Positions 1 to 64,000 of a stretch of DNA of 64,000 bases are shown piece by piece (positions within the stretch are counted from its first letter, which is position 1; every line of letters starts with the position of its first letter). The stretch is from Mytilus trossulus. Its lineage: Eukaryota. The DNA lies in the NCBI RefSeq assembly GCF_036588685.1, contig NC_086375.1, positions 40,858,001 to 40,922,000 on the forward strand. The letters run 5' to 3'. The position numbers and the translations under genes were made by a program. The notes beneath the pieces are model-generated. The model saw only the letters and a program-made list of their open reading frames with translations. It was not told where the DNA came from and searched no databases.

Positions 1-244
1 AACGCATGATCGCCATTATGAATTTTTTTACCATTACATACGAAGTCTACTCAAAAGATGCAAGAAGACATATGTCAAAACATATTCCTTTGTCATACAA
101 CTTGGTTACTCCATTCAGAATTAAAAATCACAAAGGTGTTCCCTACATCCTTTGTATAAAAAATTAAATGTTAATTATAATGTCATTTTCAATAAGAAAA
201 TCTGTGATTGACACATTCAACAAATAAGAAAACATGATTTACAG

Positions 245-562
245 GTGGCAGTTGTACAGATGCAACAGCATATTTTTATGACGAAAACATTAGTATATCA
301 TGTATAATTACTGGAATGTTGAATCCCATGTCAATTATTATTGCGAGAAACGGACAAAACATAGCAGCAATCAACGAAAACAGAGAAGTCCAATATATAT
401 CACCATCAACTAATTTTAGCATAGTTATTAAACAGGCTGAGAATATAACTTTATCGTTGTTGTTTGAAAATGTCACATGCGAAGATGATGGTCTATATGG
501 AGTGCATGTCAACAGTACAGCCTTTAAAGCGGTCAATATCACTGGATCTCTTATGATTATAG
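245..562 (+). CDS. Ig/chitin-binding modular protein, internal exon A (atypical Ig V/I-like domain 1); gene starts upstream of the window
   Basis: tttacag acceptor at 243-244 and G|gtaagg donor, phase 1-1. Translates GSCTDATAYFYDENISISC...LLFENVTCEDDGLYGV, an Ig-like DxGxY motif. Confidence 0.8.
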
Positions 563-951
563 GTAAGGAGGTAATTGTTGTAAAGTGTGTCACACAACAC
601 GTACGAAGTACTGTAAGTGGTAAAGATTGAATTTCATTTGTCAACTTCTTTTGGATGAAATCTTTAACTGGCAACTGATATTTGAATTTGTGGATTATCT
701 TTTATTTTGGAAAAAACTGAATACTATAGCTTAAACTTATAATACTTGCAAACATCACGTTGTTTCTGTCAGTCAGTTTTTGGATGTTTACGCCCTACAT
801 AGCAGTTTAATGATTCAAAATGTACGAGTGCTGCTAATTAAATGATATATTTGATTTTTACCATTAAAGAGCGTTAAAACCTATGTCTAGATAGTTCGGT
901 AATACGATTCATCAGTTGAAATAAAATTTGACTTCGTTTTTCTTTTTCCAG

Positions 952-1302
952 ATAGACCAACCGTTCCTGTATTCTTTGTAAATCCTGACCAGTTTGCCGG
1001 ACTACCATATAGACAATCTGACTATGAACATCAATGTTCTGGAAACATTGGACTACCAGCTGGAGATCTGATTATAGAAATGAAATTGAATAACTCAGAT
1101 TTTTCCTTAGTGCCGCCTGAAGTTCTGGTTATTGTACAAAATTCTAGTTATACACAAGGTTGTAGTAATTTTCAGATATTGAGATTTACTATGAATTTTA
1201 CATCAGCTATGAATAAAGCTGTTATAAGATGTCGTGTGCAAAACGACTTTATTTTTGGAGGAGCAATAATTGGATCAGAAGTGGATTTATCAACTTTCTC
1301 AA
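952..1302 (+). CDS. Ig/chitin-binding modular protein, exon B (Ig C-like domain 2)
   Basis: tttttccag acceptor and A|gtaag donor. DRPTVP...HQCSGNIGLPAGDL...NKAVIRCRVQN; homologous to exons 2470-2829 and 10448-10807. Confidence 0.8.
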
Positions 1303-1688
1303 GTAAGAAAATTTAATGTATGAACTCTTTATCGTTTCTAAAAAGGCTGAACAATTAGTGGAAACAGACTATGTGTGTCAGTTTTATGATTAAAATAGCA
1401 TTAGCCATAATTTAAAAATGAAAATACTAAAGATTTCTACAGATAAAAAGCAAACAAACAAGAAAATAGTGTCAATGGTATTAGCTCTTCAGTTACGGGT
1501 GCCTATATACCATTTAAAAATCAAAAAGGTATCTTTTTTGTTTGAATTTCGTTTGTTTTCTATGTTATACACGTCATGGGTATTAAAGTAAAAACTAAAC
1601 TCTTATTTCTGAGAAAAAAATTTGTTAAATTAGCAATTAAAAGTGTGTGTATTATATTGACGATATTTGGTGTTAATTGTTATTTCAG

Positions 1689-2009
1689 AAGATACATGTT
1701 ATGATGTTAATGTCCATATACATAACGCTGCAACGATGATGTGCACTTTAAACAGAACAAAAAAATATGAAGAGATCATGATTGTAAAAATCAAAGATGG
1801 TGTCAGCGTAAATATATCTAGGATTAGTAAAAATGGAGATATAACATACTTCCAAGATCATTTGAACATACAAATACGTGTTATTACGAGTTTCGTCGTT
1901 TCTATTGATTTTTTAAACACTACTTGTGCCGATGAAGGAGACTATGTGTTACAAATAAGTAATGGAACAAGAGTTACAGCCATGGTGACAGGATTATTAC
2001 AGCCAATCA
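1689..2009 (+). CDS. Ig/chitin-binding modular protein, exon C (atypical Ig V/I-like domain 3)
   Basis: tatttcag acceptor and A|gtgagt donor. DTCYDV...ATMMC...NTTCADEGDYVL. Confidence 0.8.
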
Positions 2010-2469
2010 GTGAGTCAGTTATTGTTTTGTTCCATGATCACATTAAATTCATTTAGAGATTTTCTAAAAAAAAGGCTTGTTCTTTTTATTTCATGGGATA
2101 AATGTACATGTAAAACAAACATATACTTCTAAAAAAGTATTTCAGGTGATGAATCTGAGTACTATTGATATGCTTTGGACAGTTGTCTATATATAAATTA
2201 CAGTAAGCTCTATCCAACCAAACTCTACTTCATAAATTTAACGTTTAAAAGTATTTTGACAGAGACCAAGATATCATCAACAACCTGCCATTAACACCTA
2301 ATTTCCAAAAATGTCATCACCACTACGAAATGAAAATGTATAAAATCTTAAGAGATTAACAAAGAAAATGTGAAATAAATCGTTGACATATTTGTTCGCA
2401 GTTTTCTTTAATTCTAGTAAGTCTTTCTAGATATGTATGTCATATAATATTAGAATTTATTTTTAACAG

Positions 2470-2829
2470 GTGATCCAGGGAAGCCTTCTTTATTCTTGAA
2501 TCCTGCTGTTGTTGTAGAATCTGGCTCTGATAATGAAGCTCATAATTGCTATGGCAATGTTGGATACCCTACGGGGGAACTTCGTATCGATATTTTAATA
2601 GATATTCCCGGAAAAGATGAAAAGCAGTTTTTCCAAATACCGGATGAAGTCGTCACTAGATTGAGTGACATTAGAACTAATCAGAATTGCCATGGATTCC
2701 AAAATATTACATTCCTACTAAATGTAGATAGTCAGCAAAATAATCAAACCTTAAGATGCAGAGTAGAAAACAAATATCAATCGGATGTGATTTCTTATAC
2801 AGATGGACATGTCGTAAGAGTTATCCCAA
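2470..2829 (+). CDS. Ig/chitin-binding modular protein, exon D (Ig C-like domain 4)
   Basis: ttttaacag acceptor and A|gtaagt donor. DPGKPSL...HNCYGNVGYPTGEL...NNQTLRCRVEN. Confidence 0.8.
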
Positions 2830-3371
2830 GTAAGTGTACAAGACTTAAAAAATAAGTAAAGGAACGTGAAGATATCAATGGCTACATTCTAATAAATTTA
2901 AAAGCGGACCTTGAAGGATAAAAATAAATATATATATATATTAGTTAGAGTTGCGTTGTTATGAGTGATTTAAAAAGTAAATTTTTGTAAATCTAAGAGT
3001 CGAGGAGAAATGCAAGCTTCCGCGAACTTTTACATTTTATGAGTTGAATAAGACAAAGATTATCCTTTTTTCAAAGTTCTCATGTTTTTACGAATGACCA
3101 GTAGCGACAAACAGTTGAGAAATTTCTCGTTTCATACTTGACACTTTTCATATCCAAGTTGACCTTGCATGTAGACTTGATTAAAATATTCCATATGTTG
3201 ACAATTTTGAATCAAAATACCAATACACTTGAATGTCTTAAGACGACGAAACAAGTACAATTAATAACAGGCAGAAAACAATATAAAAACCACGCCACTA
3301 TAGACGGCAATACAAAAAGAACAAAAAAATTAGCCTGGAAGGATAATAACATTAACGGTACCATTTTTTCT

Positions 3372-3414
3372 GCACCAGATGCGCATTTCGACAATACATG
3401 TCTCTTCAGTGATA
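3372..3414 (-). ncRNA. Minimal type I hammerhead ribozyme, family 2 (retrozyme/Penelope-type repeat fragment)
   Basis: Minus strand reads UUAUCA-CUGAAGA-GACA-UGUAU-UGUC-GAA-AU-GCGC-AU-C-UGGUGC: complete catalytic core, stem II, palindromic stem III and AUC cleavage triplet. Confidence 0.75.
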
Positions 3415-3660
3415 ACTGTACCCTGTATATCATTTGACATCCATATAATTGGCTCTGAATTGCTGATCTCCGCGAGCAGCTGATACTAAGAAAGTGGTAA
3501 ATAATTCAGAATAAAGAAAAAACTCAGAACATATATATTTATTAAAAGTTGCATGTGAGTAAAAACTCTTAATTTAATACGAGAAACTTGTCAATTCTAT
3601 ACTTGTATTTGGGAACATGGCATATCATTTACCTGTATCTTTAGAGTATAACTTTTGCAG

Positions 3661-3858
3661 AAGACATATGCAAGTGCAATACTATTCAGTCCGGTATACG
3701 TCGGGGACATCCTGGGCGATGTGATTACTATGTTGAATGTGTTAATATGACAGTTCCAGTAGGAAAACAATGCCAAGCAAACCAATGTAGAAACAGTTCG
3801 ACCGGAATCTGTTCCGATGACTGCTCTGAGAACGTATGCAACGAAACAGTTCCTGCAG
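3661..3858 (+). CDS. Ig/chitin-binding modular protein, exon E (Cys-rich chitin-binding type-2/CBM14-like module 1)
   Basis: ttttgcag acceptor and G|gtaac donor. DICKCNTIQSGIRRGHPGRCDYYVECVNMTVPVGKQCQANQCRNSSTGICSDDCSENVCNETVPA; homologous to 11508-11702. Not in the ORF track. Confidence 0.78.
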
Positions 3859-4582
3859 GTAACACACAAATTTCTTTAAAATAAAACTTATTGAAGAGAT
3901 ACGAACAAAGAATAAACTAAAATCTAATGTTGCCCATATTGATTTCATTGTATGACATATTAACCTATAGTTAATGGAACACCAACATCTTTTATAATGT
4001 ATGTGTGTCATAAGTATTCAATTAAGGAAGAAAGCGTATTTGTATTGAAATCCATGTAAATGATAGATACAATGTTTTTGAAAATCAATGTGCTCTATAA
4101 AGGATTAAACTATAACAAGGGTCGATTCCAAGATAGGTTGAATGTGGGTTTTTTTATTTAACGTGTTATTATATAAGATAAGGGGATGTGGTTTTATTGT
4201 CAATGACAGGACTATCCTAAAATACTATATGACTTGGATTTAGGAGAAGTACCACCATTATTTTCCCTGATATAATTTGTTGAATTGGCACTTTTCAACA
4301 AAAAGTGTACATAATCAGTGTGACTTGGATGGTTTTATTCTGCCCACATTGAAAATTTCACATAAAATTTCATTGCATATATACAATAATAACCATCACC
4401 GGAAGTAAATCAATCAAATTGTCACACTTTTTTTCTTTTAACATATACTATTGTAATCATGATGTCTAATGACGTTTCCAAACTACATGTATTGTATAGA
4501 AACACCAAATAACAAACGATTAATGCTTTTAAACTCCAGAAGTATCATTGAACTAGTATAAAGAAATAATGATGTGTTTTAG

Positions 4583-4648
4583 ATTTTTGTGGTGCTGTTT
4601 CCATTCCATCTATAAATATGACAAGTACTGTTGTTCCTAGTATTTCAC
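4583..4648 (+). CDS. Ig/chitin-binding modular protein, linker exon F
   Basis: gttttag acceptor and C|gtaagt donor, 66 nt, phase 1-1. DFCGAVSIPSINMTSTVVPSIS; begins with the same DFC as the last coding exon at 12548. Confidence 0.65.
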
Positions 4649-4701
4649 GTAAGTGTTCAATGTATCTCTGTACGTATTAGTTTACATGTGTTACTTTACT
4701 T

Positions 4702-4914
4702 GTACTGTGGATTCATTAATATTCGTTGGATACCAATTTTCATGGATTTCGTGGGTACAGGGGAACAACGAATTTAAATGTTCAACGAAGTACAAATTTT
4801 CTAAAGGAATGTATGTGAACTTTGAAAGAACCATGAATTTAAATATCCACGAATATGCAAGTTTTCCTCTATCCACGGAAATTGGTACCCACGAAAATAA
4901 ATGAATCCACAATA
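4702..4914. mobile_element. Short TIR element (MITE, TA-flanked, Tc1/mariner-like); related copy at ~35085-35302
   Basis: Terminal inverted tactgtggattcatt ... aatgaatccacaata, with internal inverted repeats. Confidence 0.6.
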
Positions 4915-5489
4915 TTTACTTTTTCATTCCATTTGTATGTGAAATTTTACAGTTATGTCAAAAGCTACACTGAAAGGAAATATATAATACATTCTGTAAA
5001 TGCATGCTTGTAATATATTTCTTCAAGGACCTATTTAGCTTATTGGAGATGTTTAATCAGATTCCGATTGTGCTATTATGTATGAAAGGAGGTATACTGG
5101 ATTGTACATCATGCTGTATAGCCAGTCAAGGTAGTTACATGTAAAAACTTCCATCCTCCATATAATTGTGCTCGATACTAAACCCAACAACCCCACAAAA
5201 TAACCATGAAATATATACATATGCAGTATACCCATCTCTTATTTATCCTGAGTTTAATTTACATCGTATTGACATGCATGAAAAATTTGCCATATAAGGT
5301 TAAACAACCAACAATCAATCAAATTTTGTTTTGCTGTTTTTATGCTTTTAATTGATTTAAATTTTACGCTTTCCAAAATATTGATAACGAGAATACATCA
5401 TACTTGATTGATTGGTCAGTTTTCCCTTTTGTCGCTTGCATCAACAAAAAAGGGTATATAAAGAGAGCGAAAAATTATTATGGGTAAAA

Positions 5490-5655
5490 CTTTTCGGAAT
5501 TTTGGTCTTCAATGCTCTTCAACTTCGTTCTTTATTTTGCCTTTTTAACTTTTAAATTTTTATAGATCCGAGCGTCACTGATGAGTCTTTTATAGACGAA
5601 ACGCGCGTATTGCGTATATACTAAATTTAGTCCTGGTATCTATGATGAATTTATT
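5490..5655 (+). mobile_element. Retrozyme-type repeat fragment with type I hammerhead (5572-5616)
   Basis: GCGTCA CTGATGA GTCT tttat AGAC GAA AC GCGC GT A TTGCGT. Flanks match the copies at 22841 and 27481. Confidence 0.7.
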
Positions 5656-6679
5656 TAATATAAGGTCAACACAAAACAATTTGTTTTTCTCAACAATCGT
5701 CATTTTTAGCATTAAATAAGTTTTTGATTATCTGCTTTCCTTCTACTTATTAACATTATGTTGTATGCAAACTGTTTTTACGAAACGCTTGTTATTTCTA
5801 AAGTATAGCGATTACTGTCTTTGAAAAAGACTCGTATAATACAAAACAAAACATACTGAACTTTTGTGTCCTTATAGATTTAGTTATGGGTTACATCATT
5901 TGCTTTCAAATACAGAAAGGTATATACATAATAAATATTGACAATCGTAACACTATATATTTAAATTATTGTTAAAGAAAGATTGCAACGATACTAACTA
6001 TTATAAATATCAACACGTTATAGTGTCAGCCTGAAAACATGACTTTTATTATGATTATTTTTAATTACATTTGTATTTAACATTGTTTTTGACACTTGCC
6101 CTATTAAATGTTACATTTATGAAGTGATACAGTTTTGTGTATGATTGAATAAATCGTTAGTCTTAACATTTCCTTTAACTCGTATATTTCTTTCAATTCT
6201 ATCTGTAAAATAGAGGAGAAAAAAAGATTAATTCAGAATCGTAAACGGAGGACAAACTACACCCTTGCAAAAAATAATTAAAAAAAACCACAGACAACAG
6301 TCTGCATATCAAAACATTGAAAACTAAAGACTGTGGAACATAAAACCCCACCACAACACGATTTGTCTTAGTAACTACGGATGGATTAGTAGAACCGAAT
6401 CCACATGTGACGTCCGTCGTGTTACTGGTATGAAATACATTGATGAGTTATGTCAAGGGATAAAGACAAGAGACGTGTCAATATTTTCACTAGGCTTGAT
6501 TTGAACTAATGAAGAATAAATTCCTTCGAGAGTTTTTATGTACCCTAGAATGTACGTGATTTTATTGTTGCCCAGAGCTAAACGGCGCGTTGTCCTTATA
6601 TCAAAAGGAATAAAATATTAAAGGAATTAAATAACTATTTTATATTTATTTTTTACCAAATTATGAGGAAAGATATATT

Positions 6680-7530
6680 TCTAATATCGTAGCTTTTTTA
6701 CCTAGATTGATTAAATTCTTAAATTTGACAGAAATATACCAAACTACATAACAACCTATGATTCAGTTAGATCAATATACTGCAAAGATAGTTGTAGAGT
6801 TTGATGAAAATCTAAGATGTTTTGAAAAAAGATATGAGAAAAATTGAAGTGTACTATCTCTATTTTGTCAAAACTTCAAATCCTAGCTTTTTTTAATTAG
6901 ATTAAAATATTTTTTAAATGTAACAGCGATACACCAAACTTCATAACAATCTGGGATTCAGTAAGATTAATACATCACCAAGGCAGCTATATAGTTTGAA
7001 AAAAAATAAGTTGATTGTGAAAAACTTTTATTAAACATAAATTAAAGTATACTATCTCTATTTTGTTCGAACTGCAAATTCTAGCTTTTTAGACCTAGAT
7101 TAATTGAAATTTTAAATTTGACAGCAATATAACAAAACAAAATGACCGGGGATTCAGTAAGCTTAATATATATCTAAGATAGCTGTATAGTTTGATGAAA
7201 ATCCAAGTTGTTTTGAAAAAGTTATTAAAAAAATAAAGTGTACTATCTCTTTTTTTTCTGAATTTCAAATCCTAGCTTTTTATTACCCAGATTACTTTAA
7301 TTCTTAAATTTTACAGCAATACAACAAATAACTAATTGACATGGGATTCAGGAAGCTTAATGTATATCTAAGATAGCTGCATAGTGTAATGAAAACCCAT
7401 GTTGATTTAAAAAAAGTTATTAAAAAAAAGTGTACTATCTCTATTTTGTCCAATTGCAAATCCTAGCTTTGTTTACCAAGATTTCTTTTTAAGTTGATTT
7501 GAAAAAGTTATAAAAACAACTTAAAGATGC
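6680..7530. repeat. Diverged tandem array, unit about 190-200 bp, about 4.5 copies; followed by a gtcgag-rich segment to ~7970
   Basis: Blocks ctagcttttt / gggattcagtaag / aaagtgtactatctc recur near 6690, 6883, 7081, 7272 and 7463. Confidence 0.75.
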
Positions 7531-8384
7531 CTATCTGAATTTATATAATATAATTTTTATTATTACCGATTGTAAAATTGTAAAATTAAATTCTTTCATT
7601 TCACACAAATAAATCAAACTGCCAAATAAGCTTGAATTTTGTAAGATCAATATTTAACTTAGTTAGATAGGCTGATTTACACCAGTCAAAACTGAATTTG
7701 AAGGTCAAGACTAGTCGAGACAGGTCGAGACTAGTCAAGACAGGTCGAGACATGTCGAGCCTTGGTCAAGACCATTTCAGACTACACAAAGATCATCAAG
7801 TACTGAATAATAAAGGTAACAGTAGTATACCGCTGTTCAAAACTGAATCAGACTAATTAAGTAAAGTCGAGAACTATTCGAGTACACTGAAGTGCAGTTA
7901 AGTACAGTCGAGACAATGTCGAGACGGGTCGAGTAAAATGTGTGCTCAATTTTTCTGGTCGAGCACAAAAACTGGTCAATGCAGACTCTGTGCAGTTTGT
8001 AGTGTTATAATGCTTGATATTTTCCCGTCGCAAGAAATCGTGTTGGAATGTCCGTCTACAAGGTCAGCGTAAATATTTTAAATATTAAGTTAAAAACAAT
8101 GGAGAATAGTATTTTTTTCGTGAGATTTGCTGGCATTACCCATAGTTTGTGGCACTCAAACTTAATTCTCAAAAGATCATGGACATAGAAACATAAGATA
8201 AAGCAAAATAACTTCTCCTGCCGTATCATTTTCTTCTTTTCCGATGGTAATAAACTAATAGCATAGAGGCATCCTTTTCCTTTTAGTTTTGTCAAAATTA
8301 AGTTTCGAAGATCACCTCACCTATAGCATAAAACCCGCAATCAGATATTGTATGCTGCTTTTTCCGATAAGCATTGCTATATAC

Positions 8385-8557
8385 NNNNNNNNNNNNNNNN
8401 NNNNNNNNNNNNNNNNNNNNNNNNNNNNNNNNNNNNNNNNNNNNNNNNNNNNNNNNNNNNNNNNNNNNNNNNNNNNNNNNNNNNNNNNNNNNNNNNNNNN
8501 NNNNNNNNNNNNNNNNNNNNNNNNNNNNNNNNNNNNNNNNNNNNNNNNNNNNNNNNN
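8385..8557. other. Assembly gap (173 N)
   Basis: Run of n. Confidence 1.
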
Positions 8558-8729
8558 CGATTTGGAGGTTTTGAAAAACCTTTTTCTTAGTATAGCCTAA
8601 GATCCTAAGATATAAAATAAACTTTAAAATGTTGGTGGAATATAATAGTAATCGGACTAAAACTAGCATACCAAATTTTGAAGCAATGTGACATTTAAAT
8701 GCTTCATACATTTTCAACTTATTTTACAG

Positions 8730-9053
8730 CTATAGTGTGCACGAATACGTCGATTTTCTTGAATACTGGTCCCGCAACAATACTGTGCTTTTTGAATGAA
8801 ATAAGTTTCAATTCAATAACTATAAATAAGGGTTCTCGGACTGAGGGAACAAAAACGATAGGATTCATCAGCAGTGATGGTTCTGTCAACATGCTGCCAG
8901 TAGAGGAACTATTCAACATGACAATAAACTTTGACGGAAGCAAACTAACTATTACCCTGATATTAGCGACTTGTGATTCAGAGGGACTTTACTCAGTTGT
9001 CGTTAATACCAATGAACAAATATATACTGCACATGGAAACGTAACAATATTAC
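8730..9053 (+). CDS. Ig/chitin-binding modular protein, exon G (atypical Ig V/I-like domain 5)
   Basis: attttacag acceptor and C|gtaag donor. IVCTNT...ATILC...LATCDSEGLYSV. Confidence 0.78.
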
Positions 9054-10447
9054 GTAAGATATTTAGTTTAATAATATGAATATGTTATTGCAGTTTGTAA
9101 ACTGTCAGTGGGGAGGGTAAAGAAAGAAAGAAAGAAAGTACGAAAACCAATGTTCTAATTTATGATAAAACAGAACACAATAACAAAACGACAGACAGAA
9201 ATCAATTGCAGTTTCCTGACTTGAGAGATGAACATACAGAATGTATCGGGATTGACCATGTCCGTAAGCACTTGAACCACCCTTTATTCTGGAATAAAGG
9301 TATACTAGTACACACACACAAAAAACAGTTAAATTCACTCGGAAAGGTCTTTTAAAAGCAACGGCAAAATATCATTTCTCTTGAACAATAACGAAAAATA
9401 CATAAAAATCTCAAAACTTGAGAATTGAAATGGGGAATGTTTCAAAGAGACAACAACCCGACCAAAGAGCAGACAATAGTTGTAAGCCACCAATGCCACG
9501 ATTCGAAGGTTGAGAACAGCATTTTAACATTATCATGAAATATTGACATTATTACAAAGGCATGTGAAATAATAATACATCACATGTAAATATAAATTTA
9601 GTTATTAGTATCTGTATTTGTCCATTCGTTTTTGATACGTTTTGTTATTTGATTTTGCCATGTGATTATGGAGTTTCCGAATTGATTTTCCTCTAGGTTC
9701 AGTATTTCTGTTATTTTACTTTTTAGATGTAAATATATTACTAGTATGGTGATGTTTGACAGACGCGGATAAATAGATCCTTATTGTGTGTTATCATAAT
9801 TAAAAAGATTGCACACACTACATTGCAAATTCGGGAAATTATGACCCGTTTTTATCGATAATTTTGTCGTGTTAAGACAACTTGAAACTTTTTTGTTAAA
9901 ACAATTTGTACTTTTTGAAAACTTGACTTTTTGTTTATCTTAATAATCGACACAGAGTGTCTTACATAAGAGTAGGTAACATGTCGAAAATTATATATTT
10001 CGCAGTAAAATGTATGTAATCTGAAAATAATCTGTTTTGCTCAGCTAATTTTTGTTTTCAGGATATTACCATTTTTTCAAGATTAGGATCTTAATAACTT
10101 TTGGAAACATTTTCACAATGGTACATATTTTGTGTAACCAACTCGTCTCCTCGAGAGATATCGATATAGATCATTGAATCAGTACAGCGAAATTACAAAT
10201 GCTTTGAAATTTACATACTATCATAACATAAAGTTTCTCTTATTGTTTTTAATTTGATTCAAGACTACTAGTCATGGTTTAGGAATCATTCTGTTCTTTT
10301 CATTTTTTCATAATATGAGGTCAATCTTATTCAATTTATGGGTTTTGAATAAATTAGTTATGATTAGTACTAATTAATTTATACACTATCATAATTATGT
10401 CCAGGAGGTATTATCTGCTCTGAATAATTCGTCTTGGTTTTAAACAG

Positions 10448-10807
10448 GCAAACCATCAATTCCAAATTTAGAAATGAACAAAGATCAGGTGATAAATCTT
10501 GGATATTACAGACCCGGATTTGAACACGTATGCAGTGGTGACGTTGGGGAACCTCCCGGGAATCTAATTTTAGAAATACAACACACTGACTCGACTTTTT
10601 TCGAACCGTTACAAGATCAATTCATTAAAATCATATTTACAAATATTGAACGAGAACATTGCTATAACAATACAATGACAGTCGTCTTTGGCATGCTGTT
10701 TTATTCTGAAATGATCAATGGTAAAATACGATGTCGAGTGGACAATTCCGTTTCTTTGGGAACCAATGAAATTTTTGCAGATACAGAAGATTTACAACTT
10801 ATTCCAG
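10448..10807 (+). CDS. Ig/chitin-binding modular protein, exon H (Ig C-like domain 6)
   Basis: tttaaacag acceptor and G|gtttga donor. KPSIP...HVCSGDVGEPPGNL...NGKIRCRVDN. Confidence 0.78.
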
Positions 10808-11507
10808 GTTTGATTCTGGCTAATCTTGTTTTAAGCCCCCATGCACTGAAAGGGTATAAAACATATCACATTAAGTATACACAAAAACAAAACAAAATTC
10901 TAAATATGTTAAGAAAACACACAATTACCAAGAGAGTAAAAGCCAAATAGTTGGCAAAACATTGAAAAAAACCAACTAACTCTTTTACGTTATGAACCCT
11001 GCTAAAATTTATGTGAACTAAATCGCTCATTTTGCAAGCTGTCTCTCATGGATAAACAAGTTATTGATTTTATAATTCGTTTGATATTCAGTGAAACTGG
11101 CTAAAGTTATGCTACATCTTTAATACATGTTTATGTACGTGTTTTGGGGTTTTTTCTTCAGTTAAACGAACCAATAAATCAATAACAGTTCAAATGGAAA
11201 TAATGATACATAAATAAACTTTACGATTTTTTTTATCAAAGATGTTGGTTCTAGGTAGTAATCTAAAAACAAATTTAGGGTAAAACAAATGATCACCAAA
11301 CCAGACTTATAGAAGTATCACATGTTTTTACAGGTTCACATGACGATTAGTTCATTATTAACTGTTGATAATTACTTTTTATATTTTGGTTTGAAATCAA
11401 GGACTTCTAGTCCAACATTAATGACCTATTTAGCAATAGTCATTTATAAGCAAAACAATCATCACAATTTTTCTTTAATTTTTATTTTCTGAATGTTATT
11501 TTTACAG

Positions 11508-11702
11508 AAGAAATTTGCAATTGCAATACTGATGATGGTGCAAAAAGGGGACACCCAACAGTTTGTGACGTTTTTGTGCAGTGTACTAATTTCACAGTAC
11601 CTCAAGGGTTACCATGTCCTTCTCTAAACTGTAGAAATAGTATAACGGGTGAATGTGGAACGGACTGCTCTGTGAAAACATGCAGTGAGCCAGTCCCAAA
11701 AG
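11508..11702 (+). CDS. Ig/chitin-binding modular protein, exon I (chitin-binding type-2-like module 2)
   Basis: tttttacag acceptor and G|gtaat donor. EICNCNTDDGAKRGHPTVCDVFVQCTNFTVPQGLPCPSLNCRNSITGECGTDCSVKTCSEPVPK. Confidence 0.78.
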
Positions 11703-12547
11703 GTAATACTATCCTTAATAGACACAATCTTTTAAAATAATAGTTACGAAAGCGACAGGGCTGACTTCCACTAACTGTATCTCTATCATTTGAAATGAGT
11801 CTCAATTTTACCTAAAAACATAGTTTAACACCAAAATGTGAGTAATTTAAGATTCTTTTAGTATAAGGGATTATTTCTAAACAGATAACCAACTTACTGA
11901 CGCCTGTCGATATACCAAAATAGCAATTCTCGCAGACTTTGACTTATCCCCCAGAAGAATATAGGGACATATTTAAGCCAAACGAACATTTCTGTATAAA
12001 TAAAAAGCTTATTTAAAACATTATGATTTGAATAAAATGGATATATGACAAAGTCTCTTCAATATTCAGTCTTCAATATTTAGATATTGACTCTGTGATA
12101 AAATGAAGATAAAGGGTTTTGTTCTTACATCCTTATGTCTCTGGTATTAAGAATCAATTTATTCACTTCTTTTCTAGTTCTCTGGTGATTAAGAGTTGGA
12201 CATGTTCAAAAACACATGTTTTGTTTTAATTGAAGATTAGATATTGACCTACATGTACATATGTTGTTTTTAAGTTTTGTGTGTCACTTGAATATTGTCT
12301 CATCTACGTACGTTTATCCAGTACTTTCTTATGTCATGCTTACAATTCATAATTTATACGTCCGGTATTAAAAACAGGCGGCGTTTCAACAATGTGTAAT
12401 ACAACTATGAAAAGACTATTCATTATTATTCACCAACAGCAACCTTTCAAAAGTTCAAACAAAAAACTCAAACGTTATGTAAAGCAAAAAAACGCAAGAC
12501 AATGAAAACCAAAAGGTATCATTAAAATATTCGATTTTTTCTTTTAG

Positions 12548-12561
12548 ATTTTTGTCAATAG
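12548..12561 (+). CDS. Ig/chitin-binding modular protein, last coding exon (DFCQ-stop)
   Basis: cttttag acceptor followed by at ttt tgt caa tag, matching the DFC start of exon 4583. Probable 3' UTR continues to a donor at 12606 and an exon from 13530 with AATAAA signals near 13806-13874. Confidence 0.55.
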
Positions 12562-12849
12562 GAACGACAAAAACAGTTCCTGTTGGATTAAGACAAAATA
12601 TCAGAGGTATTTGTATATGCAAGTTAAGACTTTGTATTTGATGTAATCTTATTTGATATGAACAATTGAACAAATATAAACAAATGTACATAAACCAAGT
12701 CGCATGAAAAAAATAACCCCTTTTAAAAAATGCATGGTAAAACGATTAGAAAAAGATTTGCACAACTGCAAACGATGGCGAAATAATGTAATTGTCGATA
12801 ATCACTACTAAAATACGTATTGTGGGTATGGTGATCATTTGATGAGACT

Positions 12850-13055
12850 GTCATCAACGCGAGAGGGTAAGCGGTATAAAACCGGGTTTAATCCACCATT
12901 TTCTACATTTGAAAATGCATGTACCAAGTTAGGAATATGACAGTGCTTGTCCATTGGTTTTTGATGTGTTTTGTTATTAGATTGTGCCATGTGATTATGT
13001 GACTTTCCGAATTGATTTTCCTCTAAATTCAGTATTTTGGTGATTTTACTTTTTA
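12850..13055 (+). repeat. Interspersed repeat family; copies also at ~9620-9725, 29270-29405, 59260-59470 and reverse at 61690-61815
   Basis: Shared taccaagtcaggaatatgacag...ttgtccattcgttttt...ttttgccatgtgattatg...ttcagtatttttg. Confidence 0.7.
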
Positions 13056-16010
13056 CAACACCGCTACTGGTTAATTAGTAACCGATGATTCGCAATACTA
13101 AGTAGATAGTTAGTCTATGTTTGTATGATTCAAATGATACATTCAATTTGAATTTTCAAGTTCAAAATACAATTTATTGTTTCAAAGCTTAAATTCCGAA
13201 TCCTTCAAGAAGATTTAACCGTTAACGGCTTAATTGTTCATTTATGGTCATACAAAATACATCATGGTCACTCACGTTCAAATAAAGTCTATATATATAT
13301 ATATATATATCTTTTAAAGAATTTAAATTATTATCTTTATTATCTTTTAAAGAATGATATAGGACAGGCTTAAACTTTTTATAGTCATAAATGCATTCTC
13401 AATTCACTTGTATCACTAATTTGATGCATGTTTATATTCAAAACAGGAGGGGGGGGCAATGAAAAGCTTGTTTGAATTTGAATGATACATCGTTATATAC
13501 ATTTTGTTTATAACTTTCTTACTTTGCAGGTTCTGTGTGAAATCCAGTACGTGGATATACTTTCCTACAACCATTCAGATTATCCTGTTTATGTCTCATC
13601 AATATTTTTATTGGAACATTTAGAGAATATATTTGTGTAGTCATTGACATAAATGAACATGTAACAATGTGTTGTTTAAAGATTCACATTAAACTCATCA
13701 TGTTTATCTAGACGAAGTTCAAGCTTGATCGGAATATTGCATTAATTGTTCATATATCAATATGTTGTCTAGTTTACAAACAGAACATCATGATCATTTG
13801 AATGTAATAAACAATAAAGAATTATTCCATTTATACTACATATTTCAATTTCTTGATAGTAAAATGTGAATAAAAATTATCAATTAGCCTTGCTTCTTGA
13901 ACCTTTGAACTTGTAAATTCAATGTCATATACAGACACACAAAAATTGAACTCCTCAACAATGCTTAAATGGTTTTACAAGAACTAGTGTAATCTTACAA
14001 TTTAAGGTGGAAAATGATTTTAAAAGTGAAGAGCTTGTCTTTGATTTCCATTTTACTGAAACGAAACCATCCCTTTCAATTCAAGACTTTACAGAGGTGC
14101 AATGAGTATCGTATGACTATGAGATTTAGATTCAAGAGATTGTCTATCAAAGGCGTTATACAAAGATATGTAATGGCACGTGTCTGTCAAGTTATAATTT
14201 GTAATTCCGTTTAACCCTCATTGACTTTCTTGTCATACGTCTGACAATAATCATGAATATTTTACATATTTTAGTTAGAAGGCATATGATTAACACACAT
14301 ATTCGTTTCCACTTGCATGAATAACCATCGCGATTGTTTGCCTTAAAACAAAAAAGTCCAAATAAAGATTACTGTGGACAATATTAATCAAATTGCCTTC
14401 TATTAAAATATTTGATTATTGACGTTTTTTTTTTATATATAAAACTACATCCTCAAAGAGTTTATGTTTTTTCATCATGCAAAAAATCAAGGAGGTTACT
14501 AACATAATAGGAATTTATACAAGCAAAAAACAACAAAAGTACTGTATTAGGGAAGCCTTACTAAGTTGAGAAATTAATCCATGTGTCGTTTTTTTAACAA
14601 TAAAAAAATATTAAAACTAAGAAAAGTACTTGGATTAATTGGTTAATGTTTTGAAATGTGATAGGTATGTACATGACAGCCAACCTAGGTGCACAACAAT
14701 TAAATAGGTTGTTAAAAAAAAAAATCTGATCAAAATCTTCAGACATTTATTGCCATTAAGTTATTGGTTTCTCGTACTCTTATTCGCCGGTAGCATTTCT
14801 GTATGCACTGACTAAAACTACAAGACCTAACGATGGAATAAAGCAACAGCAAAGCACAAGTAGGAGGGGAAACCTTAATTAAAAGAATGTAAACACACGA
14901 GTACTGGAAGGTTAATCGTGTTAAAAGAATAGTTAGATGATAAAACACACGAAATCGGTTATCCACTGTTATGTATTGCAGAGTTTGATTAAAGAATGGA
15001 AACTCAAAGGAAATATAAAAGAAGATACCTCACTTTATCGACTCACTTTTTTTGCAAGTCTTCCATGAATGAGTCTGCGTTGATTGGTTATCACATCTTG
15101 ATACGGTAAACCTCGACAACAAACCCATAAAATAAAAAAATGAGATAAAGTTTCCGGTCAACAATCACCGAATGAAATTATTGTTTTCGATACTACATTA
15201 TGGGTTCGTTTTTAAAAAAAATCGTACAGAGAGGATTTATGTGTAGTTCAGGTACCATTGTTTCCCTTATAATAGAAACAAGGCTTTCAATTTGGTACGC
15301 AAGACACGCGTTTTGTCTACATAAGACTCGGTAAAGACGCTCAGTTCAAAATAGTTTAAGAGCTAAACAAGTATTTCGAATAATGTTTACTTTTGCGAAC
15401 AATAAATTTATAAGTCTTTGTTAATTTTTCACTTTTCAAAGCATTATGAATAATTCATCTTTGTTTCAAATAAAAAAAAAATACATGACATGAGTAAATT
15501 TTCATCCTGTCAGTATTACAGACAAAAATTAACATACTAGTTCTTTCATAAAAGACAATAACCATCACTGGAAGTTTTCCAATCAAATATTCATCCCCTA
15601 CCTAATCTGTTTATAAGCTTTAATAGTAACCCTCAGGTCTACAAAATGTTTAATGGAAACAATAAATAAAAAAGATTGGTGCTTTGATTCACTCACGATA
15701 ATGTTATTGACTAAAATAAGAAACGTATTACTGCAATGAGATGTCAGATGCAAGAGAAAAAAATTTCGACGCTTTTATGTATGCATCTATGATTTGGTGG
15801 TATTACACCTATATGTATACATTGGCTGAATATTTAAAAATACACAACACGCTTTTTTATGAGTTTAGACCTAACATTTAGGGGTTTTTGTCTAGAACAA
15901 TCAGGGGTTATCCCTTTTCAGTCAATGGAATTTGCCTTTTTAATTTTTTTGTAATATATCAGTAGTCCTCCAATCATAGTGTTGTTTTTGCCTCTTTGAC
16001 TTGTGATTGC

Positions 16011-16156
16011 TGTCGAGAATGCCGCGTTTTACTGTTATGTATCTATGGTTGACGTCAGGGAGACGTCGCCTGAGCAGTTCTGATATAATGAAGTAAACGT
16101 CAAACTGTATGGTTGTTATTGTTTTCTGTATACGATATTAGAAGTTAGCCTCGACA
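16011..16156 (+). repeat. 5' LTR (146 bp)
   Basis: Direct repeat of 21975-22137, differing by a 17-bp deletion and one substitution. Confidence 0.95.
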
Positions 16157-16160
16157 TTTA

Positions 16161-16174
16161 TGGTGCCGTGACCA
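16161..16174 (+). promoter_or_regulatory. Primer binding site complementary to the tRNA-His 3' end
   Basis: TGGTGCCGTGACCA, 4 nt after the 5' LTR; reverse complement of ...TGGTCACGGCA-CCA of invertebrate tRNA-His(GTG). Confidence 0.85.
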
Positions 16175-16183
16175 AAAAAGAAA

Positions 16184-18754
16184 ATGGACACAAAGCTGAA
16201 AGACGTTCATTCCGGGCATAAAGGAGCAATTACAAGACTTTGGAAGAACTTTGGTGAGATACGAGACCTTTCCGAAATAGAAATTGAGGACGTCACAGCT
16301 ATTTTAGATTCCGTGTTACAGAAAAGGGATATTCTTAAAGATCTGAATGATAAAATTGTGGAAGCAAGCTCGGATGAAGACGTGGTGGATAAAATTCAAC
16401 AAACAGATGAGTACATGTTTGATTTAGATTCAAAAATTCGTCAAATTAGAAAACTCATTAATCCCTCCCAATCGAAAAGTCAAAATTTACCCGTCAATAC
16501 TACAGTTTTTCAAGCTAGTCACGTTACTCCCTCTGATACACCCATGCATACCTTGATTTCGCCTACAGCAAATAGTGTACCCGCAAGCGACTCCTCTCAA
16601 TTGAACCCGCACGCCAATTGTTTCACGTCAACATCTCATGTACAATCGAATGCAGCCTCGTTTTATACAAGTAACCCCGCTATATCAGAGATTATTCCTG
16701 CTACGAACGCGTCTATGCATATTCCAAGTTTACATTCGTCTTCTAGCACAAATAATCAGTACCACAAATTACCAAAGTTGAACTTGCCTACGTTTAAAGG
16801 GAATATTTTAGATTGGCAATCCTTTTGGGATTCTTATGAGACATCTATACACACAAATCCAACGCTCAGCGACGCACAGAAGTTTAACTACTTTAAGTCA
16901 CTACTACAGGGAGAAGCGTTTCAGACCATATCAGGTTTTTCGATGAAAAACACTAACTACGGCAAAGCTATTTCGTTGTTACAAGAGAGGTATGGACAGA
17001 TACATACTATAATACAAACATACATGCAAGCTCTACTTGAGATTTCGCCGCCGATTTATACTTTAGTAAGCCTCCGCAATTATTATGACAAAACTGAAAC
17101 TTACGTACGAGGTCTAGAGTCACTCGGACAGACTACAGACACTTATAGTTCACTACTGGTACCCATTATTCTGAACAAGTTGCCCGCAGAAATACGCCAA
17201 AACCTAGCAAGACAACACGGACCGTCAAGTTGGAATTTGAAAGATTTAAGGAAGAGTATACTGAACGAAATTCAAATCATGGAGGCAGGACAAAATGCAG
17301 GTACTTATCTTGATTCTATAGACCACCAGTTTGCAAACTCATCTATAAGCACGTTTCACACAGGAAATAATTCACCACAAGGAAACACAACACACAACGC
17401 GAAGAAAAGCCAGCCCCGGAATATTAAGGAGAGACCATGTGTTTTTTGTAAAGACATACATCCACCAACATACTGTACCAAGGTTAGTGATCATAAAGCC
17501 CGCATAGCTATAGTCAAACGAGACAATTTGTGCTTAAATTGTTTAGGAAATCATCATGCTAATGAGTGTAAATCTAAAAGAACGTGTAGACACTGTGACA
17601 AGAGACATCATTCCAGCTTATGTAATGTAAGTAACCATGGTAACAGGGAAACTGCAAACAACCCAGATATACAGAATAATCAAAGTCAGAATCAATCTAC
17701 ATCTGTAAGTCTCATCAATACTACGGAAAACAAGGAAGATACGCACATTTTACATTCATCGACAAAGATGCGCACAACTGTGCTATTGAAGACGGATGTA
17801 GCTCCTGTATGGTCAGGTAGTATATGTACGGATACGAATATTTTATTTGATGAAGGTGCACAAAGATCTTTTTTAACAGATGATCTAGCGAAAACATTGA
17901 ATTTGAAAACTGAAGGAGTTGAAGTTGTACACTTATCGGCATTTGGAAAGGAAAACACCAGCACGAGAGAACTACGTAAATCCACCGTGCACATTGAAAC
18001 AGGAAATAGACGTAAATTTCCAATTAAAGTTCTAATTGTACCTACAATAGCAGTCCCACTTCAGAATCACATGCGCAACGTTAACCGAGATATGAACTAT
18101 CTAAAAGGATTGAGACTTGCTCATCCAGTTACCAAAGAAGATTCTTTTGAAATTTCTTTACTTATTGGTGCCGACTATTATTGGGATTTTATTGAAGACG
18201 AGATTATACGAGGAGATGGACCGACCGCGGTAAGATCAAAGCTTGGGTATTTGCTATCAGGACCCTTACAGTCAGGTATAGCACGTTCGTCTACGACAGC
18301 TGGCATCTTTAACTTACTAGTTTCGCACAAATCAGAAGAATTTAATTTGGAAGCGTTCTGGAAACTTGAATCGATAGGCATAGATTCATCCGAAAATCAA
18401 GAGAAAGAGACAAATTATTTGAAAGACTATCAGGAGTCATCAATTGAATTTCTAGGAGATAGGTATTCGGCGAAATTGCCATGGAAACAAGATTACGAAG
18501 AATTACCGTCAAATTATGATGTTGCAAAAAGGAGAACGGCGAATGTTATCAGAAGAATAGGCAAAGATGCGACCATGTTAAAGAAATACGGAGATATTAT
18601 AAAGGAACAGGAACGTCGCGGATTTATTGTGAGGGTTGATGAATTAGAACCAACAATTAACAAGGTACATTATATACCACACCATGCCGTTGTTAAGAAA
18701 GATTCCAGTACAACACCAATACGTATGCTTATCCAAGATCTTGGTAAGATTTAG
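16184..18754 (+). CDS. BEL/Pao Gag-protease and RT N-terminus (first part of a broken polyprotein)
   Basis: LPKLNLPTFKGNILDWQSFWD gag motif; CVFC..H....C, CLNCLGNHHANEC and CRHCDKRHHSSLC knuckles; ILFDEGAQRSF aspartic protease; YIPHHAV...TTPIR RT start. Confidence 0.9.
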   Translation: MDTKLKDVHSGHKGAITRLWKNFGEIRDLSEIEIEDVTAILDSVLQKRDILKDLNDKIVEASSDEDVVDKIQQTDEYMFDLDSKIRQIRKLINPSQSKSQNLPVNTTVFQASHVTPSDTPMHTLISPTANSVPASDSSQLNPHANCFTSTSHVQSNAASFYTSNPAISEIIPATNASMHIPSLHSSSSTNNQYHKLPKLNLPTFKGNILDWQSFWDSYETSIHTNPTLSDAQKFNYFKSLLQGEAFQTISGFSMKNTNYGKAISLLQERYGQIHTIIQTYMQALLEISPPIYTLVSLRNYYDKTETYVRGLESLGQTTDTYSSLLVPIILNKLPAEIRQNLARQHGPSSWNLKDLRKSILNEIQIMEAGQNAGTYLDSIDHQFANSSISTFHTGNNSPQGNTTHNAKKSQPRNIKERPCVFCKDIHPPTYCTKVSDHKARIAIVKRDNLCLNCLGNHHANECKSKRTCRHCDKRHHSSLCNVSNHGNRETANNPDIQNNQSQNQSTSVSLINTTENKEDTHILHSSTKMRTTVLLKTDVAPVWSGSICTDTNILFDEGAQRSFLTDDLAKTLNLKTEGVEVVHLSAFGKENTSTRELRKSTVHIETGNRRKFPIKVLIVPTIAVPLQNHMRNVNRDMNYLKGLRLAHPVTKEDSFEISLLIGADYYWDFIEDEIIRGDGPTAVRSKLGYLLSGPLQSGIARSSTTAGIFNLLVSHKSEEFNLEAFWKLESIGIDSSENQEKETNYLKDYQESSIEFLGDRYSAKLPWKQDYEELPSNYDVAKRRTANVIRRIGKDATMLKKYGDIIKEQERRGFIVRVDELEPTINKVHYIPHHAVVKKDSSTTPIRMLIQDLGKI

Positions 18755-21677
18755 ACTTCATCGTTATGCTATCACTACCGATATTGAGAAGGCTTTTTTA
18801 CATGTACATGATGTAGGACTCAACAAAGACGACCGAGATGTAACACGATTTCTATGGTTAAGTAACCCTTCAGACGTAACCAGTCCGTTAATGACGTATA
18901 GATTTAAAGTGGTACTATTTGGAGCAACTTGCTCACCATTTATCTTGAGCACTACTCTGTTAAAACATTTACAGCAAACCAACAGTAATACCGCAAGAAT
19001 GCTTGAACGTGATTTATATGTGGATAACATTTTGACTAGCATTGACAGAGAGAGTGTCACTTTAAACTTCTTTGAGCAAGCAAGGGAAATGATGAGTAAG
19101 GCAGGATTTAATTTGAGGTCTTGGAATTCGAACAGCATAAAGGTACGACAACAAGCAGTATCTCAGAAAGTTTTAGACACGGACACAGACACGAAAGTAT
19201 TGGGAATGAGATGGAATAGTCACACAGATTATATTTTCTATCCACACAAATGCAAGGAAGAAAGTACGACAAAACTTGTAACTAAACGAGAAATATTGAG
19301 ATATTCGTCAGGAATTTACGATCTGCTAGGATTACTGAGTCCAGTGACAATAACGGCTAAAATTTTGTTGCAAGAAATATGGAAACTTGGATTACAATGG
19401 GACAGTATAATAGAGGGAGACCTATGTAACCAATGGATCGGTATACGCGAGAATATTGAGACCGCTACACAAACAGTATTTCCTCGATATTATTTCGCTG
19501 AGACTACAGGATCAACACAACACAGTCTTCACATATTTGTTGACGCAAGTACAAAGGCATATGGTGCGGTAGGATATATATGCAATGGACAAGAGACAGC
19601 ACTTGTAATGGCAAAGTCACGAGTAGCTCCGTTAAAGGAACTGACACTCCCACAACTTGAGTTAATTGCAGCCGTAATCGGAGCACGCTTAGCTAAACAC
19701 CTTCAATCAACGTTGGAGTGCGAAAACATCACATTTTGGTCGGATAGTCAGATTGTTTTACACTGGCTTAAGTCAACAAAGACATTAAAACGTTTCATAC
19801 AAAATCGTGCGAATGAAATAAACGAATTGACAAAATCATGGGAATGGAAGTATTGCCCTACAAGCGATAACCCAGCTGATCTAGTAACACGAGGGATAAC
19901 AGCCGAACAATACACAAACAGCACATTATGGATTAAAGGTCCGCATTGGTTAACAGACAGTTCAACATACCCAAAATCAACATTAATCGACACGTCTTTA
20001 TCAGTTTTGTTAACAGAAAATGAAAGTACATGTAATAGCCAACCAAAGGACGATTCGATTTGTAAATTTGGAATTAACTTTATTATTGATATTGAACGTT
20101 ATTCGTCGTACCAGAAACTGTTACGTATCACGTCATATGTACTACGATTTATAGAAAACTGTAGAATTGAAAGGAGTTTAAGGACACTAGAACATTTAAA
20201 ACCAAGTGAATTATCCAAATCTGTTGAGTTATGGGTTCGAAATTGTCAGGAAACGGCTTTTGCTACGGAATATAACGCATTGAAGTTTAACAGTAAATCA
20301 CGGGACAGTTTACCGAGAATCAGACAATTAAGATTATTTCTTGACGACAAGAACATCCTCAGATGTGGAGGAAGAATCCAGAATGCACCCTTATCGGAGT
20401 CCACCAAATTTCCGTTTATCTTACCTAACGATCATACAATTTTTAAACTTATTGTATTAGATGCCCATGAAAGAATTTGTCATTCTGGAGTAAATGCCAC
20501 AATCGTACATTTGAGACAAAGTTTTTGGATATCCGCAATCCGACAGTTTGTTCGTAAAACACCTAGGAAATGTGTTACTTGTAGAAAGGTTGTTGGACAA
20601 CCATATGCAGCACCGGATCCACTGCCATTGCCTAAAATTCGACTACAAGAAGCTGGTCCTTTTACAGCTACAGGGATAGATTTCACAGGCGCATTACAAG
20701 TTAAAGATAACGAAAATGTCATAAAGAAAGTCTACATATGTTTATTCACTTGTGCCTCTACTAGAGCGATACACCTTGAAGTCGTTACAAATTTGTCAGA
20801 AGAAACATTTTTACAAGCTTTTCGGCGCTTTTCAAGCAGAAAATCTTTACCAAAAGTAGTTATGTCAGACAATGGTTCTACTTTTGTATCCGCGTCAGAA
20901 GACATCAAACAACTTTGTAATTCAAAAAAGTTAAAAGAGACATTATCAGCCCAAGGAATCGACTGGTTTTTCATCCCTAAACGTGCTCTATGGTTTGGTG
21001 GATGGTGGGGGCGTCTTATTGGAATGACGAAAACGAATTTGAAAAAAGTACTAGGAAAATCACTTGTAAATTTAGAGACTCTTCAGACAATCGTTACAGA
21101 GATAGAATCCGTCTTAAATGATCGACCCTTAACATATGTGTCTTCAGACCCGGAGGATCTTCAACCACTTACACCAGCTCATCTTCTTTATGGACGTAGG
21201 ATAAATACATTACCGTACATGGATACTCGTGAAATTGACATGTTTAATGAGACATTTATGAACAAAACAAAGTTTATCAAACGTGTTCAAAGACAATCAT
21301 TACTCTTACAACAATTCTGGAACAGATGGAAAACAGAGTATTTGACGTCATTGCGTGAATTCCACAAGAAAACGGGAAACAATTCCACTATAATCAGAAT
21401 AGGCGATGTAGTTCAGATTCATGATGAAAACAGAAGAATAATGTGGAAAACCGGGCTAGTGGAAAACCTAACCAAAGGAAATGATGGACTAGTTCGTTCC
21501 GCTATTATTCGAACCAAAACGGGAACCACATCACGTCTGATCGTCAAGTTGTATCCCCTTGAACTTTGTACAGACATCGAAACATCAAAGGACGAAGAAG
21601 CTCGACAGAAGAAAGAACCAAGTGCGACCACAAGCCGGATGTTGCCAAACCGAGAAGCAGCCAGAAGAGCCAGGTAA
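18727..21677 (+). pseudogene. BEL/Pao pol (RT, RNase H, integrase), frameshifted from gag by a deletion, integrase catalytic Glu lost
   Basis: DIEKAFL, FGATCSPF, YVDN; LHIFVDAS and WSDSQ RNase H; H..H..C..C zinc finger; GIDFTG, SDNG, and WWGRL where WWERL is expected. Confidence 0.88.
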
Positions 21678-21974
21678 AATATTAAAAAATGGACTAAATA
21701 ATGCGTAAACTATTAACTGTTCAGATTTATTATGGACTTTTACGAATATTCTTGATTTAATTGTCTAAGTGAACAAGTGCGCGGAAAATATAGACACTGT
21801 TAATTATCGAAATAGACTAATTTGGGATTTAATTGAAAGATAACTAGTCTGGAAGCAAGTGACTGTGCTTAAGTTTTAAGTTTAAGTTTTGAATTTGAGA
21901 GACAGTAAATTTAATTCATTTTTTTTTCTTGATTGTAATTTAATTTTGATATTTACTTTTCGCCGCCCGGAGAA

Positions 21975-22137
21975 TGTCGAGAATACCGCGGGAGTCAAGA
22001 CATCGCGTTTTACTGTTATGTATCTATGGTTGACGTCAGGGAGACGTCGCCTGAGCAGTTCTGATATAATGAAGTAAACGTCAAACTGTATGGTTGTTAT
22101 TGTTTTCTGTATACGATATTAGAAGTTAGCCTCGACA
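21975..22137 (+). repeat. 3' LTR (163 bp), preceded by a short purine-rich tract (cggagaa)
   Basis: Direct repeat of the 5' LTR, followed by TSD ATTGC. Confidence 0.95.
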
Positions 22138-22656
22138 ATTGCCTCCTTGGTCATATTTATTTAAAATCAAACTTCTGATTAAATTTGTATAAGATAGTAC
22201 AATAGAACACATTGGATTGAAATATATTTCATTAAGTTGTATTCCTTATCAATTAACGTACGTATTACGAAACCTTTTATCATATTAAAAATTGTCATTT
22301 TATCGGAAATTGTTTTCACATAAATAATTTAGTACGTTGTTCGGTAATTTTAACAGTATTTATTAACCAATATATGTAAATTCTAAATAAATTTTGACAT
22401 GCAAACGTAAAGAAATTAAAATCCTAATTAGCATCAATGATTAATTATTTTTTCAGCATGGGTGTAGATAGTAAAATTAAATGACGTTGTGGGTCATGAA
22501 ATTAATTTGACTAGTCCGAACATCACGAAGTGTAATTAAAAATTTAGTTTAATTCAGTATTTGCCTTTGCTAATTTGAATTTCAAGAAGAATGCATGTCC
22601 GTGAATACTTCGAAAAATAGTTTTAGTAGCATACCTACTTTTAACATAATACAGAA

Positions 22657-22723
22657 ATGGAGTTTTTGTCGATATCAACGTATTTAGTTTTCTTATTTAT
22701 AGCTATCTGCAATGCTCAAAGAG
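22657..22723 (+). CDS. Pif/LamG3-like secreted protein, exon 1 (signal peptide)
   Basis: MEFLSISTYLVFLFIAICNAQR then G|gtaagt; hydrophobic core with a CNA cleavage context; phase matches the next exon. Confidence 0.75.
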
Positions 22724-22840
22724 GTAAGTTACATATTTATTTATTTAATTATTATTATTCGTGTTAAAATCTTATAATATTTTTCCATGAATAAGGAGTT
22801 AGGTTTTTGTTTTATTGAAAATTATTAGCAAATCGCTTCG

Positions 22841-23117
22841 TGGTCAGCACTTTGGTGTTGACATGAATGTCAATTATATGGTCATTTTTATAAATTTCTT
22901 GTTATAAAACTTTGAATTTTTCGAAAAACTAAGGACGTTCTTATCCCAGGAATAGATTACCTTAGCCGTATTTGGCACAACGTTTTGGAATTATTGGTCT
23001 TCAATTCTCTTCAACTTTGTACTGGTTTGGATTTATAAATATTTTGATCTGAGCGTCTTATGTAGATGAAGCGCCCGTCTGGCGAACTAAATTATAATTT
23101 TGGTACCTTTGATAACT
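22841..23117 (+). mobile_element. Retrozyme-type repeat, near-complete monomer with the hammerhead core deleted
   Basis: Same body as 54101-54375. gagcgtc|ttatgtag lacks 11 nt (actgatgagtc) that include CTGATGA. Confidence 0.75.
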
Positions 23118-23659
23118 ACTGACTTCGAATATTCATAAATAAAGGCAACAGTAGTATACAGCTGTTCAAAACTCATAACTTCATGAACAAAAAACAAAAT
23201 CGGGGTAACAAACTAAAACCGAGGGAAACGCATTAAATATAAGAGGAGCGCAACGACATAATACTAAAATGTAACACACACAGAAACGGACCGAGCATCA
23301 GACAAAATCCCACGAGAATAACAAATATAACATGAAAACCAAATACATGAATTTGGGATAGACAAGTACCGTGACACGTCTTATCGCAATGTAAATTTGA
23401 ACTCAAAAATAAAAGAGAAAACAAACGACGCAACGTTAAAATGCAACACACACACAGAAACGAACTATAATATAACAATGGCCATATTCCTGACTTGGTA
23501 ACATGGTTTTGTGGCATGCCAAACCTCGCACTTTTATAGCCATGTGAAATATAACACCAAAATGACAACACAACACCCCAGGACTACAATATAAATAAAT
23601 TGGAGAACACAATTGACAAAAAATCACACGAACAACAGCCAACTAAAGGCAACAAGTTA

Positions 23660-23960
23660 AAGTAAAATTTCAATACGTCAGAAGTGCATTTTGTCCACAC
23701 AACATCTACTAGTGACGCCCAGATACAAAGGTTTGAAAGCCGAAACAAGTACAAAGTTGAACAGCATCGAGGACCAAAAGATCACAAAAGTTGTGCCAAA
23801 AACGGCAAGGGTTTTCTGTTGGTTACCAGAACATCCCTATTATTTAGAATAATTTATTCTTGTGCAAACAGTAAATTTTATAAAATTACTATACAAAAGA
23901 TGTACATGATAAAACTAGAGTAATAACTATTTATAGGAAACAACTGAAATACATTACATA
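23660..23960 (-). mobile_element. Degenerate reverse copy of the retrozyme-type repeat
   Basis: Reverse-complement similarity (gtgacgcccagat, aaacaagtacaaagttgaa, aaagttgtgccaaa); core decayed. Confidence 0.55.
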
Positions 23961-24201
23961 ACCAGACATTTGCATCAAATAAAACATTTTCATATGAATA
24001 ATTTTAATCACAACTTTTTTCAACGTCTTATATCCAAAGATTTTTAAAGTACCCTTTACCTTGAATTCTTTAAACAGCGTTATGACAATGAGTTGTTGCA
24101 ATCAATTATTCAACAGTAATCACGGCAAGAGAAAAGCTAAAATTGCTTATACATTACTCATATATGTGTTTCAATTCTATCATTAATGCTTGTCGTTTCA
24201 G

Positions 24202-25293
24202 ATGCACTTCCAGATCTTAATTCATTAGATTTATTCAAAGACCATCCTATGGATATTGGATCATTAATACCTGAAAGCTTATTAAGAGATTCATCCTTAC
24301 CTTCATCATTAATGGGACGTGACATTCCAACACTGTCGCCACTAACAGGACGTGACATTCAAACACTGTCGCCACTTACGGGACGTGACATTCAAACACT
24401 GTCGCCACTAATGGGAAATGACATTCAAACACCGTCGCCACTACTAGGACGTGACATTCAAACAAGTAATGTAGCCACAACAGAAACAGTGAAATCTGTT
24501 CCGCTTTCTGCAACAAAGCCAGCTACTAAAGCTTTTTTCAGTATGAGAAATGCTGAGATTGGACAGCCCACACAAGTTCAAGCCAACACAACTAAAATAA
24601 CCGTGTCTCCATTTCCGGCAACAGTGGCTCCCTTTCCAGAAACAGTGCCGCCATTTAAAGCGACAGAAATCGTTAAAACTATACTAACATCTGTAGCTAC
24701 GCCACCAGTCAAGTCTTCAATCATTTCAGAGACAATGGTGTATAAGACAAAATTAAAACCCAGCTCATCCGATTTTAATGGGAGAGTTGTTCATGAATTC
24801 CTACCTCAAAATATATGGCGTGACATGAAAACACAATCTAATTCGTTATCAAATGACTTTAAAGATGGTTTTAATGTAGCAGGTTCTTCAATTTTAGTAT
24901 CTGATGTTTTCAAACAGCCTTGGAACCGACCAAATTTAAACGGAGGCTCTTTCATTCTACAAAAAAGAATAAATAAATTAAAACAAAAGAAGAAAATTAG
25001 AAAACAGATTATCAAAAACAAGCAGCCATCGATAGAGCAATTAACAAATATTTTAAAGCGGGAAAACACGCTTCTGAATATAGCACTTGGATTAATCAGT
25101 AAAGACAAGTCTTATTTAAAAGATTCATTATTTAGTAAAAACAAATGTCCGTATAAACCACATTCTCTCAATAAAAAGTTCTTTATGGAGAAGGTAAAGG
25201 ATAATGGATGGATTAAACGGAGGTGTGCCCTTGGAACAGCATATGACCAAGATACATGTGAATGCTCAATCAATATTGGATATCAACCTGAAG
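24202..25293 (+). CDS. Pif/LamG3-like protein, exon 2 (11-aa repeats, Thr/Pro-rich and Lys-rich regions, divergent ChtBD2)
   Basis: tttcag acceptor and G|gtaagt donor, 1092 nt. C-terminal CPYKPH...RRCALGTAYDQDTCEC is the Pif-type chitin-binding motif. Confidence 0.85.
24315..24464 (+). repeat. Coding minisatellite, 33-bp unit (GRDIQTLSPLT), about 4.5 copies
   Basis: ggacgtgacattcaaacactgtcgccacta-like units start at 24315, 24348, 24381, 24414 and 24447. Confidence 0.9.
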
Positions 25294-26217
25294 GTAAGTG
25301 TCGAAATCATTCCAAAATAAAAGGGTTAACAAAGTCACCATATTATACGCTTGCTTAGGAATAAAAGATTATAAAATTGAGAATGGAAAATGGGAATGTG
25401 CCAGAGACAACAACCCGACCATAGAGCAGACAATAGCTGAAGGCCATCAATATATCTTCAATGCAAAGATCAAAACCAACACCCGGAGAAGCCTATCAGT
25501 TCGCCCCTAAACAAATATCTATACTACAGTCATAATGGACGTAGACTAAACTCCGAATTAAAGACACGAAACTAAAATTAGAAATCATACAAACTAACAA
25601 AGGTCAGAGGCTCCTGAATAGGAACAGGCGTAAGAATGCGGCAGGGTGAAACATGTTTTTAGAGATCTCAACCCTCGCCCTATACCTCTAGCCAATGTAG
25701 ATGAAAACAAATGCACAACAATACGCATAGTTAAACTCAGTTTAAGAGAAACGAAGTTCGACGACTTTTATAGCTGACAATGCGGCATGGGCATCTCACC
25801 TTGTTGTAGGCTGTATAGTGGTCTAAGGCTGTCAATTTCTGTGTCATTTGGTCTCTTGTAGAGAGTTGTCTCTTTTGGCAATCATACTCTTTCTGCATTT
25901 ATAGATGAGATTTATTCTATTTACAAATATGCATTCATATACTTCTGAACTAGAAGACTGACACTTGCGCGACCATAGAACTTACATGCTGGCAACTATA
26001 TGTCACCGAATTCTATTTGAGCTCAGTTGAAAACAAAAATAATCTTGAAGGCAAATGGTTCATAACTATTTAAGTATTGTAACATATATATCGTATCTTC
26101 GATTATTCAACTATGGAATACCCTTGAAGCTAAGACACAACTTAGAGACATTGTCAACTCATTTGTTATTAATCTTGATGTGAGATCTTTCAATCATTAT
26201 AGATTTTCTTTTTTAAG

Positions 26218-26579
26218 GCTGTAAACCTGAAGTATTTATGGATTTTAACAAAGGAGCTGTCGTGGATTTATCCTCAAATGAAATACCATTTGGAGTAGAA
26301 GGTGTTGTATCGCTAAGCGACTTGGCCTATTTCAATGGTGCTAGCAGAATCATTATATGGAGATATACAAACTTTGACTTCCAGCATGCAATGACTTTGA
26401 AATTCAGGTTCAAGTCGGAAGCAAAGTCAAGAAGTAAACCTCATCCTCTCATCACAAACTGTGGAACAGGACAAGAAGAACCTTCTTTTGGTGTCATCTT
26501 AAACAGCTTTGCAGATGTCTTGACATTCTTTGTGAAAACTACAGAATCTGAAATAAAATTCCTGACTTTCAAAATAAAT
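26218..26579 (+). CDS. Pif/LamG3-like protein, exon 3 (LamG/ConA-like domain N-half)
   Basis: ttttaag acceptor. CKPEVFMDFN...AYFNGASRI...LITNC...PSFGVIL, then AAT|gtaagt. Confidence 0.85.
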
Positions 26580-26635
26580 GTAAGTCGTAGGTACTTATAA
26601 TATGATAAAATAGTACTACAGTGAAGTCTGTATTA

Positions 26636-27404
26636 GATGTCGGTCATTTACAAACGTTTCAGCCGTATCGTATACGTTGACGTATCCGCATCTGCAGATA
26701 TATCAAAAAATATTATGTGATCCCGAGCTTATTAATAAGACTATACTTCATTTAAGAAAAAAACTAATTAGAGTCTTTTCGAAACAATCAAACTTACACT
26801 TTCAATCTTTGTGATAGAGGGGTGTTTCGTAAAAATGAAATAAGGGGTTTTATCAACTACTTTTACATGCCCTTAAAAAGGAGCCAATGAAGGGCAGGTA
26901 CACGAATATCGTACACAATCCTTTAATACTCTAGTTAAAAAATATTTCAAGATCTTATATGAATAAACACCCAAAAAAATCAAATGTATTACTTATATAC
27001 ATGTAAGGAACTTTGAATATTGTTCATTTGAGATTTTATCATTAAAGGTAATAGAAAGTACTGAGTATCACTCTATTTGTCAATTAACAATTTGGTTCTA
27101 CGTGAGCACAAATTCATACACAAAAAAACAAACGATTTTACCGTATTCACTCCTATCAAGCCTGTAAACTGTTCCAACTATCCGGAATATCTTTAAAAGT
27201 AGGGTTACATATTCCACAAAAACTCGATATTTCCTTATAGTTTAGTAAATTTCTGCATTAGAAATTAATCAGTCGCCCATTTGCATATTATTGAAAATAC
27301 ATAAAATTAAAGCTCGGGATCATATACTGTGATTTGGTATATCTGCAGATGCGGATACGTCAACGTATATCATACGGTTGATACGTCTTTAAATGGCCGA
27401 CCTC
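26636..27404. mobile_element. Non-autonomous DNA transposon with ~95-bp TIRs and TATTA duplication, nested in a TA-flanked CAGT...ACTG MITE (~26619-27712)
   Basis: gatgtcggtcattt...gacgtatccgcatctgcagatat...gatcccgagcttt is mirrored at 27309-27404; tatta on both sides. Confidence 0.85.
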
Positions 27405-27552
27405 TATTAAGAGACCACTCAAGGTAGAGCAAAAACGTGTCTTTTGATACAGGTTCAATCTATATGAAATACTTTACTTTTTGAAATTTTGGATCCTCAA
27501 TGCTCTTAATTCTACTTTGTACTTGTTTGGCTTTATAATTATTTTGATATGA

Positions 27553-27596
27553 GCGTCACTGATGAGTCTAATGTAGACGAAACGCGCGTCTGACGT
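27553..27596 (+). ncRNA. Intact minimal type I hammerhead ribozyme, family 1 (in retrozyme fragment ~27481-27629)
   Basis: GCGUCA-CUGAUGA-GUCUA-AUG-UAGAC-GAA-AC-GCGC-GU-C-UGACGU: all core nucleotides, perfect stems I and II, GUC cleavage triplet. Confidence 0.88.
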
Positions 27597-29450
27597 ACTA
27601 AATTATAATCCTGGTACTTTTGATAACTAATTACAGAGAGATATAATATTAATGGTCTTATTACACAGGTTTTTAGCTTTATACAGGTGGTTTCTTAAGC
27701 ATTTTTGACTGTAAATGCATAAACAGTTTAATTCAAAATACAAATGTGTGTCTTCTTGAAAAATATAGGATTCGATTAAAGTTTTACTAAGCTTATTATG
27801 CAATAACGAATCAAAGGCGATCGAGATATTTGTTATAATATGGCTCCTAGTATGAACATTTTTTAAAAGTATGAATAATTGTGTCAGTTGTAACGAAAAT
27901 GTTTAGTACTGTTTTGCATTCAAAGATTGTCCAACAATAATGAAAAATGCCATACATTATTTATATTTAAACAATACGGCATTCATACAACATTCACTTT
28001 TGACAAATGCAATGTAAAGTATATTTTAACCTGATAATTGGTATAAAAGTATGTAAATAGGTGTAAGTAAGACGGTCATTATAGAGACAAGGGATTACAT
28101 TGTCGACAAAAGTGCCTATAAATGGATTAATAAACCCTGATAAGGGATTTGGTATTAATTTTGCTACTTTTCGTAATGTAAAGTATGGTATCTGATGTGT
28201 CAAATAATTAAAACAGTCCTAGGGTATTTTTCATTAAAACAGATTATGAAAATTGATTCTTTTACTAAAATGTTCATGACTGAGAGTATACTTCTCGTAA
28301 GATTTTTTCTGTGAGATGAGTTACTAACTTTTAACACGATAAGATCGTAATGTTGTATAACAATAACAGGTTTTTGTGTTTTAGCATTATTAATCAAATT
28401 TGCTTGACAAATGTTCTGTTTATTATGCTTTGTTTGTGGTTTGTTTGTCTTCCCTCAAAATCTAATTTTAAAATAGTTAACCACGCTTTAATGGAAATTG
28501 CTTTCACCCACACCCAGTGACATTCAGTGACAATTATTTTCCCTTTGTCCCTTTACTTAATATTTAAAAATATTCTATGCTTGCCAGTGATTTGAGTACG
28601 AAATTGATTTTGAGGAAATGTGTTATTTCCTATGCAAAATAGGATCAAACAAATGATCAAATAATTAAGACAGCAAAAAAGACATATTGTTTATTACAAA
28701 TTCATGTGTTTGTAAAAGATATACTTATGAATTCAAAAACATGTAAGTTATAAGTACTTACAATTTATTACTTCGTTACCTTTTCCGTCTTTATTAGACT
28801 CGCATTGCATACGTGATTAATTAACCTTGTCTGGAGTTTATAAGTCTTGTTTTAGATTATTTTTATTATATTTAATTTTAGAAACCGGATTAAGACGTAT
28901 AGATTGCTGCAAATTAAATTACCGTCCTTACCTAACTTGGTTGTACAATTTTTCTTTAGAATTGAGAAACGTGTGTGGTCATGATGTTAATTTCATCAAA
29001 TCACCCGGATCATGCTTTCACATATTTTTTTATCTATTTTATTTTTTTAGTAAATGATAGGTCTAGTATTTATTTAATGCATAACTATGTGCAAAGTGGT
29101 CGTTTCAGGACAAATATTTTATTTAAATGTTTATGTTCTTGACTTCAAAGTGATAAAACAAAAGTCACTTTTGCATTTTAATTTTAAGGGACGGACAAAA
29201 ATCATATGCTTTACAATTGAGAGGGCCAAATTATTGCTCTCGTCAACCTTTTTCACTTATATGGTGGGTTATCTTGTTCCAAGTCAGGAATATTACAGTT
29301 CTTGTCCATTCGTTTTTATGTGTTTTGTCATTTGATTTTGCCATGCGATTATGAACTTTCCGATTGGATTTTCTGAGTTCAGTATTTTTGTTATTTTAAT
29401 TTTTAAATTTTTTAAAGTGTCTGAAGTAAAACTATTTGTATATTTTACAG

Positions 29451-29541
29451 CCAATGGAATGGAATGATGTTATATATTCGTACGACGGAGAATATTTGAC
29501 AGGCAAAGTAAATGGTTTAGAAAAAAGAGAATCTGTTAATG
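29451..29541 (+). CDS. Pif/LamG3-like protein, exon 4
   Basis: ttttacag acceptor. PMEWNDVIYSYDGEYLTGKVNG, the LamG W..V...YDG motif; G|gtaatt donor. Confidence 0.85.
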
Positions 29542-30616
29542 GTAATTGTATATATTTTTTTAATCTTCTAAATTATTTCAATAAAGCAGAATCTATAAAG
29601 CAATATTTCCCCCCATAAAAAAACATATAAACTTTCGATCTTCGATGATAAACAAGTAAATAAGTATGAATAGCAAAGCAGAATACACAATCTAAGCAAA
29701 AATGCAGTTTAAACAATACGTCAAAAAAATATCAGAAAATATTCAAATTTCTCGTATCAAGCTAATGTTTGTAATTTGAGTGACCAGAAGTCATAACTTT
29801 ACTATAACTTTCTCATTGAGATTCCCCATACAGCAAAGGAGTAAACCGTGAGAAACTAATCCTTATCTTTGATAAACTAGAATTTTCCATGAAATGAATT
29901 GTCTAAAACATTTTTTCGAAACAATTTGTTCACAAAACAAAAACATGTTGAGGAAAGAAAATGATTTCAAAACAGATTACGACAGCACAATATGTGATGG
30001 GGAATAAAAACATTAAATGCATAACAAGAACATCAAAGAGATATGAAATACCCATACTATTTAAACATGGCGTCGAATTTCATTAAAATAAAAGATTTGA
30101 ATGTCTGAACTTACAAATAAAAACTTGTCTAGCATCGAACAATAATATACTTGACAAATACCTAAACACACTCTTAGGCTTATCAAAATATCATTGATTT
30201 ATCTATGTAAATGTTATTATTCATTTTGCATGTTCAAAGGTAATACAAGGTGGATTTACTTGATGATATATTGAAATTATTGTCCATAATTATACTCTAC
30301 TCAATATTGTAAAAGTGTCCATATAATATGGTCGTATTGTTGAATAATTCCAGTACTCCACGAGATACATTTTTCCATTCCTTACATTGATTCTTTAAGC
30401 AATCAAACTTGGAATTCAAAGTTTCTGTGAAACTCCCTATTCAAAAACTATGTGAATCAGATGGAAATCTATAATTCAAATAGTCTGCTGTCGGGGTTCA
30501 TTCATTCAAATTCCTCTCATGCAAAGGTGTATACAGCATGGGATGTCTCAATTACTTACACAAGAATTCTAACTTCTTAGCTGAAATACAAATGAAAGAA
30601 AAGTTCAACTCTATCA

Positions 30617-30770
30617 AAGAGGGACGAAAGATACCAAAGGGACAGTCAAACTCATAAATCTAAAACAAACTAACAACGCCATGGCTAAAAATGAAAAAGA
30701 CAAACAGACAAACAACAGTACACATGACACAACATAGAAAACTAAACAATAAACAGCACGAACCCCAAAA
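30617..30770 (+). repeat. Interspersed repeat fragment; related fragments at ~6215-6430 and 32580-32650
   Basis: gacgaaagataccaaagggacagtcaaactcataaatc...aaaactaaa...cacgaacccc. Confidence 0.5.
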
Positions 30771-31151
30771 ATGTCCAATGTTGTTATGTTCTGACAAACT
30801 TCAAATCAATGGCTGTAGCCGCTTCATTACTTCGTTCATTTTTATCACTGGATTGTTGGGTTTGTTTTTACCTGACCTTCATGTAAAGGCTGCAACTCTA
30901 GAATCATGATCTTTTGGTTATATTTGTTTACACTATTCTTTCCGTTTTCATTTCTTCTTTTTATTCTAACAGCGATGTTCGTGCTGCTAAGTCTGAAGTT
31001 TTTTGTTTTATGTTAATTTCATTTTCCTTTTTAAGGTTGCCGTTTATTGCCGTTCATTTCCATAGAAGAGCTTACATATTTGCTTTATAAATGTTTAAAA
31101 TGTTAATAACGCATATGTATTGTTGCTAATGATAATTCCCTTATTAAACAG

Positions 31152-31231
31152 GAAATGTTGAGATACGATCAGCAGAAATGATGTTTGGACACTGCGAAAG
31201 ATATGGATATTTCAAAGGTTTCTTGGATGAC
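31152..31231 (+). CDS. Pif/LamG3-like protein, exon 5
   Basis: GNVEIRSAEMMFGHCERYGYFKGFLDD|gtaagt, the LamG F.G.lDD motif. Confidence 0.85.
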
Positions 31232-31635
31232 GTAAGTAACTGAAAAATAAAATCACCTCTCAAGTTGTTAGTTGATTTCGACTTTAAACTTATTCGAGCG
31301 GCCACTAATGAATCTGGTCTAGCCGAAACCCGCGTCTAACGTAATTAAGTTATAATAGAACACAAGTGAAAATTTCAAGTAAAAATGTTGTTATTTTCTA
31401 TAAGACTACTGTACACCATGCATGAAAGGACCAGCTAAGCCTGATATATTAAATGGGCTTTATTCAGAAACTAGGTACATATTATTAGTTGTTTTCTTGC
31501 AAATATATAACTGATTGTCCATTTCTTGGAAAGGATAACTTAATTGCTGATTTTGCGAACTGGACGTACTCTCTCTCTAAGATATAAGCGATTAAACTGA
31601 CAAGAAACCTAATGTATGTACAATGAAGCGTAAAG

Positions 31636-31958
31636 TAAAATTGAGAATGGAAATGGGGAATGTGTCAAAGAGACAACAACCCAACCAAATAAAAAAACCA
31701 ACAGTAGAAGGTCACCAACAGGTCTTCAATGAAGCGAGAAATTCCCGCACCCGGAGGCGTCCTTCAGTTGGCCCCTACACAAATATATACTAGTTCAGTG
31801 ATAATGAACGCCATACTAATTTCCAAATTGTACATAAGAAACTAAAATTAGAATAATACAAGACTAACAAAGGTCAGAGGCTCCTGACTTGGGACAGGCG
31901 CAAAAATGCGGCGGGGTTAAACATGTTTGTGAGATCTCAACCCTCCCCTATACCTCTA
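31636..31958 (+). repeat. Abundant interspersed repeat; copies at ~9416, 25374-25745, 50145-50400, 58570 and reverse at 45180-45350, 53873-54075, 61417-61630
   Basis: aaaattgagaatggaaatggggaatgtgtcaaagagacaacaacc... shared at high identity. Confidence 0.85.
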
Positions 31959-33082
31959 AGGTTATCGATCATAAGAAAGTGGTTCATGCTATCCATCGAA
32001 TAATACTACAAAAACAGAATTGTTATAAAGTGAATGATAAATGCAACACTTCCAATCTTATAATGCTCTGATGGTAATTGTTTGTAAGGAAGAAAATCTG
32101 TGGAAACATTTCAAATGCCTAGAATAACAAGGTTGAGCACAGATAAAACAATGCCAGTAATTCAAACGACATATACTCAAATCCTAGAATAAAATCAAAG
32201 TAAAATACAAAACTGCGGGAATCGCATGAACTACAAAAGGAGCCAGACCAAATGTATCAACGTGGCAAAATTCTCCTGATATGTTTGCGTCCCCCAATGT
32301 GAATGCAGAAAAAGCTAAAATTTCAGAATTAGGAATAGGACGCAATCGATCTAATAGAAGTTCAGACAACTTAGCTAGCAGCTTCAGACCTAAGACTGTT
32401 TAAACATGCTATGAAGTTGACATACTGACATATCGTATCGGTCACCTCATGCGTGACAGTAACTGTAAAGTTAATGTGGTGTCAAAATCATAAAAATAGA
32501 AGTACGTCAATGATGTACATAAAACAGCAGAGCCAAGATAATAATTCAAAAGGAAAATCGTGTAAATTTTTAAAAAAAAAAAGGCAAAAGATACCAACAG
32601 GATTTGTAGTTCATACTAGTTAGTCAAAGAGAAACTGTCAAAGTCGTGGCAAAATGTCTTCTTTTATCATTTAAATCCTGTCCATTTGTATTATTTACCT
32701 TAATGAGTCATATTTAACTTGGGTGGTCACATTTTCTCGAACACGGAGTGAGCGATAAATAAAGTAGAAGGGATCAACAATATCATACTTTAACTGGATC
32801 TTAATAACTATGTGTTTCATAATAACAAGTAAAACCCAATCTTAGTATATTTAAGGAAGTGGTTAACATATTTAATTTAATCAAGTCCAACTGAAAAATG
32901 CCATATTGAAAGTGAAAATTAAGGCACTCAAATAAGAAATAAACATGCACAGAGGTATGGAGAATATCAACTTCCAAGTGTGTCTTACTTATTTGCTAAA
33001 TAATGGAACGTACTTGTGGGGCGACATTTTTATCTGTCAAAGAACTTCACTTACAAAATGTAACGTATTGGCGGGAGCAACA

Positions 33083-33375
33083 TTTGTATGCCCCATTGAT
33101 GGGCATTATGTTTTCTGGTCTGTGTGTCCCTTCGTTCGTTCGTGCGTCCGTCCTTACGTCCGTTTGTCCGTCTATCCCGCTTCAGGTTGACGTTTTTGGT
33201 CGAGGTAGTTTTTGATGAAGTTGAAGTCCAATCAACTTGAAACTTGTTCAATATGATATGACCTTTCTAATTTCAATGCTAAATTGGAAATTTTATCCAA
33301 TTTTCACGGTCCACTGAACATGGAATATGATAGTGCGGATGGGGCATCCGTGTACTTGAAACACATTGTTGTTTT
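33083..33375. mobile_element. Helentron/HINE (DINE-1-like) non-autonomous element
   Basis: Terminal hairpin atgccccattgatgggcat, (gtcc/gttc)n microsatellite, subterminal ggggcat inverted repeat and T-rich ends. Confidence 0.6.
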
Positions 33376-33993
33376 TTATCAAGTAAAAAGGTTTGCATTA
33401 TATACTTATATTCTGCAATTCAAATATTACTTTTGGTTTATAAAACTTGAAAGAACGACACTTTAAATGTCCAGGTCTGAAAACATCAAATTTATCATTT
33501 ACCCAGAATGATACCTTATAATTTAAACATTCATTAACTTTAAAGATAATTATCATTTGTAAACCTTAATCTATATTTCATGTATAATATTTTACCTGAT
33601 TAGTATGTCTTTTGTGACATCTGACGACATGAAATAATGTTGTTTACTAACAAAGAAAGTATTGTCTCCGCCCAGGCATAATAATTACCATGAATAATGA
33701 AACATTTGCCAAGTATATACAAAATGTGACTAAAAATATGTGTCTGTCCAGGCAGTTACATTAAATCAAAAACAAATATTCTACTTTTTACATAAAACAA
33801 ACAAAACATACAAATATCTATATGTGCGGTAGATTTACATTATGAAAGTAATTGGCTTACTTCTGAAAAAAGTTTAAAAATATGAGCATGTTTTTTTTCT
33901 CCTTTTTATTTTTGTTTCCTTTATTTAATATTTTAATTTTTAAAATCAATTCGTCTCATATTTATCATGTTGTAATTTTTAATATTTTTACAG

Positions 33994-34029
33994 GTGAAAA
34001 TATACAATTGTGTACCTAAAGAAATATGA
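33994..34029 (+). CDS. Pif/LamG3-like protein, last exon (VKIYNCVPKEI*)
   Basis: tttttacag acceptor, phase 0; completes the DD-V.IY.C.P LamG terminus. Total CDS 1728 nt, 575 aa. Confidence 0.8.
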   Translation: MKIYNCVPKEI

Positions 34030-35326
34030 GCATTTGCATTTTACTACGGGATAGAAAAACTGGACTAAGTTCGGTGATGAACTTCTTGTAACAACGACGT
34101 TGAATAAAAACGGAAATTAGCGACAATCTTATATTGCCAAATTCCAGATTGCATTGCAAATACTTTTGAGTAATTGTAAACTAACTTATTTATATCGTTC
34201 ATCTGCTAATTTTGCAAATTACCTTATTTTTACTTATGTGTTAGTTCAATGTAAATGTTTATTAACGTAATACTGTAAACAAAAGCAATTTAGTTTGTAT
34301 TGTCTACAAATATAACATAGGTTTACTTAGAGATTGATCTACCTAAAGTGAAAAGCATGTTACTAGTACTAGAAGACTAGATAATGTCACTTTTAAATTA
34401 ATGATTAACGTACATTGTATAAGGAAGTACGTGCAAATGTACATGCTGTGTGTTAAATGATTGTATTTTAAATGTATAATATTATTTGTTTATCTTCTTT
34501 ATTTGAATAAGGCACAGCTCTTGTTTTATTATGTACTTTAAATATCGCTATTTAGATCAAAGCAGTTACTTTCACTACTGTTTTGATGGAAATCAATCAT
34601 AAATCATGTATACAAGTTTAAGTTTCTATTGATATAAGTAGATAGTAGAACACTTGATAAAAATGTTTTTTAAATGACATTTCAAGATAGTACAAGTATG
34701 AAGAATAAAACTAAATCATAATACCTTGTTGATTGGTCTTTCAATATTGTTTAATCAATATGATTTAGAAAAATATGTATAGCATAAATGTCTAATGATA
34801 TTTTGTTTTGTGTCTATTTGAATACAAGTTTGCTTATTCAGATGTAGAATATGTGTACAATCTTTGGGTTCTCTTTTACTGGTGATATTTGATATCACAG
34901 TTTATCATAGCTAACACCCCAAGACAATACAACAGAAAAAATGCCTGTTAATATAAAGATAAGGGAATCCACAAATGATATTTTTCTTAAACAAATCGTT
35001 TCATTATACAAAACAAACGGCTATCATAACAAAAACTATAAATCAGTACAGACCCTAGACACAAAGATAAAATACACTTGCCAATACTGTGGATTCTTTA
35101 TTATTCGTTGGAAACCAATTTTCGTGGATTTCGTAGGTACATATTAACAACGAAATTAAATGTTCAACGAATCACAAATTTAATATAGGATTGTATGCAG
35201 ACTTAAGCAAAATAAAGAAATTGAATGTCCATGAACATGCAAGTTTTCCAGAACCACGAAAACTGGTACCCACGAAAAATAAACAAATCAAAAGTATTAC
35301 AGTTTGGCTTTATAAATATTTTGATA

Positions 35327-35370
35327 GCGTCACTGATGAGTCTTATGTAGACGAAACACGCGTCTGGCAT
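35327..35370 (+). ncRNA. Type I hammerhead ribozyme, family 1, core intact, stems I and III partly mutated
   Basis: GCGUCA-CUGAUGA-GUCU-UAUGU-AGAC-GAA-AC-ACGC-GU-C-UGGCAU. Confidence 0.72.
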
Positions 35371-36923
35371 ACTAAATTAAAACCCTGGTACCTTTGATAA
35401 CTACAATGTATTAATACTTTCTAAAACACACACAGTCCAAAACTTAATATCACTTACCACTCAGTACAATGATAACTAGACGATGACACCTTTCAAACAG
35501 AATTTTACAGCTGTGTTAGAATGTTATAATGTTACTTTTATAAAGCTCTTATTGACCTATGCTTAAAGTATAATGAACTAGACTATATTGTATCTAATCG
35601 TTGGTTGTATATGTCGAGTTTCGTGAACAGTTGTTTAGTATAAATTAAAAAGCTTTTGTTTTGTTTGGTTATAATCATGTCTGGGCTGTGTTTTTTAGCG
35701 TACTGCCCCTCATAAAGGAACATCTTATTTGCAGTAAACAAAGCTATTAGTTGCTTCCTTAGACAGACCTTAGCCTCATTAATATTTGTTATAATTTGCG
35801 GTTCTAAGCTTAACTAACTATATCAAAAGGCCCAAACTTTTATTGATAATAGTTCTGCAAAATGTTAGCTTAGCTTTACGATTTGTAAATATACAGATGC
35901 ACGACTTTTGATTTTTTTATTTGAGAAAAAAAGTTGTTTTGAATTTTTCTTGGAGTTCTGATATTGTTGTTATTTTACTTTTTTTATGAATTTGAAGCAT
36001 CCAAAACCATTTTTCTAGATTTACAATCACCAGGAACACTCATAGCACTCGGTTTGTATTTGTAACCTTGATTTGCTTTTATAATCAATTTTTCTTCGAT
36101 TTAAACATTTATAAACTACTGCTTATAGTATTGCCCTAGTTTATCATCTTATAAATGCATTTTTTTACCTCAAATGTAAACAATCTACACATGAAGAAGA
36201 AGTTTTGGACAGGATTTAACTTCAAATAATACAATGCCACCTACCTTTGTTAAAACCCTACTAGTACAGATTAATGTTCAAAACGAAGATTTAATTACTA
36301 TTCCTTTATTATAAAATACTTATCACAGTTTATTTCACATTTTGCATTTCAAACAACAAATTTCAAGATATTGCTACATGGATATAATGGTTTTAAAAAA
36401 ACTATATTGCAAAAGGCTGTTCAAAACTTGGCTGTATAGAATGGGTGTCAAGGGTACATGATACAGTTACAGTGGAGGTCATGATATTGCTAACATAAGG
36501 TATATTTTTTTCACAACATCAAACTGTGACATATCCAGGAAATATGTACTGGTATTTTACAACTGATTTTTATCATTGAGACTAGTTTAACTTAAATACG
36601 AGTTCATGTACCCTTCTTTCTTACAATTTTTTCAATTTTTGATAACATATTAAAATTATTTGTGCCAATATTTATGAAAAAGTCATTTCGTCTGGTCTAA
36701 AACTGGAGTAATATCTTGCTGAAGCTGCCATTACACCTGTTTCTTAGTTGCGTACAAATACAGCTAATATTTAAAGACACTAAACAGTTATCGTCTATGT
36801 AAATGCTAAGTAATGACAATGGCTCACATAGATTTAAACAGCCTAATTAAAAATAAATTAAATCAAATTAAATTACATTCTCCTATATAAATTGCACAAA
36901 ATTACCCTATAAAAGTCCTACAA

Positions 36924-37109
36924 TCATAAAAAATCAAAAGGTGGTAGGCCATAATGTTCTGGCACAAAATGTTCTAGGGAGTCTAACACTAAGGAACATT
37001 TATCTTTATGTGTATTTCTGTCTTGTTCGTCGTGTGGTACCCATACACACCTCATTCCTGCTGCATGAGCTGCATCTACACCATTGGGTGCATCTTCAAA
37101 TACCAACAC
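36924..37109 (-). CDS. PUDP: Pseudouridine-5'-phosphatase (HAD family), last exon
   Basis: VLVFEDAPNGVDAAHAAGMRCVWVP...SLEHFVPEHYGLPPF: HAD motif IV and the typical HDHD1 C-terminus. Confidence 0.92.
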   Translation of the reverse strand: MLVFEDAPNGVDAAHAAGMRCVWVPHDEQDRNTHKDKCSLVLDSLEHFVPEHYGLPPFDFL

Positions 37110-37477
37110 CTTCAAATATAAATATATTGATATTAAATATTAGACTACCTGGCATAAATGAAAAGGCTACATATAATTAAGAGAATTTAAGAAAAAAAAA
37201 AGAAAAAAAAACATATTTTTTATTTTTTTAAATAACAACAAATAGGTGATTACAGATTTTTGAAACATCATTTTTATTTCCTCAGGTGGACATAATAATA
37301 GTTTTTTTTTTCTCTATAATATAGATATTTTTAAAACCTATATATGTTTACAATGCAAAGTTTCAAAGACAGGTCAATAAAAAAAACTTTAAATCAAATC
37401 TGTAAATATTGAATGAAGGCATCTATGCGCACCCTAGGCCAGAAAAATTTAACTGAAGTACGACCATATCCACATAC

Positions 37478-37710
37478 CTTTTCAGGGATAGGATTTTCTT
37501 TGAATCTTTTAGCACATATAATGAATATATCTGGAGCTGGTTTACCATGCTTAACCTCTGGATCATCTGTGCTTACTACAGAATGTAAGAACAAACTAAA
37601 GAAATCTTTGTGATTTCTGGTCTTAAGATCCATCAAATGTTGACTGGATCCTGTTGCTATGGCAATGGGAATGTTGTGTTTGTGAAAATGTCTCACCAAT
37701 TTTTCTGCAC
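37478..37710 (-). CDS. PUDP: Pseudouridine-5'-phosphatase, exon 4
   Basis: [22 protein letters not shown]...[15 protein letters not shown]: HAD motifs II and III. Confidence 0.92.
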
Positions 37711-38373
37711 CTATTTATAAAAAAATAAAGGATTACCTTTAAGATAAATTGCTAACAATTCTGGTGTTCTAAAATTGTAATGGAAATGCTTTTTATGTTC
37801 CTAAACATGCAAAAAAATATCTTTTAAAAATATATTTGTGTTCAGGAGGAGGTGTGATACATGTTTTTTAAGCCTTAATTTTGGACCTTAAAATTGAAAA
37901 AAAAAATCCAGACTTTTAAATTAAGTTACATTCATTTATTGATGAATATGCTAATACAATATACAATGAGGACTAGAAAGTTCACTTTTGATGACACTAT
38001 CACATCATAAACATTTTGAAAATCAGATTTTATCAAAATGAATAATTTCATTCTGACATACAGAAATTTAGTTTTCTGACAAAATAAAAATGAACAGATA
38101 CTTTATCCGCAAAAAGATCTTTTACACACATTGAAATTTGTAAAATCTACATTTTGTAACAAAATACTTTTGAATAAAGCCTCTTCACTCATTTGATAGT
38201 CATGAAAAGATCTCAAAATGTAGCTAGTTCCACCAAATAAGAAATTATTCTATTCTGTAGTTTCTGAGGAAAAAGCGCACATTTTACAAGCCAATCCTAT
38301 TAAGCTTCTGACCAAATACAAAATAATTCTGTACTAAAATATTTATTATTTATATCTTTATTATTATATATAC

Positions 38374-38466
38374 CAGGCATGAAATCAACTTTTGGAAATA
38401 ATACTTCCTGCTCCTTGTGTGCCAGAGCTAGATATTCTTCAACTGTTAAAGGTAATTCTAATTCAT
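38374..38466 (-). CDS. PUDP: Pseudouridine-5'-phosphatase, exon 3
   Basis: DELELPLTVEEYL...LFPKVDFMPG, 93 nt, phase 1-1. Confidence 0.9.
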
Positions 38467-38744
38467 CTGAAATATAATACAAAACACCAAATATTACCAT
38501 AATTTACAAATTTTGCCTAGTTCACATAAACCTTTATAAATGCATTTGTATGATCCAATCTGTTCCAATTATTTTCTTTAATCATCCGAAAATTGTACGG
38601 TTAAAATTCTTAATTGACAAACCTATCTTCCAAAAAGATAACATTAATACTTTATGAGCTTATCCTCTTGAACATGAAAAAAACCCTTATTATTACTAAC
38701 TAAATTGACTTAAAACTAAAACATAAAGTATAACATATACGTAC

Positions 38745-38870
38745 CAATTATTATCTTTGATGCCTCAGTTTCTTTCTTCCCCATCTGCCTACTTTTGATT
38801 GCCCAGGTAAAATTCTTGCCATATTTAGATACAATGTCTTGTGTTATCTGTGTATAAAGTCTTTCTGTAT
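38745..38870 (-). CDS. PUDP: Pseudouridine-5'-phosphatase, exon 2
   Basis: DTERLYTQITQDIVSKYGKNFTWAIKSRQMGKKETEASKIII, 126 nt, phase 1-1. Confidence 0.9.
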
Positions 38871-39422
38871 CTGAAATGAAAAGGAAAAAAAAATCACATT
38901 TTTATATTTGTCAATTTATCTTTAATATGATCATGAGATACATTCAATAAGAGAACCTATAAAAAAAACTAAAGTCATCAAACAAAAATGATAATTATAG
39001 TTTATATATGGTACTTGAATAGTTAATTTTTACTTTCATGACTTTAAAACATGCATACATTTTGTAGGTGGACTTTTTCAAAAAGAAATCCTTTATGTTC
39101 TCAATATCTTCTGAAAATACAGTGTACTCTCATTTCAAATACAACTTTCCCTAAGCTGTGCATATATTATTGATGCCAATTTGATGGCAGTTCACAAACT
39201 TTCTAAGCAAGTACAAAATTTGGACAAGTGATATTCTCATTCTGATAAGTAAAATATCATGGTCAAATAATTATATTAAAATGATAATGTCCAAACTTGT
39301 ACATGTATGATACATGTAAGTCATGTTATTTCAGACAGCAATTTTTCTTGATGGATAAATTGAAAAAAAATATATCTACTTTTACAGATATACAAAATGT
39401 ACCTGATATAAATCAAACATAC

Positions 39423-39474
39423 CTAGTAGAAGCCCATCAACATCAAAAATGATGTGGGTAAAGGAAGCAGACAT
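39423..39474 (-). CDS. PUDP: Pseudouridine-5'-phosphatase, alternative first coding exon 1b
   Basis: MSASFTHIIFDVDGLLL G|gtatgt: HAD motif I. Gives a 229-aa protein. Confidence 0.8.
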
Positions 39475-40310
39475 CTTGTATTAAGTGAACTAAAAACAGG
39501 TCTCCTACTTATGACTACTTGAATATCAAATATGAAGTGGAATTAATAAGATTCACTTTTTGTCTCTTTCTGATGAAATGCCTTGCTTTGATTTCATCAT
39601 GTTCAATGAAATTCTATGTTCTGATTTCATAATGTTCATCTTTTAAATGCATTCTATAAATAGTTAATTTGTATTCAAGTAGCATCCTGGTACACACAAA
39701 AATTTGAAATACCACCTTTTTTCAAAAATAAATATAGCATGACAATGATCATGATGATGACATCTTTCACACAATCTTTTAGAACATGTACATGTAATAT
39801 AAAATTTGCAAATAGCATCACATTTCTTGCTGAAAAATTGTAGCTTTCTTATGTCCTTGTAATTTTTTTTTTATTTTCAAGACCACACAAAATAGTACTG
39901 ATAACCTTGGAAACCCCATAAATGGTTAAAACCAGAATAACTATTACATTTCAATGATTTGTAGATATTACGTACACTGATCATGAATGAGTATGTAAAG
40001 TAATGGTATACTGACATGAGAGTTCTAAAAACAGAGTATTAAAACTATACTTTTGTAAGTCAACTTTAATAATGAAAGCCATGTTAATTATGTGGATCAG
40101 AAGGGGGAAAAAACATGACCAATAAAAAATGTAGTAAATCATGTATACACCAAAACACATAATTAACAGCTCCTGATGGTAGTCTATAGCCTGACTGGTT
40201 TCAGTCCTTCACATACCTTCCTCAGAGGCAGAATGGTGAATTAATAGTGCATCAATCCTTTTTATATAGATTACAAAATTATCTGAAAAAGTCGAACCTA
40301 TATGGTTAGC

Positions 40311-42020
40311 AAGGCCGTAACTAGGCTTTTTATTTTAGTGAGGCAAAATAATTGATCCGAGCGAAGCGAGGCGGAAAAAAATTTTTGAGGGTATTAAATG
40401 AATGGTGCAAAATCCTGCATTCTAGGCATTTTTAGAGAGTTTGATAATGTTTGGAATTTGGACATTTTATATATAAATTTTTCATATTTTAAAACTTTTA
40501 CTAACACCAAAATTTTAACAACTTTATTTAAATTTAGATAATCATCCAAATATATCACAGATTTGAGACTGCTGCCAGAACATAGAACAAACATCGATTC
40601 AGTAGAGTTTGCCAAATTTTTCTATGGCCCGTTCAGTCAAATCGTTTTATAATCATAATTTGGTCTGCTGATATCCTTATCGCGATGAACATGGAGCATG
40701 GCAAGACCGCACAATCTCTTGCCACTCATGTATGCTCTTTACCAAGTTTTCAGTCGTTTCAGGGCAGTCTGTGTTTCTAAAGGTAGCTCATTATCATTAA
40801 CACAATGATCAATGTCTTCTTCCAATTCCTTCTCCATCAGCAATTCGGTAGCAGAATCGGGTAGCAGCATCGGTAGTAACAGTTTTGTTTGCAAAAGGGA
40901 ATTAAGCTTTCCTGTAAGCATCATCATACAGTCGCAGAACTTTACAAAATATTAAACTCGCTTTTATGCTGACAAAGAGTAGACAAACTAGGAATAGAAT
41001 GAGATAAGATACATGTATATACATGTATGTATAATGATTTTTGTATATGATATGGGTACAGGGGAATTGGAATGGAGTTTTTGACGTTGACATGTAGGTC
41101 CCTAATTTCAAACTATTTCTGAAAATAGTTGGTGATATTTTAGTTCCAAAATCTATAAATTTAGGGGTTAGGGTTTTGGGTGTCCGATTCCGAAACCCAA
41201 AATATAAAGAAACTAAATTCCCTAGTACCGAATAAGTAAAGACAAAATCCTGTGTTAAAGGTTCTACCATTCCTCAGTAGTATCAAATTGGAATATATAT
41301 AGGATATTCTTTCAATTTTTAAGGTTAAAGAAACATTGCTAAAAACTAATCCATGCATGTTTCATATTATTTATATTTTATTTATCTGTAAAGAGAAAGA
41401 TTAAAGTTCATGAAATAAAAACACAGACCGGACTGTCCCCTTGCGATACCCAGTACTTGATTTGTCAAAAGTTGGTGAAAAGGAGAAATGAAAACGCAGA
41501 CAGGACTGCCCCCTTCCGAAGACCAGTACTTGATTTGTCAGTCCACTTATCGTTTTTTGATTGTTCTAATGAAGTTGTATGCAATACTCGGACTCTGTTC
41601 ACAAAACACTATAGTTTACTAGAATTATTCCTTCTTTACCTTCAGTGATGCTTTTCTAGCTTTTTTCTGCAAGAGCCTGGTTTTAACTAGAGATCCATGA
41701 TGATTATCGTTAAAAGACACTTGTCTCAGAATATTTTTTTTTATATACCTTAATATAATGGGATATACATGTAGGTATTTTTTTCTGAGACAAGTGCCTG
41801 TGTTATCGTAACTAGGTTAATGTAATCGAGAAACATCACCCGTAGAGATGCTGAGTTATATCCAGGAAGAATAGTTTAAAAGGAATGATGACAAGTTATA
41901 GAAATTAAGGTTGAGACAGAGCAACAAATGACTATTATACATATTTATATATATGTATAAATAAAAATAATCAGTGTAGAAATTTTAGTGAGGCAATTGC
42001 CTCAAGGGTAGTAACGGCCT
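40311..42020 (-). mobile_element. Degenerate hAT-family DNA transposon in PUDP intron 1
   Basis: Imperfect TIR aaggccgtaacta / tagtaacggcctt. Minus-strand remnant ALKRLKTW*RAYMSGKRLCGLAMLHVHRD (~40620-40770) matches the hAT C-terminal dimerisation domain. Confidence 0.75.
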
Positions 42021-42502
42021 TTTTTAAGAAAAATCTATGGAGTAGATTTAGAGATTTGGCGATTTTAAGACAAATTTTAGGAAGGATTTTCGCCGATTTT
42101 ATGTGCTTTCTATACAAATGTTCACCCATTTTGTAAGAATTCAATCAGTAATATTTCAAATAATAATTGAGATAAATTATTTTTTCGATTTTCAGTTGAA
42201 GTTCATCGAGACGGAGTTGTATGCAAAATTTTACTGAAATCTGTGACATAGCCCATTTACTGTAACTTGACCTTAACTTGCATTCAAGACACAAAATATG
42301 TTATTTCTATAGTTAAATTTATTTTAACTTTGGTAAAAGGGATTTTTCATAAATTGAGGCCTAGCAGTCATGGCAGTATTACATCATCTTCTCCCCAGCA
42401 ATATCAAGCAGTTTTGTGGTTATTGTTGAACCATCAAAACATATCACAAGGACCATAACTGGCATAAGAGGTATTGTTCCAAAGCTTCAAACTAAACATA
42501 AT

Positions 42503-42669
42503 AAGAGGCAGATTTAGAGGGGGCCAGCACACCCCCCCCCCCCCCCCTCCCCTTTTTGGGAAAAAAATTGGTTGCTTATATAGGGAATCACTGAAGCGTG
42601 ACTGGAGCGGGCCTCCTCTTATGTCAGTCAGTGGTCCCCCACTTATGACAATTCCTGCATCCGCCACTG
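42503..42669. mobile_element. Small GC-rich MITE (hAT-type ends); similar element at ~48962-49143
   Basis: agaggcagattt...gcatccgccactg termini with internal poly-C/poly-G tracts. Confidence 0.55.
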
Positions 42670-42993
42670 ATAATACTACATGTACAAAATGAAAAAGTAA
42701 GGAGGACAAGAGAACACTGAAAATATGCAGGTGACAAAAGTGATGCCTTATTTTGAAATTTGACAGCTGTTTCATTTTGGATAACAGGCAAATCATTAAA
42801 GTGCTATGGCGAGTATGGGATTCTCTTTTTCAAGGGGATCAAAAGTCACTACATCCTGATTTGACAGTTGTAGCCCAATCATGTCAATAGCTTCAATTCA
42901 AAAGCTAGAGAAAATAATTATCATTGTCATATTATTATAGATTAGATATATTTTCAGATAAAACTGTTGCTGTTCACAATTTAAAATTCATAC

Positions 42994-43045
42994 CTAGTAA
43001 AAGACCATCAACATCGAAAATAATGTGACTTATGGGGGCTGACAT
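42994..43045 (-). CDS. PUDP: Pseudouridine-5'-phosphatase, alternative first coding exon 1a
   Basis: MSAPISHIIFDVDGLLL G|gtatga; same length and phase as 1b, next to the promoter-like region. Confidence 0.82.
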
Positions 43046-43049
43046 CTTG

Positions 43050-43400
43050 GATTTTGTAAATAGAAAGTGAATCTACGGATTCGGACTTCAACCTAATTCC
43101 GGAAAAACTAGCGACAGTCGGTTAAAAAGTCATTAATATTACTTTAAATAGCCCAAAATAAAACCTTTTAATGCCAGCTTATAACAGGTTAACCTAATAT
43201 TAGTTTAAAGAGTACCGTAATTGTTACATAAATTGATTTATTGATCGATTACTATTCAGGTATAAAATAGGTAAAACAATGTCATTAAGAATATGGATTT
43301 AAATTCCTTTGAAAGTCATGTCTAAGCATATCTTTTCAAATTTAAATCGTCTGCGCAGTCAGCGGAAGCACTTTCAACACCATAACAGTGGTTTTGTAGA
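43050..43400. promoter_or_regulatory. Putative promoter of PUDP, possibly bidirectional
   Basis: Immediately upstream of exon 1a; ETS-like ccggaa/gcggaag and ctgcgcag motifs; a + strand gtaagt donor follows at 43539. Confidence 0.35.
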
Positions 43401-43877
43401 TATTAAACTGAAGTGGCAACTCACGAAATTTGAATTTGATCAGTTGTGTTATCTTCATTCAAATTTAAAGAATTTCGATATGGTTGTCAAAATAACACAA
43501 CATGATATAACATTACAATAACGGGACTTTAAATACATGTAAGTATGCTTAAATATCAATGCTATGTCGTGTACTAAAGTTAGGTGCATTTTAGTTTCGT
43601 TTTATTCAAATTGGTTTCTGACAAGTCAATCTACATCATTAAATCCTTTCTAACGTTTTTCGGTTTTTTTCTGAGTTTACTATCTTTTAACGTTGATTAT
43701 ATATTGGTGTTCTAACTAGATTAGGATTATCAGACGGGGTTGTCATGGAACACAAGATAAACTATTGAGATGCACATCTAATGTTAGGCTAAGTTACATT
43801 CAAATGAACCCCAATCATTTACATTTGCGCTCTTCCAATATATTGCATATATAAAGTATAAAAAGGATCTATACATG

Positions 43878-44158
43878 TCAGGAATCTGATAATATTCCAG
43901 TAGTTGTCGTTTGTATATATATGTAATTTATACGTGTTTCTCGTTTCTCGTTTTTTATATAGATTAGACCGTTGGTTTTCCCGTTTGAATAGTATTACAC
44001 TAGTAATCTTGGGGCCCTTTATAGCTTGTTGTTCGGTGTGAGCCGAGGCTCCATGTTGAAGGCCGTATATTGACCTATAATGGTTTACTTTTTTTTAAAT
44101 TGTTATTTGAATGGAGAACTGTCTCATTGGCAGTCACACCACATCTTCCTATATCTAT
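43878..44158 (+). repeat. Interspersed repeat; tandem copies also at ~54850-55020 and 55028-55304
   Basis: caggaatctgat...ggggccctttatagcttg...gtgagcc.aggctc...ccacatcttcctatatctat. Confidence 0.75.
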
Positions 44159-46243
44159 GTAACTATAGAAGGGTCTGGATGGGACCACGATGAACAGAAT
44201 AATAGGCAATAAATGCGAAATAAAGGGCAAAATATGTACAAAATAGAGAAAATAGGGTGTAAATAACATGATGATAGAGAAAAAAGGGATGCTAAACTGT
44301 AAGGACTAGAGAATAAAGTCCCAGACCCTCGTATTTTAAAGCCGCGGGCAAGATGGTTACAACATTGGATTTAAGGAATGATGTGTTTGATTTTGAGTCG
44401 AATAGTACAAAATATGTCTCACATCACTTATGTGTTCATATTCAGTATATGTGTATAATCATTTTTAACACCAGATGTATGTCTTTTTGTACGTGAGTTC
44501 GTGCTGCCAAATACCAAATTTATACAGGAGCTTGTCACGGTACAGTTGCTACATGTAGATCTTTATATTAGTCGATTATGTTGGTCGCAGTCAAAATTGT
44601 TTCAGTAAATAATTGTATTGGGTATATTTTCTAATTATGTCAGAGCTGAAGCGATTTATTGTGTACCATTATGGACTTTAAGTCTATAAGCAATGATCCG
44701 ATCCAATTTCCGTAAAACTATAAGCATGATAACAATTTCCTCGAGTACAATATGTGCTTATGAAAACCTTCATCGTGTACAATAAACGCTTGTCCGTTTA
44801 GAAAATCAGAAATAGAAAACGGTTACAGGTACACGCATGCATATATTCCCCAAAGATACACACATCAAACTTGCCAAAAGTCAACGGTCTCATTTTGGTT
44901 ACAGGGGAACTTGCATCACAGCAACGACATTGCTATGCTCATTTTATGGGTCACACTCTTTGATTAAGTACAAACAGAATAAATGAAGTCTTGACAATGA
45001 TTGTGATATTTATCCATGGGTGCACTCCAGCAAACCATAATTTACAATTAAACTTGTAGACAAGAAATATATAATTTTCGTCCAACGTTCAGTACTGAAG
45101 TGCTATTTCGTTCTTGCCTCTACACATTCTCTGACGGCAACTGATTTAAAACAACAAATGATAATGTTTCTTAGTTTAGTGTGACGTCCATTTTTACTGA
45201 ACGAGTACACCTTTGTGTTTAGGAGCCATTTCAATCCCGCTTCTGATTCGGCATTTTCTCACTGTTTTTAAGACCCATTGTCAGCCTTGGACAGTTTTCT
45301 GCACTTTGGTCGGGTTGTTGCCTCTTTGACGCATTCCCCATTTATATTCTTTTAAAATTTAACATATAAAACAAAGCTGAATGTGCGCAATCGATAGTTC
45401 CATAATGGGAGGCACATGCTCAAGCTATACATTGTATATAGAATGGACATGCGGAATTTGTTAAAGAGACAACAACCCGACATACGAGCGGAAAACATGT
45501 AGACTCTGACTCCTTTCTCGACTAAACACAAACTGTTTCCTTTTTACCAACACTATACAAATTAGTCTATAATATGCATGTAAAACATGAAGCTGGTACC
45601 ATGCATCCATAATTCATCTTAGTATCGGTAGACTAATAAACTTACTGTTATCACAAGAACTAGGCACTAGCAATTTTACTGTACCTGATCGTAATTCGAC
45701 AAAATCATTGCAGTCTTTTCAGTGATGAGCTAGGCCAAAACGTTTGAAAAAGAACCGATATGATCAAACCGCTTGAAAAGGTACCGAGGTATTGCCAAAT
45801 CTGGAATGGAAATAGTAAGAGCTAGGTATGCGATTTACAAACGTGTATTCCCTAATTTTAAGGGATTTTCTAGGCTTAACAATAGTTAATTTGAATAGAA
45901 CACTACTATGTAGTTTTATGCAGTAACGAACTACTGAGCTTATAGGCTGACGAAAAGCTCTCGAGATGTGTCTACTTTTGGTAGTTATTACACACATAAC
46001 AGTTAATTGTATATAACTCATTTATTGCACCAGATAAGCTTTTCGACAAAATATATCCATCTCTTCTGCGATGCTGGAATCCAAATCATTTTAAAAAACA
46101 AAATTTGAAAAATTTGAAAAGAATTGTTGAATAGCTGATAATCGAAAAAGATCAACAAGTCTTTTGATTCAAAATTCGTGTTTTGCTGAGAGAAACGACT
46201 ATACAGATAAATCAAGTCAGTTACTGAAGATGCCTTACTGGTT

Positions 46244-46289
46244 GATTGATTGATTGTTGGTTGCTTAACGTCCAGTGGCAAATATTTCA
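46244..46289 (-). mobile_element. 5'-truncated SINE/LINE 3' end with (TCAA)n tail and 14-bp TSD
   Basis: atgccttactggtt duplicated at 46230-46243 and 46290-46303. Confidence 0.8.
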
Positions 46290-46520
46290 ATGCCTTACTG
46301 GTTCAAAATACATATACACTGTTGTCCAATAGCAAGGATCATGTTATTCCAGACTTAATAGAACACAATCATTATACTTATTTACAATAACAATTATTGT
46401 GTTTAATATGGAACTATACAATTAACCATTCGATCATAATCTGTTACTAAACAAATTTTACTTTTTTTTCATTTCCAGTTATCCAACGAAATGTGGTAAT
46501 GGCTAACAAGAACACAGAGT

Positions 46521-47603
46521 ATGAATAATATTTTTGGATTTAAATCTCCTCGCAAACCTTCTTCATTTGATGACGGAATAGACACGTTAAGGGCAAATAC
46601 AGGAAGGACCAGCTACGACGCTGCGGTCGATCGGACGAGACTTAACGAGATCAACAATGACCTTTTTGCGTCAAGAACAGAAATGAATAACCCTTTTGGA
46701 TTTAGATCTCCTCGCAAATCTACATTTGATTCCAGCATAGACTCGTTAAGGGCAAATGCTGGAAGGACAAGTTACGATGCTACAGCTACAAGGTTAAAGG
46801 ATGATGAGGATTATTATACATCCAAAAAGAAAATAGACGATGATAGAGGTTCCTTGAGGACGTTTTATCCTATAACAGAGGTGTGGAAAAATGAAAAAGC
46901 CGAGCAATTCAAAATTAAAGTTATTAAGAGCTTTAAGTTTGGACATATGAAAAACTTTTACGATAGAACCGCACCAAAGGAGACCATTTCAGTTCAAGGG
47001 GATGGCAATTGCTTTTTCCGTGCCATAAGCATGTGTATAATTGGATCAGAGCACGAACATATACGCGTTCGAGAACTCATTACTAAACATGTTGGAGAAA
47101 ATCCGGAATTATATCGAACATTTTTGCTAAGTCGAGGAGGCATGAATCAGTACTTAACAAGTATGAGAAGACCTCGCGAATGGGCAACGGATGTAGAAAT
47201 TTTAGCTGCAGCTACTTTATTAAAGACTGTCATTGAAGTTTATTTTCCATGCCGAATCAAAGGAAATGTCGAATTCAGATGGCAAACATTCAAACCTCTG
47301 ACGCACCAAGAAATAACTTATCCAGTAATTTATCTGTCGAATAAAAATGATCATTTCGATCCAGTTTTAGATGTTGAAGCAGAAGTTGAGATAATAAGTA
47401 GAAGGGATACCCAACAGGAATCGCCCAGAAGATCACGTGACAATTACCATGATCCTTCAGTATATAGTACTCCGGTGTCGAAAAGCTATAACCACGATTC
47501 TACTTTTAATCGAATACATGGCAGGCCTGGTTCAAACTATTCAAACTCAAATAGTCATTATAACCCAAATCCGTCAAGAACACATCCAAATGTTCAATTC
47601 TAG
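46521..47603 (+). CDS. OTU-domain cysteine protease (putative deubiquitinase), 360 aa, single coding exon
   Basis: GDGNCFFRAIS (catalytic Cys), WATDVEILAAA, and IYLSNKNDHFDPV (His-x-Asp). Splice acceptor ttttttttcatttccag at 46478 just upstream. Confidence 0.88.
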   Translation: MNNIFGFKSPRKPSSFDDGIDTLRANTGRTSYDAAVDRTRLNEINNDLFASRTEMNNPFGFRSPRKSTFDSSIDSLRANAGRTSYDATATRLKDDEDYYTSKKKIDDDRGSLRTFYPITEVWKNEKAEQFKIKVIKSFKFGHMKNFYDRTAPKETISVQGDGNCFFRAISMCIIGSEHEHIRVRELITKHVGENPELYRTFLLSRGGMNQYLTSMRRPREWATDVEILAAATLLKTVIEVYFPCRIKGNVEFRWQTFKPLTHQEITYPVIYLSNKNDHFDPVLDVEAEVEIISRRDTQQESPRRSRDNYHDPSVYSTPVSKSYNHDSTFNRIHGRPGSNYSNSNSHYNPNPSRTHPNVQF

Positions 47604-50600
47604 ACTGTTTGAATGAAATCCATATTCTCAAGAGTGACTTCAGTAATTTAATAACTTTTTGCTTGGGATTTTTCGTAAAGTATTCATTTGATTTTGAAAT
47701 TATCCCATAAGCATTAAAGGGTTTGAAATTATCCCATAATCATTAAAGGGTTGTTTTGGTTAGGGTTCTTTTTCTAAAAGAGTTCCGTATGCCTCAATTT
47801 GAATTCAAGCATAATTATTAATAGATGATTAATTTGGTCAAAGATTGACAGATTACACGTGAAAATATTATAACAAACATTGAAAACAGTAAGGATAAGG
47901 AAAATTGTAGGTAAATAAATATTTTTGTTCAGAAAGTAAAACAAAATAATTATAAGCAGTGGAATAAAAAAAAATCATTCTCTTTTGTTAGCTGTAGGGA
48001 GATATGGAGATTTTGTCACTCTTGAAAAGTCATAAAATATGAAATTTTCGAGAGAGAATCAAATATTTTCTAAAGATTTTAAACTGAAATCGTAGCGTTC
48101 ATGTTTATGTACAGTAGACTTGAGATCTCAATAGCCGTATCAATCAATTAAAAAGTATCCAAGAAAAAATTGTAATCAAAATTTTAAGTTAAAAGTACTG
48201 ATATACTAAACAACACAATTTTATGATGAAAAATCTATGCAATTAAATATACTAATGTATTCAGGCCTGCTGACATGCAAGCTTTCAGCTGTCCTTATAT
48301 TAGCAAACCCATAAATCGATAAAGTATATTTATGGGACTATCAAAGCGATTGTTAAGTTTTTCAAACCTGGTGATTTAGTTCTCTTTAAACCGCTGTGCA
48401 GTGTAAATATGATATGCTTATATGCCACAAAGAAATATATGTATCGCCTTGCCTTCATGATGCTTTGTCTATTTGCTTTGGCAAAATAATGGTTTTATTT
48501 AATGTTGTCATTGTTTAATTATTGATTGCTTGTTATTGTTGTTAAAATGTTTGCAGAATAAAAAGTGATAAAAAGATGGTTTCGTTTGAATAAGTGTATA
48601 ATTTAAAAGCCAAGCTTTCCGACCCCAACCCCTCCAATAATAAAAAAATAAAAGAGAATGATATAAAATGCATTGGTAGGTCCAAGAATAAAGTCTTCAA
48701 CAATCAATATACAAATAAGAAATGAAAATAGTACTTGGTACATCTTAATCGAAGATAATGAGATTTTTTTCGAACTATAAAAGCGAACATACAAACAAAA
48801 AGAGAACTCGAGTTCAACTGATGATAATCATCAATAGCAAAGATAAGATATGAATAAAAATGTTCCTTTCGTGGAGTACAATAAATATAGGGAAATATTG
48901 TCTTACTTTTTCCATATGTCACACAGATTGTAAAATGTATATCATTTTTTTATTCTTTTTTATTGGCTGATCCAGGGGGGGGGGGGGGGGTACCGAAGGT
49001 TGAAACCTCCCTTTTCTTTGACCGATCAATGCATTTGAATGGGGACATACAGCTGGACCCCCGCCTTTTTTATCCTGGGTTGGAACCCCCCCCCCCCCCC
49101 TCTTTTCTTTTATTATGGCAGAATCCGCCACGATCCGCCCCTGTTTATCGTTATTTATTGCAAAATATCTTTTTTATTACCTTTGAAAAATTTCAAAATA
49201 GGATCCCATACATGTATACATTAGAAATCTATTCCAAGTCCAAACTACTATTGTCATACATTCGTTATACTGTCTGTAATGATGCATCGATAGTGTTTAA
49301 AGTCATGATGCAAACCCAGCAACTGAAAAGTTTATTCAAAATTTGATCACAGTACTTCAGCAATCTTTATTAGCAATGGTCGTTATATATCATAACTTTC
49401 CTAAATAAAAAGGATAGTCACAGGTATAAATTAGACGCTAGTAAAAGGCACAGGCGGATCCCAAAATAAAGTGGTTATTATATAATACAGATTATGTAAT
49501 GTACGAGCTACTTACTAGTAATTGAAATATCACTTTATATTTTGAAGAATAAAAGGTTTTCGTTTAGTGCACTTCAGTAATTTTTACATTGATTTGATGG
49601 ATGGATTTAGTAAGCATCCACATGACATCGATGAGAATACCGTATAGTTCTACTGCCGCGTCCGATTTGTGTTTTTGATAGATGCTTTCTGTTTTGTATC
49701 GATCTGATACCTTATAGATATAGTCTGTTCTTATCTAATACTGTTACACCATTGTTTTGGTTAGGGGAGGGTTATGGCGCCTGCAATCTAGTTAAAACAG
49801 CCCCATTATATATGTACAATAGTTGCACCTCAGGCGACCAAAAAACTTACTATTCCACTCAAAAAGTATAAAATGTTGTGCTTCAATAATAATAATGTCG
49901 TATAATGGTTTCTTCTAATCCAAACTTTCATATGTATTTGCTGGTCTCGGATATGCATAAATAACTACTATTTGACGCTGGACGTCAAACAACGTTTCAT
50001 CAAGCATATGATTGCAGACTTTTGTATAGTGTAAGGTTTTGAAATTATATGATAAACAATATGAAATCGAAAACTGTAACGTTTAGCATATGCACTGTCC
50101 AATTAAGAAATCTCATTAAGTTATGTATGTTTTCAGTAACGTTACAAAATTAAGAATGGAAATGTGGAATGTGTCAATGACAAAAATCCGACCAAAAAGC
50201 AGGTAACAGTGCAATGTCATCAATGGGACATAACCCCAGAGAGAAAACCCCGATGTCGTAGGCGGGCTATAAGAGTACAAATTGAAGACACGATGAGACA
50301 CTCTATTGTCTCCACATGCGGCACTATAGAAAAACTCTGTAAACAAAAAGTTGAAAATGAAAATGGGGAATGTGTCAACAAAAACAACCCGGCCAAAGAC
50401 CGGTATGTTAATTTGGTTGATTGTATAGGACGACAGCGCCAAGATTAGTAAGATCAATTTTTATTTAAAAGAATAATCAGATATGCTTCTGAAACAAGTC
50501 GCCTGTGTCCTCTAAATCATGATTTTAGCGACAGAGATTCGCTTATACTTGTCAATTTGTTTCAAACATTATTGATTTCAAGTTAAAAAATTAAAGGTAA

Positions 50601-51061
50601 AGGCTGAACACAAACTTAATTGACGAAAGCTTATACTGATCATTTGATCTTTGGAACCTGAAAATAAAACATTTTTACTTACAGAACTTCTGTCCATTTT
50701 AGTAACTTGCATTACAAAAAAGAAAAAAAAGCTAACAATCAGCACAATACAGACACACAATTAAGAGAACACATAAAGTTTCCAAATTATTAACTTTTAA
50801 AATGCATAAAAGAACAACCACATGCATGTTTACAGAAATATTTAATTTGAAACAATTAAACTACAATATAAAAGATAATCTATACATTTAAATAAAAAAA
50901 AACGAATTACTGGTAGTTTTTGTATTAGACGCAATGCTTGCCTTGAACACGATGTAGAAGTCATGAATTGCCACCGAGATATTTTTCGTAGTTCGTTGTT
51001 TGCCCCATGCACCGTTTTATTTCCAATGCTCACTTGTAAATGTTTTAGGTATCAATTTGTT

Positions 51062-51165
51062 TTAAAAAATGACTGCACGTCCTTCCACAAACGATTGAAC
51101 AGCTTTTTCTGAGATATTGGCTACCAACAAACATTCTTCCTTTGTTATAAGTGGCTTCGTCTTCC
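51062..51165 (-). CDS. myo-inositol 2-dehydrogenase-like (Gfo/Idh/MocA), last exon
   Basis: GKTKPLITKEECLLVANISEKAVQSFVEGRAVIF*, the family C-terminal helix. Confidence 0.82.
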
Positions 51166-51697
51166 CTGAAAATTGACAATTTTATACATAATTAAATGAA
51201 TAACACCGGTGACATGTACTCTAAACCATATAGTTTGAACAACGCATGATTAGAAGTAGAAGTGAGGTAATGAAACTTTCAGACAGAGTTGTGTGCATAT
51301 GGCAACTTAAGTTAATATCTATTTTTCAAAATCCAGAAACTGTTTTTTAACAAAATATTATATAACATATAACTATCATCATTGTTTTATACATTTTCGA
51401 CAAACCCCCAGTATATGTTTGAACTCGTTGTGTTAGCATAGAAAAACAAAAGGGTGATCGTTCCCATTTTATTCGGAAGGATGCCATTATACCATTGGTT
51501 TGTTGCTTACATTCAAACAAATAGATGTAGAAAATAATACTTTGTACTAGTACTTGACCACATCTTCGTGTGAGACAATATCAAACGCCATCACTCATCA
51601 TACAATTTAGACTAAAGCATGTGACCTGTTATTAAGGGCCCTAAAAATTAAAGGGAAACATATTCAGAACAAAATTTACAAATAAAATAATACATAC

Positions 51698-51863
51698 CAT
51701 CCATACAGTCAACGAAATGAGTTAACAAACTTTCAAATGCACCTTCAAATCTCTGAGGAAATGAATGATGAAGTTGTCGGAGTAGAGCACCATGTGCAGC
51801 ATCTGTTACTGATGTAGACCGTCTTGGAGATTCGCCAGATGCCATTCCTCCAGAACCAAATAA
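51698..51863 (-). CDS. myo-inositol dehydrogenase-like, exon 7
   Basis: LFGSGGMA...SFPQRFEGAFESLLTHFVDCMD. Confidence 0.85.
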
Positions 51864-54100
51864 CTGTAACAAAATTATCGTTTGTGCATATAGACATAAT
51901 AGACATAAGACATATATATATATAGCTTTTTTAGAGTCGATATATGCAATTCAACTATAAACAGACAAAACAAAAGTTCAACAAACAAAACAACAATATC
52001 AAGTCATGCACACATACAATCAAACACAGAAAGTAATAGCTTATGTCATTGCGGTTTTATAACGGTGTCGAACCTGCATTCGTGAACGATTATCATCGTT
52101 TGCTGGCAAGTGTATTTGGGTTCTTTTGGTGTTTATTCAAGAAAGAAATGAGTCTGATGCATCAGCGGCAGATAAAAGTTCATTTAAATTTATCAAACTA
52201 CATAAATTATGTGTATCACTCAATACTGCTTCAATCTCAATCAGTCAATACAATGTTTCTTCATCCTGTGTACATCCGTAGTTTGTTTTGGTTATGTGTG
52301 TGCTTTTGTTAACCTTTGGAGTATATGAGATACTGGAACAATGTTCCTTTAAGGACGTTTGGTACTCTTGTTTTTGACTTTTTGTCATATATTTGGAATC
52401 CTCTAGTTTATTCATGTTACATTGCAGTGCCAATAAAATAATATCCCGCTAACACTTACCTTTCTTTCTTTTCATATTTTATTACTTATTGTATGAAAAG
52501 CCTTTTTCTAAAATCTTATATAATCCTGGTTATTTTTTCAATAGTTTTTGAAAGGAAAAAAGTGTGAATGTTAAACAAATGAAACATCTAGAGAAACAGA
52601 ACTCGTCCAATTTTCAATGGCTTACGAAAACAAGCACTTTTTTATCTGCTTTTTTAGTTTTGTTTGTTAGATACTATTAATTTATTTTATGACAGTCTTT
52701 TAAAAAAAATGTTAATTGTAAAATAGAGTAGCGAAGATTCTTAACATTACGTCTATTTATAGTACTCTAAGTATTTTATGGGAATACTGGCGTGATCATT
52801 TAAGACATTGGTAAATTAAGTTATATTGATTTCTCAATACTAATTTATCCCACTAAACACTTCAATACCTTGGTCTTTCAAATTCATAAATTATGTAATT
52901 CTTACTGTGTATTTGAAACATTCATTTAGAAGCAAAATTGTTTGAATGGAAATAGTCAATGTATAATTGATGGTCAGATAACAAAACTTTACCAAAAAAA
53001 GATGTTAATCTATAACATCTATTTCAAAACATCATGTCACGAAAACATATTAGATACAGTGTCATTCGATGTTTAATTCATAGAAAACTAATTTAAAAAC
53101 GCAGTACGAATTTTAAATTCATACATGGATAGATAATCTTCTTAGGTTTACTATTACTTCATCTTATCAGGAAGCTTCGGGATTAAAAAAAAAACGAAAA
53201 CGTGCTTGATATATACCGACTGGAACGGCAATAAAGTTTACGAACAGGATGTAGATATTCTTATGTTTTCATGGAAAATATGTCACATCTTCTTATTGAA
53301 TATTGTTCCTGTATTATGACAAATCAAAGTCTTATGGCCAACTTCAGTAAGTCATGCAATTTCTGAAGATACAACTGCTGAAACTTGAAAGTTTGTGTTT
53401 TATGTTGTGTTGTTACGCAATTGTCCAAACACAATACATTTGTATTTAACCCTATCACATTCACGGAGACTATATGACTGTCCCAAATCAGGAGCCTGAA
53501 ATTCAGTGGCTGTTGGGTTTGTTACTGTCTGTCATTCTGCTATGTTGGTTTTTCATTAATTGTTTTGTCATAAATCAGACTTAATTTTGTTGTTTTTTCT
53601 CTTGTTTGTTTCAAATTCTGTAATATCGAGGCCTTGCAATTTGACTGGAACTTGCTCATTGTTGAGTACGACCAAGCTAACACAGAATGTTGACTATAGA
53701 CCATGTCATTTGGACTCCGGTGGTTAGTTTTCTCTTTGACATTCGAAATACACCTTATTGTTTTTAACTAAATATTTCAATAAATTTACATATGGTTAAC
53801 ACTAATATGAAGTAAATAGTAAGAAAGTCATGTTATCTATGATTGAATGTCATAACCATAAACATAATAGTATTAGTCTTGTATGATTTTTTTTATTTTA
53901 TTTACTTGTGTATATAATATTTTGGAGTTTAGTATGACGTCCATTATCACTGAACTAGTATACATTTTTGTTAAGGGGCCAGCTGAAGCAAGCCTCTGGG
54001 TGCGGGATTTTCTCGCTGCATTGAAGACCCATTGGTGGTCTTCAGCTGCTGTCTGCTCTTTGGTCGGGTTGTTATCGACCAAAAATACTTAATAGTTATT

Positions 54101-54375
54101 ACACGTTTCGTCTACATAAACCCCATCAGTGACGCTCAGATCAAAATAGTTATAAAGCTAAACAACTTAAAAGTTGAAGAGCATTGAGGACCTAAAATTT
54201 CAAAAAGTTGTGCCAAATACGTCTAAGGTAAATCTATTCCTGGGATAAGAAAATCCTTAGTTTTTTCGAAAAAGTTTTGTTACAGGAAATTTATAAAAAC
54301 GACCACATAATTGATATTCATGTCAACACCGAAGTGTTGACTATTGGGCTGGTGATACCCTCAGGGACGAAAGTC
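54101..54375 (-). mobile_element. Retrozyme-type repeat, near full monomer, hammerhead mutated and truncated
   Basis: Reverse complement of the 22841 element. The core reads CTGATGG-GGTT...AGAC-GAAAC and stops before the cleavage site; it abuts the exon 6 donor. Confidence 0.75.
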
Positions 54376-54379
54376 TTAC

Positions 54380-54618
54380 CTCTAATCGAATATCATAACC
54401 ATAAACAGCATCACGTGATAAATCAATAGTACACATTATCCCATTCTTAAACTTGAGCGTAACGACTGCAGTATCTGGCTGTTTTGCTGACTTAAGCTTT
54501 GGGTCATGTATATGTCCTATCGTGTAGACCGATTCTGGTAACTCGCCATTGGTCATCCAGACCATCATGTCAATGTCATGTACAGCGAGATCTGATACAA
54601 TATTACAACCTTCTGAAT
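54380..54618 (-). CDS. myo-inositol dehydrogenase-like, exon 6
   Basis: DLAVHDIDM (DxxxHD catalytic motif)...SRDAVYGYDIRLE. Confidence 0.88.
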
Positions 54619-55314
54619 CTGAAGTAAAAAATACAATTTTTTTTTTAAATCTCACGCTTAAGAAAGCATAAGATGTTTATTTTATTTTGGCTAAAAAATC
54701 TTCAGTTAATGGATGGAAAAATAATTCATCGGATATGGATATCACTAAATGCTAGATTACAGCTTTTTATTTTTAAATTTGACCATAAATAGTCAACTGT
54801 ACATCGGATATTAATCATGGAATGATTCGTTGCAGAAAATCTTATACATGCATGGTTTTACACTACATTTTTAGGCCCTTTATAGCTCATTGCTGTTCAG
54901 TGTGAGCCAAGGCTTCGTGTTTAAGGCCATACCTTAACCCATAATGGTTTACCTTTATAATTTTTTTACTTGGATGGAGAGTTGTCTCATTTGCACTCAT
55001 ACCACATCTTCCTATATCTACATACATTCAGGAATCTGATGTTCAGTAGTTGTCGTTTGTTGACGTGCATGGTTTATAAGTGTTTCTCTTTTCTCTTTTA
55101 TTATATAGACAATAACGTTGTTTTTTCCGCTTGAATGGTTTTACACTGGTTATCTTTGGGCCCCTTTATAGCTTGCTGTTCAGTGTGAGCCAAGGCTCAG
55201 TGTTGAAGACCTATACTTTGACCTATAATGGTTTACTTTTACAAATTGTGACTTTGATGGTGTTTTGTCTCATTGGCACTCATATCACATCTTCTTATAT
55301 CTATGTACATTTAC

Positions 55315-55442
55315 CTGTATTAAGTAAGAATTCATAGGCTGGCTTTGGACTATCTCTGTTGGTTAATTTTATCATTTGGATATCTCCTATTCCATTATTT
55401 CTTGTTGCTGCATATATATCTTGAAACAATGGATCAAATCGT
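55315..55442 (-). CDS. myo-inositol dehydrogenase-like, exon 5
   Basis: RFDPLFQ...GIGDIQMIKLTNRDSPKP. Confidence 0.85.
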
Positions 55443-55699
55443 CTGTAAACAAAATAATTGTAAACTATGACAGCTAATGAATCGAAGACATTGATTGCAA
55501 CAGAACATGAGAAAGTCAAATCTTACATTACACGTGTTTTAGTAATGGTGAAAGATGGGTAAATCGCATAAGACCTCAAAGATTTTTTCAAATTTGTGAT
55601 TCAAAATTTATTTTTTAAGTTGAAATATTGTTTATTTGTTAATTATTTCTGTGTACATATATTATAATGATAAGATATAAAACATGATAGATATAATAC

Positions 55700-55808
55700 C
55701 TCTGAAACCCTGTGACTAATATTTTGTTGTTTTTCTCTGCTGTTTCATAGCACAGTTTTATTTCATCATATGTGGATCCCGTTGGCTTTTCTGTAAGAAC
55801 GTTCTTTC
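55700..55808 (-). CDS. myo-inositol dehydrogenase-like, exon 4
   Basis: GKNVLTEKP...ILVTGFQR (EKP motif). Confidence 0.88.
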
Positions 55809-56326
55809 CTGTAAGTATAATACGATGACTATCTAATTCATGAACCTTTCACAAATATTTACATGTTTTAAGAGCGTCTAATAACTTATCATTTTGAAAT
55901 TAAAAGTTTGTTTCATTAAACCATCTATGTTGAATATTACCAGTAAGGCATCCAACGACATACAGTGGATCCGAGGCCTCTAACTGGGATTCGAAACATA
56001 ACGAACGTGGCGGAATTTGAAACAGTAATCCTTTGTTGATAACTTTTTGGTCATGCACCTAAATTCCTCATTCCAAATCTTTCAATATCGAATGTCAAAT
56101 TTGTAGCTTTCTAATCCAACATCAAAGTAGAATGGTCTTAACATTGCAAAGCTTGTCTTTTGTTGCTGTGTATATTATTTGTTTTTCGTTTATTCTTTTT
56201 ACATAAAACAGTTCATAGTTTTCCCGATTGAATTCTTTTACACTTGTCATACTAGTATCCGGATTTTTTATAGCTTACTATGCGGTGTGGGTTTAACTAA
56301 TTGCTGAAGGCTGTATATGACCTGTA

Positions 56327-57733
56327 GGGAAAACGGTACTATTTTTCTGCCATGGGCGACATAATTTTCTAAATTTACCACTTTTTTTATAATAACAAGA
56401 GTGCACACACTGAAATGTCTCGCATTCTTTACTAATCATTGTCGATATTATGTTGATAGTCCTAAGTATATATAAAGCTTTATTACAACTGTCACATAAA
56501 CGTTACATGAACCAAAATAACTAAACAAAGACCAATGAACCATGAAAATGAGGTCAAGGTCAGATGAACCATGCCAGGCTGACATGTACAGCTAACAATG
56601 CTTCCATAAAAAGAATAAAGTTGACCTAATACTTATAGTTAAAGAAAAATAGACCAAAACACAAAAACTTAACATGGAGCAATGAACCGTGAAAATGAGG
56701 TCAAGGTCAAATAAAACCTGTGGGACTAATATATAGATCATAAAACATTTCCATACACTTAATATAGTTGACCTATGGCGTATAGTATTAGATAAAAAGA
56801 CCAAAACTGAAAAACTTAACTTTGACCACTGAACCATGAAAATGAGGTCAAGGTCAGATGACATCTGTCCGCTAGACATGTTCACCTTACAATCAATCCA
56901 TACAACAAATATAGTAGACCTATTGCATAAAGTATGAGAAAAGCAGACCAAAACACAAAAACTTAACTATAACCACTGAACCATGAAAATGAGGTCAAGG
57001 TCAGATGACACCTGCCAGTTGGACATGTACTCCTTACAGTCCTTTCATACACCGAATATACTAGCCCTATTGCTTATAGAATCTGAGATATGGACTTACC
57101 ACCAAAACTTAACCTTGCTCACTGAGCCATGAAATGAGGTCGAGGTCAAGTGAAAACTGTCTGACGGGCATGAAGACCTTGCAAGGTACGCACATACCAA
57201 ATATAGTAATCCTATCACTAATAATAAGAGAGAATTCAACATTACAAAAAATCTTAACTTTTCTTTCAAGTGGTCACTGAACCATGAAAATGAGGTCAAG
57301 GACATTGGACATGTGACTGACGGAAACTTCGTAACATGAGGCATCTATATACAAAGTATGAAGCATCCAGGTCTTCTACCTTCTAAAACATAAAGCTTTT
57401 AAAAAGTGAGCTAACACCGCCGCCGCCGCCGTAGCCGCCGCCGTAGCCGCCGCCGCCGGATCACTATCCCTATGTCGAGCTTTCTGCAACAAAAGTTGCA
57501 GGCTCGACAAAAACCAGGATAAAACAGTAATGTGTGGTATTAGTACTTTATTATTATGTTTTAAACAATTAAAACCAAATAGTATCATGAACAACTTATA
57601 ATATATATACACACTGCAGTTATTCATAGATACATAAAAAATCTATTGTACCCTTAATACATCCAATCACAGCGCTCCTAAGTACACAAAAGGCCAACCT
57701 AATGCTGGGAAATTGCAATAGTACCGTTTTCCC
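56327..57733. mobile_element. TIR DNA element (GGG...CCC, 4-bp TSD TGTA, possibly Sola-type) containing a nested Helentron-like element
   Basis: gggaaaacggtactatt / aatagtaccgttttccc; tgta on both sides. Confidence 0.7.
56394..57513 (-). mobile_element. Helentron/HINE-like element with an internal ~150-bp tandem array and (GCC)n microsatellite
   Basis: Repeated gaaccatgaaaatgaggtcaaggtca units, (gcc)n at 57417-57458, and terminal hairpin gtcgagc...tgcaacaaaagttgca...gctcgac. Confidence 0.75.
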
Positions 57734-58799
57734 TGTATGGCATATTGTACGTTATTTGATCTGTAGTAGAGAGTCGTTTCACTGGCAATCACACTCCCCC
57801 TTATTTTTTATGTATCTTATTCTAGTCTATTATTGTGAAACATTATTACTTACAACTAGTTCATAAACTAACTAAGGAACACGGAAAAAGAACGATAATG
57901 CTGACTTCAATCTTTACCTAACAGATATGCATATGATGTTAACGAATGCAAATTAAATGCAAATAACTGAAACCGAATATGAGGTCGATATACGAAACGA
58001 AAATCTTCAGTTACATGTATAATATATGAATAAATATTAAATATTCGTTGTCAGCTTTCAATATAAATTTAAGTCTGTAAGATGTATCAGGGAAGTGTTC
58101 AAATAAATAAAACTTCAACTTATTTTTATTAATTGTATTTCACAAATTTACTCAATCGACGATGGTGTTAACTGTATTATAACACACGATTTTCTGAAAC
58201 AACAGTTTCATTACAGGAATCCAGGAGAAATGTACGATACAGTAAACTGTGACCCAGTCATGCAATTCACTAGTTATGCTTAATGTTAAAAGCTAAAGCA
58301 TATAAAAAAGAAGATGTGGCTTGTACATGATGTTTATGATTGCCAATGAGAAAACTCCCAATAAGAGACTAAACGACACTGACATTAACAACTATAGGTC
58401 ACCGTACGACCTTCAACAATGAGCGCAGTTTGGGAAAATTAAAAGATCTTTCTAACTTAGGAAGGAGAAATCATATTACTTCGATGGATGCATAAATGTG
58501 CATAGCTACAACAAATTAAAAACAAAACATTTACTGAATGATTAAAGATAGTGCTTTAGGGAAAGATAAAATTGAGAATGGAAATGGGGAATATGGCTAA
58601 GAGACAACAACACGACCAAGGAGCAGACAAAAGTCGAAGGCCACCAATGGGTCTTCAACGCAGCAAAAATTCTGCACCTATGCAGAGGTGGTCCTCAGCT
58701 TAAAGAAATTTTAAAGTTAAAAGAACTCATATAAATATGAAAGATTCATTTAATTTTAAACATTCTATATATAAATAGGGTCTGTGCTTCAAAATCTAC

Positions 58800-58870
58800 C
58801 TTTGTTTAAGCTCCTACAGATGTAATCAGCATGAGTTGATGTTGGGGTGAAAACAAAGACTGCATCAAGA
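58800..58870 (-). CDS. myo-inositol dehydrogenase-like, exon 3
   Basis: LDAVFVFTPTSTHADYICRSLNK; phases consistent. Confidence 0.85.
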
Positions 58871-59896
58871 CTGAAAAGGAAAATAACCGTAAGTTATGTT
58901 ATCAATATGATTTCCACTTCATGCTATTTCTTGCAATTGGAGACATTTTTATCATAGACAATAGCTGTTAAATTCAGCACCTTTTTTAATGAAACTACAA
59001 TTATGGCTTTGTTTTTAAAATATGGTCAACTTTATTTGTTAGTTTTGCATTCGAATGACATCTAATCAGAACCGTATCATATAGTCTTTTTCATTCCAGA
59101 ACAGTTTGAACAGATGCTCTTTTTTTAAACTGAAAATCAACAAAATGGCGATGTAGATTTTTTATATGAAATTACATCCAAACACGTACATGGTCGATCA
59201 ATTTGCTGAAGTTTTAAAAAATAATTTGTTATACTAGTTATCATTCCGACCGTAATTTATGCGACGTCATACAAATGAGAGGTTAAGCTAGCTATAAAAC
59301 CCGGTTCCATCCACGATTTTCTACATGAGAAAATTCCAGTACCAAGTCAGGAATATGACGGTTGTTATTCAATCGTTTGATGTGTTTGAGCTTTTAATTT
59401 TGCCATGTGATTAGATATTATCCGTTTTGAATTTTCCTCGGAGTTCAGTACTTTTGTGATTTTACTTTTTACTATTCTTTTCGAATGTTTGACAAATATC
59501 GATGGTACATGTCTAAGCATTTGGTTTGTGTATCATTGTCCAGTATAACCGAAGTTACATTTGTAGTCATCCTACATGTATATGTCTTTTCACATGCAAT
59601 CTCGTACAATATCCGTTTTATTAATCCCTCGCTACTAAGTCAGAACTTACAGAATTACTTGATCACTTTACTTTATTCTTGATAAACATATTGTGTATCG
59701 TGTTTTTTTACAATGCAATGTTAGTTTTGTAATGTTTTAATTGTCAAATAGATGGCAAGTACGTTTTCGCAAATTTGGTAATAGGTACTGACTAAAAAAC
59801 TTGAGCTTACTTCATCGAACATTGAATACACTATCTTTGTAGACAGGAAATGAGAGTATGATTTTTAAAAATTGTTATCGACTATGGTCAATTTAA

Positions 59897-60170
59897 GGTG
59901 GTACCTAACACTACAGGGAGATAACTCTGTAAAATCAGCTAAACGTTTAAATTACGTTGTGGTGTTAATGGAATATTAAGCTTCTCAATGATCAAAATTG
60001 GTGTTTGTCAAACTGCTATATAACCAGTGTAATTTCTCTGATAAAACGGATGGTTCAAAATTTTTGAAATTTTTATTTTTTTGTTAAAGGGTCAAAGTAA
60101 ATACTTTGTCAAAAATTTAATGAAAATTAAACGAGCCAAATTGATTTTAGTGAAAGTGTTAGGTACCACC
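59897..60170. mobile_element. Kolobok-like MITE (274 bp)
   Basis: Perfect 16-bp TIR GGTGGTACCTAACACT with TTAA TSD on both sides. Confidence 0.85.
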
Positions 60171-60381
60171 TTAAGGTCATTAATCTTAATTTTAAAATTT
60201 CGAAAGTCAAGCAGAAGTAAAGGATCATTGTCGAACCTATTTAAAAACAAAACAGAATAAACAGCTCTGCATAGAGTCAATGTAAATGGTTGTCAAAGAA
60301 AAAATACGCTGGTATTCACGGATAAAACTTGTCGCTCACATCCGTAGTGAGTCGTTCAAAATAAAATTCAAATCCACATAC

Positions 60382-60635
60382 CTTTTATCTTCGAGTAAAT
60401 TATCAACTTCTTTTGATGGATGGAATGGTACATCAAAAATTAAATGTTCGTCCTGCACATTGGTAAGAGCATCTTTACTGTCATCTACGATCCATTTCAC
60501 TACTAATTTACGGTTCCTAAGAATGTTTTTAATATGTACTGAGCTAGCGATTCTGCCCGCACCAAGAATGCCTACATTATATCTCTTAGTTTCATTACCA
60601 GTTGAAGAATATCTAGCTGTTACACATGGTGTTCC
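60382..60635 (-). CDS. myo-inositol dehydrogenase-like, exon 2 (Rossmann GxGxxA)
   Basis: GTPCVTARYSS...NVGILGAGRIASSVH...WIVDD. Confidence 0.88.
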
Positions 60636-60696
60636 CTGCAAAATGAGAAAATGTATGTGACTATTTCATCTATAAATGCTACTTCTTTAACATCAG

Positions 60697-60728
60697 CACT
60701 GGACGTTAAGCAACCAACAATCAATCAA
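60697..60728 (+). mobile_element. 32-bp SINE/LINE 3' end with (TCAA)n tail and 11-bp TSD
   Basis: tttaacatcag duplicated at 60686-60696 and 60729-60739; insert matches the 46244 element. Confidence 0.8.
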
Positions 60729-63108
60729 TTTAACATCAGTAAATATAAGATAAATGCAATAATGGTACATCAACCGACAGATCAATATAAATCTTTTGGT
60801 ATTCGATTAACAAAAACCTGATGTGCATGGATATGAACGTCAGTTGGATAGCAACCCAAACAGCTTAAAAAAAACATAAAAAGACATCTAGGGGTGATAG
60901 TATTGAAAAAAAAGACAAGATATCTATAAAATATTGCATGCAATGCATCAGCGTAATTATAATCTAAATAGAAACGAGTATCATTATATGCCAACAAAAC
61001 CAAATTTCCAAAACGACAAAACAACATTAGGATGTGAAATGATACAAACAATCCCAAAGTTTTTTTTGGAATACAAATTAAGTTATTATTGCACCTCAGT
61101 ACGTTTAACCCTTGCAATCGCTCTCTGTACGTTCAGAACCCTTGCAACAACTTGATGGGCAGTTCGTAGACCTGTTGCAAGGCAAACTTAATGTCCCTAT
61201 CAAATTTACCCTCATTTCAAGAGGCAGTCCCAATTTTCAGCCCTTCATCACTGTCGAACCCTAGTACATGACCTAACTATTGTATGTAACTATTATCAAT
61301 TTGTTTTCATTCTCAATATTCATGGACTATTTGTCACTCATCATTAAACAACCACCAACCAATCCATCATAACGTTACCATTTGTTTCCTGATCTTGAAA
61401 AAGAATAATTGAATAATTTTAGTTTCTTGTGTACAATTTGGAAATTAGTATGGCGTTCATTATCACTGAACTAGACTGTATATATTTGTTTAGGGGCCAG
61501 CCGAAGGACGCCTCCGGGTGCGGGAATTTCTCGCTACATTGAAGACCTGTTGGTGACCTTCTGCTGTTGTTTTTTTATTTGGTCGGGTTGTTGTCTCTTT
61601 GACACATTCCCCATTTCCATTCTCAATTTTATAAACATATATAGCTGGGGTAATTAGTATTTTAACTCGTTCTCTTTTAATTTTGGATCTAAAAGTAAAA
61701 TATAACAAAAATACCGAACTCCTTCGAAAATTCAAAACGGAAAATCCTCAATCAAATGGCAAACTTGTAAGCTCGAACACATCAAAGGAATGGAAAACAA
61801 CCGTCATATTCCTAAAAGTCGACTGGAAGAAGAACATATGCACGTTTCTTACTGATCATATACCGTTATTTTAAAGTCTTTCAAAGTTCATGACTTTGGA
61901 CAGGCACATACATATGGCGGGGATAAAATAACCCTCCCCAATTTAGTATTTCTGTCAATTAACTAACAAAAGCTACACAGCCGAGCAATGAAAATCGACG
62001 AAGCGAAAGCACAACTCTTAAATAACTCTTTTTCACTCCATGAAGGATTCAGATTGGTCCAGGATCCAAAATATTTTGTAAATGAAATTAAAAAACAAAA
62101 AACGAACAAAGATGACATCGGCTACATAGCCATGTTTATTATATAAAACAAATTTATACGGTTACATGGTTTATCAGTTATAAAAAGACAATCCGTGTTC
62201 CCATAAGCATAATTTTATCACCCATCAATCTCAAGCACATAATAGATGCATATGCTTGTAATGTTTGTCAAATGACCATGCATCCGATGCATGTTCATAA
62301 ATTCGCATTGGGTTACCCATCTGGGTTGACCTGAATGGGTTGAATATACAGGACCCATTCGTTGGTCGACCATGTTATATATAAGTACGTCTGAACCAGT
62401 GACAACTCTACAACAGATTTATCCATCGGATCACCAGCAATGATGATGATACATGGCTGTGTAAATTATGTATATACAACTCGTCTAAACATCAACCCAA
62501 CAATGTTAGATTTGTAAATTTATATATTACAAAATTATATGCCTATTCATTTAGGGAAAGTCTTATAAATTGATATAAATAGTAATCTTCAGCCTCAGTA
62601 ATATGTCCCTTCACTTTTTTTTTAATATTTTGTGGTAAAAGTCGATTTTATAACGGCTGCCATATATGGTATATATCAATACGTATATTTGGGAATATGT
62701 TAAAGGGGGCATGACATTTTCATTGAAACAAATATTTGACATTTTAAACTATTTAAATGATTGTCATACGTATATTTATCACATTATCATATATAAAATC
62801 TGTACAGCATTGACGATATCATGTGATAGTCGTTATTGAATTTAGATCAACTAGTGAAAGAAATGAAAATAGAATTGAAAGTCTAAGAATAGAAAACTTT
62901 CTTTTCAGTCGGAGTTACATGAACATTATAAACATAAAGCTGTTTGCACACAATAAATTGTATTGCGGTTATTCAATTGCATTTCATTTTTTTTCTCGAC
63001 AAAACCTCGACAGGTAAAGTGTTCGAGTTACGTGACACGTGCTCCATAGTGACCTAGTAACCCACTAGAAAAGATCTCGTGGTTTACTGAACATGCTAAT
63101 TGTCTTAC

Positions 63109-63183
63109 CTTTCTCAGGTGTGATATGAATATATTTCCGCAATTGTTATGATGGAAAAATCTCTGTACAATATTTATCCTCAT
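63109..63183 (-). CDS. myo-inositol dehydrogenase-like, exon 1 (putative mitochondrial presequence)
   Basis: MRINIVQRFFHHNNCGNIFISHLRK|gtaaga, phase 0 joining exon 2. Total 381 aa. Confidence 0.62.
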
Positions 63184-64000
63184 CTTATTTTTTAAATGAG
63201 TGTGTAATTGACAGTTTGCAATACCATCATTTAGCAATTCTGCGTGGGTGAACCGTATCGCTTCAAATATTTACTTTTACGATCACTTAAGCGTAACCCG
63301 TTGTTTGTACTGGTAAAGATAGCTTAATATAGTAAACGCGACCTCTTTGGCTGTCCGCATAACGTTATCTTAAAATGCTGACATGTATAAATAAGAAGAC
63401 TTTATATTGATTATGTCATCATTTAATCTTTTCTTAAACGTTTGTTGATTAATTCAGGCTTGTCCTAAATAATTCCTTTTTTTAAATCATAAAGGAAAAC
63501 CGGGTCCTATTATATTGACTGCATATAGCCCCCCCCCCCCCCCCCCCCCCCCTTTATATCTAAATTTGAAACGAAGGTTAGCTATACTATATGTGTAATG
63601 TCTGTCGTCGGTTATCTCCTATGAAATTAGCTAGTCAATGTTGAGGATCTGGGTTCGAACATACACAATAGAAGATAAAAAATGGAGTGAAGGGAGAGGG
63701 GGTCTTGGTACACTCATGGGTGTAGAATATATACTACTCTGTAGTTTGGGTAAAAGTTATTATCTCAGTTGATGTATAAAAATAATTAAGAAATGTAAGG
63801 GTTCCGGATGAGGGGGGAAATAATAAAAATGTTCCTCTCGATACTGCATGTATCCTGTGATTGTAAGAAGCTTCTGTCCAAGTTTGTTAAAAATCCAGGA
63901 TAGTTTATGAAAGTTATTAAAATTTTAAAAACTTTAACCACAGAATGAATGTTTCCTGGCAGAAAAACTACGTCCATTTTAAAGTAAAATACGAAATAAA

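Follow-up and report, generated by a model that had tools for sequence, protein, structure and literature searches.

A Mytilus trossulus gene joining Ig and CBM14-type exons, in a tandem cluster predicted to encode type II surface proteins

Exon structure of the 3′ part of the gene

The window, a 64,000-nt stretch of DNA from Mytilus trossulus, contains ten exons on the + strand between positions 245 and 12561, designated E1 to E10, every one with an AG acceptor and E1–E9 with a GT donor. The nine exons spliced at both ends each have a length divisible by 3 and phase 1-1; their splice sites and the orthologues agree with the original prediction of phase 1 exons, in multiples of three nucleotides, each carrying one domain or linker. 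Their order is V-like, C-like, V-like, C-like, Cys module, linker, V-like, C-like, Cys module and a terminal DFCQ with stop, summing to 835 codons; the encoded stretch has 24 N-x-S/T sequons and lacks any hydrophobic segment. Orthologues from M. californianus (XP_052103565.1, LOC127737073) and M. coruscus (CAC5391878.1) cover E1–E10 exon by exon and in the same order (residues 667–1500 of XP_052103565.1), with 73–98 % identity, and the match takes in both the 66-nt linker exon and the terminal micro-exon. Between species, identity is lowest for the V-like exons (73–86 %) and highest for the CBM14-type modules (89–98 %).

The first four exons form two pairs of Ig V-like and Ig C2-like sequences. 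E1 (245–562, 318 nt, phase 1-1, AG/GT sites) is V-like and 86 % identical to residues 667–771 of XP_052103565.1; its Pfam matches, to Ig_3 (E=0.002) and V-set (E=0.04), are under threshold, as are the scores of all the Ig and CBM14 exons of the window itself. It is followed by the C2-like exon E2 (952–1302, 351 nt, orthologue identity 80–83 %), whose family profile takes in 42 paralogous exons on the same contig, by the V-like E3 (1689–2009, 321 nt, V-set E=0.049, orthologue identity 75–76 %) and by the C2-like E4 (2470–2829, 360 nt, C2-set_2 E=0.018, orthologue identity 78 %), all three flanked by splice sites. E5 (3661–3858, 198 nt) encodes a divergent CBM14 (peritrophin-A type) module with nine Cys, 98.5 % identical to that of M. 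californianus, and E6 (4583–4648, 66 nt, acceptor ttttag, donor gtaagt) is a Ser/Thr/Pro linker that opens with D-F-C and has its counterpart in residues 1182–1204 of XP_052103565.1.

Beyond intron 6 (4649–8729), which includes an assembly gap of 173 N (8385–8557), lie a third V-like exon, E7 (8730–9053, 324 nt, V-set E=0.0045), the C2-like E8 (10448–10807, 360 nt, orthologue identity 87 %) and a second divergent CBM14 module with nine Cys, E9 (11508–11702, 195 nt), which is 54 % identical to E5 and 89 % to its orthologues. The micro-exon E10 (12548–12561) supplies (D)FCQ and a TAG stop ending at 12561; its acceptor is the top-scoring one 3′ of E9. The M. californianus protein terminates in ...PVPQ-DFCK, in support of the DFCQ end already proposed. 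E10 raises the Cys count from nine to ten and, the linker exons of paralogues likewise opening with DFC, this predicted exon looks like a cut-down linker exon that still holds its Cys.

Transcription across the assembly gap

Spliced RNA contigs from two public runs (X1 and X16) begin and end at the predicted splice sites. Those from X1 begin at 3661 and end at 9054, with no run-on into introns, and the splice sites of E5 coincide with start and stop points of contigs from both runs; E7 is represented by pieces 8730–9058 and 8890–9054. Contig 9 of X16 (971 nt) contains E5 (3662–3856) and E7 (8730–9058) with 68 letters between them, exactly enough for the 2 remaining nt of E5 and the whole of E6 (66 nt). 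The transcript is thus in frame and unbroken over the gap, which lies within intron 6 and leaves the reading frame untouched. Since the spacing fits E6 exactly, this one contig indicates that no exon is skipped at that point. Ig and CBM14-type exons are therefore joined in RNA, and this combination, as originally suggested, is also conserved in orthologues and paralogues.

We considered whether the locus could be a decaying or mis-assembled copy, with the gap hiding a break and no functional protein made. Apart from the gap, at least one C-like exon in the neighbouring cluster is interrupted by an in-frame stop, and two raw RNA runs with a single species label (X21 and X24) gave zero depth over E5–E7, from which we conclude that expression is low or tissue-restricted. 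Nevertheless, the roughly 22 exons of the gene are all open and have consensus splice sites, identity to two other species reaches 98 %, and the gap is bridged by spliced contigs from two runs. This explanation is already largely refuted, and we give it very little credence.

Ig-like and CBM14-type domains

The V-like and C-like exons encode Ig domains. The stretch orthologous to E7 passes the Pfam V-set threshold of 26 bits in XP_052103565.1 and CAC5391878.1 (29.8 and 33.7 bits), and E7 itself has Ig V domains as PDB profile matches and V-set domains as atlas neighbours. The AF2 model of E8 (pLDDT 87.4) has as best Foldseek matches SYG-1 D1-D2, Lutheran, RAGE VC1 and CD166 (E ~2e-4, TM 0.67–0.76). 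In these V-C adhesion receptors (RAGE VC1, CD166/ALCAM, Lutheran/BCAM and SYG-1), as in the mussel protein, a V domain precedes a C domain, and the model of the C-like exon overlays the second domain of the pair, with a sequence identity of only 9–14 %. Unlike in those receptors, neither the canonical cysteine of Y-x-C nor the Trp of the C strand is present in the mussel V-like domain; instead, one Cys lies two residues ahead of D-x-G-x-Y, and there is an additional N-terminal Cys.

The Cys modules of E5 and E9 are divergent CBM14 domains. E5 matches Pfam CBM_14 over profile positions 5–53 of 53 with a sub-threshold score (12.9 bits), and E9 alone has no Pfam match; hhalign, with an alignment that includes E9 (A1), gave 97 % to family modules that do pass the threshold. 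The Cys spacing, C-x14-C-x5-C-x10-C-x12-C-x8-C, agrees with that of CBM14. The AF2 model of E5 has a pLDDT of 86 and each of its nine best PDB matches is a CBM14 domain (Z up to 5.6), the outcome that had been anticipated for this module. The same fold is found in Avr4 (6BN0), CHIT1 (5HBF), tachycitin (1DQC), Der p 23 (4ZCE) and EHEP (8IN3), with Z 3.4–5.6 over 46–60 aligned residues, the nearest solved structure being EHEP from Aplysia. The mussel modules differ from known CBM14 domains in their sub-threshold Pfam scores, in three additional Cys each, to which the DFC Cys is added, and in the Phe conserved after the fourth Cys, C-F-(N/G/D), which is Arg in E5 and E9. The replacement also occurs in the orthologues of both and in five related modules, and the resulting motif, C-R-(N/D)-S-x-(T/S)-G, is itself conserved.

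These features raise the possibility that the modules do not bind chitin, forming a re-purposed "CRNS-type" subfamily with another glycan, a polyphenol or a protein as ligand, or serving as rigid disulfide-rich spacers. EHEP binds phlorotannin and not chitin, and Der p 23 is likewise not a chitin binder (PMC10619976); with an Arg in place of the conserved aromatic, and with two proteins sharing the fold without binding chitin, chitin binding by the mussel modules is putative. The conserved Arg motif and the additional Cys also favor this alternative. However, chitin-contacting residues vary even among proven chitin binders, so that one lost aromatic decides nothing (PMC10619976), and elsewhere in the family there are modules that retain the Phe and score above the Pfam cutoff. 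We regard a ligand other than chitin, or none, as quite conceivable, at somewhat less than even odds.

Upstream exons and predicted topology

The region is only part of a gene: twelve further exons lie 5′ of the window, reaching 13,089 bases before its first base. These exons are open and 65–96 % identical to CAC5391878.1 and XP_052103565.1. The last of them, encoding a TSP1 repeat, ends 351 bases 5′ of the window's first base, E1 being the next exon, and splicing its phase 1 donor to E1 yields NCPG-GSCTDATAY, as in both orthologues. The upstream exons are thus predicted from sequence to belong to the same M. trossulus mRNA as E1–E10.

The predicted protein starts with a hydrophilic tail of ~245 residues, in which no N-terminal signal peptide is encoded. 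It is followed by a 23-residue anchor placed after KKK (WKKK-LVYGLLFVGVAILAVILIVIAVS-TSSNNDD), which by the positive-inside rule would leave the N terminus in the cytoplasm, in a type II topology. After the anchor there is a SEA-like domain with the motif G-S-I-K-V, which scores 25.9 bits in CAC5391878.1 against a Pfam threshold of 26.4 and exceeds that threshold in paralogues P0001 (40.4) and P0033 (65.9). Then come a Ser/Thr-rich, mucin-like stalk of ~200 residues and seven TSP1 repeats. A Pfam scan covering six of the TSP1 exons put each above the TSP_1 threshold (38.7–55.3 bits versus 21.6); the position of the seventh (L002:7601-7774) comes from tblastn alone, with 91–96 % identity to orthologues. 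Next are two Ig V-like/C2-like pairs, a CBM14-type module and the Ser/Thr linker; the C-terminal end consists of a third pair, the second CBM14-type module and DFCQ.

We propose that positions 245–12561 are the 3′ half of one intact, expressed Mytilus gene, with 10 of its ~22 exons and 835 of ~1,800 codons. We assign a probability of about 0.75 to this explanation as a whole, including that the product is a membrane-anchored, mucin-stalked surface protein. The earlier view of a secreted protein with no transmembrane segment holds for the visible half but not for the gene, given the upstream anchor. The M. californianus RefSeq model XP_052103565.1 lacks the tail and anchor exons and starts within the SEA region, being possibly a shorter isoform or incomplete.

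Orthologues and tandem cluster

It had been suggested that automated annotation could overlook this architecture; in the sister species, XP_052103565.1 and CAC5391878.1 already model it. Both carry "uncharacterized" labels or automatic fusion names, and CAC5391878.1 ignores the donor of E9, reading into the intron, and does not use the micro-exon. The mussel protein is an orthologue of these uncharacterised entries in RefSeq and GenBank.

Genes encoding predicted type II proteins with Ig and CBM14-type domains form a tandem cluster of ~820 kb, in which this gene lies furthest 3′ and is the most elaborate. The 42 C-like and 18 Cys-module matches are all on one contig (C3), at 40.05–40.87 Mb. 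Paralogues P0003, P0005 and P0011 have the N-terminal tail, anchor and stalk, and cluster paralogues such as M. galloprovincialis XP_076098972.1 and M. coruscus CAC5391884.1 share, in addition to tail, anchor and Ser/Thr stalk, the C2-like Ig exons, CBM14-type modules, DFC-initiated exons and phase 1 exons. P0003 and P0005 have ~600 residues, no Pfam TSP_1 or SEA match and, at the C terminus, a canonical CBM14 scoring above the Pfam threshold, whereas the gene studied here adds SEA, seven TSP1 repeats and V-like exons, and its module is of the CRNS type. Relatives occur in bivalves of the genera Mytilus, Pecten, Ylistrum, Argopecten, Mercenaria, Mactra, Mya, Tegillarca, Sinanodonta and Potamilus, as well as in at least one limpet (Patella). 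The family is widespread in molluscs, and these relatives are all named "uncharacterized".

Comparison with VCBPs

The VCBPs of amphioxus and Ciona combine Ig V-type domains and a C-terminal CBM14-type domain in one extracellular protein; they are small and secreted, with a tandem pair of V domains and a single CBD, and form a multigene, polymorphic family (PMC2632668, PMC4757023). The mussel protein, in contrast, has ~1,800 residues, a predicted type II anchor, SEA, a mucin stalk, seven TSP1 repeats, three V-C pairs and two CBM14-type modules. Its Ig domains are arranged as V-C and not V-V, contrary to the VCBP-like layout that had been proposed, and no sequence orthology to VCBPs was seen, all relatives looked up being molluscan. 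The resemblance is one of layout only.

A secreted, VCBP-like immune effector could still arise through use of a different start, or if the ectodomain were released at SEA. Such a soluble opsonin would recognise bacteria with the V-like domains and attach to chitinous mucus by CBM14. The G-S-I-K-V motif resembles G↓SVVV, the self-cleavage site known from SEA domains. Ig V-like and CBM14-type modules are joined in RNA, the V-like exons diverge fastest and the CBM14 modules slowest between species, the family has expanded in tandem, and the anchor is missing from the M. californianus RefSeq model, all of which would suit this role. Nevertheless, no signal-peptide exon was found beside E1, whose acceptor is in phase with the seventh TSP1 exon, the domain order is V-C, and the anchor and tail exons are open and conserved. 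A secreted effector thus appears distinctly unlikely.

Possible function

A surface protein of this kind might instead be a structural organiser of the matrix with no immune role, a membrane mucin in the epithelium of mantle, gill or gut whose CBM14 would tether cells to a chitin-containing extracellular layer (shell organic matrix, periostracum or gut lining), with the TSP1 and Ig domains as spacers that bind the matrix. TSP1, SEA, mucin stalks and CBM14 are usual components of extracellular matrices and mucins, and the C-like domain is like those of the adhesion molecules SYG-1, Lutheran, RAGE and CD166. CBM14-containing proteins also recur in bivalve shell proteomes (PMC4517812). However, the family is not named in the shell-proteome papers searched, and tandem expansion with fast-evolving V-like domains would suit recognition better; we consider a purely structural role rather doubtful.

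In our preferred reading, the gene would encode a cell-surface glycoprotein, possibly released at its SEA domain, in which a stiff, O-glycosylated stalk carries a multivalent binding head outward. The TSP1 repeats and Ig pairs may have protein or glycan ligands, and the two nearly invariant CBM14-type modules may dock to a polymer, either chitin, another glycan or a polyphenol. In this way the protein would link the cell surface with a matrix or some foreign surface.

Exon structure and transcripts of the 3′ half of the gene

The exons lie on the forward strand of the window and encode, in this order, a V-like domain (E1, 245–562), a C-like domain (E2, 952–1302), a second V-like domain (E3, 1689–2009), a second C-like domain (E4, 2470–2829), a Cys module (E5, 3661–3858), a linker (E6, 4583–4648), a third V-like and a third C-like domain (E7, 8730–9053, and E8, 10448–10807), a second Cys module (E9, 11508–11702) and a terminal micro-exon reading DFCQ and a stop codon (E10, 12548–12561). 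AG acceptors are present at all ten exons and GT donors at E1 to E9, whose lengths are divisible by 3 and which are in phase 1 on both sides. With one base carried from the preceding exon, E1–E10 total exactly 835 codons, which include 24 N-x-S/T sequons and lack any hydrophobic segment; the original prediction, a ten-exon structure coding for about 835 visible residues, was therefore correct in detail as to splice sites, phases and lengths.

Two of the smallest exons needed help from an orthologue, P0002 (XP_052103565.1) from M. californianus. The E6 linker was located through residues 1182–1204 of this protein; a strict splice-site scan did not detect it, and a tblastx comparison of introns 5 and 6 with 220 kb of the upstream gene cluster returned only repeats. 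The sequence downstream of E9 offers, by itself, many short options for a terminal exon, and the acceptor at 12548 was accepted because of the Cys count and of the C-terminus of P0002 (...PVPQ-DFCK), which backs the tiny last exon that had been proposed.

Transcripts were checked by aligning two contig runs (X1 and X16) and two raw RNA runs (X21 and X24) to positions 3101–9100. A 971-letter contig from X16 matched 3662–3856 (E5) and 8730–9058 (E7), with 68 letters of its own in between, a spacing equal to E6 (66 bases) together with the final 2 bases of E5; transcripts thus join an Ig exon (E7) to a Cys exon (E5), as had been anticipated. In X1, the match of one contig started exactly at 3661, with 502 further letters upstream of it, and that of a second contig ended at 9054, with 49 letters remaining. 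The X16 and X1 contigs come from spliced RNA; the message therefore continues, with its frame preserved, across a run of 173 N (8385–8557), which is situated within intron 6 (4649–8729) and does not overlap any exon. The raw RNA runs gave zero depth on E5–E7 with 6–18% of each run read, which is not evidence of silence and indicates low or tissue-restricted expression in what was sampled. Reads from X21 and X24 stacked on intronic repeats only; the repeats at 3301–3500, 4701–4900, 5501–5700 and 7701–7900 had very deep coverage on both strands in all four runs, with little or none on the exons, and represent repeat families expressed at other places in the genome. Read-based support for splicing covers E5-E6-E7, and the structure of E1–E4, E8–E10 and the upstream exons rests on orthologue models and conservation; searches were run exon by exon.

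The upstream half and predicted topology of the protein

A profile of 12 paralogous C-like exons (alignment A2), searched against 1.84 billion representative proteins, retrieved 167 relatives at E ≤ 0.001, including the orthologue P0002 (LOC127737073, 1500 aa). A second orthologue from M. coruscus, P0155 (CAC5391878.1, 1871 aa), is a member of the 90% cluster of P0002. E1 to E9 align, in the same order, with residues 667–1496 of P0002, and identity to the two orthologues is 73–86% for the V-like exons (E1, E3, E7), 78–87% for the C-like exons (E2, E4, E8) and 89–98.5% for the Cys modules (E5, E9). Both proteins contain at least 666 residues ahead of the equivalent of E1.

The exons in the window are half a gene. 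A tblastn search of 20 kb upstream with the Ig and Cys exons as queries gave no match, because the upstream exons encode other domain types; with the N-terminal residues of the orthologues, tblastn led to loci L003 and L002, within 13 kb upstream of the window, where all the exons are open. The exon with the ATG codes for a hydrophilic stretch of 217 residues, and the next one reads WKKK-LVYGLLFVGVAILAVILIVIAVS-TSSNNDD, with a single 23-residue anchor after KKK. After these come SEA-like exons, with a phase-2 junction reading LALN-SGSIKVSF, then a stalk exon of ~240 codons, with a Ser/Thr-rich stretch of ~200 residues, and then seven TSP1 repeats with one exon each. The six TSP1 exons that were scanned reached 38.7–55.3 bits (PF00090, Pfam gathering score 21.6), and the seventh (L002:7601–7774), identified by tblastn only, is 91–96% identical to the corresponding repeat of the orthologues; P0002 and P0155 have seven TSP1 stretches each. 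The TSP1 exon nearest to E1 has a phase-1 end, and its junction with E1 (NCPG-GSCTDATAY) has the same arrangement in both orthologues. The SEA domain (PF01390, threshold 26.4 bits) scored 25.9 bits in P0155, and 40.4 and 65.9 bits in the paralogues P0001 and P0033, respectively; the self-cleavage motif of these domains is of the type G|S-V-V-V.

No N-terminal signal peptide was found in the upstream exons, and the N terminus is hydrophilic. This, together with the positive charges preceding the sole hydrophobic segment, predicts a type II topology, with the N terminus inside and SEA and all beyond it outside. The M. californianus RefSeq model begins within the SEA region; conservation and the M. 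coruscus model lead us to infer that the upstream exons belong to the same mRNA as E1–E10 in M. trossulus. With membership in the mRNA taken from this orthologue model, the anchor exon and the lack of a signal peptide contradict a reading as a VCBP-like secreted protein, and the original observation that there is no transmembrane segment holds for the visible 835 codons and fails for the whole gene, which has the 23-residue anchor upstream. The exon for the cytoplasmic tail (L003:6911–7561, 13 kb upstream of the window) contains the Tyr motifs DDYEIV and NYTID, which could be candidate sorting or signalling sites in the predicted tail.

The Ig domains alternate as V-like and C2-like pairs

An AF2 model of the C-like exon (pLDDT 87.4) has six strands, and Foldseek matched it to Ig domains of SYG-1, Lutheran, RAGE and CD166 (E=1.9e-4 to 1e-3, TM 0.67–0.76). 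Cys28 and Cys95 are invariant and, as modeled, the exon is an Ig C2-like β-sandwich with a B-F disulfide. The V-like exons of the window scored 14–18 bits with V-set (PF07686), versus a gathering score of 26, and the stretch orthologous to E7 passes it in P0002 and P0155 (29.8 and 33.7 bits). PDB matches of the V-like profile are Ig V domains, such as CD200, and the language-model neighbours are V-set clusters. These exons conserve the B-strand Cys and the D-x-G-x-Y motif, lack the canonical cysteine of Y-x-C and the C-strand Trp, and show a Cys two residues before D-x-G-x-Y and an extra N-terminal Cys; judged by these residues, the V-like domain is atypical. Exactly three Cys occur in each of E1, E3 and E7 and in each of E2, E4 and E8. 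The Cys content suggests an unusual disulfide map, possibly with an interdomain V-C bond. V-like and C2-like domains alternate (E1/E2, E3/E4, E7/E8) and there is no V-V tandem.

The Cys modules are of the CBM14 type

The score of E5 with Pfam CBM_14 (PF01607, gathering score 22.1 bits) was 12.9 bits, and E9 alone gave no match; six of ten paralogous modules matched at E ≤ 1, all weakly (best, 0.0019). A search of PDB sequences with the Cys-module profile likewise produced only matches at E > 1, one of them to Aplysia EHEP. The six Cys at positions 5, 20, 26, 37, 50 and 59 of E5, spaced by 14, 5, 10, 12 and 8 residues and accompanied by three extra Cys at 3, 42 and 54, fit the peritrophin-A pattern, which is about C-x15-C-x5-C-x9-C-x12-C-x5-9-C (PMC10619976). 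An AF2 model from the Cys-module alignment (A1) had a pLDDT of 86.2, and Foldseek ranks 1–13 were all CBM14 domains (Aplysia EHEP, Avr4, Der p 23, CHIT1, tachycitin and Blo t 12), each with E ≥ 0.035, as expected for 65 residues. In VIA-align, nine CBM14 entries topped the list, with Z from 5.6 to 3.4, ahead of any other; they include Avr4, EHEP (two entries), PfAvr4, CHIT1 and Der p 23 (Z 5.6, 5.6, 5.5, 4.9, 4.6, 4.3). The conserved Phe after the fourth Cys of CBM14 is replaced by Arg in E5, E9 and all modules of a subtype that we call CRNS-type. An hhalign comparison of the CRNS-type set with other modules of the family gave a probability of 97.0% (E=1.2e-10); the second set includes residues 209–267 of P0018, a Pfam CBM_14 match of 32.7 bits, and some non-CRNS modules of the family exceed the Pfam threshold. 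On the strength of the modeled fold, E5 and E9 are CBM14-type modules, so that the proposed assignment to PF01607 stands for fold and Cys spacing, with both exons under the Pfam threshold.

E9 thus places a CBM14-type module four residues before the C terminus. Each module exon contains nine Cys and the next exon always begins with D-F-C, bringing the number to ten; the Cys of DFC may pair with the module, which would offer a reason for keeping a terminal exon of four codons. Residues contacting chitin are not conserved even across proven binders, and EHEP and Der p 23 have the same fold and do not bind chitin (PMC10619976). Between species, no part of the protein is better conserved than these modules, an argument for the importance of their ligand, for which chitin is a candidate.

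A molluscan gene cluster and its comparison with VCBPs

All genome matches to the Cys module (18) and the C-like exon (42) fall at 40.05–40.87 Mb of the contig that contains the window, with the window gene as the last one. The 220 kb of cluster examined show alternating C-like and Cys exons on the + strand; the distal two thirds were characterised by match coordinates alone. Three near-identical segmental copies of ~52.3 kb, at G000:C3:40716510, 40768854 and 40821120 plus neighbours (L021–L033), contain the same run of C-like and Cys exons. One C-like exon, at G000:C3:40695335–40695664 (L019:7335–7664), has an in-frame TGA and is probably decaying; two segmental duplicates of it are open. A tandem satellite with a period of ~355 bp is found upstream in the cluster (L016, G000:C3:40658.3–40662.7 kb), and a fragment of it in intron 6 (window 5491–5618).

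In the paralogues P0003, P0005 and P0011, too, the N-terminal part consists of a hydrophilic tail followed by an anchor and a Ser/Thr stalk. P0006 comprises 867 residues in one reading frame on a 3168-letter Logan contig, with V-C-CBM14-linker twice and then V-C-CBM14, and its source must be intron-free. The window gene has the features of this molluscan family of type II Ig plus CBM14 cluster genes: the family-specific C2-like exon, a DFC-initiated exon after a C2-like exon or Cys module, phase 1 and location on C3. Named relatives are from Mytilus, Pecten, Ylistrum, Argopecten, Mercenaria, Mactra, Mya, Tegillarca, Sinanodonta, Potamilus and the limpet Patella, all of them labelled uncharacterized, hypothetical or with automatic names.

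As in VCBPs, an Ig V-type and a CBM14-type domain, here C-terminal (E9) and with putative chitin binding, coexist in one extracellular protein encoded by a multigene family. VCBPs, however, are small secreted proteins with a signal peptide, no anchor and two tandem N-terminal V-type Ig domains; the window gene lacks this tandem and, with its upstream exons assigned from the orthologue model, its product is predicted to be membrane-anchored. Among the 20 of the 167 profile matches that were looked up, all 17 with a name were molluscan and three had no name. We rejected membership in the VCBPs, since there is no V-V tandem and the protein is predicted not to be small and secreted; sequence kinship was not seen among these 20 relatives. 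A literature search for a mollusc Ig plus CBM14, VCBP-like or SEA plus ChtBD2 family found no description. Every domain is of a known type, and their combination (type II anchor, SEA, mucin stalk, TSP1, Ig V-C pairs and CBM14-type modules) is undescribed in the literature searched.

Other features in the window

Two long overlapping ORFs at 16184–21677 (+), of 856 and 997 aa, contain CCHC knuckles and reverse-transcriptase, RNase H and integrase-like text, and resemble gag and pol of an LTR retrotransposon; local GC there is 0.37–0.39, versus about 0.31 around. A 390-aa ORF at 24186–25358 (+) contains tandem GRDIQTLSPL-type repeats and a C-terminal stretch with Cys, and a 360-aa ORF at 46521–47603 (+) includes the motif DGNCFFRAIS, which may be of the type seen in OTU cysteine proteases.

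Possible function

Our working model derives wholly from protein anatomy. Ligand binding and adhesion are typical of TSP1 repeats and V-C pairs, and the most likely function would be recognition or adhesion at a surface facing the environment, with a multivalent head raised by an O-glycosylated stalk. The anchor followed by SEA resembles the layout of type II surface proteins next to the membrane. Since SEA domains are capable of self-cleavage, the ectodomain may be retained at the surface or released from it. A soluble, VCBP-like opsonin is possible only via such shedding or an alternative start; a role as a matrix organiser is a serious rival to recognition or adhesion.

In a more far-reaching scenario, a large family of receptors anchored in the membrane, in which fast-evolving Ig V-like domains are coupled to CBM14-type glycan-binding modules, would have arisen independently in molluscs and be expanding in tandem, as a convergent, cell-bound counterpart of chordate VCBPs. 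The window gene would then be derived within the family, having gained SEA and seven TSP1 repeats, and its product could be shed and would serve at mucosal surfaces as a sensor of, or opsonin for, microbes that bear chitin or are coated with glycans. We give this scenario roughly one chance in five. Should chitin or microbial glycans prove to be ligands of the modules, a cell-bound, multigene Ig-lectin system of bivalves would stand beside FREPs and VCBPs, which would bear on the repeated recruitment of Ig domains to carbohydrate recognition; if the protein instead organises a chitin matrix, it would be a candidate for connecting epithelial cells with the matrix of the shell or gut.

What the first reader, a model, noticed from the sequence alone, without database searches (positions are those of the whole stretch)
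27553..27596. Fully intact self-cleaving hammerhead motif on the sense strand of a host-gene intron
Seen: a perfect type I hammerhead (stem I CGUCA/UGACG, CUGAUGA, 5-bp stem II, GAA, 2-bp stem III with palindromic GCGC loop, GUC site) in intron 3 of the Pif-like gene, in the transcribed orientation. Established: minimal type I hammerheads with palindromic stem III mark Penelope-like elements and non-LTR retrozymes (reported in mussels as abundant circular RNAs) and cleave efficiently as dimers. Inference: the monomer could be activated by pairing in trans with retrozyme RNA, cutting the pre-mRNA. That would be a route for ribozyme-bearing RNAs to modulate host genes.
Basis: partly seen in the sequence, partly recalled or inferred. 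Interest (0 to 1): 0.7.

Follow-up and report, generated by a model that had tools for sequence, protein, structure and literature searches.

The report
Mussel retrozyme fragment in an intron
The self-cutting RNA motif is really there, on the transcribed strand of an intron, but it is part of a broken 152-base copy of a known mussel jumping element with over 12,000 matching motifs in this genome, so it is likely an ordinary passenger and not a regulator of the gene.

Summary
The hammerhead at 27553-27596 is real (Rfam RF00163, 34.1 bits) and lies sense in intron 3 (26580-29450) of a six-exon LamG-domain gene; that intron is spliced out in contigs of 4 of 4 runs laid. It is not a stand-alone motif. 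It sits in a 152-bp, 5'-truncated copy (27478-27629) of the published Mytilus non-LTR retrozyme (~354-bp unit), nested in a decayed MITE. Its 32-nt core occurs 12,143 times in the genome, and nine family copies lie in this window. The copy is young (7 changes in 152 nt), so an intact core is expected by chance. The dimer premise is partly wrong: it is not a PLE-type minimal hammerhead, and a published single-repeat clone cleaved at about 0.1 per minute. Trans pairing is chemically possible for isolated 44-mers, but in full context the predicted bound fraction is at most 0.13% at 1 uM. Slow cis cleavage of some pre-mRNA is the only plausible effect; it is untested. The scan has reported the same situation for other copies in this genome. 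Verdict: known element, ordinary copy.

The parts
27553..27596 (+). Type I hammerhead ribozyme motif, all core positions intact; predicted cut 27590/27591
27478..27629 (+). 5'-truncated copy of the ~354-bp Mytilus non-LTR retrozyme: about 113 nt before and 39 nt after the cut site; lacks the GC-rich hairpin that follows in full units
   Evidence: 91% identical to a tandem unit; ends
27473..27477 (+). Left copy of a possible 5-bp target-site duplication (4 of 5 letters match 27630-27634); inferred
   Evidence: alignment to 9 empty copies of the host MITE
27630..27634 (+). Right copy of the possible target-site duplication; inferred
26619..27711 (.). Host ~200-bp MITE (CAGT...ACTG ends, TA on both sides), split by two later insertions; the retrozyme sits in it
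   Evidence: 41 genomic matches to its 3' part; empty-site alignment; joint 27470>27632 in contigs of 2 of 4 runs
26636..27404 (.). Second insertion in the same MITE: element with ~100-bp terminal inverted repeats (85%), flanked by a 5-bp direct repeat
26580..29450 (+). Intron 3 of the host gene (GT..AG, 2,871 nt); the 3' splice site is 1,860 nt past the cut site
22657..34029 (+). Host gene: coding exons 22657-22723, 24202-25293, 26218-26579, 29451-29541, 31152-31231, 33994-34029; 575 aa; low-complexity region plus C-terminal LamG
35302..35403 (+). Second copy of the same family downstream of the stop codon; hammerhead 35327-35370 with core intact but a non-palindromic loop III

Best explanation
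This is a 152-bp, 5'-truncated copy of the known Mytilus non-LTR retrozyme that lies inside a decayed MITE in intron 3; it was likely written in by target-primed reverse transcription with a borrowed Penelope-class enzyme, and its hammerhead likely cuts in cis too slowly to matter much to the host gene. Shown here: identity to the tandem ~354-bp unit, fixed 3' end with variable 5' ends across copies, nesting in an older element, very high copy number, low divergence. Inferred: copying starts about 39-41 nt after the cut site on an uncut multimer or a ligated circle (the insert spans the cut site) and stops early; the core is intact because the copy is young, not because it is selected; any cleavage competes with 1,860 nt of transcription and splicing and at most lowers the output of this allele somewhat.
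For: 12,143 exact matches to the 32-nt core (one free position) in G000, 0 for the reversed control. Tandem arrays with a 354-357-bp period. Same hammerhead and flanks as the printed M. galloprovincialis 375-nt retrozyme (PMC4918200 Additional file 11; compared by eye). 22 of 30 fetched copies end at +39 to +45 after the cut site, with 5' ends from -110 to -353; 7 run on as arrays and 1 was not parsed. 21, 25, 32 and 34 contigs of four runs diverge at 27629. Empty host-MITE copies lack the insert. 6 substitutions plus one 4-nt insertion against the majority of 27 close copies, so the chance that 15 core positions are unchanged is about 0.5 (my arithmetic). Published rate about 0.1/min at 37 C in vitro gives 5% cut in 0.5 min. 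Slow intronic ribozymes did not affect splicing (Fong 2009 as quoted in PMC10919898). The gene has intact orthologues in other Mytilus species.
Against: No cleavage or expression was measured for this allele. With k = 0.1/min and 2-5 min to splice, 18-39% would be cut, which is not negligible. The copy is predicted to reach the hammerhead fold about as easily as family members (6.8 kcal/mol, against medians of 8.0 for 15 array copies and 6.85 for 14 dispersed copies), so it is not shown to be inactive. The four runs with the spliced intron are not shown to carry this insertion. Retrozymes are depleted in introns in Xenopus (preprint 10.64898/2026.07.22.740005), which suggests some cost. The TSD is imperfect (4 of 5).
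Confidence: 0.85

Rival explanations
1. The copy is an accidental cis-acting attenuator: the monomer hammerhead cuts a sizeable share (over 20%) of nascent transcripts before intron 3 is spliced, which would lower expression of this allele.
For: Intact core in sense orientation. Single-repeat clone active at about 0.1/min. 18-39% cut if splicing takes 2-5 min. This copy has A27593, which turns a G.U of stem I into a Watson-Crick pair. The intronic CPEB3 ribozyme affects mRNA levels (PMC10919898 passages).
Against: The rate is from T7 transcription at 37 C. Mussel hammerheads lack most conserved loop 1-loop 2 contact nucleotides, which are needed for efficient cleavage in vivo. Upstream sequence 27520-27540 is predicted to out-compete the hammerhead fold by 6.8-9.9 kcal/mol in 300-500-nt contexts (model without tertiary contacts). 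CPEB3 has 9.9 kb to run at t1/2 2-3 min; here it is 1.86 kb at t1/2 about 7 min.
Confidence: 0.1
2. One reading: abundant retrozyme RNA (circle or self-cleaved linear monomer) pairs in trans through the 8-bp palindrome and the 6-bp stem I and would cut this pre-mRNA, and others with sense copies, at GUC.
For: Self-complementary 8-mer. The isolated 44-mer pair folds into the active dimer topology. Naked enzyme-substrate duplex -22.1 kcal/mol. Circles are abundant in mussel tissues.
Against: Opening costs 10-16 kcal/mol for the retrozyme RNA plus 6.9 for the intron site at 37 C; the net is -4.4 to +0.8 kcal/mol (to +3.8 at 18 C) and at most 0.13% bound at 1 uM, for 10 of 10 monomers. The hammerhead is predicted to be sequestered in 7 of 7 circles (5.1-9.6 kcal/mol), as the paper notes for some mussel circles. 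A partner is not needed for activity. The target is a short-lived nuclear intron.
Confidence: 0.03
3. The motif has been co-opted as a conserved intronic ribozyme of this gene, like the amniote intronic hammerheads or CPEB3.
For: Intact, sense, and its exact 40-nt variant occurs only 6 times in the genome.
Against: Young copy nested in a MITE. Both variant letters are shared with other copies (5 of 27 and 6 of 27). The gene's other introns hold three decayed copies in both orientations.
Confidence: 0.02

Closest known systems
Mytilus galloprovincialis non-LTR retrozyme (Cervera and de la Pena 2020, PMC7229834, main text parts 2-4 of 6 read, supplement unreadable; PMC4918200 Additional file 11 read)
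   Same: 350-390-bp tandem unit with one type I hammerhead, thousands of copies, low GC (0.38); same hammerhead sequence and flanks as the printed 375-nt element.
   Different: This copy is a lone 152-bp 3'-terminal fragment with one hammerhead, so it cannot release a monomer or circle; it lacks the downstream GC-rich hairpin.
Penelope-like element minimal hammerheads (PMC4209133, part 1 of 4 read)
   Same: Type I topology, palindromic helix III region, dispersed single motifs from truncated copies.
   Different: Minimal motifs have no helix III or loop 3, a 7-8-bp helix II and an extra unpaired base; this one has 4-5-bp helix II, 2-bp helix III with tetraloop, and no adjacent RT ORF.
Intronic CPEB3 ribozyme and synthetic intronic ribozymes (PMC10919898 passages; Fong 2009 only as quoted there)
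   Same: Self-cleaving RNA in sense orientation in an intron, where rate competes with splicing.
   Different: CPEB3 is single-copy, conserved for over 100 My, faster and farther from the next exon; this is a recent repeat insertion.
Dispersed monomeric retrozyme derivatives in Xenopus (bioRxiv 10.64898/2026.07.22.740005, parts 1-3 of 5 read)
   Same: Monomers scattered over chromosomes; 42-44% of copies lie in introns; PLE origin proposed.
   Different: Vertebrate study; orientation within introns and effects on host genes were not reported in the parts read.

Membership tests
Type I hammerhead ribozyme | Conserved core CUGAnGA / GAAA / UH with helices I, II, III; helix I open | tested here: met
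Type I hammerhead ribozyme | Self-cleavage at the UH site | not testable with these tools
   No raw reads were offered; contigs cannot show RNA ends
Metazoan non-LTR retrozyme (Mytilus) | Family occurs as head-to-tail repeats of 350-390 bp, one hammerhead per unit | tested here: met
   354-357-bp period in arrays
Metazoan non-LTR retrozyme (Mytilus) | Sequence identity to the described element | tested here: met
   Hammerhead, upstream and downstream segments match the printed 375-nt element by eye; GenBank circles MN642551-76 not compared
Metazoan non-LTR retrozyme (Mytilus) | GC below 50% | tested here: met
   unit GC 0.38
Metazoan non-LTR retrozyme (Mytilus) | Target-site duplication longer than 4 bp when present | tested here: inconclusive
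   5-bp candidate with one mismatch
Active retrozyme locus | At least two hammerheads in tandem, so that a monomer or circle is released | tested here: not met
   One hammerhead, 152 of ~354 bp; a derivative of the family, not a source locus
PLE minimal hammerhead | No helix III/loop 3; long helix II; extra base before helix II | tested here: not met
   against the definition
PLE minimal hammerhead | Located in a pseudo-LTR flanking an RT/GIY-YIG ORF | tested here: not met
   No ORF of 80 aa or more on + between 26600 and 29078; flanks are a MITE
Co-opted intronic ribozyme | Conserved at the orthologous site across species | not testable with these tools
   No relative genomes held; the empty-site joint in two runs may come from paralogous MITEs

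The most novel reading that the evidence does not exclude
Self-cleaved linear retrozyme monomers keep a complete enzyme strand at their 3' end and act as natural trans-cutting hammerheads on the many host pre-mRNAs that carry a sense copy of the 15-nt target, this intron included, so that one abundant parasite RNA tunes many genes at once.
Probability: 0.03. Interest if true: 0.75.

Novelty: already known. Interest (0 to 1): 0.1.

Why it matters
As it stands it matters little: it is one more copy of an element described in 2016 and 2020. It would matter if sense intronic copies measurably cut host pre-mRNA, because the genome carries over 12,000 intact cores and each insertion polymorphism would then be a small expression variant. 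That is a genome-wide question that this single copy cannot answer, and the trans version is disfavoured by the folding calculation.

Tried and rejected
1. RNA ends at 27590/27591: the run search listed no holder on record as RNA and only contig sets, so ends could not be tested; no RNA holder listed is no evidence either way. 2. Whether the sequenced animals carry this insertion: among the pieces shown (32 of about 2,300) none bridges either junction; the joint 27470>27632 in X10 and X15 (24 and 32 letters on the short side, several differences) fits paralogous empty MITEs as well as an empty allele; inconclusive. 3. Idea that the GC-rich segment at +55..+95 of the unit is an antisense hammerhead that blocks the active one: rejected; in the two circle folds printed it forms its own hairpin and the hammerhead pairs with upstream sequence instead. 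4. Search for a PLE with this hammerhead in its pseudo-LTR: none in 14 regions of 9.9 kb round GIY-YIG ORFs (3 unrelated hammerhead-like hits); these were 14 picks from 149 matches. 5. The 'P(no change)' values printed use a rate inflated by alignment-end columns and by counting a 4-nt insertion four times; I used 7 events in 152 nt instead. 6. First exon model was off by one base; corrected. First junction script matched nothing because of a pattern error; corrected. 7. PDB search with exon 3: nothing at E below 0.5. 8. A sense/antisense bias test was not run: no annotation is available and nine copies in one window have no power. 9. PMC5785218 (dimer cleavage of PLE hammerheads) is not held; the supplement of PMC7229834, which holds the mussel hammerhead alignments, could not be read and may bear on the helix III and tertiary-contact claims. 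Rows left out: L023 (overlaps L022); L013 (duplicate of L012); L001 (self) from the majority comparison.

Full report
Observation. The motif is at the stated place with the stated anatomy and scores 34.1 bits against Rfam Hammerhead_1, just over the gathering threshold. It is not chance. The host gene has six coding exons on + that give an open 575-aa frame, identical to a database Mytilus protein with a C-terminal LamG domain and no VWA or chitin-binding Pfam hit, so 'Pif-like' holds only loosely. Contigs from 4 of 4 runs laid join 26579 to 29451 at GT..AG, so the motif is sense in intron 3, counted from the first coding exon. The runs are RNA by guess only.

What it is. The motif is part of a repeat. 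Nine family copies lie in this window at E below 0.01. A 155-bp query drew 4,506 candidates in the genome, of which 40 were scored, all 93-94% identical apart from the self-hit. The 32-nt core with one free position has 6,217 + 5,926 = 12,143 exact matches, with 0 for the reversed control. Many lie in head-to-tail arrays of 354-357 bp. The window copy matches the last ~113 nt before and 39 nt after the cut site of such a unit at 91%. The hammerhead and flanks match, by eye, the M. galloprovincialis 375-nt retrozyme printed in PMC4918200 Additional file 11. PMC7229834 (parts 2-4 read) describes the family: about 5,000 hammerheads, 350-390-bp repeats, abundant circles.

How it got there. Alignment with nine other copies of the flanking element shows that 27478-27629 was inserted into a ~200-bp TA-flanked MITE (26619-27711), with a possible 5-bp duplication of 4 matches in 5. 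The same MITE holds a second insertion (26636-27404). Of 30 fetched copies, 22 end at +39 to +45 after the cut site while their 5' ends range from -110 to -353; 7 continue as arrays and 1 was not parsed. These copies were chosen for likeness to the query, which forces them to reach +39 but not to stop there. Contigs of four runs also diverge at 27629 (21, 25, 32, 34 contigs). A fixed 3' end with variable 5' truncation fits reverse transcription from an internal start, as shown in vitro for an anole PLE (PMC11167929, parts 1-2 read). Because the insert spans the cut site, the template was likely an uncut multimer or a ligated circle (inference). Earlier notes of this scan name Naiad elements as the helper. 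I checked this in part: GIY-YIG ORFs of 885-1,056 aa with an N-terminal nuclease are present; one such family shares a 29-nt stretch with unit positions +13..+41 (86-93%); six loci share a GC-rich segment with unit +61..+107 at weak E-values of 0.1-0.2, and five of these six fold into a similar bulged hairpin. That is suggestive only. The window copy ends before the hairpin.

Why it is intact. Against the majority of 27 close copies it has six substitutions and one 4-nt insertion. At that rate 15 core positions stay unchanged about half the time (my arithmetic). Its two hammerhead variants, A27570 and A27593, are shared with 5 and 6 of 27 copies; the exact 40-nt combination occurs 6 times in the genome. 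Three other copies in this gene's introns are decayed, in both orientations.

Does it need a dimer? By PMC4209133 (part 1 read) minimal PLE hammerheads lack helix III; this motif has the ordinary metazoan layout, for which that paper says a weak helix III impedes monomer cleavage. For the mussel family the later data differ: a cloned single repeat cleaved at about 0.1/min during transcription, and the authors state that most invertebrate motifs cleave as monomers (PMC7761336 passages). In context it is not favoured: the hammerhead costs 5.1-9.6 kcal/mol to form in 7 of 7 circles, and the trans complex of the intron site with 10 of 10 monomers has a net of -4.4 to +3.8 kcal/mol over two temperatures, at most 0.13% bound at 1 uM. 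These are nearest-neighbour estimates without tertiary contacts, Mg2+ or proteins, and they count full opening of both partners. The same model also penalises the cis fold in array copies (median 8.0 kcal/mol) of a family that cleaves in vitro, so it overstates inactivity.

Effect in cis. The 3' splice site is 1,860 nt past the cut. At 0.1/min, 5% is cut in 0.5 min and 18-39% in 2-5 min; at 0.01/min, 0.5-5%. The 0.5 min assumes the mammalian elongation rate quoted in PMC10919898; the mussel rate is unknown to me. That paper, quoting Fong 2009, says fast intronic ribozymes lower splicing and slow ones do not. Mussel hammerheads lack most loop-loop contact nucleotides. A small effect is therefore likely and a moderate one cannot be excluded. 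The spliced contigs do not settle it, because those animals are not shown to carry the insertion.

Novelty. The element, its hammerhead, its circles and its presence in introns (42-44% of copies in Xenopus) are in print. Trans cleavage of host pre-mRNA by retrozyme RNA did not show in the listings, and 'in trans' has 0 occurrences in PMC7761336; this is a limited search. The scan has noted sense intronic copies of this family in calpain, tyrosinase and Ig-domain genes of the same genome with the same conclusion; those notes are unreviewed and are not counted as support.

Verdict. Observation confirmed; interpretation partly supported; an ordinary truncated copy of a known retrozyme. Interest 0.1.

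Noticed in passing
window 16023-22140 (+): BEL/Pao LTR retrotransposon with 137-bp LTRs 99.3% identical and two overlapping long ORFs with DUF1759, protease, RT, Peptidase_A17 and integrase hits. It ends about 500 bp upstream of the host gene's start codon.
   Followed up: partly
window 35302-35403 (+): Second core-intact hammerhead of the family (31.3 bits), 1.3 kb past the stop codon, with one change that breaks the loop III palindrome. The contig pieces shown imply transcript ends at or before about 34440, so it is not shown to lie in the 3' UTR.
   Followed up: partly
window 5482-5648 (+), 15274-15373 (-), 22835-23123 (+), 23667-23910 (-), 31260-31348 (+), 54102-54373 (-), 3350-3413 (-): Seven more retrozyme fragments, all with damaged or cut-off hammerheads in the six that were viewed; 3350-3413 was not inspected. 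The one at 54102-54373 directly follows an exon of a minus-strand GFO/IDH/MocA gene, in sense, and breaks off inside its hammerhead.
   Followed up: partly
L072:5054-5082 and 9654-9682; L049, L050, L054, L066: An N-terminal GIY-YIG (Naiad-type) PLE family shares 29 nt at 86-93% with the last bases of the dispersed retrozyme copies (+13..+41), about 390 nt before its long open frame.
   Followed up: partly
L061:3627-3670, L065, L072:5542-5585, L069, L049, L053: GC-rich segment similar to retrozyme +61..+107 in a predicted bulged hairpin near the start of these PLE frames; agrees with earlier scan notes, weak E-values.
   Followed up: partly
L064:7832 (-), L067:476 (+), L074:4800 (-): Three other hammerhead-like motifs near PLE ORFs, unrelated in stems to the retrozyme.
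   Followed up: no
window 46500-47603 (+): 367-aa uninterrupted frame with an OTU-like cysteine protease domain (E 8e-12) and an N-terminal repeat.
   Followed up: no
window 238-11740 (+); 37394-37714 (-); 54341-60665 (-): Exons of an Ig-domain gene, a HAD hydrolase and a GFO/IDH/MocA oxidoreductase.
   Followed up: no
window 25361-25701, 31636-31958, 61414-61642 and others: A second abundant dispersed repeat family, strongly represented in the contig sets.
   Followed up: no
window 8385-8557: A run of 173 N, far from the finding.
   Followed up: no
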